64,000 nucleotides of DNA from a bacterium (GTDB taxonomy: Bacteria > Omnitrophota > Gorgyraeia > Aquiviventales > Aquiviventaceae), in the NCBI GenBank assembly GCA_036396895.1, contig DASWKB010000008.1, positions 1,796 to 65,795 of the forward strand. The letters are read 5' to 3'. Shown piece after piece: positions 1 to 64,000 of this stretch. The notes under the pieces were generated by a model. That model made no database searches and was not told the DNA's origin. It saw nothing but the letters and a program-made list of their open reading frames with translations. Made by a program: the position numbers and the translations under genes. How positions within the stretch are numbered: the stretch's first letter is position 1; every line of letters starts with the position of its first letter.

Positions 1-1042
1 GGAGTTTCGCGATGGCCTGCTCGCAGCGCCGGCGCATCTCCTTCATCTGCGTGGGGTTGTTCAGCGCGTCGACGTCCACCTTTTTGAGGTTCAATTCCTG
101 CACCAGCCGCTCGTGGACGCGCCGTTTGAGGTTGACGATCTCGTCTTCGCGCTGGCCGGATTCTTCCCCGATGTCGAGCGATTCCTCGCCGAGGAGCTGA
201 GTGGTCAGCTCGTCAACCGGGGTCCCCGCCGCGCCCCGGGTGACCTCCAGATGGGCCAGGAACAGCGCCGGACCGTTCACCAGCGTATCCGCGAGCTTCT
301 TGAATCCTTCCGAGATCTTCGACAACCCGTAGAGGGACACGACCGGCGTCCCCTGGTTCACCGCAAACCCCATCGCCCGCCCGTCGGAGGGGAGTTCGGC
401 GATGATTTCGCACGGCATGGCCATGCGCGCGTCCTGCGATCCGACGCCGCCCCGGCTCTGCGCCCGGTTCAGCACCCCCTTCATCAGCTGGGGAGGAAAC
501 AGAAAGCTCTCCAGCAGGTCCATCGCGCGCTTCGTCTGATAGAGCGACACGACGTCGGGCGTCGTGACGAACAAGATGAGATTCGACGCGTCGCAGGCGC
601 TGATCAGATGGTCGCTGAGCACTTTCGTGTCCACGACGACGTAGGCGTATTGGGACTTGAGGAGGTTGAAGAACGGACGGAGCACGTCCCGGGTCAGCTT
701 CTGTGCCTGCCGGGGATCCTGGGTGGCCTGAACGACGGTCACGCCCGATTCGTGCTGGACGGCCACGCTGCCGATGGCGAAGCGGCCCTCGGTCTCGCTC
801 CCGGCCAGCTGCGTTGACACATCCGCCAGCGACTGCTTCAGGGTGAGCCCGAGCATCCGCGCGACGTCCCCGGTGCCCGTGACGTCGAGATCGACCAGGC
901 AGACCGGCGCGTGCGTGCGCTGGGCAAGCGAGACGGCCAGGTTCACCGCGACCACGGTCTTGCCGACGCCGCCTTTGGTATTGAAGACGACGATGCACCG
1001 GCCGTCGATCGTCTCGGACGGCGGTTCAATGGGGTCCACCAT
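1..1042 (-). CDS. ParA/MinD-family ATPase of the CpaE/TadZ type. The 3-prime end runs off the window. The last ~50 codons look like the N-terminal helical region of a CpaF/TadA ATPase.
   Basis: Own reverse-strand translation from the ATG at 1042-1040: MVDPIEPPSETIDGRCIVVFNTKGGVGKTVVAVNLAVSLAQRTHAPVCLVDLDVTGTGDVARMLGL... (KGGVGKT Walker A). The frame stays open to position 1, so it is absent from the ORF track. It ends ...EDEIVNLKRRVHERLVQELNLKKVDVDALNNPTQMKEMRRRCEQAIAKL. Confidence 0.75.
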   Translation of the reverse strand, partial: MVDPIEPPSETIDGRCIVVFNTKGGVGKTVVAVNLAVSLAQRTHAPVCLVDLDVTGTGDVARMLGLTLKQSLADVSTQLAGSETEGRFAIGSVAVQHESGVTVVQATQDPRQAQKLTRDVLRPFFNLLKSQYAYVVVDTKVLSDHLISACDASNLILFVTTPDVVSLYQTKRAMDLLESFLFPPQLMKGVLNRAQSRGGVGSQDARMAMPCEIIAELPSDGRAMGFAVNQGTPVVSLYGLSKISEGFKKLADTLVNGPALFLAHLEVTRGAAGTPVDELTTQLLGEESLDIGEESGQREDEIVNLKRRVHERLVQELNLKKVDVDALNNPTQMKEMRRRCEQAIAKL

Positions 1043-1148
1043 AGCACTCCGCTATGTTTTATTGAGAGCCGTTATGCCGCTTTCACAACCTTTGGCGCAT
1101 ACAAGTATGCCCGATGAGCCCGCTGAAAGCAACGTGCGCCAGCATTTC

Positions 1149-1480
1149 GGGGCGGGGGGCGGGGGGGCGTGGTGAGGGGCGGAAACATGTACCGCGTACG
1201 ATGGCGTTCATTGGTCTGAAGCTGGAAGCCAGACGCTGGAAGCTGGAACGTCCAATCCAGAGTTTCGTCTATACCGTCTTTTCCGTCAATCCGTCTATTC
1301 CGTCGGGACACCTCGGCTTGTTGACGGACAGACGGAAATGACAGGACTGACGGAATGGACGAGCCGGCGTTCCAGCCTCTAGCTTCCTGCTTCGAGCTTC
1401 AGACCTGTTCGGCGGGATGTCCCTTGTTGCCTATCGATTGTGGCTGCGTGGACGGTGGACGGTGGTCTGTGGACCGTGGA
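1149..1480. repeat. Composite intergenic mosaic element, copy 1. Order: G-tract, GCTGGAA-word hairpin enclosing a CCGTC-word hairpin, then a GTGGAC heptamer array.
   Basis: G-tract at 1149-1182. Outer arms 1213-1250 and 1368-1405 are about 80% complementary. Inner arms are 1267-1304 and 1323-1360. The array gtggacg gtggacg gtggtct gtggacc gtggact lies at 1448-1480. Homologous to 6877-7150. Confidence 0.85.
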
Positions 1481-1487
1481 CTCGAAA

Positions 1488-3164
1488 TTACGGGCGGAAG
1501 ACGACGGGGACTTCGAGCCAGAGCTCCTGCTCGGGGAGCTCTTCGGGAAACGCCGGATACGGCGCCTGCATCTCCGCGGCCTTGATGCTCTCGATATCCA
1601 GCGCGTCGACGCCGGAGGATTCCGAGAGCATGACCTCCTGGAGGGTGCCGTCGGAGAGGAGGTGGAGCCGGATGCGGACGGTCCCTCCGAGCTTGAGCCC
1701 CTTCTCGCGCTCGGGGTAGTGGATGGACTTGGCCACCCGCTCCTGGATGTTCAGCGCGTACCGCAACCGGGGATTCTGACTGGTCGGGGTGACGCCGGTG
1801 ATCGCGCGCGCCCGTTCCAGCGCCTGCCGGTAGGCCGCTTCCTTGCCCTTGTCCAGCACGAGCTCAGGCGTGACGGCGATGATGAGCTCCCGGTCCTGCG
1901 TCTGGGTCTCGGGCGAACGGAACAGCCGGCCGAGGATCGGCATGCCGCCCAATCCGGGCACCTGGTTCACGCTCTTTTGGTCCGTCAGTTCGAGCAGCCC
2001 CGCGATGACGATCGTTTCCCCCGGAAGCGTGGTCACCTCGGTATTGGCCTCCCGGACCCTGAATCCGGGCACGAGAATCGTCTGCGTCCCGACCGGGACG
2101 CTCAAGCCCACGGACGTGTCCACCGAGGACACCTCCGCCTGCACGGTCGTGGTAATGCGCCAGTCGGTCTTCGGCCGGTGGACGAGCGGCGTCATCTTGA
2201 GCAGGACGCCCGTTTCGCGGAATTCGATGCTCGCGCTCACCGAGGCGGTGTTGGAGCTGACGGAGGTCGCCGAGAGAATCGGCACCTCCACGCCGATGAA
2301 GCTGGACGCCTCTTTCCCGCTCGCCGTCACGAGGCGCGGCTCCGAGAGCACCCGGGCTTTGTTGCTCTGGACGAGGGCGTTGATCGTCGCCGAGGCGCCG
2401 GAGCGGAACAGCGTGCCGATCCGGAACGGTTCGCCCGCCCGCTTGATGAGCGATTCGCCCAGCGTGTCCACCAGCGATTCGGTGGGGATGGGTTCGCCCG
2501 CCCGGGACGCAAACGGCATCTCCGTAAATCCGATCGAATCGGTCCAGTCGACGCCCAGGCGTTTCAAGTCCGTCCGGTTCAGCTCGATCACCTGCACGGA
2601 CAGCTCGACCATGGGCACCGCCTCTTCGGACACCATCGGCGGGCTGAACGTCGCCAGGTTGATCACCAGCGGAAACGCCGCGCTGAGCTGCTCCAGCATC
2701 TCCATGTCGGTCTCGCGCGAGACGCTGCCGATCACGAAGATCTTGTCGCCCCGCAGCTCGGCGGTCACGCCGCTGAGCCCCGAACGGCTCAGGAGGTCGG
2801 CGATCTCATCCCGGATGACCCACGGCCTGGGGTCGACGACTGTGATGTTGAGCTCGTGCTGCCCGATCTTGTCCCAGATGAGCAGATTCGTCACGCCCGG
2901 GGATCTCGCCTGGATCATGATCTGCTCCTGCGAGACGATCGTGACGTCCGCCACGGCGGGATTGCCGATCGCCACGCGCTGGACCTGCCTCGCCGGCACC
3001 GTCCGGACCTGTCCGGGGGACATGAGGATGGAATTGGCGAGGGTCGCGGCGTCCGGCGCCGGCGGCTTGGGCGCCTCGGCGGCGACCACCGCCGCGGGCG
3101 TCCACGCCAGCAGCAGGGCCGCCACGCAAGCGGCGAATCGGCGCAGCACGGCGCGTCGGCTCAT
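1488..3164 (-). CDS. cpaC: Flp/Tad-type secretin (CpaC/RcpA-like) with a C-terminal TonB-C-like domain
   Basis: 558-aa ORF with a signal peptide (MSRRAVLRRFAACVAALLLAWTPAAVVAAEA). Secretin core motifs are present (VPGLGGMPILGRLFRS...RELIIAVTPELV). The C-terminus YPEREKGLKLGGTVRIRLHLLSDGTLQEVMLSESSGVDALDIESIKAAE..PYPAFP matches the TonB_C pattern. ATGA overlap with cpaB at 3161-3164. Confidence 0.85.
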   Translation of the reverse strand: MSRRAVLRRFAACVAALLLAWTPAAVVAAEAPKPPAPDAATLANSILMSPGQVRTVPARQVQRVAIGNPAVADVTIVSQEQIMIQARSPGVTNLLIWDKIGQHELNITVVDPRPWVIRDEIADLLSRSGLSGVTAELRGDKIFVIGSVSRETDMEMLEQLSAAFPLVINLATFSPPMVSEEAVPMVELSVQVIELNRTDLKRLGVDWTDSIGFTEMPFASRAGEPIPTESLVDTLGESLIKRAGEPFRIGTLFRSGASATINALVQSNKARVLSEPRLVTASGKEASSFIGVEVPILSATSVSSNTASVSASIEFRETGVLLKMTPLVHRPKTDWRITTTVQAEVSSVDTSVGLSVPVGTQTILVPGFRVREANTEVTTLPGETIVIAGLLELTDQKSVNQVPGLGGMPILGRLFRSPETQTQDRELIIAVTPELVLDKGKEAAYRQALERARAITGVTPTSQNPRLRYALNIQERVAKSIHYPEREKGLKLGGTVRIRLHLLSDGTLQEVMLSESSGVDALDIESIKAAEMQAPYPAFPEELPEQELWLEVPVVFRP

Positions 3165-4069
3165 TCTTGGACGGACACCACGTCCCGTTCGAGACCTTTG
3201 AAGACTTCGACCGCGTGCGGCGACGCGGCCTGCGGCACGGCCGTGACGTCTTCGCCATACACGGCCTTCATCAGCGAGCTCTTGTCCGCCGGAATCACGG
3301 CCACCCGGCGGCCCTCATCATCCTCGGCGCGGAGGCTCATCTGGACTAGCCCCTGCGTGCGCGCGTACAACAGGAGCGCCGTTTCCTGCGGTGTCAGGGC
3401 CAGCGTCACCGTAAACTTGCTCCGCGGCGCCGCGGGCGCGGCCGCGCCGGCGGCCTGCGCGGCGTCCGGCGCCGCCTGGCCCAGCATCTGGGTATCGACC
3501 GCCAGGACCTCGACGTCCTGGAACAATGACATCGTCACCGGCTCGTTCCCGCGCCCTGCGGCGGCGGCGCCCCGGATATCGAACGTCCAGAGCAGGTCCA
3601 CGCGGTCGCCGGGACGAACGAACCCGCCGACGCCGGTGATCGGATCGGCCTCGATCGTGACGGCGCGTTTGCCGCTCGGAGTCACATCGGACAGTTTTGA
3701 CGCCACGGTCTTCGGCCCCTTCGCGACTTGCTCGGGAGGAACGACCTTATTGCGCTGGACCTGCTCCCCCCGCGCCAGCGGCGCCAGGGTCGCCATGCCG
3801 AGCAGCTGCTCCGGGCGGCTGGTCGCCGTCGGCTGGACGAGCTTTTCGGGCACGGCGAGCAGGGCGAGGTCCTCCGGCGCGAGCACGTGCTGCTCGGGGA
3901 GATTGCGGCTGGCAACGATCACATCCACTGGTTTGCCGTACTGGGCGGCGCGCTCTTCGTACTGCTTCTGCAGGGCGGCGCGCTGCTGTTCGAGCCAGAC
4001 TTTGGCCATGCCGGCCGCGACCAGCGCGAACCCCAGCGCAACCACAATCGGCAGCAGCCGCTTGATCAC
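3161..4069 (-). CDS. cpaB: Flp pilus assembly protein CpaB/RcpC (SAF-domain protein)
   Basis: 302 aa with an N-terminal TM helix (MIKRLLPIVVALGFALVAAGMA). The SAF-like segment reads VDVIVASRNLPEQHVLAPEDL...LARGEQV. GTG start overlaps the upstream stop (GTGA at 4066-4069). Confidence 0.8.
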   Translation of the reverse strand: MIKRLLPIVVALGFALVAAGMAKVWLEQQRAALQKQYEERAAQYGKPVDVIVASRNLPEQHVLAPEDLALLAVPEKLVQPTATSRPEQLLGMATLAPLARGEQVQRNKVVPPEQVAKGPKTVASKLSDVTPSGKRAVTIEADPITGVGGFVRPGDRVDLLWTFDIRGAAAAGRGNEPVTMSLFQDVEVLAVDTQMLGQAAPDAAQAAGAAAPAAPRSKFTVTLALTPQETALLLYARTQGLVQMSLRAEDDEGRRVAVIPADKSSLMKAVYGEDVTAVPQAASPHAVEVFKGLERDVVSVQE

Positions 4070-5064
4070 CTGGCGAGATCCTCCAACCGGTCAGGATAGC
4101 GTTCGACGGCCGCTTGTTCCGATAACCCGCGGATCGCCTCCTGCAGCCGCCGCACCAACAGTTCATTCTGGATCGCGTCCCACACCTGCGAGAGAGGGAT
4201 CTGCTCGCCCTCCTGGCGTTCCACCAGCTGGAAGATGTGGTAGCGGTTGTCGGCGCCCTTCACGTACGAGCTGTACCCGCCGACCTGGTCGATCGCGAAC
4301 ACGGCGGCCTCAAGCGACGGATCCAGCGTGAGGATGCCCGCCGCTTCGGCTTCGGCGGCCGTCTGGGCGATGAGGGGCCGTTCCGCGGCCCGCACCACCC
4401 ATCCCGGCAGGAGCCCGCCGTTGTCGGCGTCCGGACCCAGCGAGCTTTGCTGCGCCAGGGATTCCATCTTGACCGTGTCGCTCAAGAGCTGCGCCAGCGC
4501 CTGGCGGGCCTCGTCCTGCGTCGCGAGCATCACTTGCCGGACCCGCATCCGTTCGGGCGAGCGGAATCCCGCCTTGAACTGCTCATAATACGCCTCGACC
4601 TCGCTCGGTTCAACGCTGAGCCGCTCCTGCTGCCACCTGAGCCACTCCTGCGAGAGGAACCCGCGCCGCACGAACGACCACCGGCGCTGCGCCTCGAGCG
4701 TCTGATCCAGGCCGCGCCCCGCGGCGTCTTGGCTCAGGAGTTCCGCGTTGATGAGCTCCTCCAGCACCGCCTGCAGATCCTCCGGCCGCAACGGCGTCCA
4801 GGGCTGGCCCATGCCCTCGATGATGGCCCGCAGCTCCTGCACGCGCAGCTCGACGTCCTGCTTCGAGAGCGTCACGCCGTTGACGCGCGCCACGACGTCC
4901 TCCGGCGCCACCGGCACCATCGGCGCGCGCGTCGACGGCGCGGCGGATCCCGCCACGGGGCTGCGCTCAGTGTCCCCGCCGCCGAGCAGCGAGCTGATCT
5001 GGTCGCAGCCGCCGAGCGCGACCGCGAGCGCCGCCGCGGCCGCCGCCTGCCACGACCGCCTCAT
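4066..5064 (-). CDS. Lipoprotein with a SurA-N-like and parvulin (PpiC) type peptidyl-prolyl isomerase architecture
   Basis: I use the internal start MRRSWQAAAAAALAVALGGC (lipobox LGGC) at 5064, which overlaps the cpaF stop (ATGA at 5061-5064). The body reads ...RVRQVMLATQDEARQALAQL...GGLLPGWV..., parvulin-like. The 420-aa track ORF carries an Arg-rich upstream extension that I reject. Confidence 0.65.
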   Translation of the reverse strand: MRRSWQAAAAAALAVALGGCDQISSLLGGGDTERSPVAGSAAPSTRAPMVPVAPEDVVARVNGVTLSKQDVELRVQELRAIIEGMGQPWTPLRPEDLQAVLEELINAELLSQDAAGRGLDQTLEAQRRWSFVRRGFLSQEWLRWQQERLSVEPSEVEAYYEQFKAGFRSPERMRVRQVMLATQDEARQALAQLLSDTVKMESLAQQSSLGPDADNGGLLPGWVVRAAERPLIAQTAAEAEAAGILTLDPSLEAAVFAIDQVGGYSSYVKGADNRYHIFQLVERQEGEQIPLSQVWDAIQNELLVRRLQEAIRGLSEQAAVERYPDRLEDLAR

Positions 5065-6353
5065 CCGGTCACCCAACCCGGCGGCTGCACGTTGTGCAGC
5101 CGGAACTTGGACAGGACCCGCGGGCGCGCGCCCGTATAGCGGTGCGTTCCGTGCATCTCTCCGTCGGCCGAATAGTCTCCTGTCTCGAACACGAAAAGTT
5201 CTTCCAATTCGAATCCCTCCTGCGAGACGCCGTGCACCTGCGTGATGGTCTCCACGCGGCGGCTGCCGTCGACAAACCGCCCCACGTGAACCACGAGGTC
5301 CACGGCGCTGGCGATCTGCATCCGGCACGCCGCCGGCGGCAAGTCCAGTCCGCTCATGAGCATCATGGTCTCCAGGCGCTCGAGCGCCGCGCGGGCGCTG
5401 TTGGCGTGGAGCACCGTGATGAAGCCGTCATGTCCCGTGTGCATCGCCTGGACGACGTCCAGCGCTTCCCCGCCCCGGGCCTCCCCGAGGATGATCCGGT
5501 CGGGTCGCATCCGGAGCGCGTTTTTCACGAGCGCGCGCAGCGGCACGTTGCCCCGGCTGTCGGCGTTGCCTTCCCGGGCCACCATGCGGATCCAGTGCTC
5601 CCGCCCTGGCAGCTCCAGCTCCGGCACGTTCTCGATGGTGATGATCCGGTTGTCCTTCGGCATGAACGTCGAGAGGATGGTCACCAGGGTGGTCTTGCCG
5701 GTGGAGGTCCCGCCGGAAATGATGATGTTCACGCGCGCCCGGACGCACGATTGGAGGAACTCCGCCGCCTGCGCGCTGAGCACGCCGAGCTGGACGAACT
5801 CCTCCATCGTCCAGTCGCGGACCTTCTTGCGGATGGTCACGACCGGACCGTTGAGCACGATGGGGGGGATGGCCACGTTGATGCGGGAGCCGTCGGGCAG
5901 CGTCGCGTCGCACAAGGGATCCGCCTCGTTCACGCCGCGCCCGATCGGGGCCAGCATCCGCTCGATCACGTGCAGGAGGTGCTGGGTGTCCCGGAACGAC
6001 GCGTCGATCCGCTCCATCCGCCCATCCCGCTCGACGTAGATGTCCTTGGGGCCGTTGACCATAATTTCGCTCAGGGTGGGATCGGCGAGGAGCGGATCGA
6101 GGGGGCCCAGGCCGACCACCTCGTCCATGACTTCGCGGATGAGCTGGTCTGTCGCATCGCCGGCGAGATCGATGCGCTGGCGGAGATCGTCGGGCAGGCC
6201 TTGCAGCTCGCGCCGGAGGACCTCCTCCGCGGCCTGGCGCTGCGCCCCGGGCCGCCCCGGATCGAGCTCCTCGTTCGCCTCGACGAAGTCGGCCAGGCGC
6301 ATCTTCAGCCTGGTCTTCACGCGGTCGTACGGATTCTCGATGTCTCGATTCAT
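5061..6353 (-). CDS. cpaF: CpaF/TadA-type (VirB11-like) pilus assembly ATPase
   Basis: Start at MNRDIENPYDRVKTRLKMRL (ATG at 6353). Walker A GGTSTGKTT, Asp/His boxes (IILGEARGGEALDVVQAMHTGHDG) and VNGPKDIYVERDG are present. Confidence 0.9.
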   Translation of the reverse strand: MNRDIENPYDRVKTRLKMRLADFVEANEELDPGRPGAQRQAAEEVLRRELQGLPDDLRQRIDLAGDATDQLIREVMDEVVGLGPLDPLLADPTLSEIMVNGPKDIYVERDGRMERIDASFRDTQHLLHVIERMLAPIGRGVNEADPLCDATLPDGSRINVAIPPIVLNGPVVTIRKKVRDWTMEEFVQLGVLSAQAAEFLQSCVRARVNIIISGGTSTGKTTLVTILSTFMPKDNRIITIENVPELELPGREHWIRMVAREGNADSRGNVPLRALVKNALRMRPDRIILGEARGGEALDVVQAMHTGHDGFITVLHANSARAALERLETMMLMSGLDLPPAACRMQIASAVDLVVHVGRFVDGSRRVETITQVHGVSQEGFELEELFVFETGDYSADGEMHGTHRYTGARPRVLSKFRLHNVQPPGWVTG

Positions 6354-6455
6354 AGGCGCGGAGAGCTCAGGCGCGCGGTCGCGACCGGCTCGCATACCAG
6401 TATAGCATGGACGCGCGCGGCACCCAGCGCGTTTCCTCGTTCCAGATAATGAAAC

Positions 6456-6485
6456 GAGCAAAGGCACCATGCGGTGCCTTTGCTC
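6456..6485 (-). terminator. Perfect 13-bp stem / 4-nt loop hairpin downstream of tRNA-Glu; candidate intrinsic terminator
   Basis: gagcaaaggcacc-atgc-ggtgcctttgctc. On the minus strand it is followed by GTTTCATTATCT, which is only moderately T-rich. Confidence 0.4.
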
Positions 6486-6622
6486 CTGGTCCAACGGCAT
6501 GGGAACGAGGACGGGATACGTGTGCACTGCGCGCTCTCCGATCGGCCTGGGGTACGCTCACCCGTCTCCCCTTATATGCGCTCCGGAACTTCGCGTCGCA
6601 TGGTTTCAGCGCCGAGCAACCC

Positions 6623-6697
6623 TAGCCCCAACCGGATTTGAACCGGTGTCTTCAGGCTGAGAACCTGACGTCCTAGGCCGGGCTAGACGATGGGGCC
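6623..6697 (-). tRNA. tRNA-Glu (anticodon CTC); no encoded CCA
   Basis: Reverse complement: GGCCCCATCGTCTAGCCCGGCCTAGGACGTCAGGTTCTCAGCCTGAAGACACCGGTTCAAATCCGGTTGGGGCTA. Acceptor GGCCCCA pairs with TGGGGCT. Anticodon stem TCAGG/CCTGA with loop TTCTCAG. T-arm ACCGG-TTCAAAT-CCGGT. Confidence 0.85.
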
Positions 6698-6786
6698 CAA
6701 TCCGGTGCCTTGCGCGCTGCTGACCCGCCCGTGCTGACTGGCGCATCCGTCGCCGGCTCGCCCCGTCCGTGCCATTGCGCAGACAT

Positions 6787-6815
6787 TTTGTAGCATATGC
6801 GTCTTGTAAGGTCAA
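6787..6815 (-). promoter_or_regulatory. Candidate sigma70-type promoter upstream of tRNA-Glu
   Basis: Minus strand reads TTGACC - 17 nt - TACAAA, about 90 nt upstream of the tRNA 5-prime end. Confidence 0.3.
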
Positions 6816-6836
6816 GCGCTTTCGGGGGTTATCGTG

Positions 6837-7150
6837 ACGACCAACAACAAGCAACCAGAGACCAGCAACCAGAGACGGGGGGAGAGGGGCGAGAGGCGGG
6901 GGGCGGGGGACATAATCGTGTACCGTCGTACTACGGCGTTCACTGGTCTGAAGCTGGAAGCAAGACGCTGGAAACTGGAATGATCAGGGGGACCTCCCCG
7001 CTTGTTCCATCCTCTAGCTTCCAGCTTCGAGCTTCAGACTTGTTTGGCAGGATGTCCCTTGTTGCTTGTCGCTTGTTGCTTGTCGCTTGTTGCTTGTCGC
7101 TTGTCGCTTGTTGCTGCGTGGACGGTGGACTGTGGACTATGGACTGCGGA
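6837..7150. repeat. Composite intergenic mosaic element, copy 2. CAACCAG-word and CTTGTYG-word outer arms enclose a G-tract and a GCTGGAA-word hairpin, followed by a GTGGAC array.
   Basis: 6837-6876 (acgaccaacaacaagcaaccagagaccagcaaccagagac) is complementary in word content to the 7-nt array at 7054-7115 (cttgttg cttgtcg ...). G-tract at 6877-6909. Hairpin arms at 6945-6982 and 7007-7040. It lies immediately 3-prime of pilT. Confidence 0.85.
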
Positions 7151-7156
7151 GTCCGG

Positions 7157-8293
7157 TTACTTGCTCGGAGGCTGGTCCTTGCCGATGAGCATGTGGAACT
7201 CGGCGGGGCTCTTGACCCGGCTCATCGCGGTCTCGTACGAGATGACCTTGCGCTCGAACAGCTGCTTGATGCTGGCGTCCATCGTGCACATGCCGTACTG
7301 GGCGCCGGTCTGCAGGGCGGTCATGATCTGCTCGGTCGCGTGATCGCGGACGATGTTGCGCACCGCGGACGTCCCGATCATGATTTCATAGGCTAGCACC
7401 CGGCCCGGCCGGTCGGACCGCGGCAGGAGCTGCTGCGACACGACGCCCTGGAGGCAGTCCGCGAGCTGGATCTGGATCTGCGACTGCTGGTTCGGCGGGA
7501 ACACGTCGATGACGCGGTCAACCGTCTGGGCGGCGTCGGGCGTGTGCAGCGTCGCCATCACGAGGTGTCCGGTCTCGGCGGCCGTGATGGCCGTGGCGAT
7601 GGTCTCCAGGTCCCGCATTTCCCCGATGGCGATGACGTCGGGGTCCTGCCGGAGCGCGCGCACGAGCGCGGTGGAGAACGATTTCGTGTCAGCGTACACC
7701 TCGCGCTGCTTGATGATGGAGCGGCGGTTCTGGTGGATGAACTCGATCGGATCTTCGATGATCACGATCACCCTCCGCCGCTCCTGGTTGATGAGGTTCA
7801 CCATCGCGGCCATGGTCGTCGACTTGCCGACGCCGGTCGGGCCCGTGATGAGCAAAAGCCCGTTCGGCTTGCGCGTGAGCTCGGCGATCACCGGCGGCAG
7901 CCCCAGCTCCGCGATGGTCGGGATCCGAGACGGGATCAGCCGAAACGCCGCTTCGACGCTGCCCCGCTGGAAATGGACGTTGACCCGGAACCGTCCCAGT
8001 TCGTGCACGTGCACCGAAATGTCGAGCTCCAGATCCCGCTCGAACTGCGCCTTCTGGCGGTCCGTCAGAAAGCTGTAGACCAGCCGCTTCGTGTCCTCGC
8101 GCGTCAGCGGCGCAAGCTCCGTGGGCGACAATTCGCCGTCGATCCGCAGCATGGGCGGGCTGCTCTCGGTCAGGTGGATATCCGAGGCGCGCCGGGCGAA
8201 CGCGAGCTGAAACAGCTCGCGCATGTGCCCGATGGCCATGCCCGGCACGATCGGCGTCTCCGGCGCCGGCGGGGGGGATTCAACCTCTGGCAT
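7157..8293 (-). CDS. pilT: Type IV pilus retraction ATPase PilT
   Basis: 378 aa with ASDIHL, Walker A GPTGVGKSTT, DPIEF, GEMRDLETI and ATLHT motifs. The start could instead be the internal Met at 8239. Confidence 0.9.
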   Translation of the reverse strand: MPEVESPPPAPETPIVPGMAIGHMRELFQLAFARRASDIHLTESSPPMLRIDGELSPTELAPLTREDTKRLVYSFLTDRQKAQFERDLELDISVHVHELGRFRVNVHFQRGSVEAAFRLIPSRIPTIAELGLPPVIAELTRKPNGLLLITGPTGVGKSTTMAAMVNLINQERRRVIVIIEDPIEFIHQNRRSIIKQREVYADTKSFSTALVRALRQDPDVIAIGEMRDLETIATAITAAETGHLVMATLHTPDAAQTVDRVIDVFPPNQQSQIQIQLADCLQGVVSQQLLPRSDRPGRVLAYEIMIGTSAVRNIVRDHATEQIMTALQTGAQYGMCTMDASIKQLFERKVISYETAMSRVKSPAEFHMLIGKDQPPSK

Positions 8294-9374
8294 CGCGTCC
8301 CGATCGGATCTCCTGCAGCGCCAGCTGGAGCTCTTCCGGGCTGTCGGCGAACCGCATCGCCTCCTCGACGGCGATCTCTCCGCGCTTGCAGCGCTGGTAC
8401 AGGGCCTGCGTGAACGTCTGCATCCCGTCCATCGCGCCGTCCTGGATCGCCAACGGCACCGCCCCGGTGTCGCCCGTGCGCACGAGCTCGCGCACCCGCG
8501 GAGTCGCCGCGAGCAGTTCGCAGACGGGCAGCCGTCCCCCGCCGTCGCGCCTCGGCACCAGGCGCAGCGACACGATGCCCCGGAGCACGACGGCGAGCCG
8601 GATCCGGATGAGCCCGTGCTGATGCGGAGGAAAGAAGCCGATGACGCGCTCGATCGTCGTCACGACGTTCGTCGTGTGCAGGCACGTGAGCACGAGCTGG
8701 CCGGATTCCGCGGCGAACAGCGCGGATTCCATCGTCTCCAGATCCCGGACGTCGCTCAGGAACAGGACATCCGGGCTCTGCCTGAGGACGTGCTTCAGCC
8801 CCTCGGTGAACGTCAGCGTGTCGGTGCCGACTTCCCGCTGGTTGATCACCGCCTGGATTTCCTCGAACTGGAACTCGACCGGATCCTCGAGCGTCACGAT
8901 GTGCACCGGATGAGCGTGATTGAGCGTGTTGAGCATGGCGGCGACGGTGGTGGATTTTCCCGACCCGGTCGCGCCCGTCACGAGGATCAGCCCCTGGCGC
9001 GCCTCCAGGAGCGTGCGCAGCGGCTCGGCGGGCAGGTGCAGCTCCTCCAGCGTTGCGAGGGCCCGGGGCACGCGGCGGATCACCATCGCCATCGTCCCCC
9101 GCTGCCACAGGACGTTGGCGCGGAACCGCCCCGACGGAGGGCGCTCGAACGCGAAATTGATCTCGCGCGACTGCTCAAACTGCCGCCGGCGCGCCTTGCC
9201 CATGAGTTCCGACGCCGCGCGCGCGATGGCCTCCTCGTCCGCGCGGGTCTCGCCGATGGGCACCAGCTTGCCGTTCACGCGCATGAACGGATGCGCCCCG
9301 GCCTTGAGGATTAGGTCGCTGCCTTCATGCTCGACCATCACGGTGAGCAGCTGCTCGAGTTCGATCGCGCTCAT
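8280..9374 (-). CDS. Second PilT/PilU-family ATPase
   Basis: Start at MSAIELEQLLTVMVEHEGSDLILKAG (ATG at 9374). Walker A GATGSGKSTT, then EDPVEF, LSDVRDLETM and TCLHT. Confidence 0.85.
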   Translation of the reverse strand: MSAIELEQLLTVMVEHEGSDLILKAGAHPFMRVNGKLVPIGETRADEEAIARAASELMGKARRRQFEQSREINFAFERPPSGRFRANVLWQRGTMAMVIRRVPRALATLEELHLPAEPLRTLLEARQGLILVTGATGSGKSTTVAAMLNTLNHAHPVHIVTLEDPVEFQFEEIQAVINQREVGTDTLTFTEGLKHVLRQSPDVLFLSDVRDLETMESALFAAESGQLVLTCLHTTNVVTTIERVIGFFPPHQHGLIRIRLAVVLRGIVSLRLVPRRDGGGRLPVCELLAATPRVRELVRTGDTGAVPLAIQDGAMDGMQTFTQALYQRCKRGEIAVEEAMRFADSPEELQLALQEIRSGRDARG

Positions 9375-9440
9375 GGCATCTCCCGCGCCGCCAGCGACGC
9401 GTCCGGCGATGCGCCGTCTATGCAACAACGCGTAAGTTTA

Positions 9441-9470
9441 AGTATATCTGAGCGCGGGAGCTAAACTCAA
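9441..9470 (-). promoter_or_regulatory. Candidate promoter for the pilT pair
   Basis: Minus strand reads TTGAGT - 18 nt - TATACT, about 65 nt upstream of the ATG at 9374. Confidence 0.35.
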
Positions 9471-9492
9471 GCCGTCGGCTTCTCCGCCAAGT

Positions 9493-9594
9493 GATGAACG
9501 GATGACATGGATGTGACTGGATGACACGGATTCAAACGATTACACGGAATGGCAGGCCGCCAATCCGTGTAATCCGTCGAACATCCGTGAAATC
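9493..9594. repeat. ACGGATT-word hairpin module
   Basis: The 5-prime arm ...gatgacacggattcaaacgattacacggaatgg pairs with the 3-prime arm aatccgtgtaatccgtcgaacatccgtg. The same word family occurs at 18448-18550 and 48843-48880. Confidence 0.75.
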
Positions 9595-9607
9595 AGATGG
9601 AGTTGAT

Positions 9608-10054
9608 CTACGATGAAGGCTCAAGCGAAGGCTCCTGCTCCGGAGCCTCTTCGACCTCGAAGAGCGTGCGCGCCTGCGTATCGAGGACGTGCCGTTTCTC
9701 CAAATCCAGTCCGTACGTGCTGCTCAGCTGCTCGTTGAGCTCCGCGAGCCTCGCCTGCTCCTCGGACCAGTACGCGCGCAGCACCGCCATGCGCGCCATC
9801 GTGCCCTGGCGCTGCTGCCAGATGGAGGCGAACCCCTGAATTTCCTCGTCGTTCTCGAACTGGTGGACGACGTTCCGCTCGCCCGGGACGGCTTCGGAAC
9901 CCCCCGGGGCTGCCGGCGCGGATTCTTCTGCGGCCGGCTGGCTTTGCGCCGTGTCCTTGCGGCCCCAGCTCCATCCGAGCACGATCCCAACGGCCAGACA
10001 CCCTACGACGATCCAGAGCGCGGTGCGCCCCGCCACGTCACGTCCGGTGTTCAT
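9608..10054 (-). CDS. Hypothetical single-pass membrane protein
   Basis: Start at MNTGRDVAGRTALWIVVGCLAVGIVLGW, preceded by GGAAGGAG 8 nt upstream. It has an acidic C-terminus. I recognise no family. Confidence 0.5.
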   Translation of the reverse strand: MNTGRDVAGRTALWIVVGCLAVGIVLGWSWGRKDTAQSQPAAEESAPAAPGGSEAVPGERNVVHQFENDEEIQGFASIWQQRQGTMARMAVLRAYWSEEQARLAELNEQLSSTYGLDLEKRHVLDTQARTLFEVEEAPEQEPSLEPSS

Positions 10055-10161
10055 TCCGTGAGCTCCTTCCGCTATTCCAGTCTCCATCAACGCGTGCCTT
10101 GCTTAAGGAGCGTAGCGCGCCTTCCCGTTCGCGTCAAGCCCGCAGCAATGAAGGACCAGGA

Positions 10162-10290
10162 CGGGGCATGGGGCGTGCCAAGTGCGGAGTGTGGAATCTG
10201 TGCAAAATGCGGAATTGGGAATTCGGAATTTGGAATGTCAAACCGCAGGTGATTCCGCATTCCGCATTCCACATTCCGCATTTGGCACGG
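10162..10290. repeat. GGAATTS / ATTCCGC heptamer-word hairpin module
   Basis: ...gcaaaatgcggaattgggaattcggaatttggaatg ... gattccgcattccgcattccacattccgcatttggcac. Related to 18885-18968 and 20252-20335. Confidence 0.8.
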
Positions 10291-10316
10291 AGACTGATCA
10301 TAAGGTGGACTCCTCA

Positions 10317-11294
10317 TCAAATCCGATCAAGAAGCGGCGCCGGACAGTACGCCGCCATGTCGGGCGGCGGAAGCGCGGTGACCGCCACCGGGGCGCCGGT
10401 TGAGGGGTGCCGGAACGTCAGACGGAACGCGTGCAGCTGCTGCCGCCCGATCCCGCGGCCCTGCCAGTCGGACGCGGAGCGCCGCCCATACGTCGTATCG
10501 CCCGCCACGGGATGCCCCACGTGCGCCAGATGCACGCGGATCTGATGCGTCCGCCCGGTCCCGAGGCGCAGGTGAAGCAGCGTGCACGGCAGCGTGTGAA
10601 TTGCCAGTCTCGCGAGCACGCGGAAATGCGTGACCGCGTGGCGGCCGCCGAGCATCCGGACCGACATGGTCTTCCGGTGCGTGGCGTGGCGGGCGATCCC
10701 CGCTTCGATCGTCCCGGCGTCGCGGGCCAGGTGCCCTTCCGCCAGCGCGAGATATTCCCGGCTGAGCGTGCGGGCCTTGAGCTGCTTGGCCAGCGCCAGA
10801 CGGGCCCGGGCGGTCTTGGCGACCAGCAGCAGCCCCGAGGTGTCTTTGTCGAGCCGGTGGACGATGCCGGCGCGCGGCAGCGGCTCCGGAGCGCTCTCGC
10901 GCGCCTGCTGCGCCTTGACGTAATAGCCGAGAATGGCGTTGACCAGCGTGCCGTCCCAGTGGCCGGGAGCGGGGTGCGTGACCATGCCGGCGGGCTTGTT
11001 CACGACCAGCACCGCCCCGTCCTCATGGACCACCTCCAGCGGCAGGTCCTGCGGGACCGACGGCATGCGTTCGGGCCGCGGAGGCAGCGCCGTAAACTCC
11101 GCGCGGATCCGTTCCCCGCCCCGCAGTTTCAGGTGGGCTTTGGCGGGACGCCCATCCACGGTCACCTGCTGGGCCCTGATGGCGCGCTGGACGACGGTCC
11201 TCGAGAGCACCTCCGGCAGATGCCGTCCGAGGTACTGATCGAGCCGGAGCCCCGCTTCCGCCCGGCCCGTCAGGAGCTCATAAACCCGCGCCAT
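10317..11294 (-). CDS. rluD: RluD-family 23S rRNA pseudouridine synthase
   Basis: 325 aa with an S4-like N-terminus (LRLDQYLGRHLPEVLSR) and the catalytic HRLDKDTSGLLLVAKT motif. Confidence 0.9.
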   Translation of the reverse strand: MARVYELLTGRAEAGLRLDQYLGRHLPEVLSRTVVQRAIRAQQVTVDGRPAKAHLKLRGGERIRAEFTALPPRPERMPSVPQDLPLEVVHEDGAVLVVNKPAGMVTHPAPGHWDGTLVNAILGYYVKAQQARESAPEPLPRAGIVHRLDKDTSGLLLVAKTARARLALAKQLKARTLSREYLALAEGHLARDAGTIEAGIARHATHRKTMSVRMLGGRHAVTHFRVLARLAIHTLPCTLLHLRLGTGRTHQIRVHLAHVGHPVAGDTTYGRRSASDWQGRGIGRQQLHAFRLTFRHPSTGAPVAVTALPPPDMAAYCPAPLLDRI

Positions 11295-12061
11295 CAGCCG
11301 CTGCGCGCGCGGCCGGACGGCGACGCCGTCCGGAGCACGAGGCCCGCCGCGATCAGCGCCGCGCTGATGCCCTGCTGGAGCGTGAGGCCGGCGAGCCAGA
11401 TACCCTGGTCGCCTCGGAGGAATTCCATGCCGAAGCGCAAGAGCCCGTACGCGATCAGATACGCGCTCCCCACCCGCCCCCGGCGGACCGGTTGCCCGTC
11501 ACGCTGGAGACGGCGCAACAGGACGTAGCAGCCCAGGAGCCCGGCCGCCTCGATGAGCTGCGTCGGCAGCACGGGAGCCGGATGCCCAGGAAACGTGACG
11601 CCGAACCACGCCTCCGTCGGACGCCCGTAGCAGCAGCCGTTCAGGAAGCAGCCGAGGCGGCCGATCGCATGCCCCAGCGCGACGAACGGGGCCAGCTGAT
11701 CGAACGCGGCGATCCAGGATCGCCCGCGCCGCATGAGCCAACCCCCGGCGGCCAACATGCCGCCCAGGAGACCGCCGTACCAGACAAGCCCGCCTTCCCA
11801 GATGGCGAAGATCCGCCACGGAGCGTCTCGAAACACCTCCCAATAGAGCGCCGCAAAGAACAGCCGGCCTCCCGCGATGCCGCCCAGTAGCGCGATTGAC
11901 ACCAGATCCAGCAGCGCCTCCGCAGGCACCTCGACGGACTCCCGCGGCCACGCGCGCGCGGTCCGCGCCGCCAGCCACGTCGACACGACGAAGGCCAGGA
12001 TCAGCATCACCCCGTACGTGTGGATCGTCACCGGCCCCATTCTCACCAGCACGGGAAACAT
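11294..12061 (-). CDS. lgt: Prolipoprotein diacylglyceryl transferase
   Basis: 255 aa. MFPVLVRMGPVTIHTYGVMLILAF..., GRLGCFLNGCCYGRPT and multiple TM helices. Confidence 0.9.
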   Translation of the reverse strand: MFPVLVRMGPVTIHTYGVMLILAFVVSTWLAARTARAWPRESVEVPAEALLDLVSIALLGGIAGGRLFFAALYWEVFRDAPWRIFAIWEGGLVWYGGLLGGMLAAGGWLMRRGRSWIAAFDQLAPFVALGHAIGRLGCFLNGCCYGRPTEAWFGVTFPGHPAPVLPTQLIEAAGLLGCYVLLRRLQRDGQPVRRGRVGSAYLIAYGLLRFGMEFLRGDQGIWLAGLTLQQGISAALIAAGLVLRTASPSGRARSG

Positions 12062-12074
12062 CGCTCGCTCCTCA

Positions 12075-12600
12075 TGTCAAATGCGGAATGCGGAATTCGG
12101 AATTGGCCTTGTCCGGCCACGAAACGTGACGCTGGTGCATTGATGCATCATGGCAGCGCCTTGATCGTTGTCGGTCGCCATTGCCGTCTCGTCCATGTGT
12201 TCCGTCTGTCCGTCATCATTGGGGCATGGGCCACGGGGCACGGGGCGTGGGCCGTGTCGTGCGATCGTTGAACTGGTAGAAGGTGGAAGATGGAAGGTGG
12301 AAATGTTCCCTTGTACTTTCTACCTTCCATCTTCTACCTTCTATCTTCTATATGATGTGACGGTCATCCCCACGCCGTGCCCCGGAGCGAACGAAGTGAG
12401 CGGAGTCCTGAGCGAAGTCGAAGGACCCGCCCCGTTCCCCATGCCCCCCGTGCTGACGGAACAAACGGGCAGAACGGGCATGAACTTGTCACTTGTCACC
12501 TGTCACTTGTCACGCGTTTCTCTGGTCGCTGGTCTCTGGTCGCTGGTCGCTGGTCTCTGGTTGCTGGTTGCTGGTCGCCGGTCGCTGGCCGCTTGTCTGC
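12075..12600. repeat. Largest mosaic element in the window. Three-tier nested inverted repeat plus a conserved GAGCGAA core. Its last module overlaps the lspA 3-prime end.
   Basis: Tier 1: 12275-12303 pairs with 12317-12350 (GGTRGAA / CTTCYAT heptamers; 26 of 29 complementary). Tier 2: 12221-12254 pairs with 12369-12384 plus 12427-12448 (GGGGCAC words). Tier 3 is weaker: 12183-12214 with 12455-12485. A cttgtca array lies at 12488-12512 and a CTGGTYG array at 12515-12590. Confidence 0.85.
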
Positions 12601-13068
12601 GCGAAAGGAATGCCACAGCAGCAGCGCGACCCCGATCGTGATGGCCGAGTCTGCGATGTTGAACACGGGCCAAACGCGCAGGTCGATGAAATCGACGACG
12701 TAGCCGAAGCGGACCCGGTCGATCAAGTTGCCCGCGGCGCCTCCCAGGAGCAATCCCGACGCGGCCAGGACGGCCATCGGCTGCCGGCGCCGGCTGAGCA
12801 GCATCCAAGCGATCCAGAGCATCACCGTCGCCGAGAGCGCGATGAAGATGCCCAGCTGGCCGCGCAGCAGGCCGAACGCGGCCCCGGTGTTCTGGACGTA
12901 GGTGAGATGCAGGACGGAGGGAATCACCGGGAGGCTGTCCCCCGGCGCGAACCGGCCGAGGATCAACAGCTTGACGAGTTGGTCCGCGACGAGCACCGCA
13001 GCCCCGACCGCCCACGGCCACGCCAGCCGCGGAACCGCCGGCGCGGGAGGGTCCTCCTGAGCGGTCAT
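12496..13068 (-). CDS. lspA: Lipoprotein signal peptidase II with a repeat-encoded low-complexity C-terminal tail
   Basis: 190 aa with LTYVQNTGAAFG, GGAAGNLIDR and FNIADSAITIG. The tail ADKRPATGDQQPATRDQRPATRDQRPEKRVTSDR is encoded by the heptamer array at 12496-12600. Confidence 0.9.
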   Translation of the reverse strand: MTAQEDPPAPAVPRLAWPWAVGAAVLVADQLVKLLILGRFAPGDSLPVIPSVLHLTYVQNTGAAFGLLRGQLGIFIALSATVMLWIAWMLLSRRRQPMAVLAASGLLLGGAAGNLIDRVRFGYVVDFIDLRVWPVFNIADSAITIGVALLLWHSFRADKRPATGDQQPATRDQRPATRDQRPEKRVTSDR

Positions 13069-13096
13069 CTCGGGCGCTCCGCGGGAGCCCGGACGG

Positions 13097-13480
13097 TCAG
13101 GGCTTGCCCTTCTGCTCCTTGACCCGCTGGCACTCGATGCACATGAGCGCGTACGGCACGGCCTTCAGCCGGCTCATGGTGATCGCCTTGCCGCACGCCT
13201 GGCACACCCCGTAGCTCCCGTCATCGATCCGCTTGAGCGCGTCATCGATCTGGTAGAGCAGTTCGCGTTCGTTGGAGGCGACGTTCATCGACAGTTCCCG
13301 CTCGTGCGTGTCGGTCGCCATGTCCGCCATGTGCACCGTGTAGCCCGACAGGTCGCCTGAGGCGTCCCGCGGGGTCTTCAGGGCGTCCTGGGCCAGCGAG
13401 CGCAGCTCGCCGACAATCCGCTCGCGCTCCGTAATGAGCAGTTGTTTGAAGTGCTTGAGCTGGTCCTTCGTAATCGCCAT
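13097..13480 (-). CDS. DksA/TraR-family C4 zinc-finger protein
   Basis: Start at MAITKDQLKHFKQLL (ATG at 13480). Zinc finger CQACGKAITMSRLKAVPYALMCIECQ. The 300-aa track ORF is an artefactual extension into ileS. Confidence 0.8.
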   Translation of the reverse strand: MAITKDQLKHFKQLLITERERIVGELRSLAQDALKTPRDASGDLSGYTVHMADMATDTHERELSMNVASNERELLYQIDDALKRIDDGSYGVCQACGKAITMSRLKAVPYALMCIECQRVKEQKGKP

Positions 13481-13494
13481 GAGTCCGTCGTTGG

Positions 13495-16332
13495 TTACTC
13501 GGTTGCGTGAGTGCCTGGCAGCGTCGGCATGCCCGCCACGGCCTGGACGCACCGCGCGCACAGCTGCGGATGGTCCGCATGCGCTCCGACGCTGTCCAGG
13601 TGCTTCCAGCACCGCCCGCACTTGGCGCCCGGCGCGCGGCTGATCCGGATGCCGGCCAATCCCGGCACGCCGGTCTCGTCCGCGTCCTGCGGCCCCGCGG
13701 CGGCCACGGCGACCTCCGACACCACGAACGCCTCCGCGAGCGTGTCGCGATGCGCGTGCAGGTCCCGCAGGAGCTCCGGGTCGCGCGCGCTGAGCGTCAC
13801 GCGGGCCTCCAGCGGGCTGCCGATCACCCGCTTGAGCCGTTCGGCTTCGAGCGCCTTCATCACGGCGCCGCGCACCGCGAAGAACGTGTCCCAGCGCGCG
13901 GCCGCCGCCGCATCCAGCGCCCCGCCCTCCGGAGCCGTCCAGGCGCCGAGCCCGGCGAAGGGTTCGCTCACCCACTGCGCCTCGCGCATGAACTGCCACA
14001 CCTCATCCGTCGTCACGACGAGGACGGGCGCCAGGGTCGCCACAAGCGCGCGCAGTATAGCATAGAGCGCGGTTTGCGCACAGCGCCGTTTCGCCGAGTC
14101 CGCAGGCTCCGTGTACAGGCGGTCCTTCAGGGCGTCCAGGTAGCACGACGAGAGGTCCTGTACGCAGAACCGGTAGACGGCCCGAATCGCGTCGTGAAAC
14201 TGGTACGCCTCGTAGGCGCGCGTCACGTCCTCGCACAGGGCAGCGGTCCGGTGGAGAGCCCACCGGTCCAGCTCGCCGAGCTGCCGCGCCGGCACCGCCG
14301 CGCGGGGATGAAAATCGAACAGGTTCGCCAGCAAATACCGGAACGTGTTGCGGATCTTCCGGTACGATTCGGCTGTCTGCTCGAGAATCTCGTCCGAAAT
14401 CCGCACGTCTTCGCGGTAATCCGACGAGGCGACCCACAGCCGCAGGATGTCGGCGCCGTAGCGTGCCGTCACCTCCTGCGGCGCGATGACATTGCCCAGG
14501 CTCTTGGACATCTTGCGCCCGTCTCCATCCACGACAAACCCGTGCGTGAGCACCTGACGGTACGGCGGCGCGCCCTTGAGCGCCGCGGCCGTGATCAGCG
14601 AGACTTGGAACCACCCCCGGTGCTGATCCGACCCTTCAAGATACAGATCCGCCGGCCAGCGCAGGCCCGGCCACGTCTCAGGCCGCAGCACCGCGGCATG
14701 GCTGACCCCGGAATCGAACCACACGTCCAGGATATCCGGATCCTTCCTGAGCTCCCTTCCGCCGCAGTCCGGGCACGCCAGCCCCGGCGCGAGCTGCGCG
14801 GGCGTCTCGGTGAACCAGGCCTCGAGGCCGCGCTCGGCGAGCGCGGCCTCGATCCGCTCGATGGCCGCGACGTCGAGCAGCGGGCGTTCGCAGGCGGCGC
14901 AGTGCAGCACCGGAATCGGGCTGCCCCAGTACCGCTGCCGGGACAGGCACCAGTCGGGACGGGACTGCAGCATGCCCGCGATGCGTCCGAGCCCCGCGTC
15001 CGGCACCCAGCGCACGCCGCGGACGGCCTCGAGCAGCATCGCGCGGAACGGGTCGGTCACGCGCAGAAACCACTGCGGCGTCGCGCGGAAAATGACCGGC
15101 TGTTTGCACCGCCAGCAGTGGGGATAGGAGTGCTCCAGGGGCTCCTCCCGTAGCAGGAGGCCCCGGGCCGTCAGATCCCGGATGATGTCGGGCGTCGCGT
15201 CCCATACCGTCCGGCCCGCCCACGCCGGCACCTCCTGCGTGAACCGCCCGCGCTCGTCCACCGGCGAGAGCACCTCGAGCCCCGCCGAGCGGCCGATGAG
15301 GAAGTCTTCATGCCCGTGTCCGGGCGCGATGTGGACCACGCCCGTGCCCTCGGTCAGCGAGACCCCGGCATCGAACACGGCGCGCGACCCGCGCGCCGCC
15401 AGCGGCGCCCGGCAGACCATGCCGTCCAGGGCGCGCCCGTCGAACTCGGCGACCCGCGCGGCGCCGGGCGCCCCGAGCTTGGCCAGGAACGCCTCGGCGA
15501 CGTCGGAGGCGACCACCAGCTGGCTCGTCCAGCGCGCGTCCGTGAACACCGCATACCGGGCGTCCGGATGGAAGCACAGCGCCACGTTCGCCGGCAGCGT
15601 CCAGGGCGTCGTCGTCCAGGCCACCACCGCCGTCGGGCGGCCGAACGCGTCCCGCGCGTCTGCCGGCAGTCCCGCCGGCGCGCGCTCGACCGGGAACGCC
15701 ACGTAGATCGACGCGTCGCGGCGGTCCTCGTACTCGACCTCCGCCTCCGCCAGCGCGGTTTCGCACGTCGCGCACCAGTACACCGGCTTCATGTCGCGCA
15801 CGATGTATCCCCTGCGCACGAGCTCCTTGAACGACCGGAGCACCGTCATCCCGTACTCGGCCGACATCGTGAGGTACGGGCGCGCCCAGTCCCCGACCAC
15901 GCCAAGCCGCTTGAACTGCTCCCGCTGGATGCCGACGTATCGCTCCGCGTACGCGCGCGCGAGGCCGCGGAACTCATGCTGGGCGATGTCGCGCTTGGTG
16001 AGCTTCCGCTCCTTGAAGAGCTGGTGCTCGATCGGCATCCCATGGCAGTCCCAGCCCGGCACATACGGCGCGTCGTAGCCCCGGAGCACCTTGTAGCGCA
16101 CGATGACGTCCTTGAGGATCTTATTCAGGGCGTGCCCGATATGGATATCCCCGTTGGCGTACGGCGGGCCGTCATGCAGCACGAACGTCTCGGCGCCGGC
16201 GCGCGCGCGGCGCATCAGTCCGTACAGGTCCTCGGAGTCCCATCGGGCCAGGAACGCCGGCTCGCGCTCCGGAAGATTGGCCTTCATCGGAAACGTCGTC
16301 TTCGGAAGATTCAACGTGGTTTTATAGTCCAT
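13495..16332 (-). CDS. ileS: Isoleucyl-tRNA synthetase
   Basis: 945 aa with the HIGH motif (PYANGDIHIGH), KMSKS, and a C-terminal zinc-binding CxxC pair. Confidence 0.95.
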   Translation of the reverse strand: MDYKTTLNLPKTTFPMKANLPEREPAFLARWDSEDLYGLMRRARAGAETFVLHDGPPYANGDIHIGHALNKILKDVIVRYKVLRGYDAPYVPGWDCHGMPIEHQLFKERKLTKRDIAQHEFRGLARAYAERYVGIQREQFKRLGVVGDWARPYLTMSAEYGMTVLRSFKELVRRGYIVRDMKPVYWCATCETALAEAEVEYEDRRDASIYVAFPVERAPAGLPADARDAFGRPTAVVAWTTTPWTLPANVALCFHPDARYAVFTDARWTSQLVVASDVAEAFLAKLGAPGAARVAEFDGRALDGMVCRAPLAARGSRAVFDAGVSLTEGTGVVHIAPGHGHEDFLIGRSAGLEVLSPVDERGRFTQEVPAWAGRTVWDATPDIIRDLTARGLLLREEPLEHSYPHCWRCKQPVIFRATPQWFLRVTDPFRAMLLEAVRGVRWVPDAGLGRIAGMLQSRPDWCLSRQRYWGSPIPVLHCAACERPLLDVAAIERIEAALAERGLEAWFTETPAQLAPGLACPDCGGRELRKDPDILDVWFDSGVSHAAVLRPETWPGLRWPADLYLEGSDQHRGWFQVSLITAAALKGAPPYRQVLTHGFVVDGDGRKMSKSLGNVIAPQEVTARYGADILRLWVASSDYREDVRISDEILEQTAESYRKIRNTFRYLLANLFDFHPRAAVPARQLGELDRWALHRTAALCEDVTRAYEAYQFHDAIRAVYRFCVQDLSSCYLDALKDRLYTEPADSAKRRCAQTALYAILRALVATLAPVLVVTTDEVWQFMREAQWVSEPFAGLGAWTAPEGGALDAAAAARWDTFFAVRGAVMKALEAERLKRVIGSPLEARVTLSARDPELLRDLHAHRDTLAEAFVVSEVAVAAAGPQDADETGVPGLAGIRISRAPGAKCGRCWKHLDSVGAHADHPQLCARCVQAVAGMPTLPGTHATE

Positions 16333-16450
16333 GACAATTATGCGGCTGAGACCGGCGAGCGATCATGCCGGCGCGGGAGAGCAGACGTGCATGTGTGCAT
16401 TCGTGCAGAGCTTCGATTGTTGATGCCACTGCATCCCCGAGAAGCCGAAA

Positions 16451-16545
16451 GTGGAAGCTGGATGTCGTCGTGGTGTATCGGCGTTGCCATGTTACTTGTT
16501 GCTTCTTGCTGGTTGCTTGTTGCTGGTCGCTAGCCCTTTGTCGCT
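16451..16545. repeat. Short mosaic element (GCTGGAW word plus a CTTGTTG/CTGGTTG array) just 3-prime of yggT
   Basis: gtggaagctggatg at 16451-16464. gttacttgttgcttcttgctggttgcttgttgctggtcgctag at 16491-16533. Confidence 0.7.
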
Positions 16546-16846
16546 AGCCAAGGCGATGCGACAGGTCGTAGAGGGACGCCACGAGGAACAGCCGGAGAAA
16601 CCAGATGCCCAGGAGCGCCGCCAGCGGCGAAAGATCCAGCATGCCCACGACCGTAAACGGCAGCGTGCGGCGGATCCAGGCGAACACCGGCTCGGTCACC
16701 GCCCGCAGGAATTGCACGACCGGGTTGTACGGATCCGGACTGACCCATGAAATCATCACCGAGACGAAGATGACGAAACTGTAGATCCACAGGACCCGGT
16801 CGATGATGACCGCAGTCGCCTGCAAGAGATTGCCGAGCACGAACAT
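16544..16846 (-). CDS. yggT: YggT-family membrane protein
   Basis: 100 aa reading ...ISWVSPDPYNPVVQFLRAVTEPVFAWIRR.., the typical YggT motif. Confidence 0.8.
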   Translation of the reverse strand: MFVLGNLLQATAVIIDRVLWIYSFVIFVSVMISWVSPDPYNPVVQFLRAVTEPVFAWIRRTLPFTVVGMLDLSPLAALLGIWFLRLFLVASLYDLSHRLG

Positions 16847-16879
16847 CGCGATCCCTCCGTTCGCCTGCTCCGCGCCACG

Positions 16880-17722
16880 CTACCGCGCGGCGCGCGACAA
16901 GGCCCGCGAGCGCGCCGCCGCCGCCCGCACGGCACCGACGATGGCGGCATGCGCGCGGCGGGCCGCCAGCACCTTGAGCGCCGCCTCGGTCGTGCCCCGT
17001 TTGGACGCGACGGTGGCGATCCACTCGTCAGGGTCCCGCCCGCCCCGTTCAAGCAGCGCCAGCGCGCCGCGCAGCGTCGCGGTAACCGCGCGGGCCGCGA
17101 GCGGCGCCGGCAGCCCGAGAGATACCGCCGCCTCCCTCCACGCGCGCACGAGGTACAACACGTACGCGGGCCCGGACCCGCTGACGGCCGTGACCGCGTC
17201 GAAGTGCGACTCCGGCAGCTCGACGACCTCGCCCACCGTGGCGAAGATCGCCGCCACCGCGCGCCGGTGGCGCGCGGTGCACCGACGGCCGAACGCGAGC
17301 GCGGCGAATCCGGCTCCCGCCGTCGCCGGCAAGTTCGGCATGACCCGCGCCACGGGCATGCCGGGCAGCCGGGATTCGAGCCACCCGAGCCGGATGCCCG
17401 CCGCGATCGAGATGACGAGCGTCCGGCGATCCATCGCGCCCGCGAGATCCCTCAGCGCGCCGGCAAGCTGCTGGGGCTTGACCGCCAGCACCAGCACCCG
17501 GCACTGGCGCGCCACCGCGCGGTTGTCCCGCGTGACGGATGCGCCCGAGCGCCTGAGCGCGCGGCGCGCCGCGGCCGAGGGATCCGCGACCCAGAGCCGG
17601 CCCGCCGGCATGCCCGCCGCCCGCAGGCCCACCGCCAGGGCGCGGCCCATGGTTCCGCCTCCGATCACGCCGACGCTCGTCGTCCTGAGCTGCGCCGGCA
17701 CGGACGCGCGAGGCGCCGTCAT
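16880..17722 (-). CDS. proC: Pyrroline-5-carboxylate reductase
   Basis: Start at MTAPRASVPAQLRTTSVGVIGGGTMGRAL (ATG at 17722; ATGA overlap with the yggS stop). Also contains LAVKPQQ and SGSGPAYV. The C-terminus reads KRGTTEAAL. Confidence 0.85.
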   Translation of the reverse strand: MTAPRASVPAQLRTTSVGVIGGGTMGRALAVGLRAAGMPAGRLWVADPSAAARRALRRSGASVTRDNRAVARQCRVLVLAVKPQQLAGALRDLAGAMDRRTLVISIAAGIRLGWLESRLPGMPVARVMPNLPATAGAGFAALAFGRRCTARHRRAVAAIFATVGEVVELPESHFDAVTAVSGSGPAYVLYLVRAWREAAVSLGLPAPLAARAVTATLRGALALLERGGRDPDEWIATVASKRGTTEAALKVLAARRAHAAIVGAVRAAAARSRALSRAAR

Positions 17723-18432
17723 GCTCCGAGCGCCGTCCGCGCGCCGAATATCGCCGTCCCGATCCTCACGATGTCCGCTCCCTCTTCCACGGCCACGTCG
17801 AAATCCTCGGACATCCCCATCGACAGCGCAAGCGACGTCGCCGGCCATCCGAGCCCGGCGGCGATCTCGTCGCGAAGCTCCCGCATCCGGCGAAAGACAG
17901 GACGCGCCGACTCGGGATCGTCCGACCAGGGCGCGATGGCCATCAACCCGGCCAGGCGAAGGTGCGCGGAACCCGCCGCCCGGCTGGCGAGCGGCTCCGC
18001 CAACTGAGGCGCGCAGCCGTGCTTCGCGGGCTCGCCCGCCACGTTCACTTGGATGAAGACGTCAAGCGTGCCCGCCTGAGGCGCGGCAGCGCGGTGCGCC
18101 TCGAGCGCGTCGATAAGCTCCCCGGAGTCCGCCGAGTGCACCGCATCGAACAGGACCGCCGCGAGCTTGGCTTTGTTGCGCTGCAGATGCCCGATCAGAT
18201 GCCAGCGGCCGCGCCGGCCTTCGCCCCGGCCGAGGAGCTCGAGCTTGCTCCTGGCCTCTTGGACCCGGCTTTCGCCGAACGCGTCCAGGCCCAGCGCCGC
18301 GGCCGCCCGGATCCGCTCAAGCGGCACGCCCTTCGTGACGGCCAGCAGGGTGACGGACGCCGGATCGCGGCCCGCCCGGCGGCAGGCTTCGCCGACGCGC
18401 CGGCGAACTTCGGCCACGTTGGACGCCAGCAT
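17719..18432 (-). CDS. yggS: YggS-family pyridoxal-phosphate homeostasis protein
   Basis: Start at MLASNVAEVRRRVGEACRRAGRDPASVTLLAVTKGVP. Also contains HLIGHLQRNK and MGMSEDF. Confidence 0.85.
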   Translation of the reverse strand: MLASNVAEVRRRVGEACRRAGRDPASVTLLAVTKGVPLERIRAAAALGLDAFGESRVQEARSKLELLGRGEGRRGRWHLIGHLQRNKAKLAAVLFDAVHSADSGELIDALEAHRAAAPQAGTLDVFIQVNVAGEPAKHGCAPQLAEPLASRAAGSAHLRLAGLMAIAPWSDDPESARPVFRRMRELRDEIAAGLGWPATSLALSMGMSEDFDVAVEEGADIVRIGTAIFGARTALGA

Positions 18433-18439
18433 GCGGAGT

Positions 18440-18445
18440 ATTTTA
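18440..18445 (-). promoter_or_regulatory. TAAAAT -10-like hexamer 7 nt upstream of the yggS ATG; possible leaderless transcript
   Basis: Minus strand reads gcTAAAATactccgcATG. Confidence 0.25.
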
Positions 18446-18447
18446 GC

Positions 18448-19008
18448 ATACGGATTACACGGATTCAGATTGGATTGCACGGATTCAAAGAGGATGACAC
18501 AGATTGACGATTCAATCCGTATAATCCGTTGTGAATCCGTATAATCCGGCAGTGAAAAACCCGGGACTGTCCCGGGTTTTAATTGGGGACTGTCCCGGGT
18601 TTCCCCGGGTTTTCCAGCTCAAACGCGGGGACAGCCCCGAGGACCACATTCGCGTACCGTGCACCGGAACGCAATTCGCAGTGTCGCGTAACGCGCAACG
18701 CGTAACGTGGGTCTCAAGCGTGATACATGCGGGCCAGTTCCCGAGGTGCCATCCCGCCGGAAGCGGGGTGGCTCCGAGGGGGCTGGGCCGCTCGAAATGA
18801 GGTCAAAGCTGGTCGGAAGCTGGAAGCTGAACGTCGAAGGGGCATGGGGCGCGGGGCGAGGGGCGGGGGAACTGGGGAGCTATGGCAAAATTCGGAATTC
18901 AGAATTGGGAATTCGGAATCGGACGCTCGTCATTCCGCATTTCGAACTCCGCATTCCGAATTTGGCACAGTTGCTGGTCCCTTGTTGCTGGTAGCTTGTC
19001 GCTTGTTG
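18448..19008. repeat. Repeat-only spacer between ftsA and yggS. Order: ACGGATT hairpin, CCCGGGAC palindromes, ACGCGTW words, GCTGGAA words, G-tract, GGAATTC hairpin, CTTGTTG array.
   Basis: Modules at 18448-18550, 18555-18615, 18672-18710, 18808-18838, 18839-18878, 18885-18968 and 18968-19008. No credible ORF is present. Confidence 0.85.
18555..18615. terminator. Tandem A-tract / CCCGGGAC-N-GTCCCGGG / T-tract palindromes; candidate bidirectional intrinsic terminators downstream of ftsA
   Basis: gaaaaacccgggactgtcccgggtttt at 18555-18580, with a degenerate second copy at 18585-18615. The same element occurs at 62038-62103. Confidence 0.55.
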
Positions 19009-20148
19009 CTAGAAATACTCAACGAGGACGGCTTTGGCGCGCTCGAGCACGCGGCCGAGCGGGCCGCCCGGCGAAGCCAAGGCCGCTCCGGCGCGCGGGC
19101 GCGAGGCGAGCTCGAGGAGTCCGATGGCCGGGCAGAGCGCGAGTTGCCGGGAGAGGTCGGCGGAGCGGTGCGTGCGCGGGCTCCGGCAGAGCGCCGTCGG
19201 GATTCCGAGCGTGCGCTCCACCCATTCGACGAAGCCGTCCATCAGCGCCGCGCGTCCGGCCACCAGCACGAGGTCGGGCTTGGGTTCGCCTCCGAGCACG
19301 GTCCTGATCCCCTCTTCCAAGCGAGCCCAGGCCGCGTCCAAATGGGCCCGGACGCGCTCTTCACGGCTGGCGGTGCCTTCCCGGATTGAGGCGGTGGCCT
19401 GCTCGAGCGTCACGTCAAGCTCCCGGGCGAGATCCCGCGCCAGGCTCACGCCGCCCCACGGCTCGACCCGGCAGGCGGTCAGCACCCCTGCCTCGAACAC
19501 CGCGAGATCGATCGAGAGCCCTCCGAGATCGATGACGAGCACTCGCCCACCCGCGGACCGTTCGTCCGCCGCCCCGGCCAACGCGGCCGCCGGAGCGTAC
19601 CGAACGTCCAATGCTTCCAGCCCGACCGATTCCACCGCTTCCAGGAGCGTCCGGCGCACGGCCACCGGCATCGTCACCAGAAGGAAGTCCCCCTGGAGGC
19701 GCGTCGCGCAAAGCCCTCGGGGATCGCCGACACGCGCGAACCCGTTGCCGGCGTAGCCCAGACATTCCATATGCAGCACGTCCCGGTCAATCGCCAGCGA
19801 CTGGTTGAGGGCCGCAGTCCGCAACCGCGCGACGTCCCGCGCCTTGACCGCCACGGGCTCGTCAGCGATCGGCACCGCCGCCCGCACCCGTTCGCTCTGG
19901 AGCGCCGGGTGGGACAGGCAGACGAGCGCGCGGGTCAGTTCCGCGGTGACGCCGGTCGCGTCGATCGCCGCTTCGATCGCGCGCGCCACGACAAGCGGAT
20001 CCGGCACGCCCGAGTCGTTCGGCGCCGGATACGGCTCGACGCCGCTGCCGAGCAGTTCCCAGCCCGGCGTGCGCTCGTGGCTGAGGCCGATGGCGCAGGC
20101 GACCTTGGTCCATCCGATGTCCAACGCCACCACCGGCTTCGCCGTCAT
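19009..20148 (-). CDS. ftsA: Cell division protein FtsA (actin-like ATPase)
   Basis: 379 aa with VVALDIGWTKVACAIG, VLVIDLGGLSIDLAVF and an amphipathic C-terminus (RVLERAKAVLVEYF). Confidence 0.85.
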   Translation of the reverse strand: MTAKPVVALDIGWTKVACAIGLSHERTPGWELLGSGVEPYPAPNDSGVPDPLVVARAIEAAIDATGVTAELTRALVCLSHPALQSERVRAAVPIADEPVAVKARDVARLRTAALNQSLAIDRDVLHMECLGYAGNGFARVGDPRGLCATRLQGDFLLVTMPVAVRRTLLEAVESVGLEALDVRYAPAAALAGAADERSAGGRVLVIDLGGLSIDLAVFEAGVLTACRVEPWGGVSLARDLARELDVTLEQATASIREGTASREERVRAHLDAAWARLEEGIRTVLGGEPKPDLVLVAGRAALMDGFVEWVERTLGIPTALCRSPRTHRSADLSRQLALCPAIGLLELASRPRAGAALASPGGPLGRVLERAKAVLVEYF

Positions 20149-20180
20149 CCCGCATTCTCGTGCGTGCTCATCCCACTTCC

Positions 20181-20418
20181 GTCAACATTGGGCATGGGAC
20201 ACGTTATGGTACGGAGCACGGGGCGAGGGGCGGGGTAACTGGGGAGCGATTGCAAAATTCGGAATTCGGAATTGGGAATTCGGAATCGGACGCTCGTCAT
20301 TCCGCATTCCGAACTCCGCATTCCGAATTTGGCACAGTTGCTGGTCTCTGGTTGCTTGTCGCTTGTCGCTTGTTGCTTGTCGCTTGTTGCTCGTTGCTTG
20401 TCGCTCGTTGCTTGTTGC
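20181..20418. repeat. Mosaic element between ftsQ and ftsA (G-tract, GGAATTC hairpin, long CTTGTYG array)
   Basis: 20219-20346 matches 18852-18979 with 5 mismatches over 128 nt, in direct orientation. Confidence 0.9.
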
Positions 20419-20450
20419 GATCGTCTTGAAAATGTTTCGAAGCCCATGTG

Positions 20451-21245
20451 CTATGTGCGGGGCGCCACAACCGGATCGTCGAATCGCAGATCGATGTACC
20501 GGACCGCCAGGTCCCGACGCCCGATGGCCGCCATCGTGTCCCGCAGGCGGCGCAGGTTCACCGCCAGCTCCGCTTCGGACCCGCAGCGGATTTCGGTGCT
20601 GTCATCGATCAGAAACCGCAGCTGCCGGGGGTTGGAGACGTCCAGCTCGCTGAGCCGGCGGTCCGCCAGCGCCGGCGCACGGCGCAGCTGCTCCAGCACC
20701 CGCAGCGCCAGCTGCAGCCGCTCATCCGCGTTGCGGCGTCCGACGTGCAGCGCCGCGCCCAGGCGTCCGACGCCGTGCACCCGCGGCAATCCCTCGTCGG
20801 CCTCCGTCCCCTCGGGCAGGATGAAGCCTTCCGCATCGACCGGAAGCCAGCCGTTCACCCGCACGAACGCCACCGGTTCCCGCTCGATGACGTCGATGCG
20901 AATCCGGTCGGGCAGGTCCCGAATCACCCGCACGTGCTTGAGCGTGGGCCGCTGGCGCTCAAGCGCCCGGGCGAGCTGACCGATGTCCACCTGCCAGATA
21001 TTGCTGCCCATGAGCGAAGGATCAATCGTCAGCCCCGAGCCCGGCGGCATCGTCACGCGCGTCACCCGGAACGCCTCCGCGCGGTTCGTATGGTCCCACA
21101 ACAGCCAGACGGCGGCCGCCGTCAGGGCGCAGCCGGCCGCCAGCGACGGGTGCTGCCAGAGCCACCGCACGCCGCCCCAGAGCCATCCGCCGAACCGCGG
21201 GATCACGCCCACGACGGACCGCCGCCGTATCCGTCTGCTGGCCAT
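20451..21245 (-). CDS. ftsQ: Cell division protein FtsQ (POTRA domain)
   Basis: Start at MASRRIRRRSVVGV (ATG at 21245, overlapping the ddl stop as TGATG). One TM helix, then FRVTRVTM... and VRVIRDLPDRIRIDVIEREPVAFV. Confidence 0.75.
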   Translation of the reverse strand: MASRRIRRRSVVGVIPRFGGWLWGGVRWLWQHPSLAAGCALTAAAVWLLWDHTNRAEAFRVTRVTMPPGSGLTIDPSLMGSNIWQVDIGQLARALERQRPTLKHVRVIRDLPDRIRIDVIEREPVAFVRVNGWLPVDAEGFILPEGTEADEGLPRVHGVGRLGAALHVGRRNADERLQLALRVLEQLRRAPALADRRLSELDVSNPRQLRFLIDDSTEIRCGSEAELAVNLRRLRDTMAAIGRRDLAVRYIDLRFDDPVVAPRT

Positions 21246-22219
21246 CAGCGCCCGCCTTCGCCTGCCGCCGCGGCCGCCGCCGGCAGCCAGGCCAGCTGCA
21301 CCAGCGTCTCGCAGAGGGCGCCGTAAGACAGCCCCACGCAGGCCGCCGCTTTCGGCAGCAGGCTCGTCGGAGTGAATCCGGGAATCGTGTTCACCTCGAG
21401 GACCACGGGCGTGCCGTCCTCGCGCAGGATGAGATCGGTCCTCGAGAAGTGCCGCGCCCCGATCGCGCGGTGCGCCAGCCAACCGGCGTCCTGCACCCGC
21501 CGGGCGGACGCCTCATCCAGCGCCGCCGGCACCTCGTACCGGGTCTCGCCCGCGGTGTACTTCGCGTCGAAATCAAAGAAGGCATGACGCGGGACCACGC
21601 CCACGACCGGCAACACGCGCTCGCCCACCACGCCGACGGTCAGCTCCCGGCCGCGGACATACTCCTCGATGAGCACCGGCGCGCCGAACGCGGCCGCCGC
21701 CTCCACGGCCCGCGCCCACTCCTCGGGACGCTCCACCAGCGACACGCCGAGGCTCGAGCCTTGATTCGACGGCTTGACGACCGCCGGCAGTTCCCCTTCG
21801 CGCGGCCACCCGGCCGTTTCGGCCGCGCCCGGCGCCAGCACGCGGCAGCGCGGCACCGCCAACCCCGCCGCGGTAAACGCGGCGCGCGAGGCGATCTTGT
21901 CCATCCCCAGCCGGCTGGCCGCCACCTCGGAGCCCGTGTAGGCGATGTGCAACTCCTCGCAGACCTCCTGAATGGTGCCGTCCTCGCCGAAGGGCCCGTG
22001 CAGCGCAATGAACGTGACGTCGGGGCGGCGCTGCGTCATGTGGCGCCGGACGGCGTCCGCCGCGTCGGCGGCCGTGCCGTGCCGCGGCAGTTCAAGCGTT
22101 TCAACGTCCCAGCCGAGCTCCGCGAGCGCCAGCGCGACCCCCCGTCCGCTCTTCAGGGAGATGCCGTGCTCGCCCGACGGCCCGCCCATGAGGACGGCGA
22201 CGGAGCCGTGCGCGCTCAT
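21245..22219 (-). CDS. ddl: D-alanine--D-alanine ligase
   Basis: 324 aa with VAVLMGGPSGEHGISLKSG, FIALHGPFGEDGTIQ and EVNTIPGFT. Confidence 0.9.
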   Translation of the reverse strand: MSAHGSVAVLMGGPSGEHGISLKSGRGVALALAELGWDVETLELPRHGTAADAADAVRRHMTQRRPDVTFIALHGPFGEDGTIQEVCEELHIAYTGSEVAASRLGMDKIASRAAFTAAGLAVPRCRVLAPGAAETAGWPREGELPAVVKPSNQGSSLGVSLVERPEEWARAVEAAAAFGAPVLIEEYVRGRELTVGVVGERVLPVVGVVPRHAFFDFDAKYTAGETRYEVPAALDEASARRVQDAGWLAHRAIGARHFSRTDLILREDGTPVVLEVNTIPGFTPTSLLPKAAACVGLSYGALCETLVQLAWLPAAAAAAGEGGR

Positions 22220-23145
22220 CGCAGGGCTTCCGCCTCGGCCGCCGGCTGCGGCAGCCGCCAGGACTCGCCGAGGATCCGGATCTCCGGGAGCAGCTCGACG
22301 CCGAAGCTCATCCGCACGGACCGCTGCGCGTGCTCCATGAGCGCGAGCACGTCCGCGCAGGTGGCCGCGCCCACGTTGACGATGAAGTTCGCGTGCCGCT
22401 CGGAAATCCGCGCATCGCCGATCCGGGCGCCTTTGAGCCCCGCGGCGTCCAGCAGCCGGCCGGCCGGCGAGCCCGCCTCCGGCGGATTGCGGAACGCGCA
22501 GCCGGCCGACGGCAGCCGCAGCTCCTGCGTGAGGTTCCGCCGCTTGAGCACGGCATCGATGCGCGCGGCGGCCTCATCCGCGGACACCCGGGGGAACTCC
22601 AGCAGCACGTCGGTGATGATGCCCGTTGGGAGCGGCGTATACCGGTATCGGAACTCGAGGCGCTCCCGCGGCAGGCGGTGCAGCGTGCCGTCGAAGCCGA
22701 CGAGCCGCACCTCGCGGACGAACCGGCCGATCCCCTGGGCGTTCATCGCCACCGCCCCGCCCACCTGACCGGGCAGCCCCGCCAGCGTCTCCACCCCGCC
22801 CCAGCCGCGCACGGCCGCCAGCGTCACCACCCGCTGGGTGAGCAGCGCCGCGCCGCAGAGCACCTGCGCCTCGGGCGCCCCCGGCCGCGCGAGCTCCTCC
22901 ACCCGGCGGAACCCCAGCCCCAGCTTTACGACGAGCCCGCGGACGCCGCGGTCGGCGGCGAGCGTGTTGGTCCCGCCCCCCAGCACCGACACCGGCAGCT
23001 GCAGGCGCGCCGCGCCGCGCAGCGCATCCATCAGCTCCTGCGGATGCTGCGGCTCCGCGAACCATTCCGCCGGTCCGCCGATGCGGAAGCTGGTGTGGTT
23101 GGCGAGCGGTTCGTTACGACGGACGCACGTCGGCGGCCAGGTCAT
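22216..23145 (-). CDS. murB: UDP-N-acetylenolpyruvoylglucosamine reductase
   Basis: LANHTSFRIGGPAEWF, GGGTN and SERHANFIVN are present. I prefer the start at the Met of MTWPPTCVRRNEPL; the track start at 23217 would overlap murC by about 100 nt. Confidence 0.85.
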   Translation of the reverse strand: MTWPPTCVRRNEPLANHTSFRIGGPAEWFAEPQHPQELMDALRGAARLQLPVSVLGGGTNTLAADRGVRGLVVKLGLGFRRVEELARPGAPEAQVLCGAALLTQRVVTLAAVRGWGGVETLAGLPGQVGGAVAMNAQGIGRFVREVRLVGFDGTLHRLPRERLEFRYRYTPLPTGIITDVLLEFPRVSADEAAARIDAVLKRRNLTQELRLPSAGCAFRNPPEAGSPAGRLLDAAGLKGARIGDARISERHANFIVNVGAATCADVLALMEHAQRSVRMSFGVELLPEIRILGESWRLPQPAAEAEALR

Positions 23146-24478
23146 GGCAGAGCTCTCCGATATCGCCGGCTCCAAGCACGTAGATCGTGTCCCCCGATGA
23201 CATGACCCGCCGGACATAGGTCGTCAGATCGGGCTTGGGCACGTAGTGCACCCAGGGATGCCCCTGGGCGCGGATCAGCGCGGCGAGCCGCTCGCCGCTC
23301 ACCCCGGGAATCGGGGATTCGAACGCCGGGTAGATGTCCGTCACGATGACGCCGTCCGCCCGGTCGAAACAGCGCGTGAATTCCTGCTCCAGACTCTGCG
23401 TGCGGGAATAGCGGTGCGGCTGGAAGACGACCAGCCGGTGCCTCCCGTCGAGCGCGCCGGAGGCCAGCGTGGCGCGGATTTCCGACGGGTGATGCGCGTA
23501 ATCCTCCACGAGCACGATGTCGCCGGGCAGGCGCGTCGCCTGGAAGCGCCGCTGGGTGCCCTGGTAGCGTCCGAGGGCGTCCCGGACGGTCACCATCGGG
23601 ATCTCAAGCGTGAGGGCCATGCTCATGACGCCCAGCGCGTTCGCGATGTTGTGCGCGCCCGGCACCTGAAGCTGGAAGCCTCCCAGATCCCGGCCCCGGT
23701 AGCGCGCGCGGAACCGGCTGCCGTGCCCGACGAAGCGGATGCGCTCCGCGGTCACGTCCGACGCGCTCGAGAGGCCGTAGGTCAGCCGATGGAGGCCGGC
23801 GAACGCCGTGCGGATCACCGGATCGTCCCAAGAGACGATCAGGGCGCCCTGGGGATCGAGCTGTCCCGCGAAGGTCTGGAACGCCACGATGAGCCGGTCG
23901 AACGTCTGGTAGTAATTCAGATGCTCGCGGTCGATGTTCGTGATGATCGCGACGTGCGGCGACAGTTCCAGGAACGAGCCGTCCGACTCGTCCGTTTCGG
24001 CCACCAGATACCGCCCCTGTCCCGCGTGCGCGTTCGTGCCCAGCGAGCGCATGACGCCCCCGACGACGACCGTCGGATCCCAGCCCGCTTCCAGGCAGAT
24101 CTGGGCGGCCATGCCGGATGTCGTGGTCTTGCCGTGGGCGCCCGCGACGGCGATCAGCCGCCGGTCGCGCGAGAGCTCCGCGAGCAGCCGCCCGCGGCTC
24201 ACCGTCCGCACGCCCCGGGCGATGGCTTCGCACAGCTCCGGCGACTGGGTCGGCACCGCCGAGGTGTGGACGAGCAGGTCCACCGGCCCATCGAGATGAC
24301 GCGGGTGGTGCCCGCGCGCAACACTGACCCCCTTGCCCGCCAGCGCCTCGACCTGGGGGCCGCGCCCCGTGTCGCAGCCGGAGACTTCCAAGCCCCTCGC
24401 GCGGCAGATCTCGGCCAGGCCGCTCATCCCGATGCCGCCGATCCCCATGAAGTGCACGCGCGCGCCCGCCTCAAGCAT
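23114..24478 (-). CDS. murC: UDP-N-acetylmuramate--L-alanine ligase
   Basis: 454 aa with HFMGIGGIGMSGLAE, GAHGKTTT and DYAHHPSEI. Confidence 0.9.
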   Translation of the reverse strand: MLEAGARVHFMGIGGIGMSGLAEICRARGLEVSGCDTGRGPQVEALAGKGVSVARGHHPRHLDGPVDLLVHTSAVPTQSPELCEAIARGVRTVSRGRLLAELSRDRRLIAVAGAHGKTTTSGMAAQICLEAGWDPTVVVGGVMRSLGTNAHAGQGRYLVAETDESDGSFLELSPHVAIITNIDREHLNYYQTFDRLIVAFQTFAGQLDPQGALIVSWDDPVIRTAFAGLHRLTYGLSSASDVTAERIRFVGHGSRFRARYRGRDLGGFQLQVPGAHNIANALGVMSMALTLEIPMVTVRDALGRYQGTQRRFQATRLPGDIVLVEDYAHHPSEIRATLASGALDGRHRLVVFQPHRYSRTQSLEQEFTRCFDRADGVIVTDIYPAFESPIPGVSGERLAALIRAQGHPWVHYVPKPDLTTYVRRVMSSGDTIYVLGAGDIGELCHDLAADVRPS

Positions 24479-25613
24479 GGACGATCACCGGGTCCGGTGC
24501 TCGGCGCGGCGGCGCCTGCAGGTCCGCGTCGGCTTCCCCGACGATGATCCGGGCCAGCCGCTCGGCCGCGTCGCTCCTGGCGAGCCCGCGCATCCGAGCC
24601 GCCATGCCCTCAAGGCGCAGCCGGTCCCGCGCCAGCGTCCGAATGAGATCCGCCAACCGCGCCGACACGTCCGGGGACTCCTCCAGCACGATGCCGCCGC
24701 CAGCGGCTTCGACCCACCGGGCGTTCGCCACCTGATGGGCGCCTGCGTGCGGATACGGGATCAGGATCGCCGGCGTGCCGGTCTGCGCGAGCTCCGCAAC
24801 GGTGGCCGCGCCCGCGCGCGCAATCGCCAGCGTCGCGCCCGCATACACGCTCGCCATGTCATCCCGAAACGGCTCGATCCGCCCGGCGACGCCCGCCTGC
24901 CTGTACGCGGCTTCCACGGCGCGGACGTCGTCCGTGCCCGTGAGATGCCGCAGCGTCCAGCGCGCCCGCTCCTCCTTCGAGAGCTCCGGCAGCATCCCGC
25001 AGACGATCCGGTTCACGGCCCGCGAGCCCTGGCTGCCTCCCAGCACGACGAGCGCGAACGTCTGGGCGGCCGGACGCGCGGCGGGATCCGGCGCGGGCCA
25101 GGCCCGCACCGGCATGCCCGTGACGACCGGCTCCACTCCGTGCGGCACGCCCTGCGTACCGGGAAACGACACCGCGACCACGTCGGCGCGGCCGGCGAGC
25201 CAGCGGTTCGCCCGGCCCATGACGACGTTCTGCTCATGGATGATCGTCCGCGCCCGGCCCCGGGCCGCAAGGATCACGGGCACACAGACGCCTCCGCCGA
25301 ATCCCACGACGGCCGCAGGCCGGTGCGCGCGGATCCAGCGCCGCGCCGACCCCCACAGCCGCGCGGCGGCCAGCCACCGGAGCGTCCCGGATCCCGAGGG
25401 AATCGCGACCGGCTCGCACGCGAGCCCGTCCGCCGACGCCCGCGCCACGAGGACGTCGGTCAGCGACGCGCTGCGCCCCCGGCGGGCGTACCACACCGTC
25501 ACCGGGACGCCCGAGGCCCGCACGAGCCGGGCGGCCTCGAGCGCCGGCACGAGGTGCCCGCCGCTGCCTTCAGTCACGAAGAGCACCGGAGATCCCCGTT
25601 CGCGCGCCGTCAT
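24471..25613 (-). CDS. murG: Undecaprenyldiphospho-muramoylpentapeptide beta-N-acetylglucosaminyltransferase
   Basis: 380 aa with GGSGGHLVPALE, VLGGSQGS and RAGAATVAELA. Confidence 0.9.
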   Translation of the reverse strand: MTARERGSPVLFVTEGSGGHLVPALEAARLVRASGVPVTVWYARRGRSASLTDVLVARASADGLACEPVAIPSGSGTLRWLAAARLWGSARRWIRAHRPAAVVGFGGGVCVPVILAARGRARTIIHEQNVVMGRANRWLAGRADVVAVSFPGTQGVPHGVEPVVTGMPVRAWPAPDPAARPAAQTFALVVLGGSQGSRAVNRIVCGMLPELSKEERARWTLRHLTGTDDVRAVEAAYRQAGVAGRIEPFRDDMASVYAGATLAIARAGAATVAELAQTGTPAILIPYPHAGAHQVANARWVEAAGGGIVLEESPDVSARLADLIRTLARDRLRLEGMAARMRGLARSDAAERLARIIVGEADADLQAPPRRAPDPVIVHA

Positions 25614-26685
25614 GACTCGCCTTGAAGATGAGCGCGCAGGCCACGAGATTCATCACCATGGAGGTCCCGCCGTACGAGATGAGCGGCAACGGCAGCCCCT
25701 TCGTCGGCAGCATGCCCGTCACGACGCCGATATTGACCATCGCTTCCAGGCCGATCATGGCGACCAGGCCGCAGGTCAGATATTTCCCGAACCGGTCCTC
25801 GATGAGCATCGCCATGCGGAACCCCAGGATGAGAAACAGCGCGAACGCCAGGAGGACCGCCGTCGTGCCCACCAAGCCCAGCTCCTCTCCGATGATCGCC
25901 AGGATGAAATCGGTATGCGCGCTCGGCAGGTAGAAGAGCTTCTGCACGGACCCGCCCACGCCCAATCCGATCAGCCCTCCGCTGGCGAGCGCGAAATACG
26001 ACTGCAGGATCTGATAGCCGCTGCCGTAGGGGTCGTTCCACGGATCCAGGAACGCGAAGATGCGCCGGCGCCGGTACTCCGCGCCCATGATCAACACGAC
26101 GAGCAGCGCCGCCGCGGCGCCCAAGAGGCCGAGCACGTGCTGCGGCTTGGCGTTGGCGACGATCAGGAGCAGCATCGCCACGGCGCCCATGACGGTGGCC
26201 GTGCCGAGATCCGGCTGCAGCAGCACGAGCCCCGCGCACAATCCCGTCACGGCCACCGCGGGGAGCACGCCCTTGCGGAATTCCCTGATGAACCCGGCCT
26301 TGCGCGCCAGGAGATCGGCCAGGTACACGACCAGCGCCAGCTGGGCGAACTCGGAGGGCTGCAGGCTGAGCCGGCCCAGCCTGAACCAGCGCCGGGCGCC
26401 TCCGATTTCCTGCCCGGCGACGAGCACCAGCACCAGGAGCGCCAGACTCAGCAGGATCGCCCACCGGCTGCCCGCGCGCAGCCGCGCATAGGGCACGGCC
26501 AGGCACGCGCCGGCCAGCGCGGCGCCGCAGCCGATCGCCACCAGGTGCTGCTTCACGAAATGGAAGCCGTCCCCGTACGCGAACTCCGCGGCGAGCGTGC
26601 TGGAGGAGTACACGGCGACGGTCCCGATCCCCAGCAGGAACAGGAGGACCAAGAGCAGCGACTGTCGCAGTTGTGTCGGCGTCAT
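25570..26685 (-). CDS. ftsW: SEDS-family cell division protein FtsW
   Basis: 371 aa, polytopic, with LQPSEFAQLALV, HTDFILAIIGEELG and LPLISYGGTS. Confidence 0.9.
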   Translation of the reverse strand: MTPTQLRQSLLLVLLFLLGIGTVAVYSSSTLAAEFAYGDGFHFVKQHLVAIGCGAALAGACLAVPYARLRAGSRWAILLSLALLVLVLVAGQEIGGARRWFRLGRLSLQPSEFAQLALVVYLADLLARKAGFIREFRKGVLPAVAVTGLCAGLVLLQPDLGTATVMGAVAMLLLIVANAKPQHVLGLLGAAAALLVVLIMGAEYRRRRIFAFLDPWNDPYGSGYQILQSYFALASGGLIGLGVGGSVQKLFYLPSAHTDFILAIIGEELGLVGTTAVLLAFALFLILGFRMAMLIEDRFGKYLTCGLVAMIGLEAMVNIGVVTGMLPTKGLPLPLISYGGTSMVMNLVACALIFKASHDGARTGISGALRD

Positions 26686-26713
26686 GGAAGGTCTCGCGTC
26701 CCCGTTCGTCCGC

Positions 26714-27595
26714 TCACCGCTCGGCCTGCACCGCGAGGTCTCCCACGCGCATCGCCTCGCCCGTCAGCACGTCGCACGCCGCCAGGCGGTTCCGGACCCG
26801 GATCGTCCGCACCTGCCCGACCGGCAGCGACGCGCGCAGGACGTCGAAGATCGTGCCGATGCGCACCCCGTCCTTGCTGCCGCGATTGACGACCACGAAC
26901 TGGTGCTGGTCATTCACTTCGATCAGGCGTCCGTGCACGGGACTCGCCTGGACGCCCTCCACGCGCACCGTCGCGAGCTCGACCGCGCCGCCCGCAACGC
27001 TGTCCATGAGCGCCGCGGTGTCCAGCTTCGGCCCCTGGCTGCTGTCCGCCAGTACCTCCACGCCGGTCACCGGAGGCGGCTCGCTCCCGCGCTCGAGATG
27101 CTCGATGGACTTGCGGTAATCCCGCTCGTACATCGCCAGCTGACTGCGGACGTTCCGGATATCCCGCTCCATCTCCCGGACTTCCGCCGACGCGTGCTCC
27201 GCCGCCGCCTGCGCCGCGTCCCGCTCCGCCCGAACGAATTCCAGCTCCGATTGCAGCCGGGCCTGCTCGCCGTCCAGCCGCTCATGGTCCTGCAGGGTGG
27301 CGCTGAGCGTGCCGCGCACCCCTTCCAGATTGGCGACCATCTCCTCCAGCTGTCGATCCAGACCCTGCACGCGATCCGACAGCGCGTCCCGTTCCGTATC
27401 CAGCGCCGCGCGCTGCTCGTCGAGTTCGATATTCTTGGCCCGTAGCGCGGCGATGTTGGATTTCGCCGTGTCGATCTGGCCGGTCAGCACCTTCGCCCGG
27501 CTCACGTGCTCGCGCGAGGACAAATAGCCCACCGTGCCAAGGCCGCCGAAGCCGACCAGGAGCGCCCCGAGCACCACCAGCACCAGTCGCTTCAT
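26714..27595 (-). CDS. Membrane-anchored coiled-coil protein with a C-terminal small beta-barrel-like domain; inserted between murD and ftsW
   Basis: Start at MKRLVLVVLGALLVGFGGLG (ATG at 27595). About 180 aa follow with a heptad-like charged sequence (..NIELDEQRAALDTERDALSDRVQGLDRQLEEM..). The C-terminus is VVVNRGSKDGVRIGTIFDVL...VGDLA. I recognise no family. Confidence 0.6.
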   Translation of the reverse strand: MKRLVLVVLGALLVGFGGLGTVGYLSSREHVSRAKVLTGQIDTAKSNIAALRAKNIELDEQRAALDTERDALSDRVQGLDRQLEEMVANLEGVRGTLSATLQDHERLDGEQARLQSELEFVRAERDAAQAAAEHASAEVREMERDIRNVRSQLAMYERDYRKSIEHLERGSEPPPVTGVEVLADSSQGPKLDTAALMDSVAGGAVELATVRVEGVQASPVHGRLIEVNDQHQFVVVNRGSKDGVRIGTIFDVLRASLPVGQVRTIRVRNRLAACDVLTGEAMRVGDLAVQAER

Positions 27596-27686
27596 CCCGC
27601 CCCCCCGCCGCCCCTGCGGGAGCCGTCCGTCCGCCGCGTTCGCGCCGCCCCTGCGCGGATCGGGCGGCGCCCGCGCCGTGCGCCGC

Positions 27687-29123
27687 TCACGTCCGGTCCC
27701 CGCCGGCGCCCGCCGCGAGGCTCGCCGCCAACGCGGCGACGCCAAGGCGCGCCACGACCGCCTTGAACGCGGCGCCCCGCGCCTCGAAATTCCTGAACAT
27801 GTCGAAGCTCGCGCATGCCGGAGAAAAGAGCACCGTCGCGCCAGGTCCGGCCAGGCCGCGCGCGGTCTCCACCGCCTCCTCGAGCGTGCCGGCTTCCCGC
27901 ACCGGAGGCGCGCCGCCTCCCGCGGAGCCCAGCAGCGCGCACAGCTCCGCGCGCGCTTCGCCGATCAGCACGACGCCCCGCACGCGCGGGTCCGATAACA
28001 GCGGCACCATCGGAGAGAGATCGAGCCCCTTATTCCGTCCGCCGATGATCGGGACGACCGGCCCTCGCGTCCGTCTCAGCGCGTACATGAGGCTCTCCGG
28101 CGTGGTGGACTTCGCGTCGTTGACGAACGTCACGCCGCGCACGCGTCCGGCGGGCTCCATCCGATGCTCCAACCCGCGAAACGCGCGCACCTGCTGCCAG
28201 GTGAACGCGTCGGGAATCCCGAAGATTCTCGCCGCCTGGAGCACCGCCTGCACGCTCGGCCCGATCGCCCCCTGCGTCTGCGGCGCGAGCGCGAACGCCG
28301 GCGCGTTGACGGCGCCGCGCCCGAACCACACGCTCCGGGCGGTGAGCCCCGCCCCTCGCGCCGCGATCTCGGGATCGCCGGCATTCAGGACGGCCCAATC
28401 CTCCCGGGTCTGCCGGGCGAACAGGCGCATCTTGGCCTGCACGTACGCGAGGTGATCGTGATGCCGATCCAGATGATTGGCGCCGATGATGAGGAGCATG
28501 CCCACGGAGGGGCGGAAGCGCTCGCAGCCCAACAGCTGGAACGAGCTCACCTCGACCACCGCGACCCCCTCCGGCGGCAGCGCCTCAACGACGCTGCTGA
28601 ACGGCGTGCCAAGATTCCCGCACGCCACCGCGGCCCGCCGCGCCGCCCGCAGGATGGCCGTCAGCAGCGTCACGGCGGAGCTCTTGCCGTTGGTGCCGGT
28701 CACCGCGACCACCGGCGCGCGGCAAAAATGGAACGCGAGCTCGATCTCGCTGATGACCGGAAGCTGCCGCGCGCGGGCCCAGGCCAGCGCCGGCGTGTCC
28801 TCATGGATGCCGGGGCTCGTGACGATGAGATCCGCCGCCTCGACGGCCCGCGTCGTGTGCCCGCCCAGCTCGACGTCCGCGGCGCCGTACTCCAGCAGCG
28901 CCTCGCGCGCCGCCCGCAGCACCGGTGAGTCCTGCGCATCCGTCACGCGGACCTCGCAGCCCAGCCGGCACAGGAGCTCCGCGGCGGCCCGGCCGCTCTT
29001 CCCCAGGCCGACGACGGTCACCCGCCGGCCCTTCCATGAGCAGCCGAAGACGTCCACCGAGGCGGGCCGCGCCGCCGAGGCGTCGGCGCTCGGGCGCGTC
29101 TGCGACACGGCCACCGGCGTCAT
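27687..29123 (-). CDS. murD: UDP-N-acetylmuramoylalanine--D-glutamate ligase
   Basis: Start at MTPVAVSQ (ATG at 29123; ATGA overlap with the mraY stop). VVGLGKSGRAAAELL and GTNGKSS are present. Confidence 0.9.
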   Translation of the reverse strand: MTPVAVSQTRPSADASAARPASVDVFGCSWKGRRVTVVGLGKSGRAAAELLCRLGCEVRVTDAQDSPVLRAAREALLEYGAADVELGGHTTRAVEAADLIVTSPGIHEDTPALAWARARQLPVISEIELAFHFCRAPVVAVTGTNGKSSAVTLLTAILRAARRAAVACGNLGTPFSSVVEALPPEGVAVVEVSSFQLLGCERFRPSVGMLLIIGANHLDRHHDHLAYVQAKMRLFARQTREDWAVLNAGDPEIAARGAGLTARSVWFGRGAVNAPAFALAPQTQGAIGPSVQAVLQAARIFGIPDAFTWQQVRAFRGLEHRMEPAGRVRGVTFVNDAKSTTPESLMYALRRTRGPVVPIIGGRNKGLDLSPMVPLLSDPRVRGVVLIGEARAELCALLGSAGGGAPPVREAGTLEEAVETARGLAGPGATVLFSPACASFDMFRNFEARGAAFKAVVARLGVAALAASLAAGAGGDRT

Positions 29124-30118
29124 GGCCACCACCCCGCCGTCGCCACCCCCGCGGACGCCAGCAGCGCACCCGCGATCCAGAAGCGCACCATCAGTTTCGG
29201 CTCGGGCGTGCCCCCCAGTTGAAAATGGTGGTGCAGCGGCGCCACGCGGAAGACCCGCCGCCCGCCGCGCCACCGGTACGACGCCACCTGCACGATCACC
29301 GATCCGGCCTCCGCCACGAAGACGCCGCCGACCACGACGAACCAGAGCGCCGCCTGGCTCAACAGCGCGATGGCCCCCAGGGCGGCTCCCAATCCCAGCG
29401 CCCCGACGTCGCCCAGGAACACCGACGCCGGGTACCCGTTAAACCAGAGAAATCCGGCGCACGCGCCCGCGAACGCGGCGCACCACGGCAGCAGCCGACG
29501 GTCGGCCGCCGGATCCAAGAGCAGCCACACCGCCAACGCCGCGAACGCGACGGTCCCGCATCCCGCCGCCAGGCCGTCCATCCCATCGGTCAGATTCACC
29601 GCATGCGCCGACGCGGCCATGACCAGCATCGCAAACGGCACGCACAGCGGCCCGAGCGCCGCGGCGCGTCCGCTCCAGGGCAGCGCCACCGCCGCCCGCT
29701 CCGCCGGCCCTACCGCCAGCGCCGCGCCGACCGCCGCGCCCACGCCCAGCGCCACCGCCAGTTTCGGCGCGGTCCGGACGCCCAGCGCCTGCGGGCGGCG
29801 CAGCTTCAGCACGTCATCCAGGAGTCCGAGCGCGGCCAGCGCCGCGACCGACCCGAGGACGATCCAGCCGTCCGCGTGCCGCAGTCCGCCCCCGCACGCC
29901 GCCGCGACGGCGGCCGCGGCCAGCACCAGCACGCCGCCCATCGTCGGCGTGCCCGCCTTGTGCGCATGCAGCTCCTGCAGCGGCGGGCAATCGCCGTGGC
30001 GGAGCGGCTGCACCATCTGCGCGCGGGCCAGCCGCCGGATGGTGGCGCGCCCGGCGAGCAGGCACAGCCCGGCGGAGACCACGAACACGCCCGCCGCCTG
30101 GCTCAGCGCGTCCCGCAT
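29120..30118 (-). CDS. mraY: Phospho-N-acetylmuramoyl-pentapeptide transferase
   Basis: 332 aa with KAGTPTMGG, NLTDGMDGLA and APLHHHFQL. Confidence 0.9.
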   Translation of the reverse strand: MRDALSQAAGVFVVSAGLCLLAGRATIRRLARAQMVQPLRHGDCPPLQELHAHKAGTPTMGGVLVLAAAAVAAACGGGLRHADGWIVLGSVAALAALGLLDDVLKLRRPQALGVRTAPKLAVALGVGAAVGAALAVGPAERAAVALPWSGRAAALGPLCVPFAMLVMAASAHAVNLTDGMDGLAAGCGTVAFAALAVWLLLDPAADRRLLPWCAAFAGACAGFLWFNGYPASVFLGDVGALGLGAALGAIALLSQAALWFVVVGGVFVAEAGSVIVQVASYRWRGGRRVFRVAPLHHHFQLGGTPEPKLMVRFWIAGALLASAGVATAGWWP

Positions 30119-30158
30119 GCCTGCACGGCCGTTTCCCGCCTCCCGGCCTCCGCCGGCT

Positions 30159-31595
30159 TCACCACGCCGCTCCGAGCCGCCGTGGATGTGTTGCCGTCTG
30201 CCGCTCGAGCAGACACTGCGTCACGTGTTCGAGATTGAGCTTGCGCGATCCCTTGATGAGCACGCTGTCGCCGGGCTCCAGGAGCTCCTGCAGCGCCCCG
30301 ACGAGCTCCTCGACCGTCCGGTAGATGGTCACCCCGTCCGAGCGGGCTTCGCGCACCCCATCCGCCACGCACTCCGCGTACTCGCCGACCGCCAGGACCC
30401 GATCGATGCCCAGCTGCGCCGCCAGCCTCCCGATCGCTTGATGCGCGGCCCGGGAGTAGGTTCCCAGCTCAAGCATGTCGCCTACGACCGCGATCCGGCG
30501 GCGGGCCGCGAGCCCCCGCAGGGTCTCCAGGGCGCGCGCGAACGACAGCGGATTGGCGTTGTAGCAGTCGTTGAGAATCGTGACATCGCGGCACTGCAGG
30601 ATTTCCGACCTCAGCGGCAGCGGCGCCGCCATCGCCAGGCGCTCGCGCACCAGCGAGAGCGGGACGCCGAGCGCCCACGCGGTCGCGATCGCCGCGAGCG
30701 CGTTCTCCACGTTATGCGACCCGACCAGCGGAATGCTCCACTGGCCGTGCATGTCGCGCAGCCGGACGAGCATCCCGTTCGCCGTCCGCTGGATGTCCGT
30801 CGCCTGGATGTCGCACCGGTCCGTCGAGCCGAAGGTCACCACGCGCACGCCGGGCGCCAGGTGCCGCGGCGCCTCAAGACACACGTCCAGCTGATCACCC
30901 GGCAGGACCGCCGTTCCGTCGGGCGGCAGGGCGTCCAGCAGCGAGAGCTTCTCCTGCATCACCATCAGCATGGACCCGAAGAACTCCAGGTGCGCCGGGC
31001 CGATGTTGGTCACGACCCCGACGGTCGGCTGGGCGAGAGAGGCGAGGTAGGAGATTTCGCCGGGGTGGTTGCTCCCCAGCTCGACGACCGCGGCCTCATG
31101 CCGCGGGTGCATCCCGAGCAGCGTGAGCGGCACGCCGATGTGGTTGTTCTGCGTCCCGAAGCTCTTGAGAATCGTGCCGTCCGGGCCGAGCACGCGGCCG
31201 ATGAGGTCTTTGGTCGTGGTCTTCCCGCAGGAGCCCGTAACCGCGACGACCGGATAGCCCATGCGGCCGCGGTGATAGCGGGCCAGGCGCCCCAGGGCGG
31301 CGGTCGTGTCGTCCACCAGCACGGCGGGCCCTGCGTCCGGCCCCGACCCGGCCGCGGCGGCGTCGGCCACCACGACGCAGGCGGCGCCGCGTTGGGCGGC
31401 CTCCGCGGCGAACGCGTGGCCGTCATAGTTCGCGCCGCGGATCGCGACGAAGGCCTCGCCGGGCCGCAGCCGCCGGGAATCGATCGCGATGCCGCTCGCG
31501 ACCGCGTTCGGCACTCCGCCCAGCAGCCGCCCGCCCGATGCGTCCAGGATGTCGGCGATCGTCCACACGGCGCCGGCGGCGCGCGCCGGCCTCAT
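30159..31595 (-). CDS. murF: UDP-N-acetylmuramoyl-tripeptide--D-alanyl-D-alanine ligase
   Basis: Start at MRPARAAGAVWTIADIL (ATG at 31595; ATGA overlap with the murE stop). GSCGKTTTK and NDCYNANP are present. Confidence 0.9.
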   Translation of the reverse strand: MRPARAAGAVWTIADILDASGGRLLGGVPNAVASGIAIDSRRLRPGEAFVAIRGANYDGHAFAAEAAQRGAACVVVADAAAAGSGPDAGPAVLVDDTTAALGRLARYHRGRMGYPVVAVTGSCGKTTTKDLIGRVLGPDGTILKSFGTQNNHIGVPLTLLGMHPRHEAAVVELGSNHPGEISYLASLAQPTVGVVTNIGPAHLEFFGSMLMVMQEKLSLLDALPPDGTAVLPGDQLDVCLEAPRHLAPGVRVVTFGSTDRCDIQATDIQRTANGMLVRLRDMHGQWSIPLVGSHNVENALAAIATAWALGVPLSLVRERLAMAAPLPLRSEILQCRDVTILNDCYNANPLSFARALETLRGLAARRRIAVVGDMLELGTYSRAAHQAIGRLAAQLGIDRVLAVGEYAECVADGVREARSDGVTIYRTVEELVGALQELLEPGDSVLIKGSRKLNLEHVTQCLLERQTATHPRRLGAAW

Positions 31596-33091
31596 GAAGC
31601 CACCGCCGCATGGTGCTGCGCGGCGAGCCATCGCTGCACCACATCCCGGTCGACGAACGGCACGGAGATATTCCCGAAGATCTGGTACGTCTCGTGCCCC
31701 TTGCCCGCAATCAGCACGGTGTCCTCCGGATGCGCGAGATAGAGGGCGCTCGAGATCGCCTGCTCGCGGTCCGCCAGGATTTGGTACTCGCGGAATGCCC
31801 GCGGGAATCCCGCTTCGATCTCCCGGATGATGGCCAGCGGATCTTCGGACCTGGGATTATCCGACGTCAGGATGACGTGGTCCGCCAAGAGGCCGGCGAT
31901 CCGGCCCATCTCCGCCCGTTTCTGCCGGTCGCGGTCCCCGCCGCAGCCGAACACGACGATGACCCGGCCGCTCGTCAGCTCGCGGATGGAATCCAGCACC
32001 AACTGCAGCGCGTCCGCCGTGTGGGCGTAGTCGATGAGGATATTGAGTCCCAGATCGTTCGGCACCCGCTCCAGCCGGCCCGGCACGTCGGCCAGCGCGG
32101 CCAGTCCCTGCTGGACCGTCTCCGGCCCGATGCCCAGGGCGACCGCGGCGGCCGTGGCCGCGGCGATGTTCCAGGCGTTGTGCCGGCCCAGCATCGGCGT
32201 CGAGATCGGAATGATGCCCCAGGGCGTCATCAGGCTGCAGCTCAGCCCGCGCCAGGAGTAGCCGAGGCCTCGCACCGTGACGTCCGCCGGGCCCCGGACG
32301 CCGAAGGTCACGATCCGGCGGTTCGGAATGGTCTGGGCGAGCGTGCGTCCGAACGGGTCGTCGACGTTCACCACCGCATAGCCCCCTTCCCGGACGTGCT
32401 CGAAGAGGCGCCGCTTCGCGGCCCCGTACTCGGCGCGGGTCCGGTGGTAGTCCAGGTGATCGCTCCCCAGATTCGTGAACAGGCCGACTTCAAAGGTCAG
32501 GCCCTCGGTCCGGGCCTGCGCGAGGGCGTGGGAGGACACCTCCATGACGCACCACTCGAGTCCCTCCCCGACCATTTGGGCGCAGTACCGCTGGAGGTCC
32601 AGGGGGCCTGGCGTCGTGTTCATCGACGGCAGCACCCGGCTGCCGATCTGGTAGACGATGGTGCCCAGCATGCCGACCCCGCCTCCGGTCTGCTCCAGGA
32701 CTGATTTGAGCAGGTAGGTCGTCGTCGTCTTGCCGTTGGTGCCGGTGATGCCGAGCAGGCGCAGCTTCTCCGTCGGATGGCCGTAGAACCGCGCGGCCAT
32801 CACGGCCAGCGCCCGGCGCGTATCCGACACGGTGACGCAGGGGCACGTCCGCCACTGGCTGCCCTCCCGCGTGGCGGCGCCGTAGCGAACGGGCAGATGG
32901 CCGGCCACCACCGCGGACGCCCCGCGGGTGATGGCTTCATCAATATAGGTGTGCCCGTCCATGGATTCGCCCTGGATCGCGACGAACACGTCGCCCGGCC
33001 GCACTTGCTTCGAATGGCACACCAACCCCCGAATCGGCACCGCCGCCACAGGCTCCGCCGTCAGCCCCCGCAACAATTCCCGCAGCGTCAT
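31592..33091 (-). CDS. murE: UDP-N-acetylmuramoyl-L-alanyl-D-glutamate--2,6-diaminopimelate ligase
   Basis: Start at MTLRELLRGLTAEP (ATG at 33091; ATGA overlap with the ftsI stop). GITGTNGKTTT and DYAHTADAL are present. The DNPR motif (TSDNPRSEDP) suggests meso-DAP specificity. Confidence 0.9.
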   Translation of the reverse strand: MTLRELLRGLTAEPVAAVPIRGLVCHSKQVRPGDVFVAIQGESMDGHTYIDEAITRGASAVVAGHLPVRYGAATREGSQWRTCPCVTVSDTRRALAVMAARFYGHPTEKLRLLGITGTNGKTTTTYLLKSVLEQTGGGVGMLGTIVYQIGSRVLPSMNTTPGPLDLQRYCAQMVGEGLEWCVMEVSSHALAQARTEGLTFEVGLFTNLGSDHLDYHRTRAEYGAAKRRLFEHVREGGYAVVNVDDPFGRTLAQTIPNRRIVTFGVRGPADVTVRGLGYSWRGLSCSLMTPWGIIPISTPMLGRHNAWNIAAATAAAVALGIGPETVQQGLAALADVPGRLERVPNDLGLNILIDYAHTADALQLVLDSIRELTSGRVIVVFGCGGDRDRQKRAEMGRIAGLLADHVILTSDNPRSEDPLAIIREIEAGFPRAFREYQILADREQAISSALYLAHPEDTVLIAGKGHETYQIFGNISVPFVDRDVVQRWLAAQHHAAVAS

Positions 33092-34863
33092 TCGTCCTCC
33101 CCGGCGCGTCCAAGCTGGGCGAGCCGGCGCGGCGCGGATTCCGCCGGCCGCGACGGGGCACGCCGGACCATCGCAGGCTCGGCGGTCCGCTCCAGCTCCC
33201 AATACCCCATGAGGCGTTCCACCACCCTCCGGAACATGGGCGCCGCGACCGACCCGCCGTAGTACACGGGCCGGGGCTCGTCCATGTTCACGACAATGAC
33301 GACAGACGGATCGGGCACCGGCGCAAAGCCGACGAAGGAGGCAACGAACCGGCTGTGGGAGTAGCGGCCGTTCGGCTCGATCTTCTGAGCCGTCCCGGTT
33401 TTTCCGGCCGCCGTGAGGCCCTGGACATTCGCCAGCCGGCCGGTGCCCGACCCGACAACACTGACCAACAGTTCCTGCATGACCCGCGCGGTCTCGGCGC
33501 TCAGGACCCGGACCGGCGGCGCCGATGCCGGGACGCGCACCACCGCCCCGTCGGCGTCTTGAATTCGCTCGACCACGCGCGGCGTGACCCTCCAGCCGCC
33601 GTTGGCGATCACCGAGGTCATGACCGCCAGCTGGATCGGCGTGACCGCGATTTCCTGCCCGATCGGAAGGATGAACGGCGAGAGCCTGGACCACCGCCCG
33701 GGCGGGCGCAGGATGCCCGAAATTTCCCCCGGCACGTCGATGCCGGTCGGCTCCCCGAATCCGAACGCCCGGATGTAGCGGTACAGCTCCTCCGGCGTCA
33801 GCCGTTGCGCCGCCTTCGCCACGCCGATGTTCGAGGAAAGCCGGATGACGTCCGCGAACGACAGCGTCCCGTAGCCGTGATGGTCATGCAGCACGTGCCG
33901 CGCCACCGTCGGATACTCGCCGTGCTCGCAGAAGATCGTCTCCTCGGGCGAGATCCGCCCTTCCTCCAGGAGCGCCGAAGCGGCCACGATCTTGAAGATG
34001 CTGCCGGGCTCGAACAGGTCGGTGACCGTGCGGTTGCGGCGCGTCTCGGGGCGCGCGCGGCCGGGATCGTTGGGGTCGTAGTTCGGCCAGGTCGCCATGG
34101 CGAGGACCGCCCCCGTCGCCGGATCCATGACGATGACGGAGCCGCCCTTGGCGTTGAACGTTTCGACACCCCAGTCCAGCGTCTCTTCCGCGACTTGCTG
34201 GACCACCGCGTCGATCGTGAGCACGAGATCGTGCCCCGCGGTGGGGAGCGCCTCGGTCGTCCACGGCCCGACTAGATACTGGCCTTGCCCGTCCCGAAGC
34301 GTGCGGCGCCATCCGTCGTATCCCCGCAGCGCGCCGTTGAACGCCAGCTCCAGCCCCTCCAGCCCCTGATGATCGATGTCCACGAACCCCATGAGATGTC
34401 CGCCGAGCGTCCCGTGTGGGTAGACCCGCTTCAGCTCATCGCGCACGCCCACGCCCGCGCGCCGCAGCGACGCCAGCTCCGCCCGCGCCTGGGGCGCGAT
34501 CTGGCGCGCGATCCACACGAATCCCCGATCCTCCTGCCCCAGTCGGGCCCGCACGAGCGCCGGGTCCGCGCCGGTCACGTCCGCGAGCCGGTGCGCCGTT
34601 TCCGCTCCGCCCGCGACATGCCGCGGATCGGCGAACACCGATGGCGCCTGAACGCTCATCGCCAGAATCCTCTCGCGGCAGTCGAGAATGCGTCCGCGCT
34701 TCCCGAGCAGCGGCTCGAGATGCTGCTGCTGGCGCTGCGCGATGGCCCGGGACTGCCGCGCGCCGAGCGCCTGCAGCCACACGAGGCGCAGCTCGAGCAC
34801 GGCGAGCAGGAGGAGACAGCCTGCCAGGACGAGCACCATGCGGTCATTCGTCGTCCGTGCCAT
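33088..34863 (-). CDS. ftsI: Penicillin-binding protein 3-type transpeptidase FtsI
   Basis: 591 aa with an N-terminal TM helix. EPGSIFK carries the SxxK motif; SSN and KTGTA are also present. Confidence 0.9.
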   Translation of the reverse strand: MARTTNDRMVLVLAGCLLLLAVLELRLVWLQALGARQSRAIAQRQQQHLEPLLGKRGRILDCRERILAMSVQAPSVFADPRHVAGGAETAHRLADVTGADPALVRARLGQEDRGFVWIARQIAPQARAELASLRRAGVGVRDELKRVYPHGTLGGHLMGFVDIDHQGLEGLELAFNGALRGYDGWRRTLRDGQGQYLVGPWTTEALPTAGHDLVLTIDAVVQQVAEETLDWGVETFNAKGGSVIVMDPATGAVLAMATWPNYDPNDPGRARPETRRNRTVTDLFEPGSIFKIVAASALLEEGRISPEETIFCEHGEYPTVARHVLHDHHGYGTLSFADVIRLSSNIGVAKAAQRLTPEELYRYIRAFGFGEPTGIDVPGEISGILRPPGRWSRLSPFILPIGQEIAVTPIQLAVMTSVIANGGWRVTPRVVERIQDADGAVVRVPASAPPVRVLSAETARVMQELLVSVVGSGTGRLANVQGLTAAGKTGTAQKIEPNGRYSHSRFVASFVGFAPVPDPSVVIVVNMDEPRPVYYGGSVAAPMFRRVVERLMGYWELERTAEPAMVRRAPSRPAESAPRRLAQLGRAGEDE

Positions 34864-34929
34864 TGATCCATTCCGTCCGCATCAGGATTCGGCCGTCCCT
34901 GGAACGTTCCGGAGCCATGCGCGGGCGTC

Positions 34930-35232
34930 TCATGGGTCCCGCGCCGCCGCCAGGCGGAGGTATGCGCCCTCCCCCTGCGAACCGGGTTCGGCCATCGACC
35001 AGGCGACGAGGTCCAGCTTCCGGCCGGCTCGCTCGGCGGCCAGCCGGACCGGAGAATGCAATCGCACGACGTCGGATTCCAGCCACGCCATCGCCGAGGC
35101 GCGCATGTCCGCCTGCGCCATCTTCCGTCCGAGCCCGTACCCGCGCTCGATGACCGCCGCGCGCTCGGCGACCTTCACGCAGCCGACCGCCACCAGCACG
35201 CCGATCGCCGCCGCCAGACGCGATGTGCGCAT
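34930..35232 (-). CDS. ftsL: FtsL-like small bitopic division protein, called tentatively on position and topology
   Basis: Start at MRTSRLAAAIGVLVAVGCVKVAE (ATG at 35232, overlapping the rsmH stop as TGATG). About 100 aa, located between rsmH and ftsI. Confidence 0.5.
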   Translation of the reverse strand: MRTSRLAAAIGVLVAVGCVKVAERAAVIERGYGLGRKMAQADMRASAMAWLESDVVRLHSPVRLAAERAGRKLDLVAWSMAEPGSQGEGAYLRLAAARDP

Positions 35233-36191
35233 CACGGCAGCCGCTCGAGCGCGCGGAGCTTCGCCGAGCGCGAACGGGGATTCGAGGCCACTTCGTCGGC
35301 GTCCGGACGGACGGGTTTCTTGGTCAGCACGCGCCCCCACCCTTGCCGCGCGGCGTCGAGGAACGCCCGCTTGACCAGCCGGTCCTCGAGGGAATGAAAA
35401 CTGATGATCACGGCGCGTCCACCGGGCGCCAGCAGGTCCGGCAACGCCGCCAGGAGCGTTCGGAGTGCACCCAACTCATCGTTCACCGCCAGGCGCAGCG
35501 CCTGGAACGTCCGGGTCGCCGGATGCAACCGGCGCGAGGCGCGCGCCCCCGGGGTTGCGCCGGCGACGATGCCCGCGAGTTCCCGTGTGGTCTCGATCGG
35601 TCCGCTCGAGCGCGCGCGCTCGATGGCGCGCGCGATCCGGCTCGCATAGCGGTCTTCCCCGTACTCGCGGATGACCTGCGCCAGCTCGTCGGACGGCCAG
35701 GTGTTCACGGCTTCCCGCGCGGTCAGCGCCCGCCGCCGGTCCATGCGCATGTCCAGCGGGCCGTCCTGCAAAAAACTGAATCCCCGCTCCGGACGATCGA
35801 CGTGCATGCTCGAGAGGCCCAGATCCAGGAGCAGGCCGTCGAGGCGCGGGAGCCCCAGCTCCGCCGACACCTGAGCGAGATCCTGAAACGGGGCGCGGAT
35901 GAGCCGGACGGCCTCGCCGTACTCGTCCAGCCGCTCGACGGCGAGCGCAAGCGCGTCGTCGTCCCAATCCAGCCCAAGGAGCCTGCCGCCCGGCGCCAGC
36001 CGCGCCGCCAGCTCGGCCGCGTGCCCGCCCGCGCCCACCGTGCCGTCGGCGATGACGGCGCCTGGACGCGCCGCGAGGTAGTGCAGCACCGCGGTCGTCA
36101 GGACAGGCCGGTGCGGCATGCCGCCGCCGCGCTCCTCATGCGTCCGATCCGGCTCGTCCGTCACCACCGCGCCCCCGTTGTGCCCCCACAT
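35232..36191 (-). CDS. rsmH: 16S rRNA (cytosine1402-N4)-methyltransferase
   Basis: HRPVLTTAVLHYL, DGTVGAGGH, LLDLGLSS and IISFHSLEDR are present. The true start may be the Met of MPHRPVL at 36119. Confidence 0.9.
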   Translation of the reverse strand: MWGHNGGAVVTDEPDRTHEERGGGMPHRPVLTTAVLHYLAARPGAVIADGTVGAGGHAAELAARLAPGGRLLGLDWDDDALALAVERLDEYGEAVRLIRAPFQDLAQVSAELGLPRLDGLLLDLGLSSMHVDRPERGFSFLQDGPLDMRMDRRRALTAREAVNTWPSDELAQVIREYGEDRYASRIARAIERARSSGPIETTRELAGIVAGATPGARASRRLHPATRTFQALRLAVNDELGALRTLLAALPDLLAPGGRAVIISFHSLEDRLVKRAFLDAARQGWGRVLTKKPVRPDADEVASNPRSRSAKLRALERLP

Positions 36192-36210
36192 GCGACCCGC
36201 GCTCCCCGCT

Positions 36211-36648
36211 CTACTCCAGCATCACGCGTTCGGCGATGTCTTCAAAGCTCGGCCGCGACGCCTCGTAGAACGCCTGCCATTTCTCCTTCGCCCAGATCTC
36301 GATGCGGTTCGAGACCCCGACGATGACGACGTCCTGCTGGATCTGCGCGAACTCCTTCAACGGCCTCGGCACGAGAATGCGCCCAAGGCCGTCGACTGAG
36401 ACTTCCGCCGCCCCGGAGAACAGCAGCCGGTTGAACTTGCGGCCTTCGCTCTTGGTGAACGGGATCTGCTTGAACCGGGCTTCCGTCATCCGCCATTCGG
36501 ATTCCGGAAACAGGAAGAGACAGCCGTCGAGCCCGCGGGTGAGGAACAGCGTGGCGATCTGGTGGTCCTTGAGGGGTTGGCGGAACCTTGCGGGGATAAT
36601 GAGGCGGCCTTTGCGGTCGAGGGCGTGTTCGTATTCCCCATAAAACAT
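36211..36648 (-). CDS. mraZ: Transcriptional regulator MraZ
   Basis: 145 aa. MFYGEYEHALDRKGRLIIPARFR and a second SpoVT-AbrB half (VDGLGRILVPRPL). Confidence 0.9.
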   Translation of the reverse strand: MFYGEYEHALDRKGRLIIPARFRQPLKDHQIATLFLTRGLDGCLFLFPESEWRMTEARFKQIPFTKSEGRKFNRLLFSGAAEVSVDGLGRILVPRPLKEFAQIQQDVVIVGVSNRIEIWAKEKWQAFYEASRPSFEDIAERVMLE

Positions 36649-36676
36649 CGGCCGTCACCCGTTGGTAGGAGAGATA

Positions 36677-36700
36677 CCACTTTCTCCCACTATCCCCCAC
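36677..36700 (-). promoter_or_regulatory. Three GTGG(G) direct repeats at exact 10-nt spacing; candidate MraZ operator
   Basis: Minus strand reads GTGGGGGATA GTGGGAGAAA GTGGTATCTC, between the -10 hexamer and the mraZ ATG. Confidence 0.6.
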
Positions 36701-36712
36701 AAGGACGACCAA

Positions 36713-36742
36713 ACTATACCCTCGAAGCGCTAAGGTTGTCAA
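36713..36742 (-). promoter_or_regulatory. dcw-cluster promoter (Pmra-like)
   Basis: Minus strand reads TTGACA - 18 nt - TATAGT, with an A/T-rich tract (aaaaaaaagcttaaaattcgtgaattatc) immediately upstream. This is the only AT-rich patch in the neighbourhood. Confidence 0.7.
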
Positions 36743-36793
36743 GATAATTCACGAATTTTAAGCTTTTTTTTACGTCGCAACTGGCAGGAATCG

Positions 36794-37828
36794 CTAGCAG
36801 TTAGGCCAACGGACAGACTTCAGAAGACGCCGAGCGCGGCCCGCGTCGCGCCGGATCTGTTTCGCCAGCGCCTGGGGGCTGGGAAAGCACCGCTCTCCGC
36901 GGAGCCGGGCCAGCACCGCCACGGCCAACTCGCGTCCGTACAGGCTCCCGGAAAACCCGAACAGATGCACTTCGCACACCACGCGGCCCGCGCCGAACGT
37001 GGGCCTCACCCCGAAGTTCATGACCCCGCGCCAGGCGCGCCGCCAAGGCGTCGACGCGCTGGCGCGCCCGTCCGGACATGCGGCCATGACGGCGTAGACG
37101 CCTTCCGGAGGCACGATCTGCGGCGGCAGGGCCAGATTCGCCGTCCGGACGCCCACGCGGCGCCCGCCTCGCCCGCTGCCGCGGATCACCCGCCCGTACA
37201 GCATGGGGGGGCGACCCGACAATCGGGCCGCGGCGCTGAGCCGTCCCTCGCCGATCAGCGTCCGGATGCGGGAGCTGGACACGGGCCGCCCGCCGCGCAT
37301 GACCGGCGGGACCGCGATCACGCGCATGCCGGTCTTGAGCCCGGCGCGGGCCAACAGATCCGGATCGCCCGCCCCGCCGCGGCCGAAGGCGAATCCAACG
37401 CCTACCACCACGACGCGCGCCGCGAGCTGCTCGATCAGCACCTGCCGGATAAACTCGCGGGCGCTCAGCCCGGCGAAGGCTCGGGTGAACGGGATGACCC
37501 AGACGCGCTCGATACCCAGCGCGTGGAGGATGCGGCAGCGCACCGGAACGGGCATGAGCGCCAGCGGCGCGCGTTGCGGAGCGAGCACCTCGTGAGGATC
37601 GGGATCGAACGTCACGGCGACGCTGGTGCCGCCGATCGCGGCCGCGCGCGCCACCGTGTCCCGGATGAGACGCCGGTGGCCGACGTGCACTCCGTCGAAC
37701 ACGCCGACGGTCACGACCGCGCGGGGCGGCGGCGAGGAGAACGGAACGCGGCCTCGAACCAGCCAAGAAGGCCGGCGGCGCGCCTTGGCGGCGACGCCTT
37801 GGCGGCGCGCGCGGGCGGCATCACGCAT
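36794..37828 (-). CDS. ribF: Bifunctional riboflavin kinase / FMN adenylyltransferase
   Basis: VTVGVFDGVHVGHRRLI in the N-terminal part and a riboflavin kinase C-terminal half (GVMNFGVRPTF...VHLF). Overlaps the truB stop by 8 nt. Confidence 0.85.
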   Translation of the reverse strand: MRDAARARRQGVAAKARRRPSWLVRGRVPFSSPPPRAVVTVGVFDGVHVGHRRLIRDTVARAAAIGGTSVAVTFDPDPHEVLAPQRAPLALMPVPVRCRILHALGIERVWVIPFTRAFAGLSAREFIRQVLIEQLAARVVVVGVGFAFGRGGAGDPDLLARAGLKTGMRVIAVPPVMRGGRPVSSSRIRTLIGEGRLSAAARLSGRPPMLYGRVIRGSGRGGRRVGVRTANLALPPQIVPPEGVYAVMAACPDGRASASTPWRRAWRGVMNFGVRPTFGAGRVVCEVHLFGFSGSLYGRELAVAVLARLRGERCFPSPQALAKQIRRDAGRARRLLKSVRWPNC

Positions 37829-38528
37829 CGGCGCCGCCGTGGGGCGCGGGCTCGACGGGCCGGACCTGTCCGGCGACGGCGTCCGGCTCGGCCCCGCGAA
37901 TCCACTCGAGCGTCCGGGCCTCCTCGAGCCGCCAGTCGCCGATGGTGAGGCGCACCAGCGCGCCCAGATGGCCCGCGGTGCCGAGCCGCTCCGCGATGGA
38001 TTCGGCGAGCGTGCGCACGTAGGTCCCGGCCGAGCATCGCACCCGGAACCGGATCGTGTCGGGCCCGAACGAGAGCAGCGCGAGCTCCCGGATCTCGACC
38101 GCCCGCGCCGCCAGCGTGACGGGCCGCTGCTGCCGCGCCCACCAGTAGGCAGGCCGGCCCCGCACCTTGACCGCGCTGTAGGCCGGCGGCGTCTGCATCA
38201 GCCGGCCGCGGAACGGCTCGAAGGCCCGTTCGATCGCCGCCGTGTCGAGCGACGGCACGGGAGCCTCCCGCACGACCGCGCCGGAGGCGTCGCCCGTGTC
38301 CGTCTGGCGGCCGAGCCTGACCACGCCCTCGTAGGTCTTGTCGCGGCGCTGGCATTCGCGCTGGCTCTTGGTGGCTCCTCCGATGAGGAGCACGAGGAGC
38401 CCCTCGGCGTCGGGGTCCAGCGTGCCCGTGTGGCCGATCCGGCGGATGCGCAGCTTCCGGCGGACGAGTTGCACGACGTCGTGCGAGGTCAGACCGGCGG
38501 GCTTGTTGACGAGCAGGACTCCGTCCAT
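37821..38528 (-). CDS. truB: tRNA pseudouridine-55 synthase
   Basis: 235 aa. MDGVLLVNKPAGLTSHDVV..IGHTGTLDP. Confidence 0.9.
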   Translation of the reverse strand: MDGVLLVNKPAGLTSHDVVQLVRRKLRIRRIGHTGTLDPDAEGLLVLLIGGATKSQRECQRRDKTYEGVVRLGRQTDTGDASGAVVREAPVPSLDTAAIERAFEPFRGRLMQTPPAYSAVKVRGRPAYWWARQQRPVTLAARAVEIRELALLSFGPDTIRFRVRCSAGTYVRTLAESIAERLGTAGHLGALVRLTIGDWRLEEARTLEWIRGAEPDAVAGQVRPVEPAPHGGADA

Positions 38529-38903
38529 TCAGGCCGTTGCCGGCGGCTCCTCGTCGTGGGGCGGCGTCTCGTGAAGCCGCTCAAGCGTGTCCGACATGGC
38601 GATGGACGCCTCGATGGACGGATCGTAGAGAAAGACCAGTGCCGGAATGATCTTGAGTGTCAGCCGCTTCTTGATGAGCCCGCGGATGAACGGCGCGGAG
38701 TCATCCAGCGCCGCCTGGGACCGCGCCCGGTCCTCCTCTCCGCCGAGGCAGCTGTAGGACACTTTGGCGTGGGAGAGGTCGTTCGAGAGCTTCACCCACG
38801 TCACCGTCACGAACCCGAGACGAGGATCTTTCACCTCTCGATGGATGATCATGGCGATTTCCTGGCGCAGCTGCTGCGCCAGCCGTACGGCCCGGATGCC
38901 CAT
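38529..38903 (-). CDS. rbfA: Ribosome-binding factor A
   Basis: 124 aa. RLAQQLRQEIAMIIHREVKDPRLGFVTVTWVKLSNDLSHAKV. Confidence 0.9.
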   Translation of the reverse strand: MGIRAVRLAQQLRQEIAMIIHREVKDPRLGFVTVTWVKLSNDLSHAKVSYSCLGGEEDRARSQAALDDSAPFIRGLIKKRLTLKIIPALVFLYDPSIEASIAMSDTLERLHETPPHDEEPPATA

Positions 38904-38907
38904 GAGA

Positions 38908-39189
38908 TTACCAGCACTCCTGTTCGACCGTGATCAGGACAATCCCGCGGCCCATCCGGGCCCAGTCCGTCACCTGGCGCAGCGTCGCTTCCACTCGCGC
39001 TGCGTTGTCGCCGACCGTTGAGACGGCCACGGTCGCGCGCTGCCACTTGTCGTTCGCGTCCACTTCCGCGACGGCCACGTTGAACCGGCTGCGCATCTGC
39101 TCCTTGAGCCGCGTCACGGCCGAGCGCTTGTCTTTGAGCGACTGCGCCTCCGGCACGTGGAGTTCAAGGCGGAGCGCCCCGACGATCAT
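38908..39189 (-). CDS. DUF503 (YlxP-like) protein
   Basis: Start at MIVGALRLELHVPEAQSLKDKRSAV (ATG at 39189; ATGA overlap with the upstream stop). 93 aa. The 277-aa track ORF is an artefactual extension. Confidence 0.75.
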   Translation of the reverse strand: MIVGALRLELHVPEAQSLKDKRSAVTRLKEQMRSRFNVAVAEVDANDKWQRATVAVSTVGDNAARVEATLRQVTDWARMGRGIVLITVEQECW

Positions 39190-39980
39190 CGCGGAGCCGC
39201 CAGCAGTTCCGCCAGCGCGCGGTAACACGCGCGCGGGCGCGGCTCTTCCGCCATGCGCAGGATCTCCCGTTGGATCCGCCCGGCGTTCAGCCGGCCGAGC
39301 CAGCCGGCCCGGAGCGCGCCGTCGAGCGCCCGCCTGGTGGCGGGGGCCCAGCGCAGTCCGAACCGCGCGGCGAACCGGACGCCGCGCAGGATCCGGCTGG
39401 GATCGTCGCGAAAGCTGGCCGCGTGCAGAATTCGCAGCCAGCGCCCGCGCAGATCCCGGAACCCTCCGAACGGATCGGCCATCAGCCCGAATCTGTCCGG
39501 GTGCAGGGCCAGCGCCATGGCGTTGATCGTGAAATCCCGGCGCCGGAGATCGTCCGCCAGCGTGCCCGGCGACACCTGCGGGTAGGCCGCGACGTCGGTA
39601 TAGCGCTCCCGCCGGCAGCTCGCGAAATCCACGCGGGCGCCGCCCACCAGCACCGTCGCCGTGCCGAACTGCGCGTGGATCTCCACGGGCGCCTGCAGGT
39701 CCTCCGCCGACGCGGCTGCCAGCTCGAGGCCGCGGCGCCACGGCCCGTCCGCCTGCTCCGAACGCCCAGCGGGATGCACCGTCACGTCAAGATCGCGCAG
39801 CCCCCGCGGCCCGCGGACGGCGATCCCCGCGTCTGTCAGGCACCAGTCCCTGACGCAGCCGCCCACGGCGTACGCCTCCAGCCCCCGCGCCGCCCCGAGC
39901 GCGCCGATGCGAGCGAGGATCTTCCCGACGGACGCCGGGACGCTCGCGCGCACACGTGGGGACGCCGGAGAACGTGCCAT
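39186..39980 (-). CDS. Short poly(A) polymerase / CCA-adding-enzyme family nucleotidyltransferase (head and neck domains only)
   Basis: Start at MARSPASPRVRA (ATG at 39980). AYAVGGCVRDWCL, DLDVTV and RRDFTINAMAL are present. About 264 aa, with no HD or tail domain. Confidence 0.7.
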   Translation of the reverse strand: MARSPASPRVRASVPASVGKILARIGALGAARGLEAYAVGGCVRDWCLTDAGIAVRGPRGLRDLDVTVHPAGRSEQADGPWRRGLELAAASAEDLQAPVEIHAQFGTATVLVGGARVDFASCRRERYTDVAAYPQVSPGTLADDLRRRDFTINAMALALHPDRFGLMADPFGGFRDLRGRWLRILHAASFRDDPSRILRGVRFAARFGLRWAPATRRALDGALRAGWLGRLNAGRIQREILRMAEEPRPRACYRALAELLAAPR

Positions 39981-40030
39981 CAACTCGTCTTCATCATAGC
40001 AAAGTTTCAGCGCCCGCGCGGCCCGATGTT

Positions 40031-40269
40031 CCGTCGGATTCGGGGCCTGGGGCACGGGGCGTGGGCCGTGTCGTGGGAGAGCTTGGATATGATCATGAAC
40101 CGTCCACCTTCTGCCATCAACCTTCTCCCCTGTAGGTACTTCCATCTTCCATCCTCTACCTTCTATCTTCTCTATGATGTCATGGTCATCTCCACGCCGT
40201 GCTCCGGAGCGAACGAAGTGAGCGGAGTCCTGAGCGAAGTCGAAGGGCGTGCCCCGTTCCCCGTGCCCC
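40031..40269. repeat. Mosaic element with GGGGCAC words, a CTTCYAT array and the conserved GAGCGAA core
   Basis: 40160-40269 aligns by eye at roughly 90% to 12338-12449. Confidence 0.85.
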
Positions 40270-40282
40270 GATCAAGCGTGCA

Positions 40283-41165
40283 TTACGGGCGGGGATGGAA
40301 CTGCTCGTGGACGGCTTTGAGGCGGGCGCGGTCGACGTGCGTGTAGCGTTGCGTCGTGCTGATATTCGCGTGCCCCAAGAGCTCCTGCACGGTCCGGAGG
40401 TCCGCGCCCCGCTCCAACAGATGCGTCGCGAACGAATGGCGCAGCGTGTGCGGCCCGATCGTTTTGCCGATCAACCCGGCGCGCGCGTAGCGGCGCAGCA
40501 GCTGAAACACCCGCTGCCGGGTCAGCCGCCGCCCGTAGCGGTTGACGAACACGGCCGGTTCGTTCGGCTTCCCGTCCACGAGGGCCGGACGCTGATGCCC
40601 GAGATACCGCTCGAGGACCGTCGTGGCCTGCCGTCCGAGCGGGACGATGCGCTCCTTGTTCCCCTTCCCGATGCAGCGGAGGAACCCGCCTTCGAGATTC
40701 AGGCTCGCCAGATTGAGCGACACCAGCTCCGAGACTCGAAGGCCCGTGCCGTAGAGCAGCTCGAGCATCGCCAGATCCCGCCCGCCGAGCCCATCGGCGT
40801 CGACGGCCGCGAGCATCCGCTCGACCTCGTCGAGGCGCAGCGTCTGGGGCAGCTTCCGCCAGGCCTTGGGCGTCTCGATGAATGCCGTCGGGTTGGCGTC
40901 GATCAGGCGCTCGCCTTCCAGGTACTTGTACAGCCCGCGCAAGGCGGCCAGCCGCCGCGCGACGGTGGTCGGGCCGTTGGCGGCCCCGCGGAGCGACCGG
41001 AGGAATTCCCGGACGTGCGTTTGCCGCGCGCCGCTAGGCGCACGCACGCCCGTCCGCGCCAGATAGGCCGAAAACAGCGTCAAATCCCGCTGATACGTGC
41101 TGAGCGTGGCGCTGCTCAGCCCCCGTTCCAGGCGCAGATAGGCGAGGTACGAATCGATCTGGGGG

Positions 41166-41169
<4 letters not shown>
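40283..41169 (-). CDS. xerD: XerD/XerC-type tyrosine recombinase with an unresolved start (apparent 1-nt frame problem in a C5 run)
   Basis: The body contains ...HTLRHSFATHLLERGADLRTVQELLGHANISTTQRYTH. The conserved N-terminus PQIDSYLAYLRLERGLSSATLSTYQRDL lies in frame upstream of the track TTG start (41083). It has no ATG, GTG or TTG of its own. The ATGA-coupled ATG at 41169 is one base out of frame. Confidence 0.8.
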
Positions 41170-44502
<3,333 letters not shown>

Positions 44503-44529
44503 GACCCGCGGTCCGACGGCGGAGGGAGG

Positions 44530-44838
44530 TCAATAGTAGCGGATGGAGAAGTCGTTGAATGTGCCGGTCGCGGCGCTCCAGGTCGCATCGATCTGCCCGA
44601 TGAAGTTCTTCATCGGCCCGGTCCGCACCGCTTCGAGGAACCGCTCGAGGCGCTCCTGCGGAGCTTCCGCGACCAGTTCCACCCGCCCGTCCCGGAGATT
44701 CCGCACCCAGCCGACGACCTCCAGGGTCTGCGCGATCTCCTCGACCGTGATGCGGAACCCGACTCCCTGCACGCGGCCCGTATAAAACACATGGACCCGC
44801 TTCGCGTCATGCCTGGGCCCCTTGGTGCTGATCCGCAT
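44530..44838 (-). CDS. Acylphosphatase
   Basis: Start at MRISTKGPRHDAKRVHVFYTGRVQGVGFR...GWVRNLRDGRVE (ATG at 44838). Confidence 0.8.
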   Translation of the reverse strand: MRISTKGPRHDAKRVHVFYTGRVQGVGFRITVEEIAQTLEVVGWVRNLRDGRVELVAEAPQERLERFLEAVRTGPMKNFIGQIDATWSAATGTFNDFSIRYY

Positions 44839-45112
44839 TCTTACGCGGTCCGCGTCGCGTTCAGGAGCGGACACCGGATTCCCTCGGAGACGCCCCATTC
44901 GGAAGGCATGCCCCCGTTCGCACCGGAGAATCTGGGGATCTGTGCATGAGCGAACTCGCGATCGATCGTGACGTGCGCCGCGTCGTCGCCTGCGCGCCGG
45001 CGAGCAGTATCCCGTATCCTGTCAACTATGCAATGGCCGTGATGGTCTATCCGGTTCGTTCCTGACATGACACATCGCACATGGCACAGTGGCGCGACGC
45101 AACACACGTGAC

Positions 45113-45218
45113 GGGTCGGGGAGGTGGGATGTGAACCCACGACCTCCGATTTCTGAGAACAACCAATGCCGCGCAACGTGCAACGCGGAACGCGGAACGT
45201 GCGATCGTACCACTCCTA
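45113..45218 (-). pseudogene. Decayed tRNA-Pro-derived relic
   Basis: 45115-45146 matches the 3-prime acceptor and T-arm of the adjacent tRNA-Pro at 31 of 32 nt. The AGGAGTGG remnant of the 5-prime end is at about 45211-45218. The D and anticodon arms are replaced by ACGCG-word repeat sequence. Confidence 0.55.
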
Positions 45219-45258
45219 AGTTCATCACGTTACGCGTTACGCGTTTCGCGTGACACGT
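45171..45258. repeat. ACGCGKW heptamer-word hairpin
   Basis: gcgcaacgtgcaacgcggaacgcggaacgtgcg ... cacgttacgcgttacgcgtttcgcgtgacacg. The same words occur at 18672-18710. Confidence 0.75.
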
Positions 45259-45261
45259 CGT

Positions 45262-45339
45262 TGGTCGGGGAGGTGGGATTTGAACCCACGACCTCTTGGT
45301 CCCGAACCAAGCGCTCTAGCCAAGCTGAGCCACTCCCCG
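45262..45339 (-). tRNA. tRNA-Pro (anticodon CGG) with encoded CCA
   Basis: Reverse complement: CGGGGAGTGGCTCAGCTTGGCTAGAGCGCTTGGTTCGGGACCAAGAGGTCGTGGGTTCAAATCCCACCTCCCCGACCA. Anticodon stem CTTGG/CCAAG with loop TTCGGGA. Confidence 0.9.
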
Positions 45340-45353
45340 TCGTCTTGCCCCTG

Positions 45354-45398
45354 AAGGAGTGGCGAAGTCCTGAGCCTGTCGAAGGGCTGAGCCACTCC
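45354..45398. repeat. Hairpin upstream of tRNA-Pro whose 3-prime arm duplicates the tRNA 5-prime end and whose loop resembles the GAGCGAA core
   Basis: ggagtggc-gaagtcctgagcctgtcgaaggg-ctgagccactcc. Compare the tRNA 5-prime region gctgagccactcc at 45324-45336. Confidence 0.6.
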
Positions 45399-45463
45399 CT
45401 GAGAAATCAGTGAAATACTTTCGCTTCATGCGTGAAACGTGGAAGTTAGTTTAGCACAAATGG

Positions 45464-45490
45464 TTGGCGAATCCAAGATTATGGTATACT
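45464..45490 (+). promoter_or_regulatory. Candidate promoter of the plus-strand TPR / pilin-fusion operon
   Basis: TTGGCG - 15 nt - TATACT, with an extended -10 (TGgTATACT). The SD GAGGAG lies 5 nt before the ATG at 45519. Confidence 0.4.
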
Positions 45491-45518
45491 CGGCTTTGAG
45501 CACACATGAGGAGTGCCG

Positions 45519-46394
45519 ATGCTGCAATTGCTTGGCATACTGTTGGTTATCGCAGGCTGGATGGCCCCGGCCACCGCGGAAACTCCGAGCGCCGCGCTCG
45601 AGCGCGGAGGCGTGCTGAGAGCCGGGTGGGAGGCCTATCAGCGCGGGGATTTCCCCTCCGCGGCGTCCGCCTACCGGAAGGCGCTCGAATCCGACGCGGG
45701 TAATCCCGTCCTGTGGTACAACCTGGGATGCCTTGAGGCGCTCGGCGGCAATCTCGACGAGGCGGAAACGGCGCTCGAGCGAGCGCTGAGCGCGGATCCC
45801 CGAGTCGCCGGCGCGCATGACGCGCTGGGGCAAATCGCGGAGCTCCGCGGGAACCGGTCCGCCGCGCGGACGCGCTATGCCGAGGCCGACCGGCTCAAAC
45901 CCGGCACTCCCGCTTTCCTCAGCCATCTGCTGCGCGTCGATCTGACGGTGTCAGAGCCCGGCGCGCTCAGGGATACGGCCTCCCGCCTGCTCGCCGTGGC
46001 GCCGGATCACGCCGACGCGCGCCTCGCGCTCGGCGTCGCGCATCTGAAACTCGAGGCCCCGGACCTGGCGATTCACGAGCTGCGCCGGGCCCTTGAATTG
46101 AATCCTGAGGCGACGACGGCCTGGAACGCGCTGGCGCTGGCCTACGCGCAGACGGGCGAGTTCGACGCGGCCCGCGAGGCGATGGCGAAGGCCCGCGCCG
46201 GCTCCCCCGATGACGCCGGCACGCTGACCAATGCCGGCGTCGTCGAAGCCTACCAGCAGCGCTGGGACGACGCGCGGCGCGCATGGGAAGCCGCGCTGGC
46301 CGCCCGGCCGGGATTCGCCCCTGCCCGGCAGAACCTCGAGGCGCTGGACACGCTGCTATCGGCGGAATCCTCGGGCGGGGAGGGCAACCCATGA
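45519..46394 (+). CDS. Secreted TPR-repeat protein
   Basis: MLQLLGILLVIAGWMAPATA signal peptide, followed by several TPR-like units (..AYRKALESDAGNPVLWYNLG.., ..ALELNPEATTAWNALALAY..). The track GTG start is at 45513. Confidence 0.75.
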   Translation: MLQLLGILLVIAGWMAPATAETPSAALERGGVLRAGWEAYQRGDFPSAASAYRKALESDAGNPVLWYNLGCLEALGGNLDEAETALERALSADPRVAGAHDALGQIAELRGNRSAARTRYAEADRLKPGTPAFLSHLLRVDLTVSEPGALRDTASRLLAVAPDHADARLALGVAHLKLEAPDLAIHELRRALELNPEATTAWNALALAYAQTGEFDAAREAMAKARAGSPDDAGTLTNAGVVEAYQQRWDDARRAWEAALAARPGFAPARQNLEALDTLLSAESSGGEGNP

Positions 46395-47542
46395 GTCTTT
46401 CCCGCGCGCGTAGCCGGGCGTTTACGCTGCTTGAGCTCCTGCTGGTCGTGGTCATTGTGGGCACGCTCGCGGCCATCGCCTTGCCCATGTACCGCAAGTC
46501 GGCGGAGTACTCGCGAGCGACGGAAGCCCTCTCCACCATGGCGAAGATCCGGCAGGGCGAGATCGTCCACCGGTCGGTCCATGGGACGTTCGTCGATGCC
46601 GTCGGCATCCCGGAGATCAACGCGGCGCTGGATCTCGAGCTCAGCGCGAACTACTTCGACTATGCAATCGACGCCGCGGACGATGAGCAGTTCCTCATCC
46701 TGGCCACGAGCCGGACCGCCGGCAGCCCGCTCGGCACCGGAAGCCGCCTGCGCATCTCGATGGATCAGGCGGGCCGCATCGATTTCCTCCAGCCGGGAGG
46801 AGGAGGCGGCGGCGGCGGAGGCGGAGGCGGATTCGGCGGAGGCGGAAGCGGCGGCGGAGGCGGCGGAATCGGCGTGGGGCCCGACCCGGGTACCGGCGGA
46901 GGCGGCACGATCACCGAGCCGCCGGAACCGATCACGGGCGTGTCGCCCCTGGCATCGCTGTCCTATATCCTTCCCGGCGCCGACATCTGGACGAATTGGC
47001 CCGATGTCACTCAGATCAACATTACCGGCACGGTCGGCACCGCAACGCTGGCGGCGGCGTTTGACATCGTGGCGAGCCTGACGCCGTTCAACATGATCAC
47101 CGACGCGCTCTATGCCAAGGGCATTCCGATTTCATTCGGGGACGCCTCTGATTTCACCGGACCGACGGAGAACGCGATCGCCTTCTTCGCGCCGGAAGGC
47201 ATCGCCAACGTGCCGAACACGCCGGTCCCGACGCCCTACATCAAGTTCAATCCGGCCTATCTCAGCGAAGATCCCGTCACGCTCGCGGCGGTCCTCGTCC
47301 ATGAGGGCACGCATTTCCAGCAGATGCTCGACGGCGCGCTGATCGAGTATCTGCTCGGGGACCTGACGATCGTCGACGTGGAGTTCCGCGCCTGGTGGAA
47401 CGAGGCGGCGTTCTGGCAGGAAGTCCGCCTCTCCCAGGTCCCGTTCGATACGGCCCTGGAGCAGGAAGTCGAGTTCGCCTACCAGACGGCGCTCCAGGGC
47501 GAGCAGGCCATGCGCGACCTGATCACGCAGCTGTACACCTGA
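46391..47542 (+). CDS. Type IV pilin-like protein fused via a poly-Gly linker to a C-terminal HExxH (putative zinc metallopeptidase-like) domain
   Basis: ATG at 46391 overlaps the TPR-gene stop (ATGA). Prepilin motif MSLSRARSRA/FTLLELLLVVVIVGTLAAIALPMY. A pilin globular part of about 130 aa is followed by the linker GGGGGGGGGGGFGGGGSGGGGGGIGVGPDPGTGGGG. The C-terminal domain of about 215 aa contains VLVHEGTHFQQM. Confidence 0.75.
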   Translation: MSLSRARSRAFTLLELLLVVVIVGTLAAIALPMYRKSAEYSRATEALSTMAKIRQGEIVHRSVHGTFVDAVGIPEINAALDLELSANYFDYAIDAADDEQFLILATSRTAGSPLGTGSRLRISMDQAGRIDFLQPGGGGGGGGGGGGFGGGGSGGGGGGIGVGPDPGTGGGGTITEPPEPITGVSPLASLSYILPGADIWTNWPDVTQINITGTVGTATLAAAFDIVASLTPFNMITDALYAKGIPISFGDASDFTGPTENAIAFFAPEGIANVPNTPVPTPYIKFNPAYLSEDPVTLAAVLVHEGTHFQQMLDGALIEYLLGDLTIVDVEFRAWWNEAAFWQEVRLSQVPFDTALEQEVEFAYQTALQGEQAMRDLITQLYT

Positions 47543-47552
47543 GGGCCCCGCG

Positions 47553-48245
47553 ATGCGCGGGCGCGTTCCCATTCGGGTCGTCATTGCCGCCGTGGCGGCG
47601 GGTGTCGCCGCCGCCGGCCTGTGGCTCGTGTCGCGACCGTCGGCGGGACGGGATGCGGCTCATGTCCGTGAACCGGAAGCCCCGGTCGCCGCCGAGCCCG
47701 CCATGAGGCAGCCGCCCATGACCCGAGACCGGTACGAGGGATCCGACCTGGGCTTCCCGGCGGCCTTCGACATCCCCTCCGGATGGAAACTCGAGCATGA
47801 GCGCGGAACGATCGACCCGTACGCGCAGATCAGGCTGCTGGGGCCGCGGAACGCCGATGACACCTTCCGCGCCATGCTCGCCGTCCGGGCGTACCCGCGC
47901 GAATCCGGTCCCCCGCAGCACGACAGCGCCGGCGCCTGGCTCGCGCACCTGAAGGCGCACCTGCCCCCCGGCGCCATGATCGAGCGTGAGCTCACGCGCG
48001 ACGTCGCCGGCCGGCCCGCGACGGACCTGACCGCGGCGTACGTCATCCCGCCCCTGCACCGGCCGGGGCTGCCCGCCGTCGAGATTCCCGTCCGGATGCG
48101 GACGATCGTGACGCAGACCGGCGGCCACGTGGTTGAAGTGATGGGGTCGTCGGACGCGCGGGAGTTCGAGTGGCTGGCGCCGCGCTTGGACGCGCTGCTC
48201 CGGAGCCTTGAGCTCGCCGAGCCGGACGGAATCCGGAGCCGCTAG
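47553..48245 (+). CDS. Membrane-anchored hypothetical protein; its periplasmic domain is reminiscent of the PsbP/DcrB/DUF1795 fold (tentative)
   Basis: 230 aa with an N-terminal TM helix (IRVVIAAVAAGVAAAGLWLV). It contains FPAAFDIPSGWKLEHE... It starts 10 nt after the pilin-fusion stop. Confidence 0.5.
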   Translation: MRGRVPIRVVIAAVAAGVAAAGLWLVSRPSAGRDAAHVREPEAPVAAEPAMRQPPMTRDRYEGSDLGFPAAFDIPSGWKLEHERGTIDPYAQIRLLGPRNADDTFRAMLAVRAYPRESGPPQHDSAGAWLAHLKAHLPPGAMIERELTRDVAGRPATDLTAAYVIPPLHRPGLPAVEIPVRMRTIVTQTGGHVVEVMGSSDAREFEWLAPRLDALLRSLELAEPDGIRSR

Positions 48246-48832
48246 CGCCGCAGCAGCTGCCGGATGAGCTTCGCGAAGTAATCCGCCTCCAGATTCACCC
48301 GGTCCCCCGGCTGGAGATGCCCGAGCGCCGTCCGGCGCAGCGTCTCCGGAATCAGATGGACCGTGAAGGTCCCGCGCCCCAGCACGGCGCCGACGGTCAG
48401 GCTGACTCCATCGACCGCGATCGGCCCCTTCGGCACCAGGAGCGGGCGGATCTCCCGCGGCGCGCGAATCGTCAGCGCGACCTCCCCCGCCGACCGGCGC
48501 CGGCCGGTGACCGTGCCGGCACCGTCCACGTGTCCGAAGACCAGATGCCCGTGGAACCGGTCGGTCACGCCGAGACTCGGCTCCAGATGCACCGGCGAGC
48601 CCACCCGGCACGCCCCGAGGCTGGTCCGCCGCCGCGTCTCCGGAATCATCTCACACGCCAGCCGCCCGCCGCCGGAGGCGACCGCCGTCAGGCACACGCC
48701 GTGCACGGCGACGCTGTCGAGGGGCTGAACCAGCGCCGCCGTCTTGGGCGCATCCAGCTCCATCCGGACGACGCCGCCGCGCGTGGCAAGACGCGCCACC
48801 GTGCCGACTTCTCTGATGATCCCGGTGAACAT
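48242..48832 (-). CDS. ribE: Riboflavin synthase alpha chain
   Basis: 196 aa. MFTGIIREVGTV and a duplicated lumazine-binding half (VAVDGVSLTV). Confidence 0.9.
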   Translation of the reverse strand: MFTGIIREVGTVARLATRGGVVRMELDAPKTAALVQPLDSVAVHGVCLTAVASGGGRLACEMIPETRRRTSLGACRVGSPVHLEPSLGVTDRFHGHLVFGHVDGAGTVTGRRRSAGEVALTIRAPREIRPLLVPKGPIAVDGVSLTVGAVLGRGTFTVHLIPETLRRTALGHLQPGDRVNLEADYFAKLIRQLLRR

Positions 48833-48884
48833 GGCGGTCTCCGTGTACGCCGTTCAAATCCGTGTAAGCAGATCGTGTCACGCG

Positions 48885-49997
48885 CTATAACGGATAGCGC
48901 ACCCGCCCGGTGACGCACCAATCGCGCCCGGCACGCGTCACCGTGCACGACGAGAGCCTGACGGCGCGCGCCAGCGTCGGCGCGCCTGCGCCGCCGACGG
49001 CGCTGGGCGAGCGCCGCCCGCCGAGCAGGACCGGCGCGATCCACCAGCGCACCTCATCCACCACGCGCTCCGCCAGCGCGCCGGCCAGGAGCTCCCCCCC
49101 GCCTTCCAGGAGGACGCGCCGGACGCCGCGCCGGACGAGGATCCGGCCGAGCGCGCGCAGCGACACGCGCCCGCCGCGTCCGGGCGCGTAGACGACCGAC
49201 GCGCCCCGGCGGCGCAGCGCCGCTTCCGCCGCGGGACGCCGCACGCAGGCGGCCACCACCGCCGCGCCTCCCGCGAGGCATCGCGCCCGCACGGGCGTGC
49301 GCAGCCGGCTGTCGACGATCACCCTGAGCGGCTGGCGGCTTGCCCCGACGCGCGCACTCAGACGCGGGTCATCGCGCAGCACCGTATTGATCCCGACCAT
49401 CACCGCGTCCGATTCGGCTCGCCACCGGTGCGAGAGCCGCCGGGCCGCCGCGCCGGTGATCCACTTCGACTGCCCGCCGGCAGCGGCGATTTTTCCATCG
49501 AGACTCTGGGCGATCTTCGCGACGACGTAGGGTTGCCCCGTGCGCATGGCTTTTTCGAACCCCGGGTTGAGCCGGCGAGCCTCCGCCGCCAGCACGCGCG
49601 TCCTCACGCGGACCCCGGCCCGCCGCAGCGTCCGGTACCCGCGCCCCGACACAAGGGGGTTCGGGTCGTCCGCGGCCGCCACGACCCGGGTGATCCCGGC
49701 GCGGATGACGGCGTCGGCGCACGGCGGCGTCCGCCCGTAATGCGCGCACGGCTCGAGCGTCACATAGAGCGTCGCTCCGCGCGCCCGGACGCCGGCCCGG
49801 CGCAGGGCGATGAGTTCCGCGTGCGGGCCGCCCGCGCGCCGGTGAAATCCCTCCCCGACGATGCGTCCCGCCTTCACCACCACGGCGCCGACGGCGGGGT
49901 TCGGCGAGGTCCGCCCGGCGCCGCGCCGCGCCAGCGACAGCGCGAGCGCCATCATGCGCTCATCGGGGGAGCGATGGGGGTGCCGGGCGCGCGCCAT
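48885..49997 (-). CDS. ribD: Bifunctional riboflavin biosynthesis deaminase/reductase
   Basis: Start at MARARHPHRSPDERMMALALSLARRGAGRTSPNPAVGAVVV. HAELIAL and TLEPCAHYGRTPPC are present. Confidence 0.85.
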   Translation of the reverse strand: MARARHPHRSPDERMMALALSLARRGAGRTSPNPAVGAVVVKAGRIVGEGFHRRAGGPHAELIALRRAGVRARGATLYVTLEPCAHYGRTPPCADAVIRAGITRVVAAADDPNPLVSGRGYRTLRRAGVRVRTRVLAAEARRLNPGFEKAMRTGQPYVVAKIAQSLDGKIAAAGGQSKWITGAAARRLSHRWRAESDAVMVGINTVLRDDPRLSARVGASRQPLRVIVDSRLRTPVRARCLAGGAAVVAACVRRPAAEAALRRRGASVVYAPGRGGRVSLRALGRILVRRGVRRVLLEGGGELLAGALAERVVDEVRWWIAPVLLGGRRSPSAVGGAGAPTLARAVRLSSCTVTRAGRDWCVTGRVRYPL

Positions 49998-50026
49998 ACG
50001 CGGAATCCGATACCGCGCCGATGGAA

Positions 50027-50866
50027 TCAGGCCGCGGCCCGGTGCGACGCGTGCCAGCGCCGCAGGGCCTCCAGGCACGCGTACGGCGCCCGCGCCGCGC
50101 CGACGGCCGCGCCTTCCTTGTGCCCGACGCCGTGAAAGTCGCTGCCGCCGGTCTTCAGGAGCCCCAGGTCATCCGCCATCCGCTCGTACCGGCGCACCTG
50201 CTCCGGCGTGTGGCTGGAGTGGTGCGTTTCCAGTCCCGCGAGTCCCTGCGACGCGAAGCGCGCGATCATGTCGTCCCGCTTCACGTAGACCGGGTGCGCC
50301 AGGACCGGCACTCCGCCGGCCTCGCGGATCAGCGCGATGATCGTCGCGGGCGCGACCGTGGAGCCGGGAATGAACCCGGGGTTGCCCGGGCCGATGAACC
50401 GCTCGAACGCCTCGGACGTCGAGGACACGTAGCCGTGCTTGCGGAGCACCCGGGCCACGTGCGGGCGGCCCACGGTGCCCTTGCCCGCCAGCGCGAGCAC
50501 TTCCTCCGCGGAAATCTCGACCCCGACGCTCCGCAGCCGGGCGGCGGTCTCATGCACCCGCCGCACCCGGCGCGCCTGCTGCCGCTCGAGGTGCGCGCGG
50601 AAGGCCGCGTGCGCCGGATCGAACAGATAGCCCAGGATGTGGACTTCGATGCCGTCCTCGCTGGAGGACATCTCGATCCCCGGAATCAGCTCGATGCCCC
50701 GGGCCGCCGCCGCGGCCTCGGACTCGCTCAGCGCGTCGATATTGTCGTGATCGGTGATGGCCGCGGCCGCGAGCCCCGCGCCCCGCGCGAGCTCAAGCAC
50801 CGCCTCCGGCGCTTCCGTCCCATCGGAATAGTGCGTGTGCAGGTGCAGGTCCACCAGGCGTTCCAT
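50027..50866 (-). CDS. PHP-domain phosphoesterase (TrpH/YciV-like)
   Basis: 279 aa. MERLVDLHLHTHYSDGT...ITDHD...GSDFHG. Confidence 0.8.
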   Translation of the reverse strand: MERLVDLHLHTHYSDGTEAPEAVLELARGAGLAAAAITDHDNIDALSESEAAAAARGIELIPGIEMSSSEDGIEVHILGYLFDPAHAAFRAHLERQQARRVRRVHETAARLRSVGVEISAEEVLALAGKGTVGRPHVARVLRKHGYVSSTSEAFERFIGPGNPGFIPGSTVAPATIIALIREAGGVPVLAHPVYVKRDDMIARFASQGLAGLETHHSSHTPEQVRRYERMADDLGLLKTGGSDFHGVGHKEGAAVGAARAPYACLEALRRWHASHRAAA

Positions 50867-50999
50867 GATCAGGCTCGGCTCCTTCGGCCACCATCCACGT
50901 CATGCCTCGACCGGCGAGTGCGGCGCCCGTCCTGACGACGCGCGCGGTTCATGCTTCGATTGATGACTGCCGCGCAGCGACATGCATGCGACGCGGCAT

Positions 51000-51419
51000 T
51001 CAGACGGACGCGCCCTCCTGCGGCCGCTTGTGGATGGCGTCCAGCACTCCGTTGATGAATTTGCCGGAATCCGCGGCCCCGAATCGCTTGGCGAGCTCGA
51101 TGGCTTCGTTGATGCAGACCGACGGCGGCGCGTCGCGCCGGAAGACGAGCTCACACGCGCCGAGTCGCAGGATGTTCCGGTCCACGACCGCCATGCGCTT
51201 GAGATTCCAGTTTTCGGCGTGCGCGGTGATCAGGCGGTCGATATCGTCCAGATGCTCCACCGTCTCCGTCACCAGGGCCGAGGCGAAGTCCCGGGATTCC
51301 TGGACCGCCTCATGATCCCTCCAGAACTCCGCGAGCAGCGTGCGGGCGTCGGCGCGGCGGATGTCGCTCTGGTAGAGGATTTGGAGCGCGTATTCTCTGG
51401 CTTTGGTTCGTTTGCGCAT
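51000..51419 (-). CDS. nusB: Transcription antitermination factor NusB
   Basis: Start at MRKRTKAREYALQILYQ (ATG at 51419). Also ...VDRNILRLGACEL.... Confidence 0.85.
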   Translation of the reverse strand: MRKRTKAREYALQILYQSDIRRADARTLLAEFWRDHEAVQESRDFASALVTETVEHLDDIDRLITAHAENWNLKRMAVVDRNILRLGACELVFRRDAPPSVCINEAIELAKRFGAADSGKFINGVLDAIHKRPQEGASV

Positions 51420-51432
51420 GCGGGATGCTCGG

Positions 51433-51933
51433 TTACCGGCGTCGCCGGCGTCGCGCCGCCGCGGACCGGCGGCCGGTGATGGTCGCAAACACGCGCAACA
51501 CGGCGAGCGCCGCCAGCGCGGCTTCCGCCCCGCGGTTGCCCTCGCGGCCCCCCGCGCGCGCGCGGGCCTGCGCGAGGCTCTCGGCGAGGACCACGCCCGA
51601 GGTCACGGGCAGCAGCCGCTGAATGGCGATCTGCTCCAGGCCCTGCGCCACCGCCTGGGCGAGCACTTCGTGCTGGCGGGTTTGGCCGCGGACCAGCACG
51701 CCCAGGGCGATGATCGCGGAGGGACGCCGACGGCTTGACGCCGCGAGGCGCGCGGCCGCGACGGGCAGCTCGAACGCCCCTGGCACCCAGTAGCGCTCGA
51801 TCGCGCCGGGCGGCACGCCATGGCGAAGGAGCGCGCGTTCGGCGCCGCGGATGAGCACCTGGGTGATCGGGCGGTGGAACTCCGAGGCGACGAGCGCGAA
51901 ACGCTTGCGCGTGAGCCAGGCGGGGGTCGTCAT
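51433..51933 (-). CDS. ribH: 6,7-dimethyl-8-ribityllumazine synthase
   Basis: Start at MTTPAWLTRKRFALVASEFH (ATG at 51933). WVPGAFELP and IALGVLVRGQTRQHE are present. Confidence 0.85.
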   Translation of the reverse strand: MTTPAWLTRKRFALVASEFHRPITQVLIRGAERALLRHGVPPGAIERYWVPGAFELPVAAARLAASSRRRPSAIIALGVLVRGQTRQHEVLAQAVAQGLEQIAIQRLLPVTSGVVLAESLAQARARAGGREGNRGAEAALAALAVLRVFATITGRRSAAARRRRRR

Positions 51934-51956
51934 CGCACCGGGGCCCCTGGCCGGCC

Positions 51957-53174
51957 CTAGCCGACCATGGCGTCCAGCCAGTGCCCGAGTTTCTCCCGCT
52001 TCGTCTCGAGGTATTTCCAGTTCTTCGGGCCCGGAGGAATCTGGATGGGGACGCGCTCGACCACGTGCAGACCGTAGCCGTCGAGCCCGACGATCTTGCG
52101 GGGATTGTTCGTCAGGAGGCGCAGCTGCTTCAACCCCAGGTCCACCAGGATCTGCGCGCCGATGCCGTAGTCGCGCAGGTCGGCGCCGAACCCGAGCGCG
52201 CGGTTCGCCTCCACGGTGTCCATCCCCTGGTCCTGCAGGGCGTACGCCCTGAGCTTGTTCGCGAGCCCGATCCCCCGGCCTTCCTGGCAGACGTAGAGCA
52301 GGACACCCCGCCCCTCCTCGGCGATCATCTCCATCGCCCGGATGAGCTGCGGACCGCAATCGCAGCGCTGGCTGCCGAAGACCTCGCCCGTCACGCACTG
52401 GGAATGCACCCGCACGAGCGCGGGCTCCCCGTCATCCACCTTGCCCTTGATGAGCGCCAGATAGTGGCGGTCGTCCACGCTCGTCTCGTACAGCACGAGG
52501 TCGAACTCGCCGATCGGGACGGGCAACCGGGTGCGCACCACACGCGAAATGAGCTTCTCGAAGCGGCGGCGGTATTCGATGAGACTCGCGATCGTGCAGA
52601 TTTTCAAGCCGTGCAGCCGGGCGAACGCCGCCAGCTCCGGCACCCGCGCCATGCAGCCGTCCTGGTTCATGATCTCGCAGATGACCCCGGCCGGAGCCAG
52701 GCCCGCGAGGCGCGCCAGATCGACGGCCGCCTCGGTGTGCCCCGCCCGGCGGAGCACGCCCCCCGGCTTGGCGCGCAGCGGAAACACGTGCCCCGGACGC
52801 GTGAAGTCGGCGGGCACCGCGGCGGCATCGAGGAGCGTCCGGATCGTGTGCGCCCGGTCCGCCGCCGAGATCCCCGTCGACACGCCGCGCCTGGCGTCCA
52901 CGGAGATCGTCCAGTCGGTCTTCATCGGGTCTTCCGACGGGGACACCATGGGGTGCAGGCCCAGCGCCTCGAGCCGTCTGCCCTCCATCGGGACGCAGAC
53001 GATCCCGCGCCCGTGGGTCACCATGAAGTTGATGACCTCGGGCGTCACGAACGAGGCGCCCAGCACGAGATCCCCCTCGTTCTCGCGGTCGTCGTCGTCC
53101 ACCACGATCACCAGGCGGCCGGCTTTGACCTCCTCGAGGACGTCGGGTATGGAGTCGAAGGTGTGGTCTGCCAT
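51957..53174 (-). CDS. ribBA: Bifunctional 3,4-dihydroxy-2-butanone-4-phosphate synthase / GTP cyclohydrolase II
   Basis: 405 aa with [23 protein letters not shown] and the cyclohydrolase motif [18 protein letters not shown]. Confidence 0.9.
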
Positions 53175-53185
53175 CGAAGTACGCC

Positions 53186-53214
53186 AGTATAGCCCTGCCG
53201 GTTACGCCGGTCAA
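53186..53214 (-). promoter_or_regulatory. Candidate rib-operon promoter lying almost against the ribBA start codon
   Basis: Minus strand reads TTGACC - 17 nt - TATACT - 11 nt - ATG (53174). There is no room for a conventional leader. Confidence 0.45.
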
Positions 53215-53223
53215 GCCACGCTA

Positions 53224-53513
53224 CGGGGGCGGGAGACGAGGGACTTCACTGGTCGGAAGCTGGATGCTAGAAGCTGGACGCTGGAATATTCGTTCGTCTA
53301 TTCCGTCTGGTCCGCCATTTCCGTCTGTCCGTCAACGCTGGGGCATGGAGCATGGGTAATAGCATGAGAGGATGGAAGGTAGAAGATGGAAGGTAGAAGG
53401 TAGAATTGCTACCTTCTCTTTTCCATCTTCTATCTTCTATCTTCTATCTTCCATCTTCCATCTTCCATCTTCCACCTTCTCATGGTAATCCCCACGCCAT
53501 GCCCCACGCCCCG
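53224..53513. repeat. Mosaic element with the clearest heptamer array
   Basis: GCTGGAW words at 53245-53285 and CCGTC words at 53293-53333. The hairpin has arms 53370-53405 (ggatggaaggtagaagatggaaggtagaaggtagaa) and 53409-53480 (ctaccttctcttttccatctt ctatctt ctatctt ctatctt ccatctt ccatctt ccatctt ccacctt). The outer GGGGCAT / ATGCCCC arms lie at 53340-53357 and 53490-53513. Confidence 0.9.
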
Positions 53514-53524
53514 TCTCGGGAATG

Positions 53525-56500
53525 TTACGCGGGAGAAGCGGCGGACACGGGCTGTTGGGCGGGCTTGCCGTTGGCGAACTTGGCGGAGAGCACGCGGGAA
53601 ATGCCCGGTTCCGCCATCGTCACGCCGTAGAGGCTGTCGGCGTTCGTGATCGTCTTCTTGTTGTGCGTGATGAGGATGAACTGGGACAGCTCCAGGAACT
53701 CTTCGAGCACCCGGGTGAAGCGGTCGACGTTGGCCTCATCGAGGGGGGCATCGATTTCGTCCAGAATGCAGAACGGGGACGGCCGCACCTTGAACAGCGC
53801 GAAGAGCAGCGCGATGGCGGTCAGCGCGCGCTCGCCCCCGGAGAGCAGGCTGATGTTCTGCAGACGCTTCCCCGGCGGACGCGCGACGATGTCGATCCCG
53901 GATTCCAGGACGTCGCCCTCGTCCATGAGCGCCAGGTCCGCCTGCCCTCCGTTGAAGAGCCGGGCGAAATAGCCCTGGAACTCCTGCTTGATGCGCTCGA
54001 ACGTTTCCTTGAACTGCGTGCGGGCGGTCTTGTTGATCTGCGCGATCGAGGCCTTGAGATCGTCGCGCGCCTGGATCAGGTCCTGCTGCTGCGACTGCAG
54101 GAACTCATGGCGTCGCTTGAGCTCGTCATACTCTTCGACGGAGCCCAGGCTCACCGGCCCGAGCCCTTCGAGCTTCTTGCGCAGCTGCAGCACCTCCTCC
54201 GCCATCGGCGCGCGCTGCTCCTCCGGGATCGGCTCGCCCTCCACCGCCAGCTCCGCCTCGATGGCCGCCTCGTCGATCTGGTACAGCTCCCGCAGCCGCT
54301 CGATCAGGTGGCTCCGGCGGTAGCCGCGCTCGGAGCGCTGCTGCAGGCACTCCTGCGTCTCCCGGGCGAGCGAGGCCAGCTGCTGCTCCACCTCGAGCAC
54401 GCGCGGCAGCACCTGGTCCCGGGCCGACTCCTCCTGCTGGAGCGCCTCGGCGATGCCCGAGGCGTCCGTTTCCAGCGCCGCGCGCCGCTCGATGTGCTGT
54501 TCGCGGCCGGCCTGATGGGCGTCCCGCTGTCCGGCGAGCTCCTCGCAGCGCGCCGAGGCGTCACGACGCTGAGCCCGCTTCGTTTCGAGCTGCTGCGCGA
54601 GCGACGTCCGCTCCGCCTCCGCCTCGCGCCGCGACGCGCCGGCGGCGTCCGCCCGGTCGATCAGCGCGCGCAGCGCCGCGTCCGTCTGCGCCCGCGCCAC
54701 CAGCACCTGCTCCCGCCGCCGGCCGTGAGAGTCCCGCGCCGTCTGCGCCTCCTGCAGCGCCTGCTGGATCCGCCCGTGCCGCGCTTCGGCCTCGCGAACC
54801 GCCTGTTCCGCGGACGCGAGCGCGTGCCGGAGCCCGCCCTGCTCTGCGGCGAGCTCCTGGATCTCCAGATCGCGCCCGCGCTGCTCCTCGTCGATGCGCG
54901 CCAGCTCGTGCTCCAGCCTGAGCGCGTGCGCGTCGATCTTATGCAGGCTCGGCGCCAGATGCGCGAGCTCCCCTTTCAGCGATTCCTGCGCGGTCACCGC
55001 CGCCTGCCAGGCCTGCTCCGCCTCGCGCGCCTGCTGATCGAGCGCCCGCACGTCCTGCTCGAGCGCCTGCACGCGCGCCGCGCCCTGCTCCCAGCGCTGC
55101 CGGCGCCCGACGCGACGGCCCGACACGTCGTCATCCGGCGCGCCCTGCGGGGCGTGCTGTCCCGTCAGCCGCCACGACCGCCGGTCCCACCGCTCGCCGC
55201 GCAGGCTCACGAGCCGCGAGTCGGGCAGCCGCCCGGCGTCGGCCAGGAGCGGGTGGAGATCCTCGACCATCCATGAATCGTTGAGCAGCCAGTCCACGAG
55301 CGGCCGGTAGAGCGGATCGACCCTGACCAGTTCCCGGACGGACGCGCGCGCGTCCGCCTGGCGCGCCTCCGCCCCGGCGGGCGCTTCCGCCGGGCAGTCC
55401 GACAGCACGAGGAACCGCGCGCCTTCGAGCGTCCGCGCGCTCAACTGCTCACGGCAGCGCATCATCACCTCGCGGTCCCGGACGACCAGCGCATCCGCCA
55501 GCGGCCCGAGCGCCGCCTCGACAACGTCCTCGTAGCCGGGCGCCGCCTGCACGAGATCCGCCAGCGGGCCGAACAGCCCCTCCACGGGCTCCTGCATCAG
55601 TGCCCGGACCGTATCGGAGAACCCGTCGTAGCGCCGCCACAGCTCTTCCAGCAGCCGCGCGTGGGTGCGCTCGCCGGCCAGCTGATCCCTGAGCTGATGC
55701 AACCGGCCCTGGAGCTCGTGGCGACGCGCGCCCGCCGCGTCCAGCCCCTGCTGCGCCTCGGCCGAGCGCCGCTCGAGCGCCTCGTGCTGCGTCCGGACGG
55801 CGCTGTGCTCCTCGCGGGCCGCCGCGAGGCGCGCGCGCACGTCCTCGATGCCCGCGGCCTGTTGCGACCGCTGGCCTTCGAGCCGGCCGAGCTGCCCCTC
55901 GACGGACCGCAGCCGCGAGGCCGCGTCCGTAAACTCATTGCGCTGGTGCGTCGCCTCCGACGCGGCCGCGAACAGGTCCGTCTTGATGCCGCCCAGCGCC
56001 GACTCGGCCTCGCGCAGCGCCGCGTCCAGCCCCGCGAGGTCCGCGTCGTGCTGCGCAAGCTGCGGCTCGATCCCGCTGCGCTGCGCGTGGATCTCGGCCT
56101 CCGCGCCCGACAGGCGCTCAAGCTGCGCGCTCAACTGTTCGACGCGGCCCGACAACTGCAGCTCGTCCTGCTCCAGCTGGACGAGCTGCGCCTTCAGCTC
56201 CTCGATCCACCGGCCCTTGAGCTCGAACTGGCTCTCATGCTGCTCGATCTGGCTCGCGCATTCGACGATCTGCGTCCTGGCGTCCTGGAGCCGCTGCTGG
56301 ACCGCCGACACCGCGGCGTTGCACGCCTCGAGCGACCGGACATGCTCCTGCTTGCGCGACTCCAGCGTCTCCTGCGTCGCAGTCAGCTGCTGTAGGCGCC
56401 GCTCGAGCTCGCCCGAGCGGGACCGTCCCTGGCGGAGCTCATCCACGGTGAGCCTGAGCTCCAGCGACTTGAGCCGCTCCCACTGCGTCTGGTACTGGCG

Positions 56501-57142
56501 GGCCTTGTTCGCCTGGCGCTCCAGCGCCGACACCTGCCGCCTGACTTCGCCGGTGATGTCCGCGATCCGCACCAGGTGCTCCTCGACTTCGTCGAGCCGG
56601 CGGATCGTTTCCTGCTTTTTCGTGAGGTATTTCGCGATGCCGCTGGCCTCTTCGAAGACCACCCGCCGCTCCTCCGGCTTCGAGGAGAGCACCATATCGA
56701 TGTGCCCCTGCTCGATGATCGCGTAGGTCCCGCCGCCTAAGCCCGTGCCCATGAAGAGCTCCCGGATATCGCGCAGCCGGCACGGCGCCTGGTTGATGAA
56801 GCATTCCGTCTCGCCCGAGCGGAACACCCGGCGCGTGATGGTCACCTCGCTGAAGGCGATGGGCAGCAGGCCGGCTTCGTTCGAGATGGTCAGGTGCACT
56901 TCGGCGACGGAGAGGGGGGCCTTGGTGTCGGTCCCGTTGAAGATGACGTCTTCCAGGCGGGGCGCGCGGACGTCCCGGGGGTTGTGCTCCCCGAGGACCC
57001 AGCGGATGCTGTCCACGATGTTGGACTTCCCGCTTCCGTTGGGGCCGACGATCGCGGTGACGCCGGGCTCGAAGTGAACCGTCGTCTTATTGCAGAAGGA
57101 TTTGAATCCGAAGATTTCGAGTTTCTTAAACCGCATGGCCAA
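53525..57142 (-). CDS. smc: Chromosome partition protein SMC
   Basis: 1205 aa with an N-terminal Walker A (GPNGSGKSN), long coiled coils, a hinge, and a C-terminal signature LSGGERALTA plus Walker B ILDEIDAPLD. Confidence 0.95.
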   Translation of the reverse strand: MAMRFKKLEIFGFKSFCNKTTVHFEPGVTAIVGPNGSGKSNIVDSIRWVLGEHNPRDVRAPRLEDVIFNGTDTKAPLSVAEVHLTISNEAGLLPIAFSEVTITRRVFRSGETECFINQAPCRLRDIRELFMGTGLGGGTYAIIEQGHIDMVLSSKPEERRVVFEEASGIAKYLTKKQETIRRLDEVEEHLVRIADITGEVRRQVSALERQANKARQYQTQWERLKSLELRLTVDELRQGRSRSGELERRLQQLTATQETLESRKQEHVRSLEACNAAVSAVQQRLQDARTQIVECASQIEQHESQFELKGRWIEELKAQLVQLEQDELQLSGRVEQLSAQLERLSGAEAEIHAQRSGIEPQLAQHDADLAGLDAALREAESALGGIKTDLFAAASEATHQRNEFTDAASRLRSVEGQLGRLEGQRSQQAAGIEDVRARLAAAREEHSAVRTQHEALERRSAEAQQGLDAAGARRHELQGRLHQLRDQLAGERTHARLLEELWRRYDGFSDTVRALMQEPVEGLFGPLADLVQAAPGYEDVVEAALGPLADALVVRDREVMMRCREQLSARTLEGARFLVLSDCPAEAPAGAEARQADARASVRELVRVDPLYRPLVDWLLNDSWMVEDLHPLLADAGRLPDSRLVSLRGERWDRRSWRLTGQHAPQGAPDDDVSGRRVGRRQRWEQGAARVQALEQDVRALDQQAREAEQAWQAAVTAQESLKGELAHLAPSLHKIDAHALRLEHELARIDEEQRGRDLEIQELAAEQGGLRHALASAEQAVREAEARHGRIQQALQEAQTARDSHGRRREQVLVARAQTDAALRALIDRADAAGASRREAEAERTSLAQQLETKRAQRRDASARCEELAGQRDAHQAGREQHIERRAALETDASGIAEALQQEESARDQVLPRVLEVEQQLASLARETQECLQQRSERGYRRSHLIERLRELYQIDEAAIEAELAVEGEPIPEEQRAPMAEEVLQLRKKLEGLGPVSLGSVEEYDELKRRHEFLQSQQQDLIQARDDLKASIAQINKTARTQFKETFERIKQEFQGYFARLFNGGQADLALMDEGDVLESGIDIVARPPGKRLQNISLLSGGERALTAIALLFALFKVRPSPFCILDEIDAPLDEANVDRFTRVLEEFLELSQFILITHNKKTITNADSLYGVTMAEPGISRVLSAKFANGKPAQQPVSAASPA

Positions 57143-57170
57143 GGTCCACGGGCGCCCGCGCGAAGCGGCC

Positions 57171-57962
57171 TCACCCGGTGATGTCCTCCCCGCCGTCCAC
57201 GCCGATGACGTTCCCGGTCATCCAGCCCATGCCAGGATCCGACAGCACGGCGATGGCCTTCGCCACGTCCTGCGGCGTCGTGAGCCGGCGGTGCGGGTTG
57301 CGCATCCTGGCGATCTCCATCATGTGCTCGTTCCCGGGGATCTTCCGCAGCGCCGGGGTGTCCGTAACGCCCGCGCGGATCGTGTTCGCCGTCGCGCCGA
57401 TGGGCGCCAGCTCAAGCGCGAGCTGCCGGATATGCGACTCCAGAGCCGCCTTCGCCGCGGAGACCGCGCCGTAGAACGGCCACACCCGCGCGCCGCCGGA
57501 GCTCGTCATGGCGTAGACCCGTCCGCCCCGCCCCAGGAGCTTGCGCCCGAGGAGGTCCTGGGTCCAGTAGACGAGCGTGTGCGCCATCACGTCGACCGTC
57601 ATTTCCATCTGGTCCTTCGTCAGCTGGTCCTTCGGGTCGTCCGTCAGGTAGGGCTTGAGCGTGCCGAAGGCGAGCGAATGCATCAGGACGGCGACGCCGT
57701 TCTCGCCGATCTCCGGGGCGGACTGATCCAGGACCTCGCGCCGCTTTTCCGAATCGGCCGCGTTGACGTTGCAGTAGCGCACCGTGACCTTCGCCGTCTT
57801 CAACTCGGCGATGAGCTGTTCCACGGCCGGCAGCGTCGCCCGGCGGTCGAGGTGAACGCCCAGGATGTGCATCCCGGTGTTCGCCAGCTCCCGCGCCGTC
57901 GCGGCTCCGAACCCGCTCGAGGCGCCGAGAATGACCGCCCACTTGCCCGCCTGTCCAGCCAT
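57171..57962 (-). CDS. Short-chain dehydrogenase/reductase; FabL-like enoyl-ACP reductase is a tentative assignment
   Basis: 263 aa with ILGASSGFGAA (Rossmann fold) and the YGAVSAAKAAL catalytic Y..K. Confidence 0.65.
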   Translation of the reverse strand: MAGQAGKWAVILGASSGFGAATARELANTGMHILGVHLDRRATLPAVEQLIAELKTAKVTVRYCNVNAADSEKRREVLDQSAPEIGENGVAVLMHSLAFGTLKPYLTDDPKDQLTKDQMEMTVDVMAHTLVYWTQDLLGRKLLGRGGRVYAMTSSGGARVWPFYGAVSAAKAALESHIRQLALELAPIGATANTIRAGVTDTPALRKIPGNEHMMEIARMRNPHRRLTTPQDVAKAIAVLSDPGMGWMTGNVIGVDGGEDITG

Positions 57963-58093
57963 GCGCGTTCCGCTCCTTGGGTTGCTCCATCACGTGCCCC
58001 GGCCGGCCGTCAGCCTCGGCCGTCGTCGTCACAATGGCCGTAGCTTAACACTCAGCCGCGAAGCGGCGCAACTGCCTTTTCTCTCCTTCCGCC

Positions 58094-58407
58094 GAAGCAA
58101 CCAGCAACCAGAGACCAGCGACCAGTCTTGTACCATCACGAAACATCACGTTTGTGCAGGGGTGTATCTGTCAAAGCTTCCGTTGTTCCTGTTCGTGCGT
58201 TCCGTCCATTCCGTCATTGATCATTCCAGCTTCCAGCTTCTAGCCTCCAGCTTCCGACCACTGAACGCAGCGATGCACGGTACACGGTTCACGGTACTCG
58301 CACGTTGCGCCTCGCCCCGAAGCGAACGGAGTGAGCGAAGTCCTGAGCGAAGCCGAAGGACCCGCCCCGTGCCCCAGCGTTGACGGACAGCCGGAATCGG
58401 CGAATCG
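58094..58407. repeat. Mosaic element 3-prime of the second secretin
   Basis: CAACCAG words at 58094-58125, CCGTC words at 58196-58218, the TTCCAGC arm at 58221-58260, the GAGCGAA core at 58311-58375 and the GACGG arm at 58381-58407. Confidence 0.85.
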
Positions 58408-58465
58408 CCCCCCCTGTGCCATCTGTGGTGTCGGCGCCGTGGTCGCGTGCGCTGTGCCTCTGTGC

Positions 58466-60307
58466 CTACCAGCCCTCGTACTCCACGGCGAGCCGGAAGC
58501 GCACCTGCGTCGCTCCCGCGCCCTCGGGAAACGGCGGGAACGGCCCGGCGGCCGCCAACGCGGCGTGCGCCGCCGCGACGTACGCGTCGCCGCCGGAACT
58601 GGTGATCTCCTCGACCGACTCGACGGTCCCGTCGTGGCGCAGGACGAAGGCCACCGTCACCGATCCGGGCTCCAGCTTCGCCTCCTGGAACGCGCTGATG
58701 AGGTGGGCCCGCAGCCGCTGCCGGACATCCTGCTGGTAGCCCGCCGGGATCGGATCCCGCAGCACGATGCCGGGCGCGTCCCCCGGCTGGCCCTCCCCGG
58801 GGCCCGCGGCGGCGGTGACGGCCGTCCCGTCGGGACGGGTGATCGTCGGCGTGAGGAACACCACCAGCTCGCGCTTGGACTTGGTGTCCGTCAGGCCGCG
58901 GAACGGGGCCCCCAGAATGGGGATATCGCCCAGCCCCGGCACCCGGCGGTCCGTGCGCTGGTTCGTCACGTCGATGAGGCCGCCGATGACGAGCGTCACG
59001 CCGCTGTTCACCAGCACCGTCGTCTCCGCTTCGGTCGTCGTCACGATCGGCACGCGGCTGTCCGCGAACTCCTCGATGGTGGCCGTGCTCACCTCCGGAC
59101 GGATCTTGAGCTGGACCTGCCGCTCTCCCCGGATCTCGGGCGTCACGAAGAGCTTCGTCCCGACGTCCACGTACTGAATCTCCGGCGCCGTGACGACGCT
59201 ACCCGAGGCCGGCACGGTGGTCGTCACGGTGACGGCGGCCTGCCTCGTGCCGATGAGAATGCGCGCTTCCTGGCGGTTGGACACCATGATCCGGGGATTG
59301 GAGAGCGTTTCGGTCCGGCCCAGCACCTTGAGCGCCTCGAGCACGATCCGGGTGTTCCCGCCCGGCGCGGAGAGCAGGCTGAGCGCGCCGCCCGTCGCCG
59401 TCCCGCCCACCACGTCTCCGAGGACGCGGAAGTTCGACCGCGCGCGCGCGTCGATGCCGCCCAGGACCCGCTCCCAGTCGATGCCGAGACTCAAGTCATC
59501 GCTGAGGAGCACGGAGATGATCTTCGCCTCGATGAGCACCTGGCCGTCCGGGATGTCGAACGCCCGGACGATCTGGTCCAGGCGTTCCAGGCGCTCCGGC
59601 ATGTCCCTGACGATGATGCGGTTGGTGCGCGCGTCGACCGTCGCCGTGCCGACCGGCGTGAGCAGCTCGACGAACTTTTCCCCGATCTTCTCCGCGTCGG
59701 CGTACTGGAGCCGATAGACGCGCGACTCCGTCGGCCGGTCGAGGTTCTCGATCAGCCGGCGCATGTCCGCCAGGTGGCCCACGGTGTCCCGCAGCACGAG
59801 GGTGTTCGTCGTCTCGTCCGCGACGATGCGCCCGACGGCCGACTTCACCTGGTTGAGGATCGCCACCACCTGCACCACGCTGGCGTGCTTGAGCGGCAGC
59901 GCGACCTGCCTGGTCGGCTCCTGGAACCGCTGGCCGTAGTTGAGCTCGTAATCGCGCGCCGTCATCACGCTGATCATGTCGCCCCGGATGTCATAGGCCA
60001 GATCGTTCGCGTCGACGATAAGCTCGAACGCGTCCCAGACGTCCACGTCCTTGGCGAAAATGGTCACCCGGCCGCTGACGTTCTGCCCGGCCACGAAGTT
60101 CAGCTCGCCCTTCTGCGAGAGGAGCTTCAGGACGTCGATGATATCGACGCCCTTCAGGTCGAGCGAGATGAGCTCGCCCGTCTTGAACGAGCCGTCGTCC
60201 GCATGCTGCAACTGCGCCCGCGCGCCCGGCGCGCACAGGAGTGCCGCGGCGGCCCACGCCGCCGCCAGCCGTCCCGGTTCCCACCCGTGCCGCCGCCTGC
60301 GTCTCAT
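58466..60307 (-). CDS. PilQ/MshL/GspD-type secretin with a C-terminal TonB-C-like domain
   Basis: Start at MRRRRRHGWEPGRLAAAWAAAALLCAPGARA (ATG at 60307). N0/N1-like domains are present (VDIIDVLKLLSQKGELNFV..., two secretin_N-like repeats). The secretin core contains VPGLGDIPILGAPFRG..RELVVFLTPTI. The C-terminus is GSVTVAFVLRHDGTVESVEEITSSGGDAYVAAAHAALAAAGPFPPFP. Confidence 0.85.
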   Translation of the reverse strand: MRRRRRHGWEPGRLAAAWAAAALLCAPGARAQLQHADDGSFKTGELISLDLKGVDIIDVLKLLSQKGELNFVAGQNVSGRVTIFAKDVDVWDAFELIVDANDLAYDIRGDMISVMTARDYELNYGQRFQEPTRQVALPLKHASVVQVVAILNQVKSAVGRIVADETTNTLVLRDTVGHLADMRRLIENLDRPTESRVYRLQYADAEKIGEKFVELLTPVGTATVDARTNRIIVRDMPERLERLDQIVRAFDIPDGQVLIEAKIISVLLSDDLSLGIDWERVLGGIDARARSNFRVLGDVVGGTATGGALSLLSAPGGNTRIVLEALKVLGRTETLSNPRIMVSNRQEARILIGTRQAAVTVTTTVPASGSVVTAPEIQYVDVGTKLFVTPEIRGERQVQLKIRPEVSTATIEEFADSRVPIVTTTEAETTVLVNSGVTLVIGGLIDVTNQRTDRRVPGLGDIPILGAPFRGLTDTKSKRELVVFLTPTITRPDGTAVTAAAGPGEGQPGDAPGIVLRDPIPAGYQQDVRQRLRAHLISAFQEAKLEPGSVTVAFVLRHDGTVESVEEITSSGGDAYVAAAHAALAAAGPFPPFPEGAGATQVRFRLAVEYEGW

Positions 60308-60311
60308 GCCG

Positions 60312-60920
60312 TTAGAGCACCAACTCCAGGGTTTGACCGTGCAGATCCAGCACCGCGCGGTTCTCCAGGATGTCGCGCAGGACCGCCTCGCCCGCCACGG
60401 TCTGCCCGACGGTGACAAAATACGTCTTCTGCGTCTGGCTGTCGCCGATGATCGCCTGCGGCGGATCCCCTGAGACGATCCCCATCAGGGTGAGCCGCGA
60501 CGCCAGCGCCTGCGACGCGCCCGGCGCTGCGCCGCTGCCCTGGGCCGTTTCGCGCGCCGGGGCCGCGAACACCGCCCGCGGCGCTTCGGCCTCCAGCAAC
60601 GGCAGCGCGTCCAGGTCCGGCAGCGCCGCGCCGGAATCGCGCGCCGGCTGCAGCGCGGGAAGGACCGCCGCGCCGTCCAGCGGGTCCCGCGCCAGCTCGA
60701 CGCCGAGCACGACGACTTCCGCGGCGACCGCCGCGGCGAGCGCGCCGAGCAGGACACGCCCCCACGGCCACGACGGACGCGCGGCCCCGCCCCCCGCCAG
60801 CACGGCCGACATCCCACCCATCGCGGGCGGCTCGGCGCGCGGCGCCTTCGGCTTCGGCCGGATCAGGCGCAGGAGCCGCTCTTCAGGCGTAGGCGTCAGC
60901 GTGGGTCCAGCGGGATTCAT
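60312..60920 (-). CDS. GspC/PilP/MshK-like secretin-interacting protein
   Basis: 202 aa with a TM helix (VLLGALAAAVAAEVVVLGV). The C-terminal HR-type domain is LTLMGIVSGDPPQAIIGDSQTQKTYFVTVGQTVAGEAVLRDILENRAVLDLHGQTLEL. The start is uncertain because the ORF overlaps the upstream gene by 38 nt. Confidence 0.65.
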   Translation of the reverse strand: MNPAGPTLTPTPEERLLRLIRPKPKAPRAEPPAMGGMSAVLAGGGAARPSWPWGRVLLGALAAAVAAEVVVLGVELARDPLDGAAVLPALQPARDSGAALPDLDALPLLEAEAPRAVFAAPARETAQGSGAAPGASQALASRLTLMGIVSGDPPQAIIGDSQTQKTYFVTVGQTVAGEAVLRDILENRAVLDLHGQTLELVL

Positions 60921-61722
60921 CCCGGGTCAGCTCCTGGATCATCGGCGCGTCGACGTGCCGCCGCTCGTGCATGACCAGCGCCTCCAGCGCGCTGTGGCAC
61001 AACAGCGCGATGCGGCGCGGGTACCCCTGCGTCGCGTGATAGATGGCCCGGACCGCGTCGGCCCCGAAGAGCGCCTCGGGATCCCGGCACCCCGCAGAGC
61101 GGAGCCGGAACCGGATCAGCGAGCCGGTCTCCTCCTCATCGAGCGGATTGATGATGTACTTGAATGCCGCCCGGTCGAGGAAGTTGCGGATGCGCGCCAG
61201 GCGCGCCAGCAGCTCCATCTGGGCGAAGATGACCACCTGCAGCAGCTTGTACTCGTTCGTCTCGAAATTGAGCAGCATCCGGAGATTTTCCAGCATGTCC
61301 ACCGACAGCTTCTGCCCCTCGTCGATCACGAGGATGGTGGTCGCGCCGTCCTGCACGCCGCGCTGGAACAGCTGGTGCTCGATCGCTTCGCGGCAATCCA
61401 GGACGGACTTGAACGAGGGCGCAAGACCGAGGAGGCGCGCCACGTGCGCGAGGAACTGAAACTCCGATCCGAAGGAGGGGTCGAGCACCATGTGCAGCGC
61501 GAAGTCTTCCTCACGCCCGAGGGAGCTGAAGAGCGTCCGCGCCAGCGTCGTCTTGCCGGTGCCGACATCGCCGAGGATCAGCGCCAGCCCGCGCCGGAGC
61601 CGCACCGCGATCTCGATGCGGTTCAGCGCCGCCAGATGCGAGGTCGAGCCGAAAAAGAACGCGGGGTCGGGACTGGTCGAAAACGGCTCCTTGGCGAGGC
61701 CGAGCGCGGCATAGTAGCTCAT
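60883..61722 (-). CDS. ExeA/GspA/MshM-family AAA ATPase
   Basis: 279 aa. LGLAKEPFSTSPDPAFFF, Walker A GDVGTGKTTL and Walker B LVIDEGQ. Confidence 0.8.
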   Translation of the reverse strand: MSYYAALGLAKEPFSTSPDPAFFFGSTSHLAALNRIEIAVRLRRGLALILGDVGTGKTTLARTLFSSLGREEDFALHMVLDPSFGSEFQFLAHVARLLGLAPSFKSVLDCREAIEHQLFQRGVQDGATTILVIDEGQKLSVDMLENLRMLLNFETNEYKLLQVVIFAQMELLARLARIRNFLDRAAFKYIINPLDEEETGSLIRFRLRSAGCRDPEALFGADAVRAIYHATQGYPRRIALLCHSALEALVMHERRHVDAPMIQELTRDESRWTHADAYA

Positions 61723-61976
61723 GCGCCGCGCCCGGATTCGGCGGGCGCGCCCGTGAGGGCCATGATCTCGGCGAGCCGCTTCCCTTCGCGCTGCCAGGCG
61801 CGGATGTGCGCGAGCCGTTCCAGCGTCGCATCGGTGAAATAGCGGAAGCGCGTGGCGGGACTGCGGCCTGTTTCCCGGATGAGGCCGAGCTTGAGGTAAT
61901 ACTTGAGGGTATAGATGGAGTGCCCGCTGAGGCGAGCTAAGTCTTTAAGCAGGTAGAAATTGCCATCAATCGGCAT
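61719..61976 (-). CDS. Small MerR-type helix-turn-helix protein, translationally coupled to the ExeA-like gene
   Basis: Start at MPIDGNFYLLKDLARLSGHSIYTLKYYLKLGLI (ATG at 61976). ATGA overlap at 61719-61722. The track start at 62021 would run through the predicted promoter. Confidence 0.65.
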   Translation of the reverse strand: MPIDGNFYLLKDLARLSGHSIYTLKYYLKLGLIRETGRSPATRFRYFTDATLERLAHIRAWQREGKRLAEIMALTGAPAESGRGA

Positions 61977-61983
61977 GGGCTGC

Positions 61984-61999
61984 TCTCTATCTAGAGAGT
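61984..61999. promoter_or_regulatory. Perfect palindrome CTCTCTA-TC-TAGAGAG between the -10 hexamer and the HTH gene start; candidate operator
   Basis: Read directly from the sequence: 7-bp arms and a 2-nt spacer, located 8 nt upstream of the ATG at 61976. Confidence 0.45.
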
Positions 62000-62001
62000 G
62001 A

Positions 62002-62030
62002 TCGTACCGCCAGCCTCTCACCCCGTCAAG
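62002..62030 (-). promoter_or_regulatory. Candidate promoter of the HTH / exeA-like / gspC-like / secretin operon
   Basis: Minus strand reads TTGACG - 17 nt - TACGAT. Confidence 0.45.
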
Positions 62031-62037
62031 CGAATTC

Positions 62038-62103
62038 CAAAAACCCGGGACAGTCCCGGGTTTTTCCCGGGTTTTTCAAAATCCGGGACAGTCCCGGGTT
62101 TTT
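62038..62103. terminator. Two tandem A-tract / CCCGGGAC-N-GTCCCGGG / T-tract palindromes directly after the pilO-like stop; bidirectional intrinsic terminator candidates
   Basis: aaaaacccgggacagtcccgggttttt at 62038-62065 and aaaatccgggacagtcccgggttttt at 62077-62103. The second abuts the stop codon at 62103-62105. Confidence 0.65.
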
Positions 62104-62630
62104 CACAAGCGATGGTGTTTCACGATGAGCGTGGCGCGGAGGAGCTGGTTCTGCCCCGGCGAGGCGGACATGTGCACCCGCGGCACGCTGATGAGTCTGG
62201 GCAGCCGCAGCACCTCGTCCACGAAGCGCAGGACCGACGCCTGCTCGCCCTGGACTTCGAGCTCGAGCGCGAATGCCTCCGTCGCCCGCGCGGCGCCCTG
62301 CCGGGGCCGCAATCCGATCGTCAGGGCCGCGCTGCGCGCGCGCGATTCGAGCTCCGTCAGCAGCTCCCGCTGCGACCCGGCTTCCGCGGGATCCGCCAGA
62401 TAGGCGGCTGCGGCCCGATACGCCTCCTCGGCGCCTGCCGGGTCCCCCACGGCGCGTTCCATGCCGGCCAGTCGGGCGCGGAGCCGGTCCACGTCCGCGC
62501 TCAGCTCACCCGCGCGCTCCCAGAGCGGCTGCAGCACCGACGCGAGCAGCGCCCAGCAGCCGACGAGCAGCGCCGCGAACACGCCCAGCTGCCGCTCTCT
62601 CGAGGACCATCGCGGCCCCGGGGCGCTCAT
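62103..62630 (-). CDS. PilO/GspM/MshJ-like inner-membrane pilus assembly protein
   Basis: 175 aa with a TM helix (LGVFAALLVGCWALLASVL), a coiled segment and a C-terminal ferredoxin-like segment (FALELEVQGEQASVLRFVDEV). ATGA-type overlap with the upstream gene at 62627-62630. Confidence 0.6.
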   Translation of the reverse strand: MSAPGPRWSSRERQLGVFAALLVGCWALLASVLQPLWERAGELSADVDRLRARLAGMERAVGDPAGAEEAYRAAAAYLADPAEAGSQRELLTELESRARSAALTIGLRPRQGAARATEAFALELEVQGEQASVLRFVDEVLRLPRLISVPRVHMSASPGQNQLLRATLIVKHHRL

Positions 62631-64000
62631 CTGTCCGCACCCTCCTTCGCCACCAGCTCGAAGTCCGTGCGCGCCGCGCCGCCGGGCAGCGTCCGGTTCC
62701 GCGTGTAGCGCAGCTGGACCCCGCCGATGCCCTCGAGCGCCGTGATCGATTCCACGTACGCGAGCACGGTCTGGGTGGAGGACGCATGGCCCCGCACCGT
62801 CGTTTCGCCGCGTTCGCCTTCGACGGTCACGGCCTCAAGGCGCACGGCCTCGGGCGTGGCGCCGAGGATGCCTCCCAAGACGACCGCCAAGCGCCTGCGC
62901 CCGCGGAGCAGGCCGGCCACCGTCTCCAGCGCGTGTTTCCGCGTCTTCGCGTCTTCGGCCCGCGGCGTGATCTCGTCTAGCGCGCGTTGCAGCCCGCCGG
63001 CCGCGCGCTCCAACCGGCTCACGCGAGCCTGCAGCACGGCGAACGCCAGCGCAAACGCGGTGACCAGCAGCGCGCCCGCCAGGCCGAGCTCCCTCGCCTG
63101 CGCCTCGTGGCGCGCCCGCGCGCGACGCTCCGGCGGGGCGAGGTTCGGGATCTCCTCCGGCCCGGAGACCGCCAGCCCTTCCGCCACGATGGACGCGCCG
63201 TCCCCGCCCGTCCGGCCGGCCTCCATCACCGTCACCGGCACGCCCAGCCGGCGCGAGACCGCGTCCGCCCACGCCGGCGGGATCCCGACGCCGGCCAGCA
63301 CGGCCGCGCGAAGCTCCAGGTCAGGAAGGTCTTTGCGCGCCGTCGCGACGCTGCGCTCCGCCTCCAGCGCCACCAGCTCCCTCGCATCCGCTTGCGAGGC
63401 CCAGTCCGACGCGCCTTGCGCCAGCCCGCGGCTCGACATCAGACGGCGCTCCGCGATGACGGTGAAATCCGTCCGCGTCTCATCGATGTGGATGACCAGC
63501 GTCGGCTCCGCAGATTCGGCCCGCAGCCGGTACCATCCCCAGACGCCCCAGGAGCTGACCGCCACCGACGCCGACGGCAGCCCCGCCTGGTTGAGCCAGG
63601 CCAGCTCCCGCTCGATCGCGTCGTGCTGCGCCGCCACCACCGCCACGCGGGCGAACCCCCCGTGCCGCCCCAGAACAGAAAAGCCCACCACCACCTGCTC
63701 GCGCGGATACGGGAGGTTCGCGCGGGCGTACAACTCGACCATCTGCGCGAGCTCCCGGGCCTCCTCGGAGGGAAACGACACCGTTCTCACCAGCACCTGC
63801 TCGCGGGGCAGCACCGCCACGACGCGCGCGCCGGCGGGTTTCAGGGGCGCGATGAGCCGGCGCAGGAGCTGCGCCTCGTCGTCGCCGTCGGCGACCGGCG
63901 CGCTCCGCGCCGCCTCGACGCGCCAGCGGCGGCCCCGGCGCGACGCAAGCGCGACGCGGATCGAGCGGCGCGTCCGCTCGACGACGATCTGCCGCGTCAT
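62627..64000 (-). CDS. PilM-PilN fusion (GspL/MshI-like): cytoplasmic actin-like domain, TM helix and periplasmic PilN-like domain
   Basis: 457 aa in the window. The ATG occupies the last 3 nt, so the true start may lie outside. VIHIDETRTDFTVI is actin-fold-like. The TM helix is LGLAGALLVTAFALAFAVLQ. The C-terminus reads ..AVRLEAVTVEGE... Confidence 0.65.
   Translation of the reverse strand: MTRQIVVERTRRSIRVALASRRGRRWRVEAARSAPVADGDDEAQLLRRLIAPLKPAGARVVAVLPREQVLVRTVSFPSEEARELAQMVELYARANLPYPREQVVVGFSVLGRHGGFARVAVVAAQHDAIERELAWLNQAGLPSASVAVSSWGVWGWYRLRAESAEPTLVIHIDETRTDFTVIAERRLMSSRGLAQGASDWASQADARELVALEAERSVATARKDLPDLELRAAVLAGVGIPPAWADAVSRRLGVPVTVMEAGRTGGDGASIVAEGLAVSGPEEIPNLAPPERRARARHEAQARELGLAGALLVTAFALAFAVLQARVSRLERAAGGLQRALDEITPRAEDAKTRKHALETVAGLLRGRRRLAVVLGGILGATPEAVRLEAVTVEGERGETTVRGHASSTQTVLAYVESITALEGIGGVQLRYTRNRTLPGGAARTDFELVAKEGADR

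Follow-up and report, generated by a model that had tools for sequence, protein, structure and literature searches.

Secretins are targeted, assembled and held in place by means that differ between systems, among them S-domains with pilotins, AMIN domains and ExeAB. In the stretch of DNA analysed here (64 kb, 'the window' below), from an uncultured Omnitrophota-type bacterium, two unrelated secretin classes of one lineage share a type of C-terminal module that is familiar from the Ton and Tol force transducers as their working end. A sequence-only reading had proposed that both proteins end in a TonB-C-like domain; the peptides that it quoted are present in the translations of both ORFs. If the module serves as a tether or in assembly, it would be a third solution to secretin anchoring and would show TonB_C at work from the side of the outer membrane. 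For host attachment in Omnitrophota the leading candidates are Tad and T4P-type machines (PMC10066038), and the module is therefore a concrete handle on that biology.

The two secretins and their operons

The first secretin, ORF A, is encoded in a Tad operon and has the following parts:

1488..3164, minus strand: ORF A, CpaC/RcpA-type Tad secretin with a C-terminal TonB_C domain (558 aa plus stop)
2838..3038, minus strand: T2SS-T3SS_pil_N domain, residues 43-109 (Pfam E 7.9e-18)
1857..2378, minus strand: Secretin core domain, residues 263-436 (Pfam E 2.7e-37)
1773..1856, minus strand: spacer, residues 437-464, conserved and mostly helical (family consensus ALEQALAVAEV)
1491..1772, minus strand: TonB_C-fold domain, residues 465-558 (Pfam, NCBIfam, profile, AlphaFold2 and Foldseek)

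The protein begins with a Sec-type signal peptide (about residues 1-29), and its score with the Secretin profile PF00263 is 128.4 bits against a cut-off of 27.5. The spacer, which has low pLDDT in a model of the C-terminal part alone, is possibly an S-domain-like helix. Other genes of the operon are:

2..1042, minus strand: CpaE/ParA-like gene downstream of ORF A, cut by the window edge
3161..4069, minus strand: RcpC/CpaB, directly upstream of ORF A (synteny in related loci)
4066..5064, minus strand: SurA/PrsA-like parvulin PPIase with conserved lipoprotein signal ALGGC|DQ (start taken as the ATG at 5064)
5061..6527, minus strand: CpaF-like T2SSE ATPase

Two PilT-like ATPase genes lie elsewhere in the window, at 7157-9428. 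Like the RcpA/CpaC secretin that works with TadD in P. aeruginosa (PMC10499894), ORF A combines a pil_N domain with a secretin core in an operon with RcpC/CpaB, CpaE and CpaF, and in both proteins the C-terminus is a functional 'tail' region. The tails themselves differ. That of RcpA is short and unstructured, and its last four residues bind the TPR lipoprotein TadD, whereas ORF A has a conserved helix followed by a folded TonB_C domain of ~95 aa. The PilQ tail is eight residues long (PMC10499894); the statement that secretins normally end in an S-domain thus holds for some of them, but not for RcpA or PilQ.

The second secretin, ORF B, has these parts, where residue numbers from Pfam count from a longer, 650-aa ORF that starts at a TTG:

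58466..60307, minus strand: ORF B, GspD/PilQ-class secretin with a C-terminal TonB_2/TolA-like domain (613 aa from the ATG at 60307)
59963..60103, minus strand: STN/N0 domain (20.3 bits, below the Pfam cut-off of 28.4)
59543..59899, minus strand: two Secretin_N (N1/N2-type) domains, limits approximate (Pfam E 5.5e-25; best stretch 59729-59899)
58838..59332, minus strand: Secretin core domain, residues 363-527 (Pfam E 1.3e-40)
58745..58837, minus strand: Pro/Ala/Gly-rich linker, poorly conserved, pLDDT below 50, after a conserved TPxIxxPDG motif
58469..58744, minus strand: TonB_2/TolA-III-like domain (Pfam, NCBIfam, profile, AlphaFold2 and Foldseek)

Upstream of it lie:

60312..60920, minus strand: GspC/PilP-like (T2SSC) gene
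60883..61722, minus strand: AAA_22 ATPase gene (domains of the AAA_22 family only)
62103..62630, minus strand: PilO/GspM-like gene
62627..64000, minus strand: PilM-PilN/GspL-like gene, cut by the window edge

In our reading the AAA_22 ATPase resembles GspA/ExeA/MshM; Pfam detects no peptidoglycan-binding domain in it. The Secretin profile scores 139.2 bits in ORF B (cut-off 27.5), and the two secretins do belong to different subfamilies, as had been claimed: A is of the CpaC/RcpA type with pil_N, and B is of the GspD/PilQ class with N0/STN and Secretin_N. The more specific label of PilQ/MshL type for ORF B is unsettled, because its scores stay under the equivalog cut-offs for PilQ (TIGR02515, 226.9 bits against 284.35), GspD (TIGR02517, 217.3 against 351.35) and MshL (TIGR02519, 153.2 against 250.2), and the relatives' operons contain GspE/F/G/H/J/K-like genes. 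ORF B is of the GspD/PilQ class, and the scores do not settle T2SS versus T4aP. GspD/PilQ-class secretins share the N0/STN, Secretin_N and core domains of ORF B, and their operons share its GspC/PilP-, GspL/PilMN- and GspM/PilO-like genes; with those, the operons of its relatives are T2SS-like (GspE/F/G/H/J/K/L/M/C-like genes). The difference is again at the C-terminus: rather than a helical S-domain served by a GspS/AspS pilotin, or an AMIN domain, ORF B has a disordered linker and a TolA-III/TonB_2-like domain.

An exact-sequence look-up gave no record for either window protein; neighbourhoods of homologues on long contigs (20 kb each, six related loci) extend this comparison. Related family-A loci have the same Tad gene order as the window, and relatives have, for the CpaE/ParA-like gene, a ParA-T2SSE fusion of 682-762 aa. 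No member of the TPR/TadD family occurs within 10 kb on either side in related loci L001-L004, and scans of the two operons, both those of the window and those of relatives, found neither a TPR/TadD-like gene nor an AMIN, OmpA, LysM or PG_binding domain. Where the RcpA system has TadD, the Tad operon here instead encodes the SurA/PrsA-like PPIase lipoprotein, two genes upstream of the secretin; 11 of the 12 related loci examined gave a match, always in the same place.

Identity, conservation and relatives of the C-terminal domains

Pfam places a TonB-type domain at the end of both secretins, above the family cut-offs. In ORF A, TonB_C (PF03544) covers residues 481-557 (E 6e-11, 43.1 bits against 24.6, profile positions 3-78 of 79). 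In ORF B, TonB_2 (PF13103) matches residues 559-639 (E 5.6e-9, 36.4 bits against 22) and TonB_C residues 585-647 (E 2.3e-6, 28.4 bits against 24.6). The NCBIfam model tonB_Cterm (TIGR01352, cut-off 27.1) gives 42.9 bits for ORF A and 30.5 bits for ORF B. The profile of the family-A C-terminus matches the solved TonB C-terminal domains 6sly/5lw8 at E 4e-8, and also HasB, E. coli TonB and TolA; that of family B matches 6sly at E 2e-4.

The structures predicted by AlphaFold2 for the last 122 (A) and 128 (B) residues have mean pLDDT of 85 and 83, with a core above 90; these are models of isolated C-terminal monomers and are uninformative on docking onto the barrel. Both models run helix, strand, strand, helix, strand, a succession that contains the two-stranded hairpin, helix and C-terminal strand of the TonB-CTD/TolA-III fold. 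In a Foldseek comparison with the PDB, the best 24 matches of A and the best 11 of B are all TonB-CTD, TolA-III, HasB or FusB, and the significant matches of both models are structures of these proteins only. Both C-termini are genuine TonB/TolA-type domains, far beyond chance, and profiles and predicted folds agree in bearing out the sequence-only reading here.

Reading towards the C-terminus, the domain of ORF A consists of a helix, a short helix with a YP motif, strands 1 and 2, a helix, a P[YF]PxFP motif and the terminal strand LWLEVPVVF; that of ORF B consists of a long helix, strands 1 and 2, a helix, a PFPPFP motif and the terminal strand VRFRLAVEY. The interval noticed at first, 1488-1760, encodes residues 469-558 of ORF A plus the stop codon; the fold begins earlier, at residue 465 (nt 1772). 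The C-terminal domains of TonB, HasB, FusB and TolA (domain III) have the same fold as both secretin tails and sequence-level homology to them, the best matches being the H. pylori TonB domain (5lw8/6sly), then HasB and TolA. Both families share with TonB and TolA a DG turn, the terminal strand and an SSG motif, which in family-B relatives is mostly SPxG. The YP motif is present in family A and missing in family B.

For each family we retrieved the best ~120 matches, giving 121 family-A and 120 family-B sequences (241 in all). Every one of them has the TonB-type domain in the same continuous ORF, from independent assemblies, at the extreme C-terminus (median of 0 residues after the domain) and about as well conserved as the secretin core. 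The terminal strand is among the best-conserved parts of the domain: in family A L112, W113, L114, P117 and F120, and in family B R118, F119, A122, V123 and Y125, are at least 90% conserved or invariant. This is the strand that TonB and TolA use for beta-augmentation. An artefact of annotation or assembly that misjoined a secretin gene to a downstream TonB-like gene, or a frameshift, has a negligible chance and is excluded because of these 121 and 120 continuous ORFs from many assemblies; conservation is also uniform and codon bias coding-like across the junction (GC3 0.91-0.94), with no TonB N-terminal region between the secretin and TonB_C parts. The same sample was searched for a liposecretin (self-piloting) arrangement, and this idea was dropped: there is no conserved lipobox, with loose matches in only 13 of 121 family-A and 7 of 120 family-B sequences.

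The extension had also been called lineage-specific, and the distribution agrees. All close homologues with names are from Candidatus Omnitrophica/Omnitrophota, and in a partial genome scan TonB_C-bearing CpaC loci were found in Omnitrophota-type loci only; the scan used one peptide pattern, for family A only, and could therefore have missed fusions elsewhere. In 70 CpaC loci from Verrucomicrobiota, Planctomycetota and other phyla, the tails are unrelated: the TonB_C HMM gives at most 2.4 bits and no Pfam family is matched.

Comparing the two domains with each other, hhalign gives 96% probability at 26% identity. Cross-family HMM scores average 20.6 and 24.6 bits, and the corresponding scores are 24.0 bits for E. 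coli TonB and 36.8 and 24.7 bits for H. pylori TonB. The domains of A and B are homologous, with no sign in their sequences of a recent shared origin. We rejected a sister relationship by recent transfer from secretin to secretin, the cross scores being no higher than those to ordinary TonB. A P[YF]PPFP motif is common to both domains and is also TolA-like.

Copy number and spacing vary among relatives. Four family-A members have two tandem helix-plus-TonB_C units, P0268 and P0272 have two domain copies with long Lys/Glu-rich spacers, and spacers exceed 100 residues in some relatives. The closest long proteins with this domain subtype, clustered at 50% identity, give 87 representatives; 44 match Secretin, 3 OEP/TolC-like and 4 Peptidase_M56 families, and most of the remainder match TonB-type families only (TonB_C, TonB_2, TolA), some as tandem repeats. 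The repeat proteins have 5-8 copies of the same domain type; P0241, from an Omnitrophica MAG, has at least five.

A proposed tether under the outer membrane

On our preferred reading, secretins A and B are Sec-exported outer-membrane channels, with the core followed by a spacer (a conserved helix in A, a disordered linker of ~30 residues in B) and then a complete TonB/TolA-type domain. Secretin C-termini face the periplasm and are placed outside the barrel, and the assembled channel would therefore bear a crown of ~12-15 TonB-type domains just under the outer membrane, a subunit number borrowed from solved secretins. There the domain would be a passive binding module that ties the channel to some component of the outer periplasm, in the place and role of the S-domain or pilotin-binding tail of other secretins. 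A peptide of the partner might be added as an extra beta-strand, as by the C-terminal domains of TonB and TolA, and association with peptidoglycan might occur in addition or instead. It would help to assemble or stabilise the Tad and T2SS/T4P-type machines or provide them with a load-bearing anchor, with no energy transduction. Identity, fold, position, conservation and lineage restriction of the domain are results, as are the lack of a TonB anchor and of motor genes nearby; its location in the periplasm, its role as a passive tether and the nature of its ligand are inferred. We give this reading, a passive periplasmic tethering or binding module that replaces the pilotin-binding tail and is not an energy transducer, a probability of roughly one half. 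Anchoring and pilotin replacement, both put forward in the sequence-only reading, are plausible candidate functions.

Several lines of evidence point this way, beginning with domain identity and fold, the place of the domain at the extreme C-terminus of all 241 homologues, its well-conserved terminal strand, and the failure to find AMIN, OmpA, LysM, PG_binding or TPR/TadD-like features in the two operons. TolC-like proteins and repeat proteins with 5-8 copies bear the domain too, as fits a passive binding or tethering module; variable copy number and spacer length also resemble binding modules and so count for a tether. TonB_C acts as a mobile periplasmic interaction module in BlaR1/M56-TonB_C proteins and in Myxococcus GltG/GltJ (= PglI/AgmX), although these, unlike secretins A and B, have an inner-membrane anchor; the AgmX/PglI tail model NF033768 matches ORF B weakly (E 0.078). 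The peptidoglycan-binding domain of ExeA/GspA, the AMIN domain of PilQ and the LysM domain of TsaP may be analogous in function, in that they fix or assemble a secretin relative to the cell wall, but have no sequence or fold relationship to the secretin-borne domain. It is the C-terminal tail that binds the pilotin in canonical RcpA (PMC10499894), and association of the TonB C-terminal domain with peptidoglycan has been proposed, as a proposal only, in Kaserer 2008 as cited in PMC9022066.

The alternative that survives best, though still unlikely, is that the domain is an assembly factor only, docking a pilotin by capturing a peptide of a dedicated outer-membrane lipoprotein or of BAM/Lol so that the secretin is targeted and inserted, with no later role. 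Its position is that of the pilotin-binding site in S-domains and in the RcpA tail, the operon neighbourhoods contain no TadD/PilF-like TPR gene, and the conserved PPIase lipoprotein would be a candidate partner for secretin A. However, a lipoprotein gene of this kind is missing from the T2SS-like operon of secretin B, and position +2 of the Tad-operon lipoprotein is always Asp or Glu. In E. coli these residues signal retention in the inner membrane; the rule may differ in an Omnitrophota-type lineage. Tandem copies, long spacers and the TolC-like and 5-8-copy carriers suit a generic module better than a 1:1 lock.

Decidedly unlikely is an inter-subunit staple, in which the domain would bind a neighbour's spacer or terminal strand, or dimerise, and so cross-link the ring as the GspD S-domain does. 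S-domains of T2SS secretins touch neighbouring subunits, and the family-A spacer helix is conserved. TonB C-terminal domains dimerise (PMC9022066). The family-B linker, on the other hand, shows poor conservation and predicted disorder, and the spacers of more than 100 residues in some relatives do not suit a fixed staple.

Coupling to a Ton/Tol motor or its clients is very improbable. On this view TonB/TolA would pull on the domain or be in competition with it; for example, the domain might take TolB/Pal or TonB boxes as ligands or form a heterodimer with the TonB of the cell. The outcome would be PMF-dependent gating, or placement at the site of division. Its fold and motifs match the C-terminal domains of force transducers, and some relatives have Lys/Glu-rich spacers like TolA domain II. 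But neither ORF has an N-terminal transmembrane anchor (SHLS motif) or a periplasm-spanning, Pro-rich domain II, since both proteins start with a signal peptide and continue with secretin domains; the full TolA model TIGR02794 gives 23.6 (A) and 17.1 (B) bits against a cut-off of 59.45. TonB and TolA are anchored in the inner membrane, whereas here the domain sits on an outer-membrane channel; polarity is therefore reversed, with no direct route to ExbBD or TolQR. Pfam finds no ExbB, ExbD, TolQ or TolR family in the scanned genes of the 64-kb window or in the six related 20-kb neighbourhoods, nor was a TPR pilotin gene found there. With no anchor and no exbBD/tolQR nearby, the earlier suggestion of coupling to an ExbBD-like motor is unsupported.

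The tether might also be part of something larger: a reversed-polarity, lineage-specific envelope-tethering system in Omnitrophota, in which TonB/TolA-type domains on two secretin classes, TolC-like and multi-copy periplasmic proteins would connect machines of the outer membrane with the wall or with platform proteins of the inner membrane, replacing pilotins and perhaps Lpp/OmpA/Pal-type tethers, in ultra-small, probably predatory cells. We regard this wider idea as speculative and rather unlikely.

Names in databases and the literature

The sequence-only reading knew of no described secretin-TonB_C architecture. That stands for the literature searched, including the text of an Omnitrophota genomics paper and of a TolA/TonB evolution paper, which gave no description of the fusion; in databases, however, precomputed PF00263 plus PF03544 is found in hundreds of protein clusters. 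By our reading, automatic naming of such secretins may inflate the apparent TonB content in genome surveys, as in a 2026 preprint, and inferences on nutrient uptake would be misled if they were counted as TonB. The names that NCBI gives them are 'TonB family protein' or 'TonB C-terminal domain-containing protein'; ORF B is 100% identical to P0121, which has the first of these.

Two secretins with a TonB-type C-terminus

The window has a G+C content of 69.6%, and its minus strand carries nearly all genes, among them those of two secretins:

1488-3164, minus strand: ORF A, secretin of CpaC/RcpA type (Tad), 558 aa
58466-60307, minus strand: ORF B, second secretin, 613 aa counted from the ATG

An alternative TTG start at 60418 would lengthen ORF B, but is unlikely because a 100% identical database protein (P0121) begins at the ATG.

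In Pfam, ORF A contains T2SS-T3SS_pil_N, Secretin and TonB_C domains, the last as a near full-length match (E 6e-11; 43 bits, cut-off 24.6). ORF B contains a weak STN/N0 match, two Secretin_N stretches and Secretin, followed by TonB_2 (E 5.6e-9) and TonB_C (E 2.3e-6), both over cut-off. The NCBIfam model TIGR01352 (tonB_Cterm) is also over cut-off in both proteins; both are below the NCBIfam cut-offs of the full-length TolA model and of the PilQ, GspD and MshL equivalogs.

Two alignments represent the C-termini: A1 (the last 122 residues of ORF A with 26 diverse homologues) and A2 (the last 128 residues of ORF B with 22 diverse homologues). Among solved structures, the A1 profile matches the H. 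pylori TonB C-terminal domain (E 4e-8) as well as HasB, E. coli TonB and TolA, and the A2 profile matches the same H. pylori domain (E 2e-4). AlphaFold2 models of the C-termini have mean pLDDT values of 85 (ORF A) and 83 (ORF B), with domain cores >90, and both run in the order helix(es), strand, strand, helix, terminal strand. Foldseek against the PDB returned TonB-CTD, TolA-III, HasB or FusB as all 24 top matches for A and all 11 for B (for example 9dc4_T, rmsd 1.5 Å over 78 columns). The ORF A domain has a YP motif and scores best with TonB_C; that of ORF B starts with a long helix, is without YP and scores best with TonB_2, the TolA-like type. The sequence-only reading, that both secretins end in a TonB-C-like domain, is thus borne out by sequence (Pfam, NCBIfam) and fold (AlphaFold2, Foldseek), and the peptides it quoted occur exactly in the two translations.

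The two domains align with each other at 96% probability (hhalign, A1 versus A2; E 3e-9, 26% identity), and have in common a P[YF]PPFP motif ahead of the last strand; that strand is among their best-conserved parts. Scored by HMM across families, however, the domains reach means of 20.6 and 24.6 bits, which does not exceed their scores to ordinary TonBs; a recent donation between the secretins is not indicated.

Conservation, distribution and novelty

For each protein, the 120 best homologues listed from the database share one length class. In these sets, family-specific HMMs place the TonB-type domain at the extreme C-terminus in 121/121 sequences of family A (ORF A and its homologues) and 120/120 of family B (those of ORF B); in either family, the median tail beyond it is 0 residues. 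The chance that the fusion is an artefact is therefore negligible. Column conservation of the domain (0.65-0.76) is comparable to that of the secretin cores (0.56-0.90). Four family-A members (P0026, P0049, P0052 and P0081) carry two tandem helix+TonB_C units, and precomputed Pfam annotation overlooks the domain in many family-B members that have one by HMM.

Every listed homologue that bears an organism name is assigned to Candidatus Omnitrophica/Omnitrophota. One genome per GTDB species was also scanned with the family-A alignment through a single peptide pattern, EP[KTR]LVTxSGK, a partial sampling that gave 80 loci. Ten match through residue 557 or 558, TonB_C included, and seven of these are labelled Omnitrophota. 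The other three (L007, L015 and L016) are labelled 'uncultured Planctomycetales'; because they have the Omnitrophota-type Tad operon, with PilT identities of 65-76%, these MAGs are placed in the same lineage, and their label is probably coarse or wrong. The remaining 70 loci (L017-L086) come mainly from Verrucomicrobiota and Planctomycetota, with a few labelled Nitrospinota, Geoalkalibacter, Holosporaceae, Kofleriaceae or Alcaligenaceae. Their match stops where the secretin core ends, near residue 436-460 (at 392 in one truncated contig), and their complete ORFs continue into unrelated tails of 15-177 aa (to 510 aa in one assembly-gapped ORF). Against TonB_C profiles these tails do not exceed 2.4 bits, and they match no Pfam family. 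Within this one-pattern scan of family A, TonB_C is found only in the ten Omnitrophota-type loci, in agreement with the earlier proposal of a lineage-specific extension.

The Verrucomicrobiota and Planctomycetota homologues have conserved tails of their own, such as DDWGLHxPDHLGFP and LPGxxVTEPTxxxFF...YRSTVWP. As these are unrelated to TonB_C and without a Pfam family, lineage-specific tails seem to be a general trait of the CpaC group.

A HMMER search with A1 of 1.84 billion 50%-identity representatives gave 33,651 matches at E ≤ 1e-3, 51 of them at E ≤ 1e-30. Among the best 150 matches, 87 long proteins were scanned with Pfam: TonB_C was found in 86, Secretin in 44 (37 with pil_N as well), OEP (TolC-like) in 3 and Peptidase_M56 in 4. 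Most of the others have TonB-type families only (TonB_C, TonB_2, TolA), some in tandem, as in P0241 from an Omnitrophica MAG (at least five TonB_C copies); P0244, from candidate division KSB1, has eight. P0271 (L087 7853-10243) combines three TonB_C with a TolC-like OEP domain and adjoins an ORF of >2,294 aa. P0268 and P0272 are CpaC-type secretins with two TonB_C domains and Lys/Glu-rich spacers of >100 residues resembling TolA domain II; P0268 additionally has a TPR-like end.

Fusions of TonB_C with M56 peptidases are of a known kind, and Myxococcus is known to reuse the domain in TonB-like proteins of gliding motility. The secretin parts of ORFs A and B are ordinary in comparison with known secretins, as is their TonB_C domain in comparison with known TonB_C. 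Full-text literature searches found no description of the fusion: by word search, 'secretin' and 'TonB' are both missing from an Omnitrophota genomics paper that treats RcpA and Tad, and secretins go unmentioned in a 2025 paper on the evolution of TolA and TonB. A 2026 preprint includes in its TonB content 'TonB C-terminal domain' proteins, which it lists next to pilus and secretion genes and which probably correspond to the secretins described here. Database names are automatic only ('TonB family protein', 'TonB C-terminal domain-containing protein', 'energy transducer TonB'), a misleading annotation that the finding corrects. We regard the fusion as genuine and conserved, a variant of two known classes of secretin that is specific to this lineage. 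TonB_C, however, combines promiscuously with other domains, and the data do not yet suggest a new principle.

Possible role of the domain

In solved secretins the C-terminus is periplasmic and outside the barrel, and S-domains meet pilotins at the periplasmic outer face of the barrel. The C-terminal tail of RcpA is placed likewise and meets its pilotin there (PMC10499894). By analogy, an assembled channel would be ringed, just beneath the outer membrane, by some 12-15 TonB/TolA-type domains on tethers. The C-terminal domains of TonB and TolA bind a partner's peptide by adding it as a further strand next to their last one (PMC12204202), and for that of TonB an association with peptidoglycan has also been proposed (PMC9022066). 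The organism makes peptidoglycan, given the dcw cell-wall/division cluster found with housekeeping genes in mid-window. The varying copy number and spacer length fit what is usual for generic modules of binding or tethering, as does the presence of the same domain type on TolC-like and multi-copy proteins. The favoured explanation, at roughly even odds (about 0.5), is that the domain would act as a passive periplasmic tether or assembly module in place of an S-domain or pilotin tail, with peptidoglycan, a lipoprotein or a machine component as candidate ligands.

Two narrower versions of the tether idea are less probable: specific docking of a pilotin is unlikely, and stapling between subunits somewhat more so. 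TPR-pilotin, AMIN, LysM and OmpA-type families were absent from the scanned genes of the window and related neighbourhoods. Coupling to an ExbBD-like motor, suggested by the sequence-only reading, is very improbable, since neither secretin has the membrane anchor of a TonB and these same genes include no ExbB, ExbD, TolQ or TolR; Pal is likewise absent. That reading was right in its observation and partly so in its interpretation. The finding raises hypotheses on how secretins are assembled and anchored and on host attachment by Omnitrophota.

Gene neighbourhoods

The Tad genes run in the order two PilT-like ATPases, CpaF-like ATPase, SurA/PrsA-like PPIase, RcpC/CpaB, secretin::TonB_C and CpaE(ParA). 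Related contigs keep this order and continue with DUF192 and numerous ORFs of 50-130 aa.

7157-9428, minus strand: two adjoining PilT-like ATPase genes, directly upstream of the Tad operon, conserved in relatives
4066-5064, minus strand: SurA/PrsA-like parvulin PPIase gene, between cpaF and cpaB
2-1042, minus strand: gene downstream of secretin A; in relatives, a CpaE/ParA-like protein fused to a second T2SSE ATPase domain
L001 11720-14008 and L003 11663-13711: this fusion in two relatives, 682-762 aa

The paired PilT-like genes suggest that, of the two pilus-type machines, one can retract. A lipoprotein signal (xGC then Asp/Glu) is present on the PPIase of the window and of all 11 related loci with a match (L001, L003, L007, L009-L016; 12 examined), and the protein may serve the secretin or the pilins as a foldase of their own or as a pilotin-like factor.

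Ahead of secretin B lie PilM-N/GspL-like, PilO/GspM-like, MerR, AAA_22 ATPase and GspC/PilP-like genes; relatives have GspE(MshEN)-, GspF-, GspG-, GspH-, GspJ- and GspK-like genes upstream. The ATPase resembles GspA/ExeA/MshM, and Pfam detected no peptidoglycan-binding domain in it. Judged by these neighbours, secretin B is of the GspD/PilQ class and would serve a T2SS/T4aP-type machine, the two types being left together; it reaches neither equivalog of its earlier label, PilQ/MshL. The small MerR-family regulator gene is conserved between the gspM/pilO-like and AAA_22 genes:

61719-62021, minus strand: MerR-family gene of the window
L005 7307-7552 and L006 8145-8462: MerR-family genes of relatives

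Few genes lie on the plus strand; one of them (46283-47542), distant from both secretin operons, encodes a protein that carries the type IV pilin methylation motif (N_methyl) at its N-terminus and, with 419 aa, is exceptionally long for a pilin. In L006, the SMC gene (12934-18216), which lies downstream of the orthologue of secretin B, contains an intein (Intein_splicing and LAGLIDADG_3); the SMC gene of the window (53525-57142) is without one.

Follow-up and report, generated by a model that had tools for sequence, protein, structure and literature searches.

The intergenic spacers of the DNA analysed here (64,000 nt, hereafter the window), which come from a 69% GC metagenome-assembled genome (MAG) of an uncultured Omnitrophota bacterium, are best read as STRR/LSSR-like heptanucleotide arrays arranged as REP/BIME-like mosaic palindromes. 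We put a probability of roughly 0.55 on these elements being lineage-specific, non-coding extragenic repeats, in which degenerate 7-nt arrays were built by slippage and inverted duplication into imperfect, often nested inverted repeats.

Omnitrophota are uncultured members of the PVC group, often ultra-small, apparently host-dependent and with compact genomes. A literature search found no publication on their non-coding DNA, and a plasmid database search returned nothing relevant. Fifty-nine genes were mapped in the window from open reading frames by codon-position GC; intergenic DNA makes up 5.7 kb, or 9%. The spacers interrupt a conserved gene cluster in which dcw genes are followed by ileS-lspA-lgt-rluD and pilus genes. 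The closest named relatives of the IleRS encoded here are all Candidatus Omnitrophica/Omnitrophota, with no filamentous or heterocystous cyanobacteria among them, and a genome scan with Lgt revealed no close relative, the top match being only 54% identical.

Among the 18 intergenic regions that reach 50 nt, matches at lag 7 occur with a frequency of 0.372, versus 0.258 in dinucleotide shuffles (z 20.7), as a preliminary description of this DNA had anticipated, and the same regions show signals at lags 14 (z 15.4) and 21 (z 9.5). Coding DNA of the window gives a lag 3 signal only. Thirty period-7 arrays were counted in 5709 nt of spacer, whereas 200 shuffles gave 0.02 on average and never more than 1. 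Spacer arrays at periods 4-6, 8-10, 12, 13 and 15 were absent, and one was found at period 11. By the gene map 29 of the 31 arrays of the whole window are intergenic; the spacer count is 30 because the array-encoded lspA tail (12496-12610) was added to the spacers. Tandem 7-bp intergenic units are thus present at many loci (30 arrays spread over 11 spacers), as in STRR, and, as in LSSR, tracts with a unit in the 5-11-nt range exceed the expectation from composition (30 vs 0.02). The arrays are degenerate, at most 120 nt long, and belong to at least eight unrelated word families within one genome. Every heptamer word quoted in the preliminary description was recovered at its coordinates. Its view that the spacers are assembled from 7-nt words holds in that all 11 spacers of 250 nt or more contain at least one array, but not for several modules, which run at periods of 8-12 nt.

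The stretch around the lspA-lgt junction (12075-12600) contains a three-tier hairpin at 12165-12500 with z of -7 to -8.7 (Table 1). The three nested tiers proposed for this spacer were indeed found, at 12179-12482 and in the order I2, I4/I5/I6 and I1 from outer to inner. All three appear in the minimum free energy folds of both strands (-154.5 and -168.9 kcal/mol, z -7.0 and -8.7). On the gene strand, array C is closely followed by the ribosome-binding site and start codon (ATG, 12061) of lgt. At the other end, array H provides the TGA (12496-12498) at which the extended lspA reading frame stops, and array A, when translated, gives an LspA tail of about 25 residues (PATRDQR repeats), which relatives do not have. 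Module X occurs three times in the window (at 12373, 40195 and 58308); the second and third copies are 90-93% identical to the first and 84% to each other. A search with the peptide string LSEAKDL to identify the module gave no match. In Rfam searches only two tRNAs of the whole window passed the gathering threshold, and 12000-12700 matched only eukaryotic miRNA precursors, as generic hairpins scoring far under the threshold; no family matched the modules.

Table 1. Repeat arrays, hairpin arms and palindromic elements of the window, in order of position
Feature	Position	Remarks
Element after the secretin stop (1488)	1149-1483	homologous to 6879-7153
Element after the pilT2 stop (7157)	6838-7150	GTGGACT array at 7118-7145
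Palindrome with 9-10-nt units GATGACACG / AATCCGTGA	9493-9594	not heptameric
Hairpin of AATKSGG vs ATTCCGC arrays, rluD to next gene	10200-10288	
Array C, AATGCGG/AATTCGG, 3.4 units	12080-12104	minus (gene) strand reads CCGAATT/CCGCATT
Tier 1 (outer) left arm, CCGTCT-type units, period 8-9 nt	12179-12214	I2, I7; pairs with 12455-12485
Tier 2 left arm, GGGGCAY heptamer array	12220-12256	I4-I6; partners at 12368-12384 and 12429-12447
Tier 3 (inner) left arm, GAAGGTG/GAAGATG heptamer array	12275-12303	I1: 27 nt, 93% complementary
Tier 3 right arm, CTTCCAT/CTTCTAC heptamer array	12317-12351	I1
Tier 2 right arm, part one, CCCCACGCCGTGCCCCG	12368-12384	I6
Module X, side branch, 12-nt period, TGAGCGAAGTCC	12385-12428	
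Tier 2 right arm, part two, GCCCCGTTCCCCATGCCCC	12429-12447	I4, I5
Tier 1 right arm, GACGGAACAAACGGGCAGAACGGGCATG	12455-12485	I2
Array H, ACTTGTC x4.3	12484-12513	gene strand reads GTGACAA
Array A, CTGGTYG x11	12522-12597	gene strand reads CRACCAG
Array A of CTTGTTG type, adjoining the yggT stop (16544)	16490-16531	without partner arm; spacer unstructured
Palindrome with ACGGATTAC / AATCCGTAT units	18450-18548	9-10-nt period
Module of GGGGCGN array, AATTCGG/CATTCCG hairpin and array A	18838-19010	abuts the ftsA stop (19009)
Second copy of the 18838-19010 module, after the ftsQ stop (20451)	20208-20418	longer array A (11 units)
Half-element: right half of the lspA-lgt hairpin, without tier 3 left arm	40040-40271	unstructured overall
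GCAACGC / CGTTACG arrays	45173-45251	adjoining tRNA-Pro
GAAGCTG array, then GAAGGTA / CTTCYAT hairpin	53245-53497	pairing registers offset by 7 nt
Mosaic element	58096-58402	not palindromic overall

The two-tier structures described at 1213-1405 and at 6838-7116 were likewise confirmed; they lie in paralogous elements. The 1149-1483 element consists, in order, of a G-rich array, a GAAGCTG arm, an inner 8-9-nt tier (1263-1355), a TTCCAGC arm, a degenerate A array and a GTGGACN array. The 6838-7150 element has an outer tier of CRACCAG (6838-6876) versus CTTGTYG (7058-7115) and an inner one at 6946-7039. Compared with the 1149 copy, it is 35 nt (5x7) longer in array A, a single indel between the two paralogues, and is without the inner tier of that copy; in this pair the inner tier is present or absent symmetrically on both arms. 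This one length difference is a multiple of 7. Modules also recur at unrelated loci, as had been stated: 18846-19008 and 20213-20375 are 93% identical over 163 nt, and 12313-12447 and 40136-40269 are 90% identical over 135 nt. The 58096-58402 mosaic is composed of CRACCAG (58096-58125), TTCCAGC (58224-58255), a CACGGTW array and module X (58308-58376). Copies at different loci are 7-20% divergent and have unique flanks, the limits of homology between them fall inside arrays, and module order is mosaic.

Imperfect extragenic palindromes, located within or after operons as in REP/BIME, are present here. Eight spacers fold as hairpins with z of -3.6 to -8.7, and at 53245-53497 the arms have alternative pairing registers displaced by 7 nt. 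The idea that whole spacers fold stands for these eight but fails for three array-bearing spacers (16288-16543, 39954-40282 and 57963-58465), which contain half-elements only and fold no better than shuffles. Pairing was overstated in two further respects. A nearby reverse complement is not the usual state of an array, since only about half have an inverted partner within 400 nt (13 of 31 at a match of at least 12/14, versus 6 of 31 for a control pattern), and palindromy is not strict, since arms are only 70-93% complementary.

Comparison with relatives revealed that the spacers are lineage-specific insertions, since gene order is conserved and the identical gene pairs are only 6-50 nt apart in several relatives, versus spacers of 250-760 nt here. 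The lspA-lgt gap is 434 nt in the window and 6-10 nt in three relatives (L081, L084 and L085), the ftsQ-ftsA gap 302 nt versus 14 nt, and the ftsA-yggS gap 576 nt versus 47 nt. The preference for period 7 is shared across the phylum. In 432 kb of loci labelled as Omnitrophota there are 36 period-7 arrays and at most 5 at any other period; L206 (12 vs at most 2), L207 (10 vs 0) and L208 (4 vs at most 1) behave alike. No such preference was found in 42 loci (590 kb) from other phyla (8 arrays vs 4-11). It is common to Omnitrophota loci of 37-68% GC, each with its own words. Folding of inverted array pairs taken from eight further Omnitrophota loci gave z values between -3 and -6.9; all but one of these pairs are intergenic, the exception lying within rluD of L207. 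In AT-rich relatives one array begins 1-12 nt past the stop codon, and 12-24 nt separate the end of its inverted partner from the following start. Arrays of this kind survive in frame in permissive protein loops of relatives: in two RluD loops (five relatives) and in YggS.

We propose that replication slippage or unequal exchange would create arrays and resize them in 7-nt steps. Inverted duplication would then provide the arms, with new palindromes joining inside or around older ones, and a recombination or transposition-like process may copy whole modules among spacers. Transcribed elements would fold into long stem-loops, mismatched roughly once every 7 bp. Their likeliest effect would be to punctuate polycistronic mRNA by 3'-end protection, processing sites or a partial block of read-through, as has been proposed for REP and STRR hairpins, and such an RNA-level role in operon punctuation is possible. 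Slippage does not account for the 7-nt step, nor for the single fixed orientation of array A beside stop codons (6 of 6).

The elements resemble several known systems without coinciding with any. In cyanobacterial STRR, tandem 7-bp units capable of forming hairpins occur at many intergenic sites, also between the co-transcribed hupS and hupL, and a role in transcript stability or translational coupling has been proposed (PMC2670836). Tandem 7-bp intergenic units and hairpin-capable tracts are shared; the elements described here, however, belong to a 69% GC member of Omnitrophota, use many word families, consist of degenerate arrays with additional, higher-order periodicity at 14 and 21 nt, nest their tiers two or three deep and are shuffled as modules between loci. 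The words of STRR1 (CCCCAGT), STRR2 (TTGGTCA) and STRR3 (CAACAGT) were not found in tandem in the window on either strand. According to the summary of Mrazek, Guo and Shah (2007) given in PMC4679880, heptanucleotide repeats outnumber every other class of long repeat in most prokaryotic genomes rich in repeats; the preliminary remark that heptamer periodicity combined with palindromy was unrecognised was to that extent overstated. In that summary LSSR are dominated by period 7 among 5-11-nt repeats, have a sporadic phylogeny and a non-coding location, and are attributed to polymerase slippage in 7-nt steps (Mrazek 2007, in PMC4679880). As far as that summary describes LSSR, the window's arrays share the dominant period, sporadic distribution and non-coding location, but are short and degenerate where LSSR are long and pure, and about half of them are inverted-paired in dispersed modules. 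The TAACTGA repeats of Beggiatoaceae and the heptanucleotide elements of Geobacter metallireducens are short intergenic direct repeats located near start codons or at tens to more than 100 dispersed sites, with guessed functions (PMC4679880; PMC2700814). Each of these families has a single fixed word and no nested palindromes, and their words do not occur as arrays in the window.

REP/BIME are extragenic imperfect palindromes in operons and at 3' gene ends, present in hundreds of dispersed copies and in mosaic alternating clusters, and they influence upstream mRNA stability at the RNA level. Location, imperfect palindromy and mosaic clustering are common to both, so that comparison with STRR and BIME proved apt: tandem heptamers are assembled here into mosaic extragenic palindromes inside operons. 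No REP consensus is present, however; the arms are tandem arrays of at least eight 7-nt words where REP/BIME have a fixed unit of 35-40 nt in alternating orientation with defined linkers, the elements reach 300-700 nt, and no RAYT gene was found among the 50 window proteins scanned. Rickettsia palindromic repeats (RPE), fixed units of about 100-150 nt, are tolerated in frame within protein-coding genes. Comparable are the arrays that relatives carry in frame in loops of RluD and YggS, and the LspA tail encoded here; arrays in the window, however, consist of 7-nt words and are almost all intergenic. Together, the phylum-wide period 7 (in members of 37-70% GC), the intercistronic hairpins and one inflated lineage, whose arrays have grown into 0.3-0.7-kb nested structures within a division and cell-wall gene cluster, offer a handle on why 7 nt is the preferred repeat unit of prokaryotes. 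If functional, the elements would represent a lineage-specific operon punctuation.

Among alternatives, it is possible, though we hold it only tentatively, that the hairpins are themselves selected as RNA-level operon punctuation (factor-dependent terminators or insulators, RNase sites or 3'-end stabilisers), with heptamers serving to build and tune the stems. The hairpins lie exactly between stop codon and next start in many Omnitrophota, and heptamer hairpins are found directly upstream of lgt in the window and in L005, L008 and L208 (with the gene before lgt confirmed to be lspA in just two of these, the window and L208). The fixed orientation of array A points the same way, as do the sigma-70-like promoter matches at the gene-proximal, downstream ends of several spacers and the C and A richness of the spacers' sense strand, the opposite of the coding skew. 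The L208 hairpin at this same junction consists of GGGGGCR and CGTGCCC arrays, in a genome whose IleRS is 65% identical, and the yggS-proC spacers of L083 and of L206 have CAAAATC words in common; in both cases there are hints of conservation, and hence of function, that neutral turnover of repeats would not explain. Yet syntenic relatives without such spacers manage with gaps of 6-50 nt, similar arrays lie inside coding regions, and the three half-element spacers do not fold. No U-tract follows an array hairpin in positions 1-20000, the stretch scanned, so the hairpins there are not classical intrinsic terminators, and the terminator role first suggested is in its canonical intrinsic form unsupported; the sole convincing intrinsic terminator in that stretch is at 6485-6456 on the minus strand, after tRNA-Glu. 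Selection at the RNA level through a wobble bias was rejected, since mismatches in well-defined arms (11 G.T, 8 A.C and 33 other) favour neither strand and are mostly not wobble-compatible on either. Whole-spacer folds contain 93 G.U pairs on the plus strand versus 36, an excess due to its G+T-rich composition.

A broader variant, which we regard as doubtful, is that an Omnitrophota-wide mechanism (a dedicated factor or a peculiarity of replication or repair) writes palindromic 7-nt arrays at cistron boundaries and in protein loops. Its hairpins (about 6 bp plus one mismatch) would punctuate transcripts, and the multi-tier spacers of the window would be overgrown versions.

Less promising still, and in our view unlikely, is an origin as non-autonomous mobile elements (MITE-, REPIN- or BIME-like) moved by a transposase encoded elsewhere, such as a RAYT/IS200-type enzyme with single-stranded hairpins as its substrate, with the heptamers secondary. 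The palindromic architecture and the near-identical 135-163-nt modules at unrelated loci would suit it, nesting resembles one palindrome inserted in the loop of another, the in-frame gene insertions resemble Rickettsia palindromic elements, and a uniform orientation would suit strand-specific transposition of single-stranded DNA. However, no transposase or RAYT-like gene was detected in the 64 kb among the 50 of 59 mapped proteins scanned against Pfam (the other nine are within the dcw cluster). The ends are undefined, with homology limits inside arrays and no target-site duplication evident at 18841/19010 or 20208/20377, and the module order is that of a mosaic rather than of a fixed unit. 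A phylum-wide period 7 with genome-specific words suits a process better than one element family.

It is quite improbable that the arrays are DNA sites for proteins polymerising on contiguous 7-bp subsites, with a role in nucleoid organisation or transcriptional control. The precedent would be the omega repressor, a ribbon-helix-helix protein bound to the heptad arrays of pSM19035, and the contiguous 7-bp units, direct and inverted, the adjoining promoter-like sequences and the period kept across the phylum are consistent with such binding. A sole sequence-specific binding protein is unlikely, however, because at least eight word families occur in one genome and other words in other genomes. 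Arrays also lie in coding loops, the window has no copy of the omega heptad AATCACA, single or in tandem, and no candidate for the binding protein was identified. Words common to genomes are no more frequent than chance: a vocabulary common to all loci was rejected (16 words vs 18 +/- 3 in letter-shuffled controls), as was one common to high-GC relatives (14 of 39 vs 17 in letter-shuffled controls).

An artefact of assembly or chimerism in a short-read MAG is hardly credible as the source of the spacers: a single contig of the organism is on record and low-complexity repeats can mislead assemblers, but the arrays are short and degenerate, their divergent copies have unique flanks, intact genes in conserved order surround them, and similar architecture recurs in dozens of independently assembled genomes, in the single-cell genome L003 and in JGI/ENA contigs.

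With extragenic repeats as the preferred reading, some practical consequences and minor observations remain. Because array sequence lengthens reading frames (the LspA tail) and inserts into proteins (RluD and YggS), it will mislead gene callers, and possibly assemblers, on Omnitrophota MAGs. Duplicate assemblies of relatives (L081/L082 and L084/L085) are identical or differ by substitutions only, with no indels. Anecdotal word matches were seen in L159 (A, H and C' words), L207 (F words) and L208 (D words). A metagenome scan with three copies of CTTGTYG, after which L159 and L140 were looked at in more detail, returned at least 120 heterogeneous contigs, most of them alike only in that array.

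The 59 genes mapped in the window by codon-position GC lie nearly all on the minus strand, in DNA whose GC content varies from 64 to 75%. They are housekeeping genes: mraZ, mur genes, ftsQ and ftsA are followed by yggS, proC, yggT and ileS, then by a dksA-like gene, lspA, lgt and rluD, and further on by two genes of pilT-like ATPases and pilus genes of the tight-adherence type, one of them for a secretin; among the others are riboflavin genes, nusB, smc and ligA. The IleRS is 100% identical to a protein of the 92.4-kb contig, part of a metagenome-assembled genome, from which the 64-kb window derives; the closest other match in a search among 5.8 billion proteins was 68% identical, and all named IleRS relatives belong to Candidatus Omnitrophica/Omnitrophota. 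In two secretins the C-terminus bears a TonB_C domain, a fusion also kept in the relatives L083 and L084. Within the ribD coding region ARAGORN called a "tRNA-???" of 95 nt whose anticodon has two bases; since it has no Rfam support, it is probably a false positive. The interval under study is the spacer separating lspA from lgt.

Features of the window and of comparison loci (L-numbers; relatives and other genomes)
Feature	Position	Strand	Remark
lspA	12496-13068	minus	
lgt	11294-12061	minus	
Element tiers	12179-12482		three-tier hairpin
Array-encoded LspA tail	12496-12600	minus	PATRDQR repeats
Two-tier structures	1213-1405, 6838-7116		confirmed
Half-element	40136-40269		right half of lspA-lgt hairpin
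Module X	12385-12428, 40207-40250, 58320-58363		12-nt period
Module X string	L019:16150-16177		small hairpin
Module X-related hairpin	L083:8893-8930		
Stems with per-unit mismatch	10200-10288, 18888-18963		also hairpins of L001, L003, L206, L207
C/A-rich spacers, examples	1140-1487, 6830-7156, 18830-19008	minus	
Secretins with TonB_C	1488-3164, 58466-60307		
ARAGORN call	49121-49215		
Tandem GC-rich palindromes	18556-18605, 62040-62104		flanking A and T runs
Sigma-70-like hexamers	53185-53215, 6398-6412, 9441-9470, 18440-18452	minus	
TTGACC-17-TATACT		minus	11 nt ahead of ribBA ATG
TATACT		minus	3 nt ahead of T2SSE ATG
TAAAAT		minus	7 nt ahead of yggS ATG
rluD-like in-frame arrays	L207:14732-14809, 15090-15161; L206:15007-15038, 15312-15378; L083:7968-8037; L208:14925-14953; L081:14189-14219		
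yggS in-frame arrays	L083:525-555; L206:8464-8494		
tRNA-cluster arrays	L140:5180-6150		

The preliminary description held that the spacers are built from arrays of degenerate 7-nt words, and the periodicity bears this out. In the 18 intergenic regions 50 nt or longer, lag-7 base identity was 0.372 compared with 0.258 in dinucleotide-preserving shuffles (z = 20.7), with harmonics at lags 14, 21 and 28 (z = 15.4, 9.5 and 4.3); the periodicity of coding DNA is the 3-nt codon period only. A simple array finder detected 30 period-7 arrays covering 18% of 5709 nt of spacer, against a mean of 0.02 and a maximum of one in shuffled spacers. The same finder detected no spacer arrays at periods 4-6, 8-10, 12, 13 and 15, and a single one at 11. 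Of the 31 arrays counted window-wide, coding sequence holds only one, or two if the lspA tail is assigned to it. Tandem Repeats Finder concurs and additionally lists modules with periods of 8-12 nt. About eight word families can be distinguished (plus-strand forms: CTTGTYG/CTGGTYG, GTGGACN, AATKCGG, GGGGCRY, GAAGRTR, GAAGCTG, CGCGTAA and ACTTGTC), most with reverse complements at other sites.

Inverted-repeat detection and folding agree on the nesting proposed for the lspA-lgt element: its tiers are 71-93% complementary and form the minimum-free-energy fold of both strands (z = -7.0 and -8.7). Of the spacers 130 nt or longer, eight have folds far better than those of shuffles, while three that bear arrays (at 16288, 39954 and 57963) do not and contain half-elements; the "strict" palindromy claimed earlier was therefore overstated. 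A reverse-complement partner within 400 nt exists for only about half of the arrays. The arms can pair in alternative registers 7 nt apart. In well-defined arms, pyrimidine-pyrimidine and purine-purine mismatches predominate (33, against 11 G.T and 8 A.C), and neither strand of these arms shows the tolerance of wobble pairs to be expected under selection on an RNA helix. Array stems usually consist of 6-bp helices split by a 1x1 mismatch at the same position of each unit, so that the two arms must have been homogenised independently. On the gene strand, C and A are the abundant bases of the spacers (for example G 86, C 120, A 80, U 62), opposite to the G-rich coding skew of the minus strand.

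Relatives with IleRS 64-68% identical keep the gene order of the window. In L081, L084 and L085 the lspA-lgt gap is 6-10 nt compared with 434 nt in the window, and in L084 the ftsQ-ftsA, ftsA-yggS and yggT-ileS gaps are 14, 47 and 18 nt compared with 302, 576 and 256 nt. The window spacers are insertions relative to syntenic relatives. The window LspA exceeds its relatives by about 25 residues; this C-terminal tail of PATRDQR repeats, which they lack, is the translated CRACCAG array, with the stop codon within the adjoining array. In L208, too, a G-rich array codes for the LspA tail (GQGAGGGGHG).

Modules recur between spacers, as had been described. A 163-nt module lies downstream of both the ftsA and the ftsQ stop codons (93% identity), and 135 nt are common to the lspA-lgt element and the half-element (90%). 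The homologous elements following the secretin and pilT2 stop codons differ by a 35-nt (5x7) indel within one array and by a complete inner palindrome, symmetric about the loop. In six of six cases a CRACAAG-type array, always in the same orientation, either directly adjoins the upstream gene's stop codon or is no more than about 45 nt away. The modules constitute a dispersed family undergoing turnover. Module X, a side branch of the lspA-lgt hairpin with repeat TGAGCGAAGTCC, contains the 20-nt string CCTGAGCGAAGTCGAAGGAC, which recurs without change in the distant MAG L019, and L083 has a related hairpin. The module resembles the stable d(GCGAAGC) mini-hairpin as well as small palindromes common among soil MAGs; the literature searched yielded no match to it.

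The preference for 7 nt is a property of the phylum and not of the window genome alone. Twenty-nine Omnitrophota-labelled loci (432 kb, 37-56% GC) contain 36 period-7 arrays and at most five at any other period of 4-12 nt; the high-GC relatives L206, L207 and L208 contain 12, 10 and 4, with at most 2, 0 and at most 1 at any other such period. By comparison, 590 kb of DNA in 42 loci from other phyla contain 8 period-7 arrays and 4-11 at any other single period of 4-12 nt. Array density in the window is about 6-fold that of the Omnitrophota-labelled set. A near-perfect inverted partner lies near 18 of 65 arrays in the loci, whereas a control pattern gave 3 of 65, and eight of these inverted pairs have folds with z between -3 and -6.9, typically as 6-bp helices with one mismatch per unit between them. 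In AT-rich members the hairpin occupies the entire intercistronic gap, starting 1-12 nt past the stop codon and ending 12-24 nt ahead of the next start. A heptamer hairpin lies directly upstream of lgt in the window, L005, L008 and L208, the preceding gene being confirmed as lspA in the window and L208 only; in L208 the words (GGGGGCR/CGTGCCC) and their polarity match tier 2 of the window element, and the lspA stop codon sits in the hairpin loop. Word sharing across genomes is not above chance; the conserved property is the period and not the sequence. In L140 (a 410-kb metagenome contig, 56% GC) 10 of 12 heptamer arrays lie in tRNA-cluster gaps, where a unit of CAAGCGA/CAAGCCA array and tRNA is duplicated, with about 12 nt between the end of the array and the tRNA downstream of it.

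Arrays also extend beyond non-coding DNA. Five relatives carry in-frame arrays, some as inverted pairs, at two variable RluD loops (alignment columns about 133-155 and 250-276), a likeness to Rickettsia palindromic elements within genes; the window and L084 lack them. Near the YggS C-terminus, L083 and L206, whose IleRS are only 66% identical, carry nearly identical in-frame arrays (ccttgaa ccttgaa cctcgaa ccttga), and CAAAATC-type words are common to their downstream yggS/proC spacers.

The most likely mechanism, which fits these data, is one in which a mutational process acting in 7-nt steps would generate arrays, with inverted duplication and locus-to-locus copying also at work; elements would be retained where harm is small, at gene boundaries and in surface loops. 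Such a 7-nt-step process has been proposed for prokaryotic heptanucleotide repeats (Mrazek 2007, via PMC4679880). Cyanobacterial STRR tracts, which can form hairpins, for example in the hupS-hupL gap (PMC2670836), and enterobacterial REP/BIME parallel the window elements in architecture. We favour, at a probability of roughly 0.55, a repeat family with a probable, putative effect at the RNA level. A hairpin function in transcripts is plausible: stop-to-start placement, uniform orientation, repeated use of junctions and sigma-70-like hexamers would fit a role of the hairpins in stabilising or delimiting transcripts. That the elements are primarily functional is a less likely reading. Rfam contains no matching family, and within positions 1-20000, the stretch scanned, no array hairpin is followed by a U-tract and the one good intrinsic terminator is 3' of tRNA-Glu. 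Transposase-driven MITEs are unlikely; the window encodes no transposase (50 of 59 proteins scanned against Pfam, the other nine lying inside the dcw cluster). Protein-binding arrays are a very improbable explanation. The omega-repressor heptad, like the heptamer words of cyanobacteria, Beggiatoa and Geobacter, forms no arrays in the window. That the spacers are artefacts is the least credible reading of all.

Heptanucleotide arrays, hairpins formed from them, mosaic extragenic palindromes and intragenic palindromic elements are already known. New are the phylum (in the literature searched, neither heptamer nor tandem repeats are linked to Omnitrophota), the use of many words, nesting in two and three tiers, the phylum-wide period-7 preference independent of GC content, and the expansion within the division/cell-wall cluster.

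At the downstream ends of several spacers, sigma-70-like hexamers lie hard by start codons, which suggests that leaders are short or missing, or that our analysis misassigned the starts. Two sites of tandem perfect GC-rich palindromes (AAAACCCGGGACAGTCCCGGGTTTTT), one missed by the terminator consensus scan of 1-20000 and the other beyond its range, are unrelated to heptamer arrays and look like bidirectional intrinsic terminators.

Follow-up and report, generated by a model that had tools for sequence, protein, structure and literature searches.

The dcw cluster of the genome studied here ends in a junction of ftsA and yggS that lacks ftsZ, and this junction is old and conserved across a clade, not peculiar to one genome. 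Judged from alignments and a structural model, the FtsA encoded at the junction has a genuine FtsA fold with a 1C domain and a C-terminal amphipathic helix, and is altered around the docking site of the FtsZ tail. On balance, we lean towards the view that ftsZ has been lost, and FtsA repurposed, in this clade. Bacterial division without FtsZ is an open question that has been studied mainly in the Planctomycetota and Chlamydiota.

The dcw cluster and the spacer of the window

The window, that is the whole stretch of 64 kb that was analyzed, has a G+C content of about 70% and carries the majority of its genes on the minus strand (Table 1). Scans with Pfam and NCBIfam give a minus-strand order that runs from mraZ to ftsQ-ftsA and continues, past a 576-bp spacer, with yggS-proC-yggT-ileS-dksA-like-lspA-lgt-rluD. 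A preliminary description of this DNA had called the dcw cluster otherwise complete, and the Pfam and NCBIfam matches from mraZ through ftsA bear this out: mraZ, rsmH, ftsI, murE, murF, mraY, murD, ftsW, murG, murC, murB, ddl, ftsQ and ftsA are all present in order, and ftsZ is missing. An ATG at 21245 overlaps the ddl stop codon and, taken as the start of ftsQ, yields a protein of 264 aa, compared with 262-268 aa in relatives. Starting from the ATG at 18432, yggS encodes 237 aa (221-232 aa in most relatives); given this start, the coordinates of the spacer are exact. The extra coiled-coil ORF of the cluster is absent in all relatives and is thereby ruled out as a clade-wide substitute for FtsZ. 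Elsewhere in the window, at 62627-64000, lies a further gene whose domains are PilM-like and T2SS-L-like.

Table 1. Positions of the dcw genes, the genes that follow them and the elements of the spacer in the window
Feature	Position	Strand	Basis or remark
mraZ	36211-36648	-	Pfam/NCBIfam
rsmH	35232-36191	-	Pfam/NCBIfam
ftsL-sized ORF	34930-35232	-	
ftsI	33088-34863	-	Pfam/NCBIfam
murE	31592-33091	-	Pfam/NCBIfam
murF	30159-31631	-	Pfam/NCBIfam
mraY	29120-30118	-	Pfam/NCBIfam
murD	27687-29273	-	Pfam/NCBIfam
Extra coiled-coil ORF	26714-27595	-	Between murD and ftsW
ftsW	25570-26685	-	Pfam/NCBIfam
murG	24471-25613	-	Pfam/NCBIfam
murC	23114-24478	-	Pfam/NCBIfam
murB	22216-23217	-	Pfam/NCBIfam
ddl	21245-22219	-	Pfam/NCBIfam
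ftsQ	20451-21245	-	POTRA_1 and FtsQ_DivIB_C domains
FtsA-like gene, last of the dcw cluster (379 aa)	19009-20148	-	Pfam SHS2_FTSA and FtsA
Gene-free spacer (576 bp)	18433-19008		7-bp repeat arrays and hairpins
Composite module, AATTCGG array facing CATTCCG array (~110 bp)	18857-18970		Aligned copies; fold z -4.0 to -4.75
G+C-rich palindrome, AAAACCCGGGAC[A/T]GTCCCGGGTTTT units	18553-18616	-	Inverted repeats I4, I7, I8
Long hairpin, ACGGATT-type arrays facing AATCCGT-type arrays	18445-18552		Inverted repeats I1, I2; 38-nt arms
yggS (YlmE family), first gene past the spacer	17719-18432	-	TIGR00044, 168.8 bits (cut-off 106.25)
proC	16880-17848	-	Pfam/NCBIfam
yggT	16544-16846	-	Pfam/NCBIfam
ileS	13495-16332	-	Pfam/NCBIfam
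dksA-like gene	13097-13492	-	Pfam/NCBIfam
lspA	12496-13068	-	Pfam/NCBIfam
lgt	11294-12061	-	Pfam/NCBIfam
rluD	10317-11294	-	Pfam/NCBIfam

The arrangement resembles that of the Firmicutes, with which the window shares the order ftsA, yggS (ylmE), yggT (ylmG), ileS, dksA-like (ylyA), lspA and rluD. Compared with the B. subtilis order, which we take to be ftsA, ftsZ, ..., ylmE, sepF, ylmG, ylmH, divIVA, ileS, ylyA, lspA, rluD, the window lacks ftsZ, sepF and divIVA in their respective slots and carries proC between yggS and yggT.

FtsZ was searched for throughout the window by two approaches. In tblastn searches of the 64 kb with the E. coli and B. subtilis FtsZ proteins, the best match had an E-value of 2 and no FtsZ was found. 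A profile HMM, for which 54 of the 56 FtsZ sequences came from the control loci described below, was run unfiltered against every stop-to-stop segment in six frames; it gave zero matches in the window, against more than 500 bits for positive controls. Neither approach detected a relic of FtsZ within the 64-kb window, and both agree with the preliminary description, according to which no ORF of FtsZ type is present on either strand of the spacer. The spacer itself contains short ORFs only, and its Rfam matches, all far below threshold, were taken as chance. In the GenBank numbering, the interval from IleS (HEX9779791) to FtsA (HEX9779795) leaves room for only three intervening proteins, namely those of yggT, proC and yggS, so that no GenBank gene is annotated in the spacer.

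As also described before from the letters of the sequence, the spacer consists of repeats and terminator-like palindromes. It is a mosaic of period-7 tandem arrays, with units that include AATTCGG, CATTCCG, GCTTGTC, CGCGTAA, AGGGGCG and GGAAGCT, and of long inverted repeats; three of its segments fold far more stably than shuffled controls (z = -3.5 to -7.5). The most stable relative to shuffling is the long hairpin next to yggS (minus strand, z = -7.5; plus strand, z = -6.3). Read on the minus strand, the G+C-rich palindrome folds into a hairpin (-48.9 kcal/mol, z = -3.5) with a UUUUU tail, and the element is found again at 62039-62105. The composite module likewise has a near-identical copy at 20224-20340, between ftsQ and ftsA. 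Judged from its folding, the palindrome is a plausible terminator that probably ends the dcw transcript, and we propose that yggS would consequently be transcribed separately. Consensus scans of the spacer yielded no promoter and, as to terminators, one weak minus-strand call at 18522-18497 with three G-C pairs, which is no more than shuffled sequences give; the palindrome was not called.

The preliminary description had linked this empty, repeat-filled spacer to the missing gene. That the spacer is empty and made of repeats is correct; that it is specific to the absence of ftsZ is not, given that the same mosaic occupies most intergenic regions of the window and that the corresponding gap measures only 46-60 bp in several relatives. 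Of the 20 intergenic regions that measure 60 bp or more, 13 contain period-7 arrays, often with identical units, and other spacers of the window are equally long (for example 629, 614 and 503 bp). Since such arrays and lengths recur window-wide, neither the length of the spacer nor what it contains is informative about a recent gene deletion. The spacer is ordinary intergenic filler of this genome, composed of heptamer-array hairpin elements, and not a deletion scar. A search of metagenome contigs with a heptamer-array pattern (CCAGMRA, three times in succession) that proved too degenerate returned 120 unrelated loci, none of which contained FtsZ or the other repeat words of the window.

The ftsA-yggS junction in related genomes

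The FtsA-like protein of the window is identical to a GenBank protein from a metagenome-assembled genome and has about 60 relatives at 41-54% identity. Genomic context was read for 31 loci: six metagenome contigs (L001-L006), 21 GTDB species representatives (L007-L027), a more distant genome with a short FtsA (L088), a member of the most divergent subgroup of the family (L213), locus L214, and the published Rifle genome Omnitrophica WOR_2 bacterium RIFCSPHIGHO2_02_FULL_68_15 (L215, GCA_001805725.1). These relatives have a G+C content of 54-71% and come mostly from groundwater. By their NCBI titles, 15 of the 21 species representatives are Candidatus Omnitrophota and the remaining six are Planctomycetales. 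When IleS was used as query, all named matches were Omnitrophica or Omnitrophota, with 57-68% identity inside the clade and 49-54% in the next shell, and no planctomycete name occurred among the best 120 matches. Because of these names we provisionally regard the clade as PVC-affiliated; it probably belongs to the Omnitrophota or lies next to them. The PVC-type neighborhood that had been guessed at earlier thus finds support, both in the named IleS relatives, which are exclusively Omnitrophica/Omnitrophota down to 49% identity, and in the Planctomycetales names of some clade members.

In 29 of the 31 loci, yggS directly follows ftsA, separated from it by 46-963 bp and, in eight loci, by only 46-58 bp. 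The proC-yggT-ileS-dksA-like-lspA-lgt block (11294-17848 in the window) is kept after ftsA-yggS throughout the clade (L001-L027, L088, L213-L215). Upstream, ftsA follows ftsQ in the window and in nearly all family loci, the exception being L214, where ftsA is detached from the remaining dcw cluster and still adjoins yggS. At L017, where lipid A and Lpt genes come after ftsA, ftsZ is missing as well. In L086, one of the next-shell genomes, the yggS-proC-yggT-...-ileS genes are unlinked to a dcw cluster.

No FtsZ was detected within 10 kb on either side of ftsA in any of the 31 related loci, by tblastn or with the 56-sequence HMM. For comparison, the same scan also retrieved canonical ftsA loci from many phyla, and each of the 51 that offered enough downstream sequence has ftsZ immediately after ftsA. 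The window included, 0 of 27 informative family loci have ftsZ in this position, as opposed to 51 of 51 canonical loci (Fisher p = 1.5e-21). Three Patescibacteria loci (L028, L029 and L031) show the order ftsA-ftsZ-...-ileS, and together with the controls they confirm that ftsZ is indeed missing at the slot where synteny had been said to predict it. The absence is not confined to one genome, as the junction without ftsZ is common to the clade. From the recurrence of the mosaic in most intergenic regions of the window, combined with the 46-60 bp gaps of the relatives, it follows that ftsZ has long been missing, and throughout the clade.

The contrast between family and control loci also rules out an assembly artifact at the repeats. 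A collapse of the repeat-rich spacer, or a chimeric join made during assembly or binning, might have dropped ftsZ, and the repeats of the spacer, which are common to other intergenic regions, are of a kind that can mislead short-read assemblers. The same junction of ftsA and yggS is found, however, in assemblies made independently of one another, in many studies and from many samples, and several of the short junctions of 46-60 bp contain no repeats at all, by which this explanation is effectively refuted.

The FtsA-like protein

The product of the last dcw gene passes the Pfam thresholds for FtsA (PF02491, 41.1 bits with a cut-off of 25.4; PF14450, 35.9 bits with a cut-off of 31.8) and remains below the equivalog cut-offs (TIGR01174, 86.0 versus 175.85 bits; NF007009, 67.4 versus 409 bits), the equivalog match being confined to the N-terminal 257 positions. 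An AlphaFold2 model computed on the family alignment (pLDDT 87.9) had the FtsA structures 7q6f, 7q6i and 7q6d as its top Foldseek matches in the PDB (TM 0.74-0.79), ahead of PilM and MreB, and FtsA was also the best match by sequence among solved structures. In the same model a C-terminal helix is predicted at residues 363-378. It corresponds to the motif NRLxDRTRTILTEYF, present in 21 of 21 family sequences, and resembles the amphipathic membrane-targeting helix of FtsA, so that the protein would be expected to bind the membrane.

These results bear on whether the gene after ftsQ might encode another actin-like ATPase, for instance a PilM-like protein, with both ftsA and ftsZ missing as in typical Planctomycetota. 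The low TIGR01174 score would suit such a protein, as would a weak match to PilM_2 (18.9 bits versus a cut-off of 27), the GenBank name (hypothetical protein) and the second place of PilM structures in the fold search. We nevertheless consider it very improbable: the thresholds of Pfam SHS2_FTSA and FtsA are passed, FtsA leads the solved structures by sequence as well as by fold, and the gene occupies the ftsA position after ftsQ, has yggS as its other neighbor, encodes an FtsA-like C-terminal amphipathic helix and has no adjacent pilN, pilO or pilP.

As an FtsA, the protein is unusual. It falls short of the length of E. coli FtsA by about 40 residues, and in an alignment with E. coli FtsA and 13 further canonical FtsAs, each encoded before an ftsZ, the family, L088 included, has a gap at E. 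coli residues 271-294 (24 residues) in subdomain 2B. None of the 14 canonical sequences deviates from R300 and E303, whereas both positions vary within the family; the long helix of 2B is placed differently by HMMER and by MAFFT, which makes the residue correspondence uncertain here, and neither placement yields an invariant R...E pair. In the co-crystal of T. maritima FtsA with the FtsZ peptide (4A2A), salt bridges are formed to the equivalents of R300 and E303. The tail of FtsZ docks at FtsA residues 234-245 and 294-304 (PMC10769210). Compared with the canonical FtsA-FtsZ pair of E. coli and Thermotoga maritima (7Q6D, 4A2A), the window protein thus has the same fold (TM of about 0.75), the 1C (SHS2) domain, the C-terminal helix and the position after ftsQ in common, and differs in the lack of a downstream ftsZ, the absence of residues 271-294, the unconserved R300/E303 and the sub-equivalog score.

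By its sequence scores, the family is a small, discrete group. An exhaustive HMMER search of 1.84 billion representatives retrieved 7336 FtsA-like clusters, about 15 of which are full-length members of the family with at least 396 bits. Below these, the L088 type scores 203 bits; some short FtsAs, few in number (~385-394 aa), reach 155-169 bits, and canonical FtsAs 153 bits or less. When a wider profile was used in search of a bridge to FtsA-like proteins of Planctomycetota, none was found; it returned only short FtsAs of the L088 type, followed by the canonical FtsAs of Verrucomicrobiae, Hydrogenedentota and further groups.

Loss or relocation of ftsZ

The missing gene might have been relocated. 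If so, ftsZ would lie elsewhere in the genome and a Z-ring would be kept, tethered by the altered FtsA, by SepF or by a ZipA-like protein. FtsZ is nearly universal in bacteria, which speaks for relocation, and the conservation of the dcw genes, of the membrane helix of FtsA and of its 1C domain fits a normal divisome equally well. Gene order does shift within the clade, as seen at L017 and L214. Moreover, the clade consists of metagenome-assembled genomes, in which incompleteness can mask a moved gene, and the searches covered about 64 kb of the source genome and 10 kb on either side of ftsA in the relatives. A related Omnitrophota genome, that of Ca. Velamenicoccus archaeovorus, has been grouped as dcw-conserving (PMC12283558). 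On the other hand, FtsZ is absent over the full range scanned in the 31 loci, and the adjacency of ftsA and ftsZ in every informative control locus indicates that moving ftsZ alone is rare. Furthermore, a truncated docking region devoid of its invariant residues would be unexpected in an FtsA whose tether is in use. This remodeling of the FtsZ-docking subdomain tips the balance towards loss, and we regard relocation as possible but less likely.

According to the scenario of loss that we prefer, ftsZ would have been removed from the junction of ftsA and yggS in the common ancestor of this high-GC, mostly groundwater PVC clade. The gene would most likely be gone from the genome altogether, with ftsA and the other dcw genes kept. 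FtsA would then no longer tether a Z-ring and may, as an actin-like scaffold bound to the membrane, organize FtsQ, FtsW/FtsI and the FtsL-like protein in septal peptidoglycan synthesis.

That ftsZ has been lost is established for Chlamydiota and for the Planctomycetota as a whole (PMC12673574; PMC12283558), and most planctomycetes, although not all, have lost ftsA as well (PMC12673574). Retention of mur genes, mraY, ftsW, ftsI and ftsQ without ftsZ is known from Phycisphaerae, Brocadiia and Chlamydiota (PMC12673574, PMC12283558), and the same is observed at the locus described here; the likeness holds over the range covered, namely the window and 10 kb on either side of ftsA in relatives. In Planctomycetota and Chlamydiota, ftsA is mostly gone and the dcw cluster is fragmented, whereas the present clade has an intact cluster and keeps ftsA in remodeled form. 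Provided that the absence of ftsZ holds genome-wide, an intact dcw cluster with a remodeled ftsA and no ftsZ is new relative to the known FtsZ-less lineages. More tentatively, the clade, seen as one of free-living, peptidoglycan-making, high-GC groundwater bacteria placed with the Omnitrophota, may have undergone a loss of FtsZ separate from that of Planctomycetota and Chlamydiota, keeping the dcw cluster and a remodeled FtsA and so representing an intermediate not yet described, with an FtsA-based divisome free of a Z-ring; we hold this fuller proposal to be possible rather than probable.

Little was found in the literature on FtsZ in Omnitrophota beyond a remark made in 2016 and a survey from 2025. 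In the former, part of a review, only one of three 'Omnitrophica' genomes is said to have yielded FtsZ, and the question is left open. The latter places the Omnitrophota among the phyla with highly conserved dcw genes (PMC12283558), the phylum being represented by one genome, Ca. Velamenicoccus archaeovorus (PMC12283558). The main genomics paper on the Omnitrophota makes no mention of FtsZ.

Should ftsZ merely have been relocated, the case would come down to a rare break between ftsA and ftsZ together with an unusual FtsA variant, and would be of modest interest. If loss is the correct reading, the clade would constitute a natural intermediate, with all other dcw genes in order and an FtsA trimmed at its FtsZ-docking subdomain. 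It would show which parts of the divisome are workable without a Z-ring and suggest that FtsA might act as an organizer on its own, and it would revise the view, resting on one genome in the survey cited above, that Omnitrophota keep the full dcw set.

The division mode proposed for the clade, with FtsA as scaffold, would be comparable to that of Chlamydia, in which division is organized by MreB and independent of FtsZ (PMC7613929; see also PMC7029139). In both cases the proposed principle is that an actin-like, membrane-bound filament organizes the septal peptidoglycan synthases without a Z-ring. The scaffold is MreB in Chlamydia, whereas FtsA is the candidate proposed for the present clade.

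Intergenic repeats

Short tandem arrays with a period of 7 bp fill most intergenic regions of the window. The usual array is about 31 nt in size, corresponding to roughly 4.4 copies, and opposing complementary arrays are often paired, giving a long hairpin. Arrays of the same period are found between genes in species representatives sharing the FtsA family of the window (L007-L013, L015, L017, L020, L024, L026 and L027) and in the more distant short-FtsA genome L088. The units are reused across spacers of the window genome and differ from species to species. The heptamer arrays are an intergenic repeat family common to the whole clade, reminiscent of the cyanobacterial heptamer STRR repeats.

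Additionally, two far-apart sites of the window carry one identical type of G+C-rich palindrome, AAAACCCGGGAC[A/T]GTCCCGGGTTTT, in tandem copies. It has the look of a terminator-like element that is dispersed and works in both directions.

The record titles of the 21 species representatives (L007-L027) are at odds, some naming Candidatus Omnitrophota and others Planctomycetales (NCBI). The conflicting names sit within one coherent high-GC groundwater clade, whose members have the FtsA family and the synteny in common.

Gene order around ftsA and within the dcw cluster

In the related locus L214 (10001-14000), ftsA lies apart from the dcw cluster, after a glycoside hydrolase gene, and yggS-proC-yggT-ileS is still found directly downstream of the displaced ftsA. 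In L017 (10001-13500), ftsA is followed by a gene encoding a lipid A acyltransferase domain fused to LptC- and LptA-like domains, and beyond it by genes for an ABC ATPase, trigger factor and ClpP. These gene orders suggest that, in at least one lineage, ftsA is more stably linked to yggS than to ftsQ.

Upstream of yggS, an extended -10-like motif, TGCTAAAAT, is present, and no Shine-Dalgarno sequence is visible ahead of the ATG (minus strand, 18433-18450), hinting that yggS mRNA may be leaderless and transcribed from its own promoter. A consensus promoter scan made no call at this motif.

Between murD and ftsW, the window carries an additional ORF, about 293 aa long, that comprises an N-terminal hydrophobic helix, a coiled coil and a C-terminal beta-rich domain; Pfam gives weak coiled-coil matches only. 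As murD directly adjoins ftsW in every relative that has the region, the insertion is peculiar to the window genome.

Secretion, pilus and other genes

Both secretins listed below end in a TonB_C domain, an unusual combination. One belongs to a Tad/Flp-type pilus cluster together with RcpC/CpaB, three T2SSE ATPases and a ParA/CpaE-like ATPase, while the other neighbours T2SS-C, T2SS-M/PilO and PilM/T2SS-L-like genes. The gene with the prepilin motif, which contains a long GGA/GGC-rich tandem repeat, probably encodes the "prepilin-fusion protein" of the preliminary description.

Features located in the window
Feature	Position	Strand	Remark
7-bp-period arrays (spacers)	1052-1487, 6528-7156, 10091-10316, 12062-12495, 16333-16543, 18433-19008, 20149-20450, 40146-40282, 44899-45512, 53175-53524, 57963-58465		
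G+C-rich palindrome	18553-18616, 62039-62105		tandem copies
Extended -10-like motif	within 18433-18450	-	7 bases upstream of yggS ATG at 18432
Extra ORF	26714-27595	-	
Secretin, C-terminal TonB_C	1488-3164	-	
Secretin, C-terminal TonB_C	58466-60418	-	
Prepilin-type N-terminal methylation motif protein	46283-47542	+	
GGA/GGC-rich repeat	46796-46874		
TPR protein	45513-46394		just upstream of prepilin-motif gene
XerC/XerD-type tyrosine recombinase gene	40283-41083	-	
tRNA gene	45265-45339	-	Rfam RF00005
tRNA gene	6623-6697	-	Rfam RF00005
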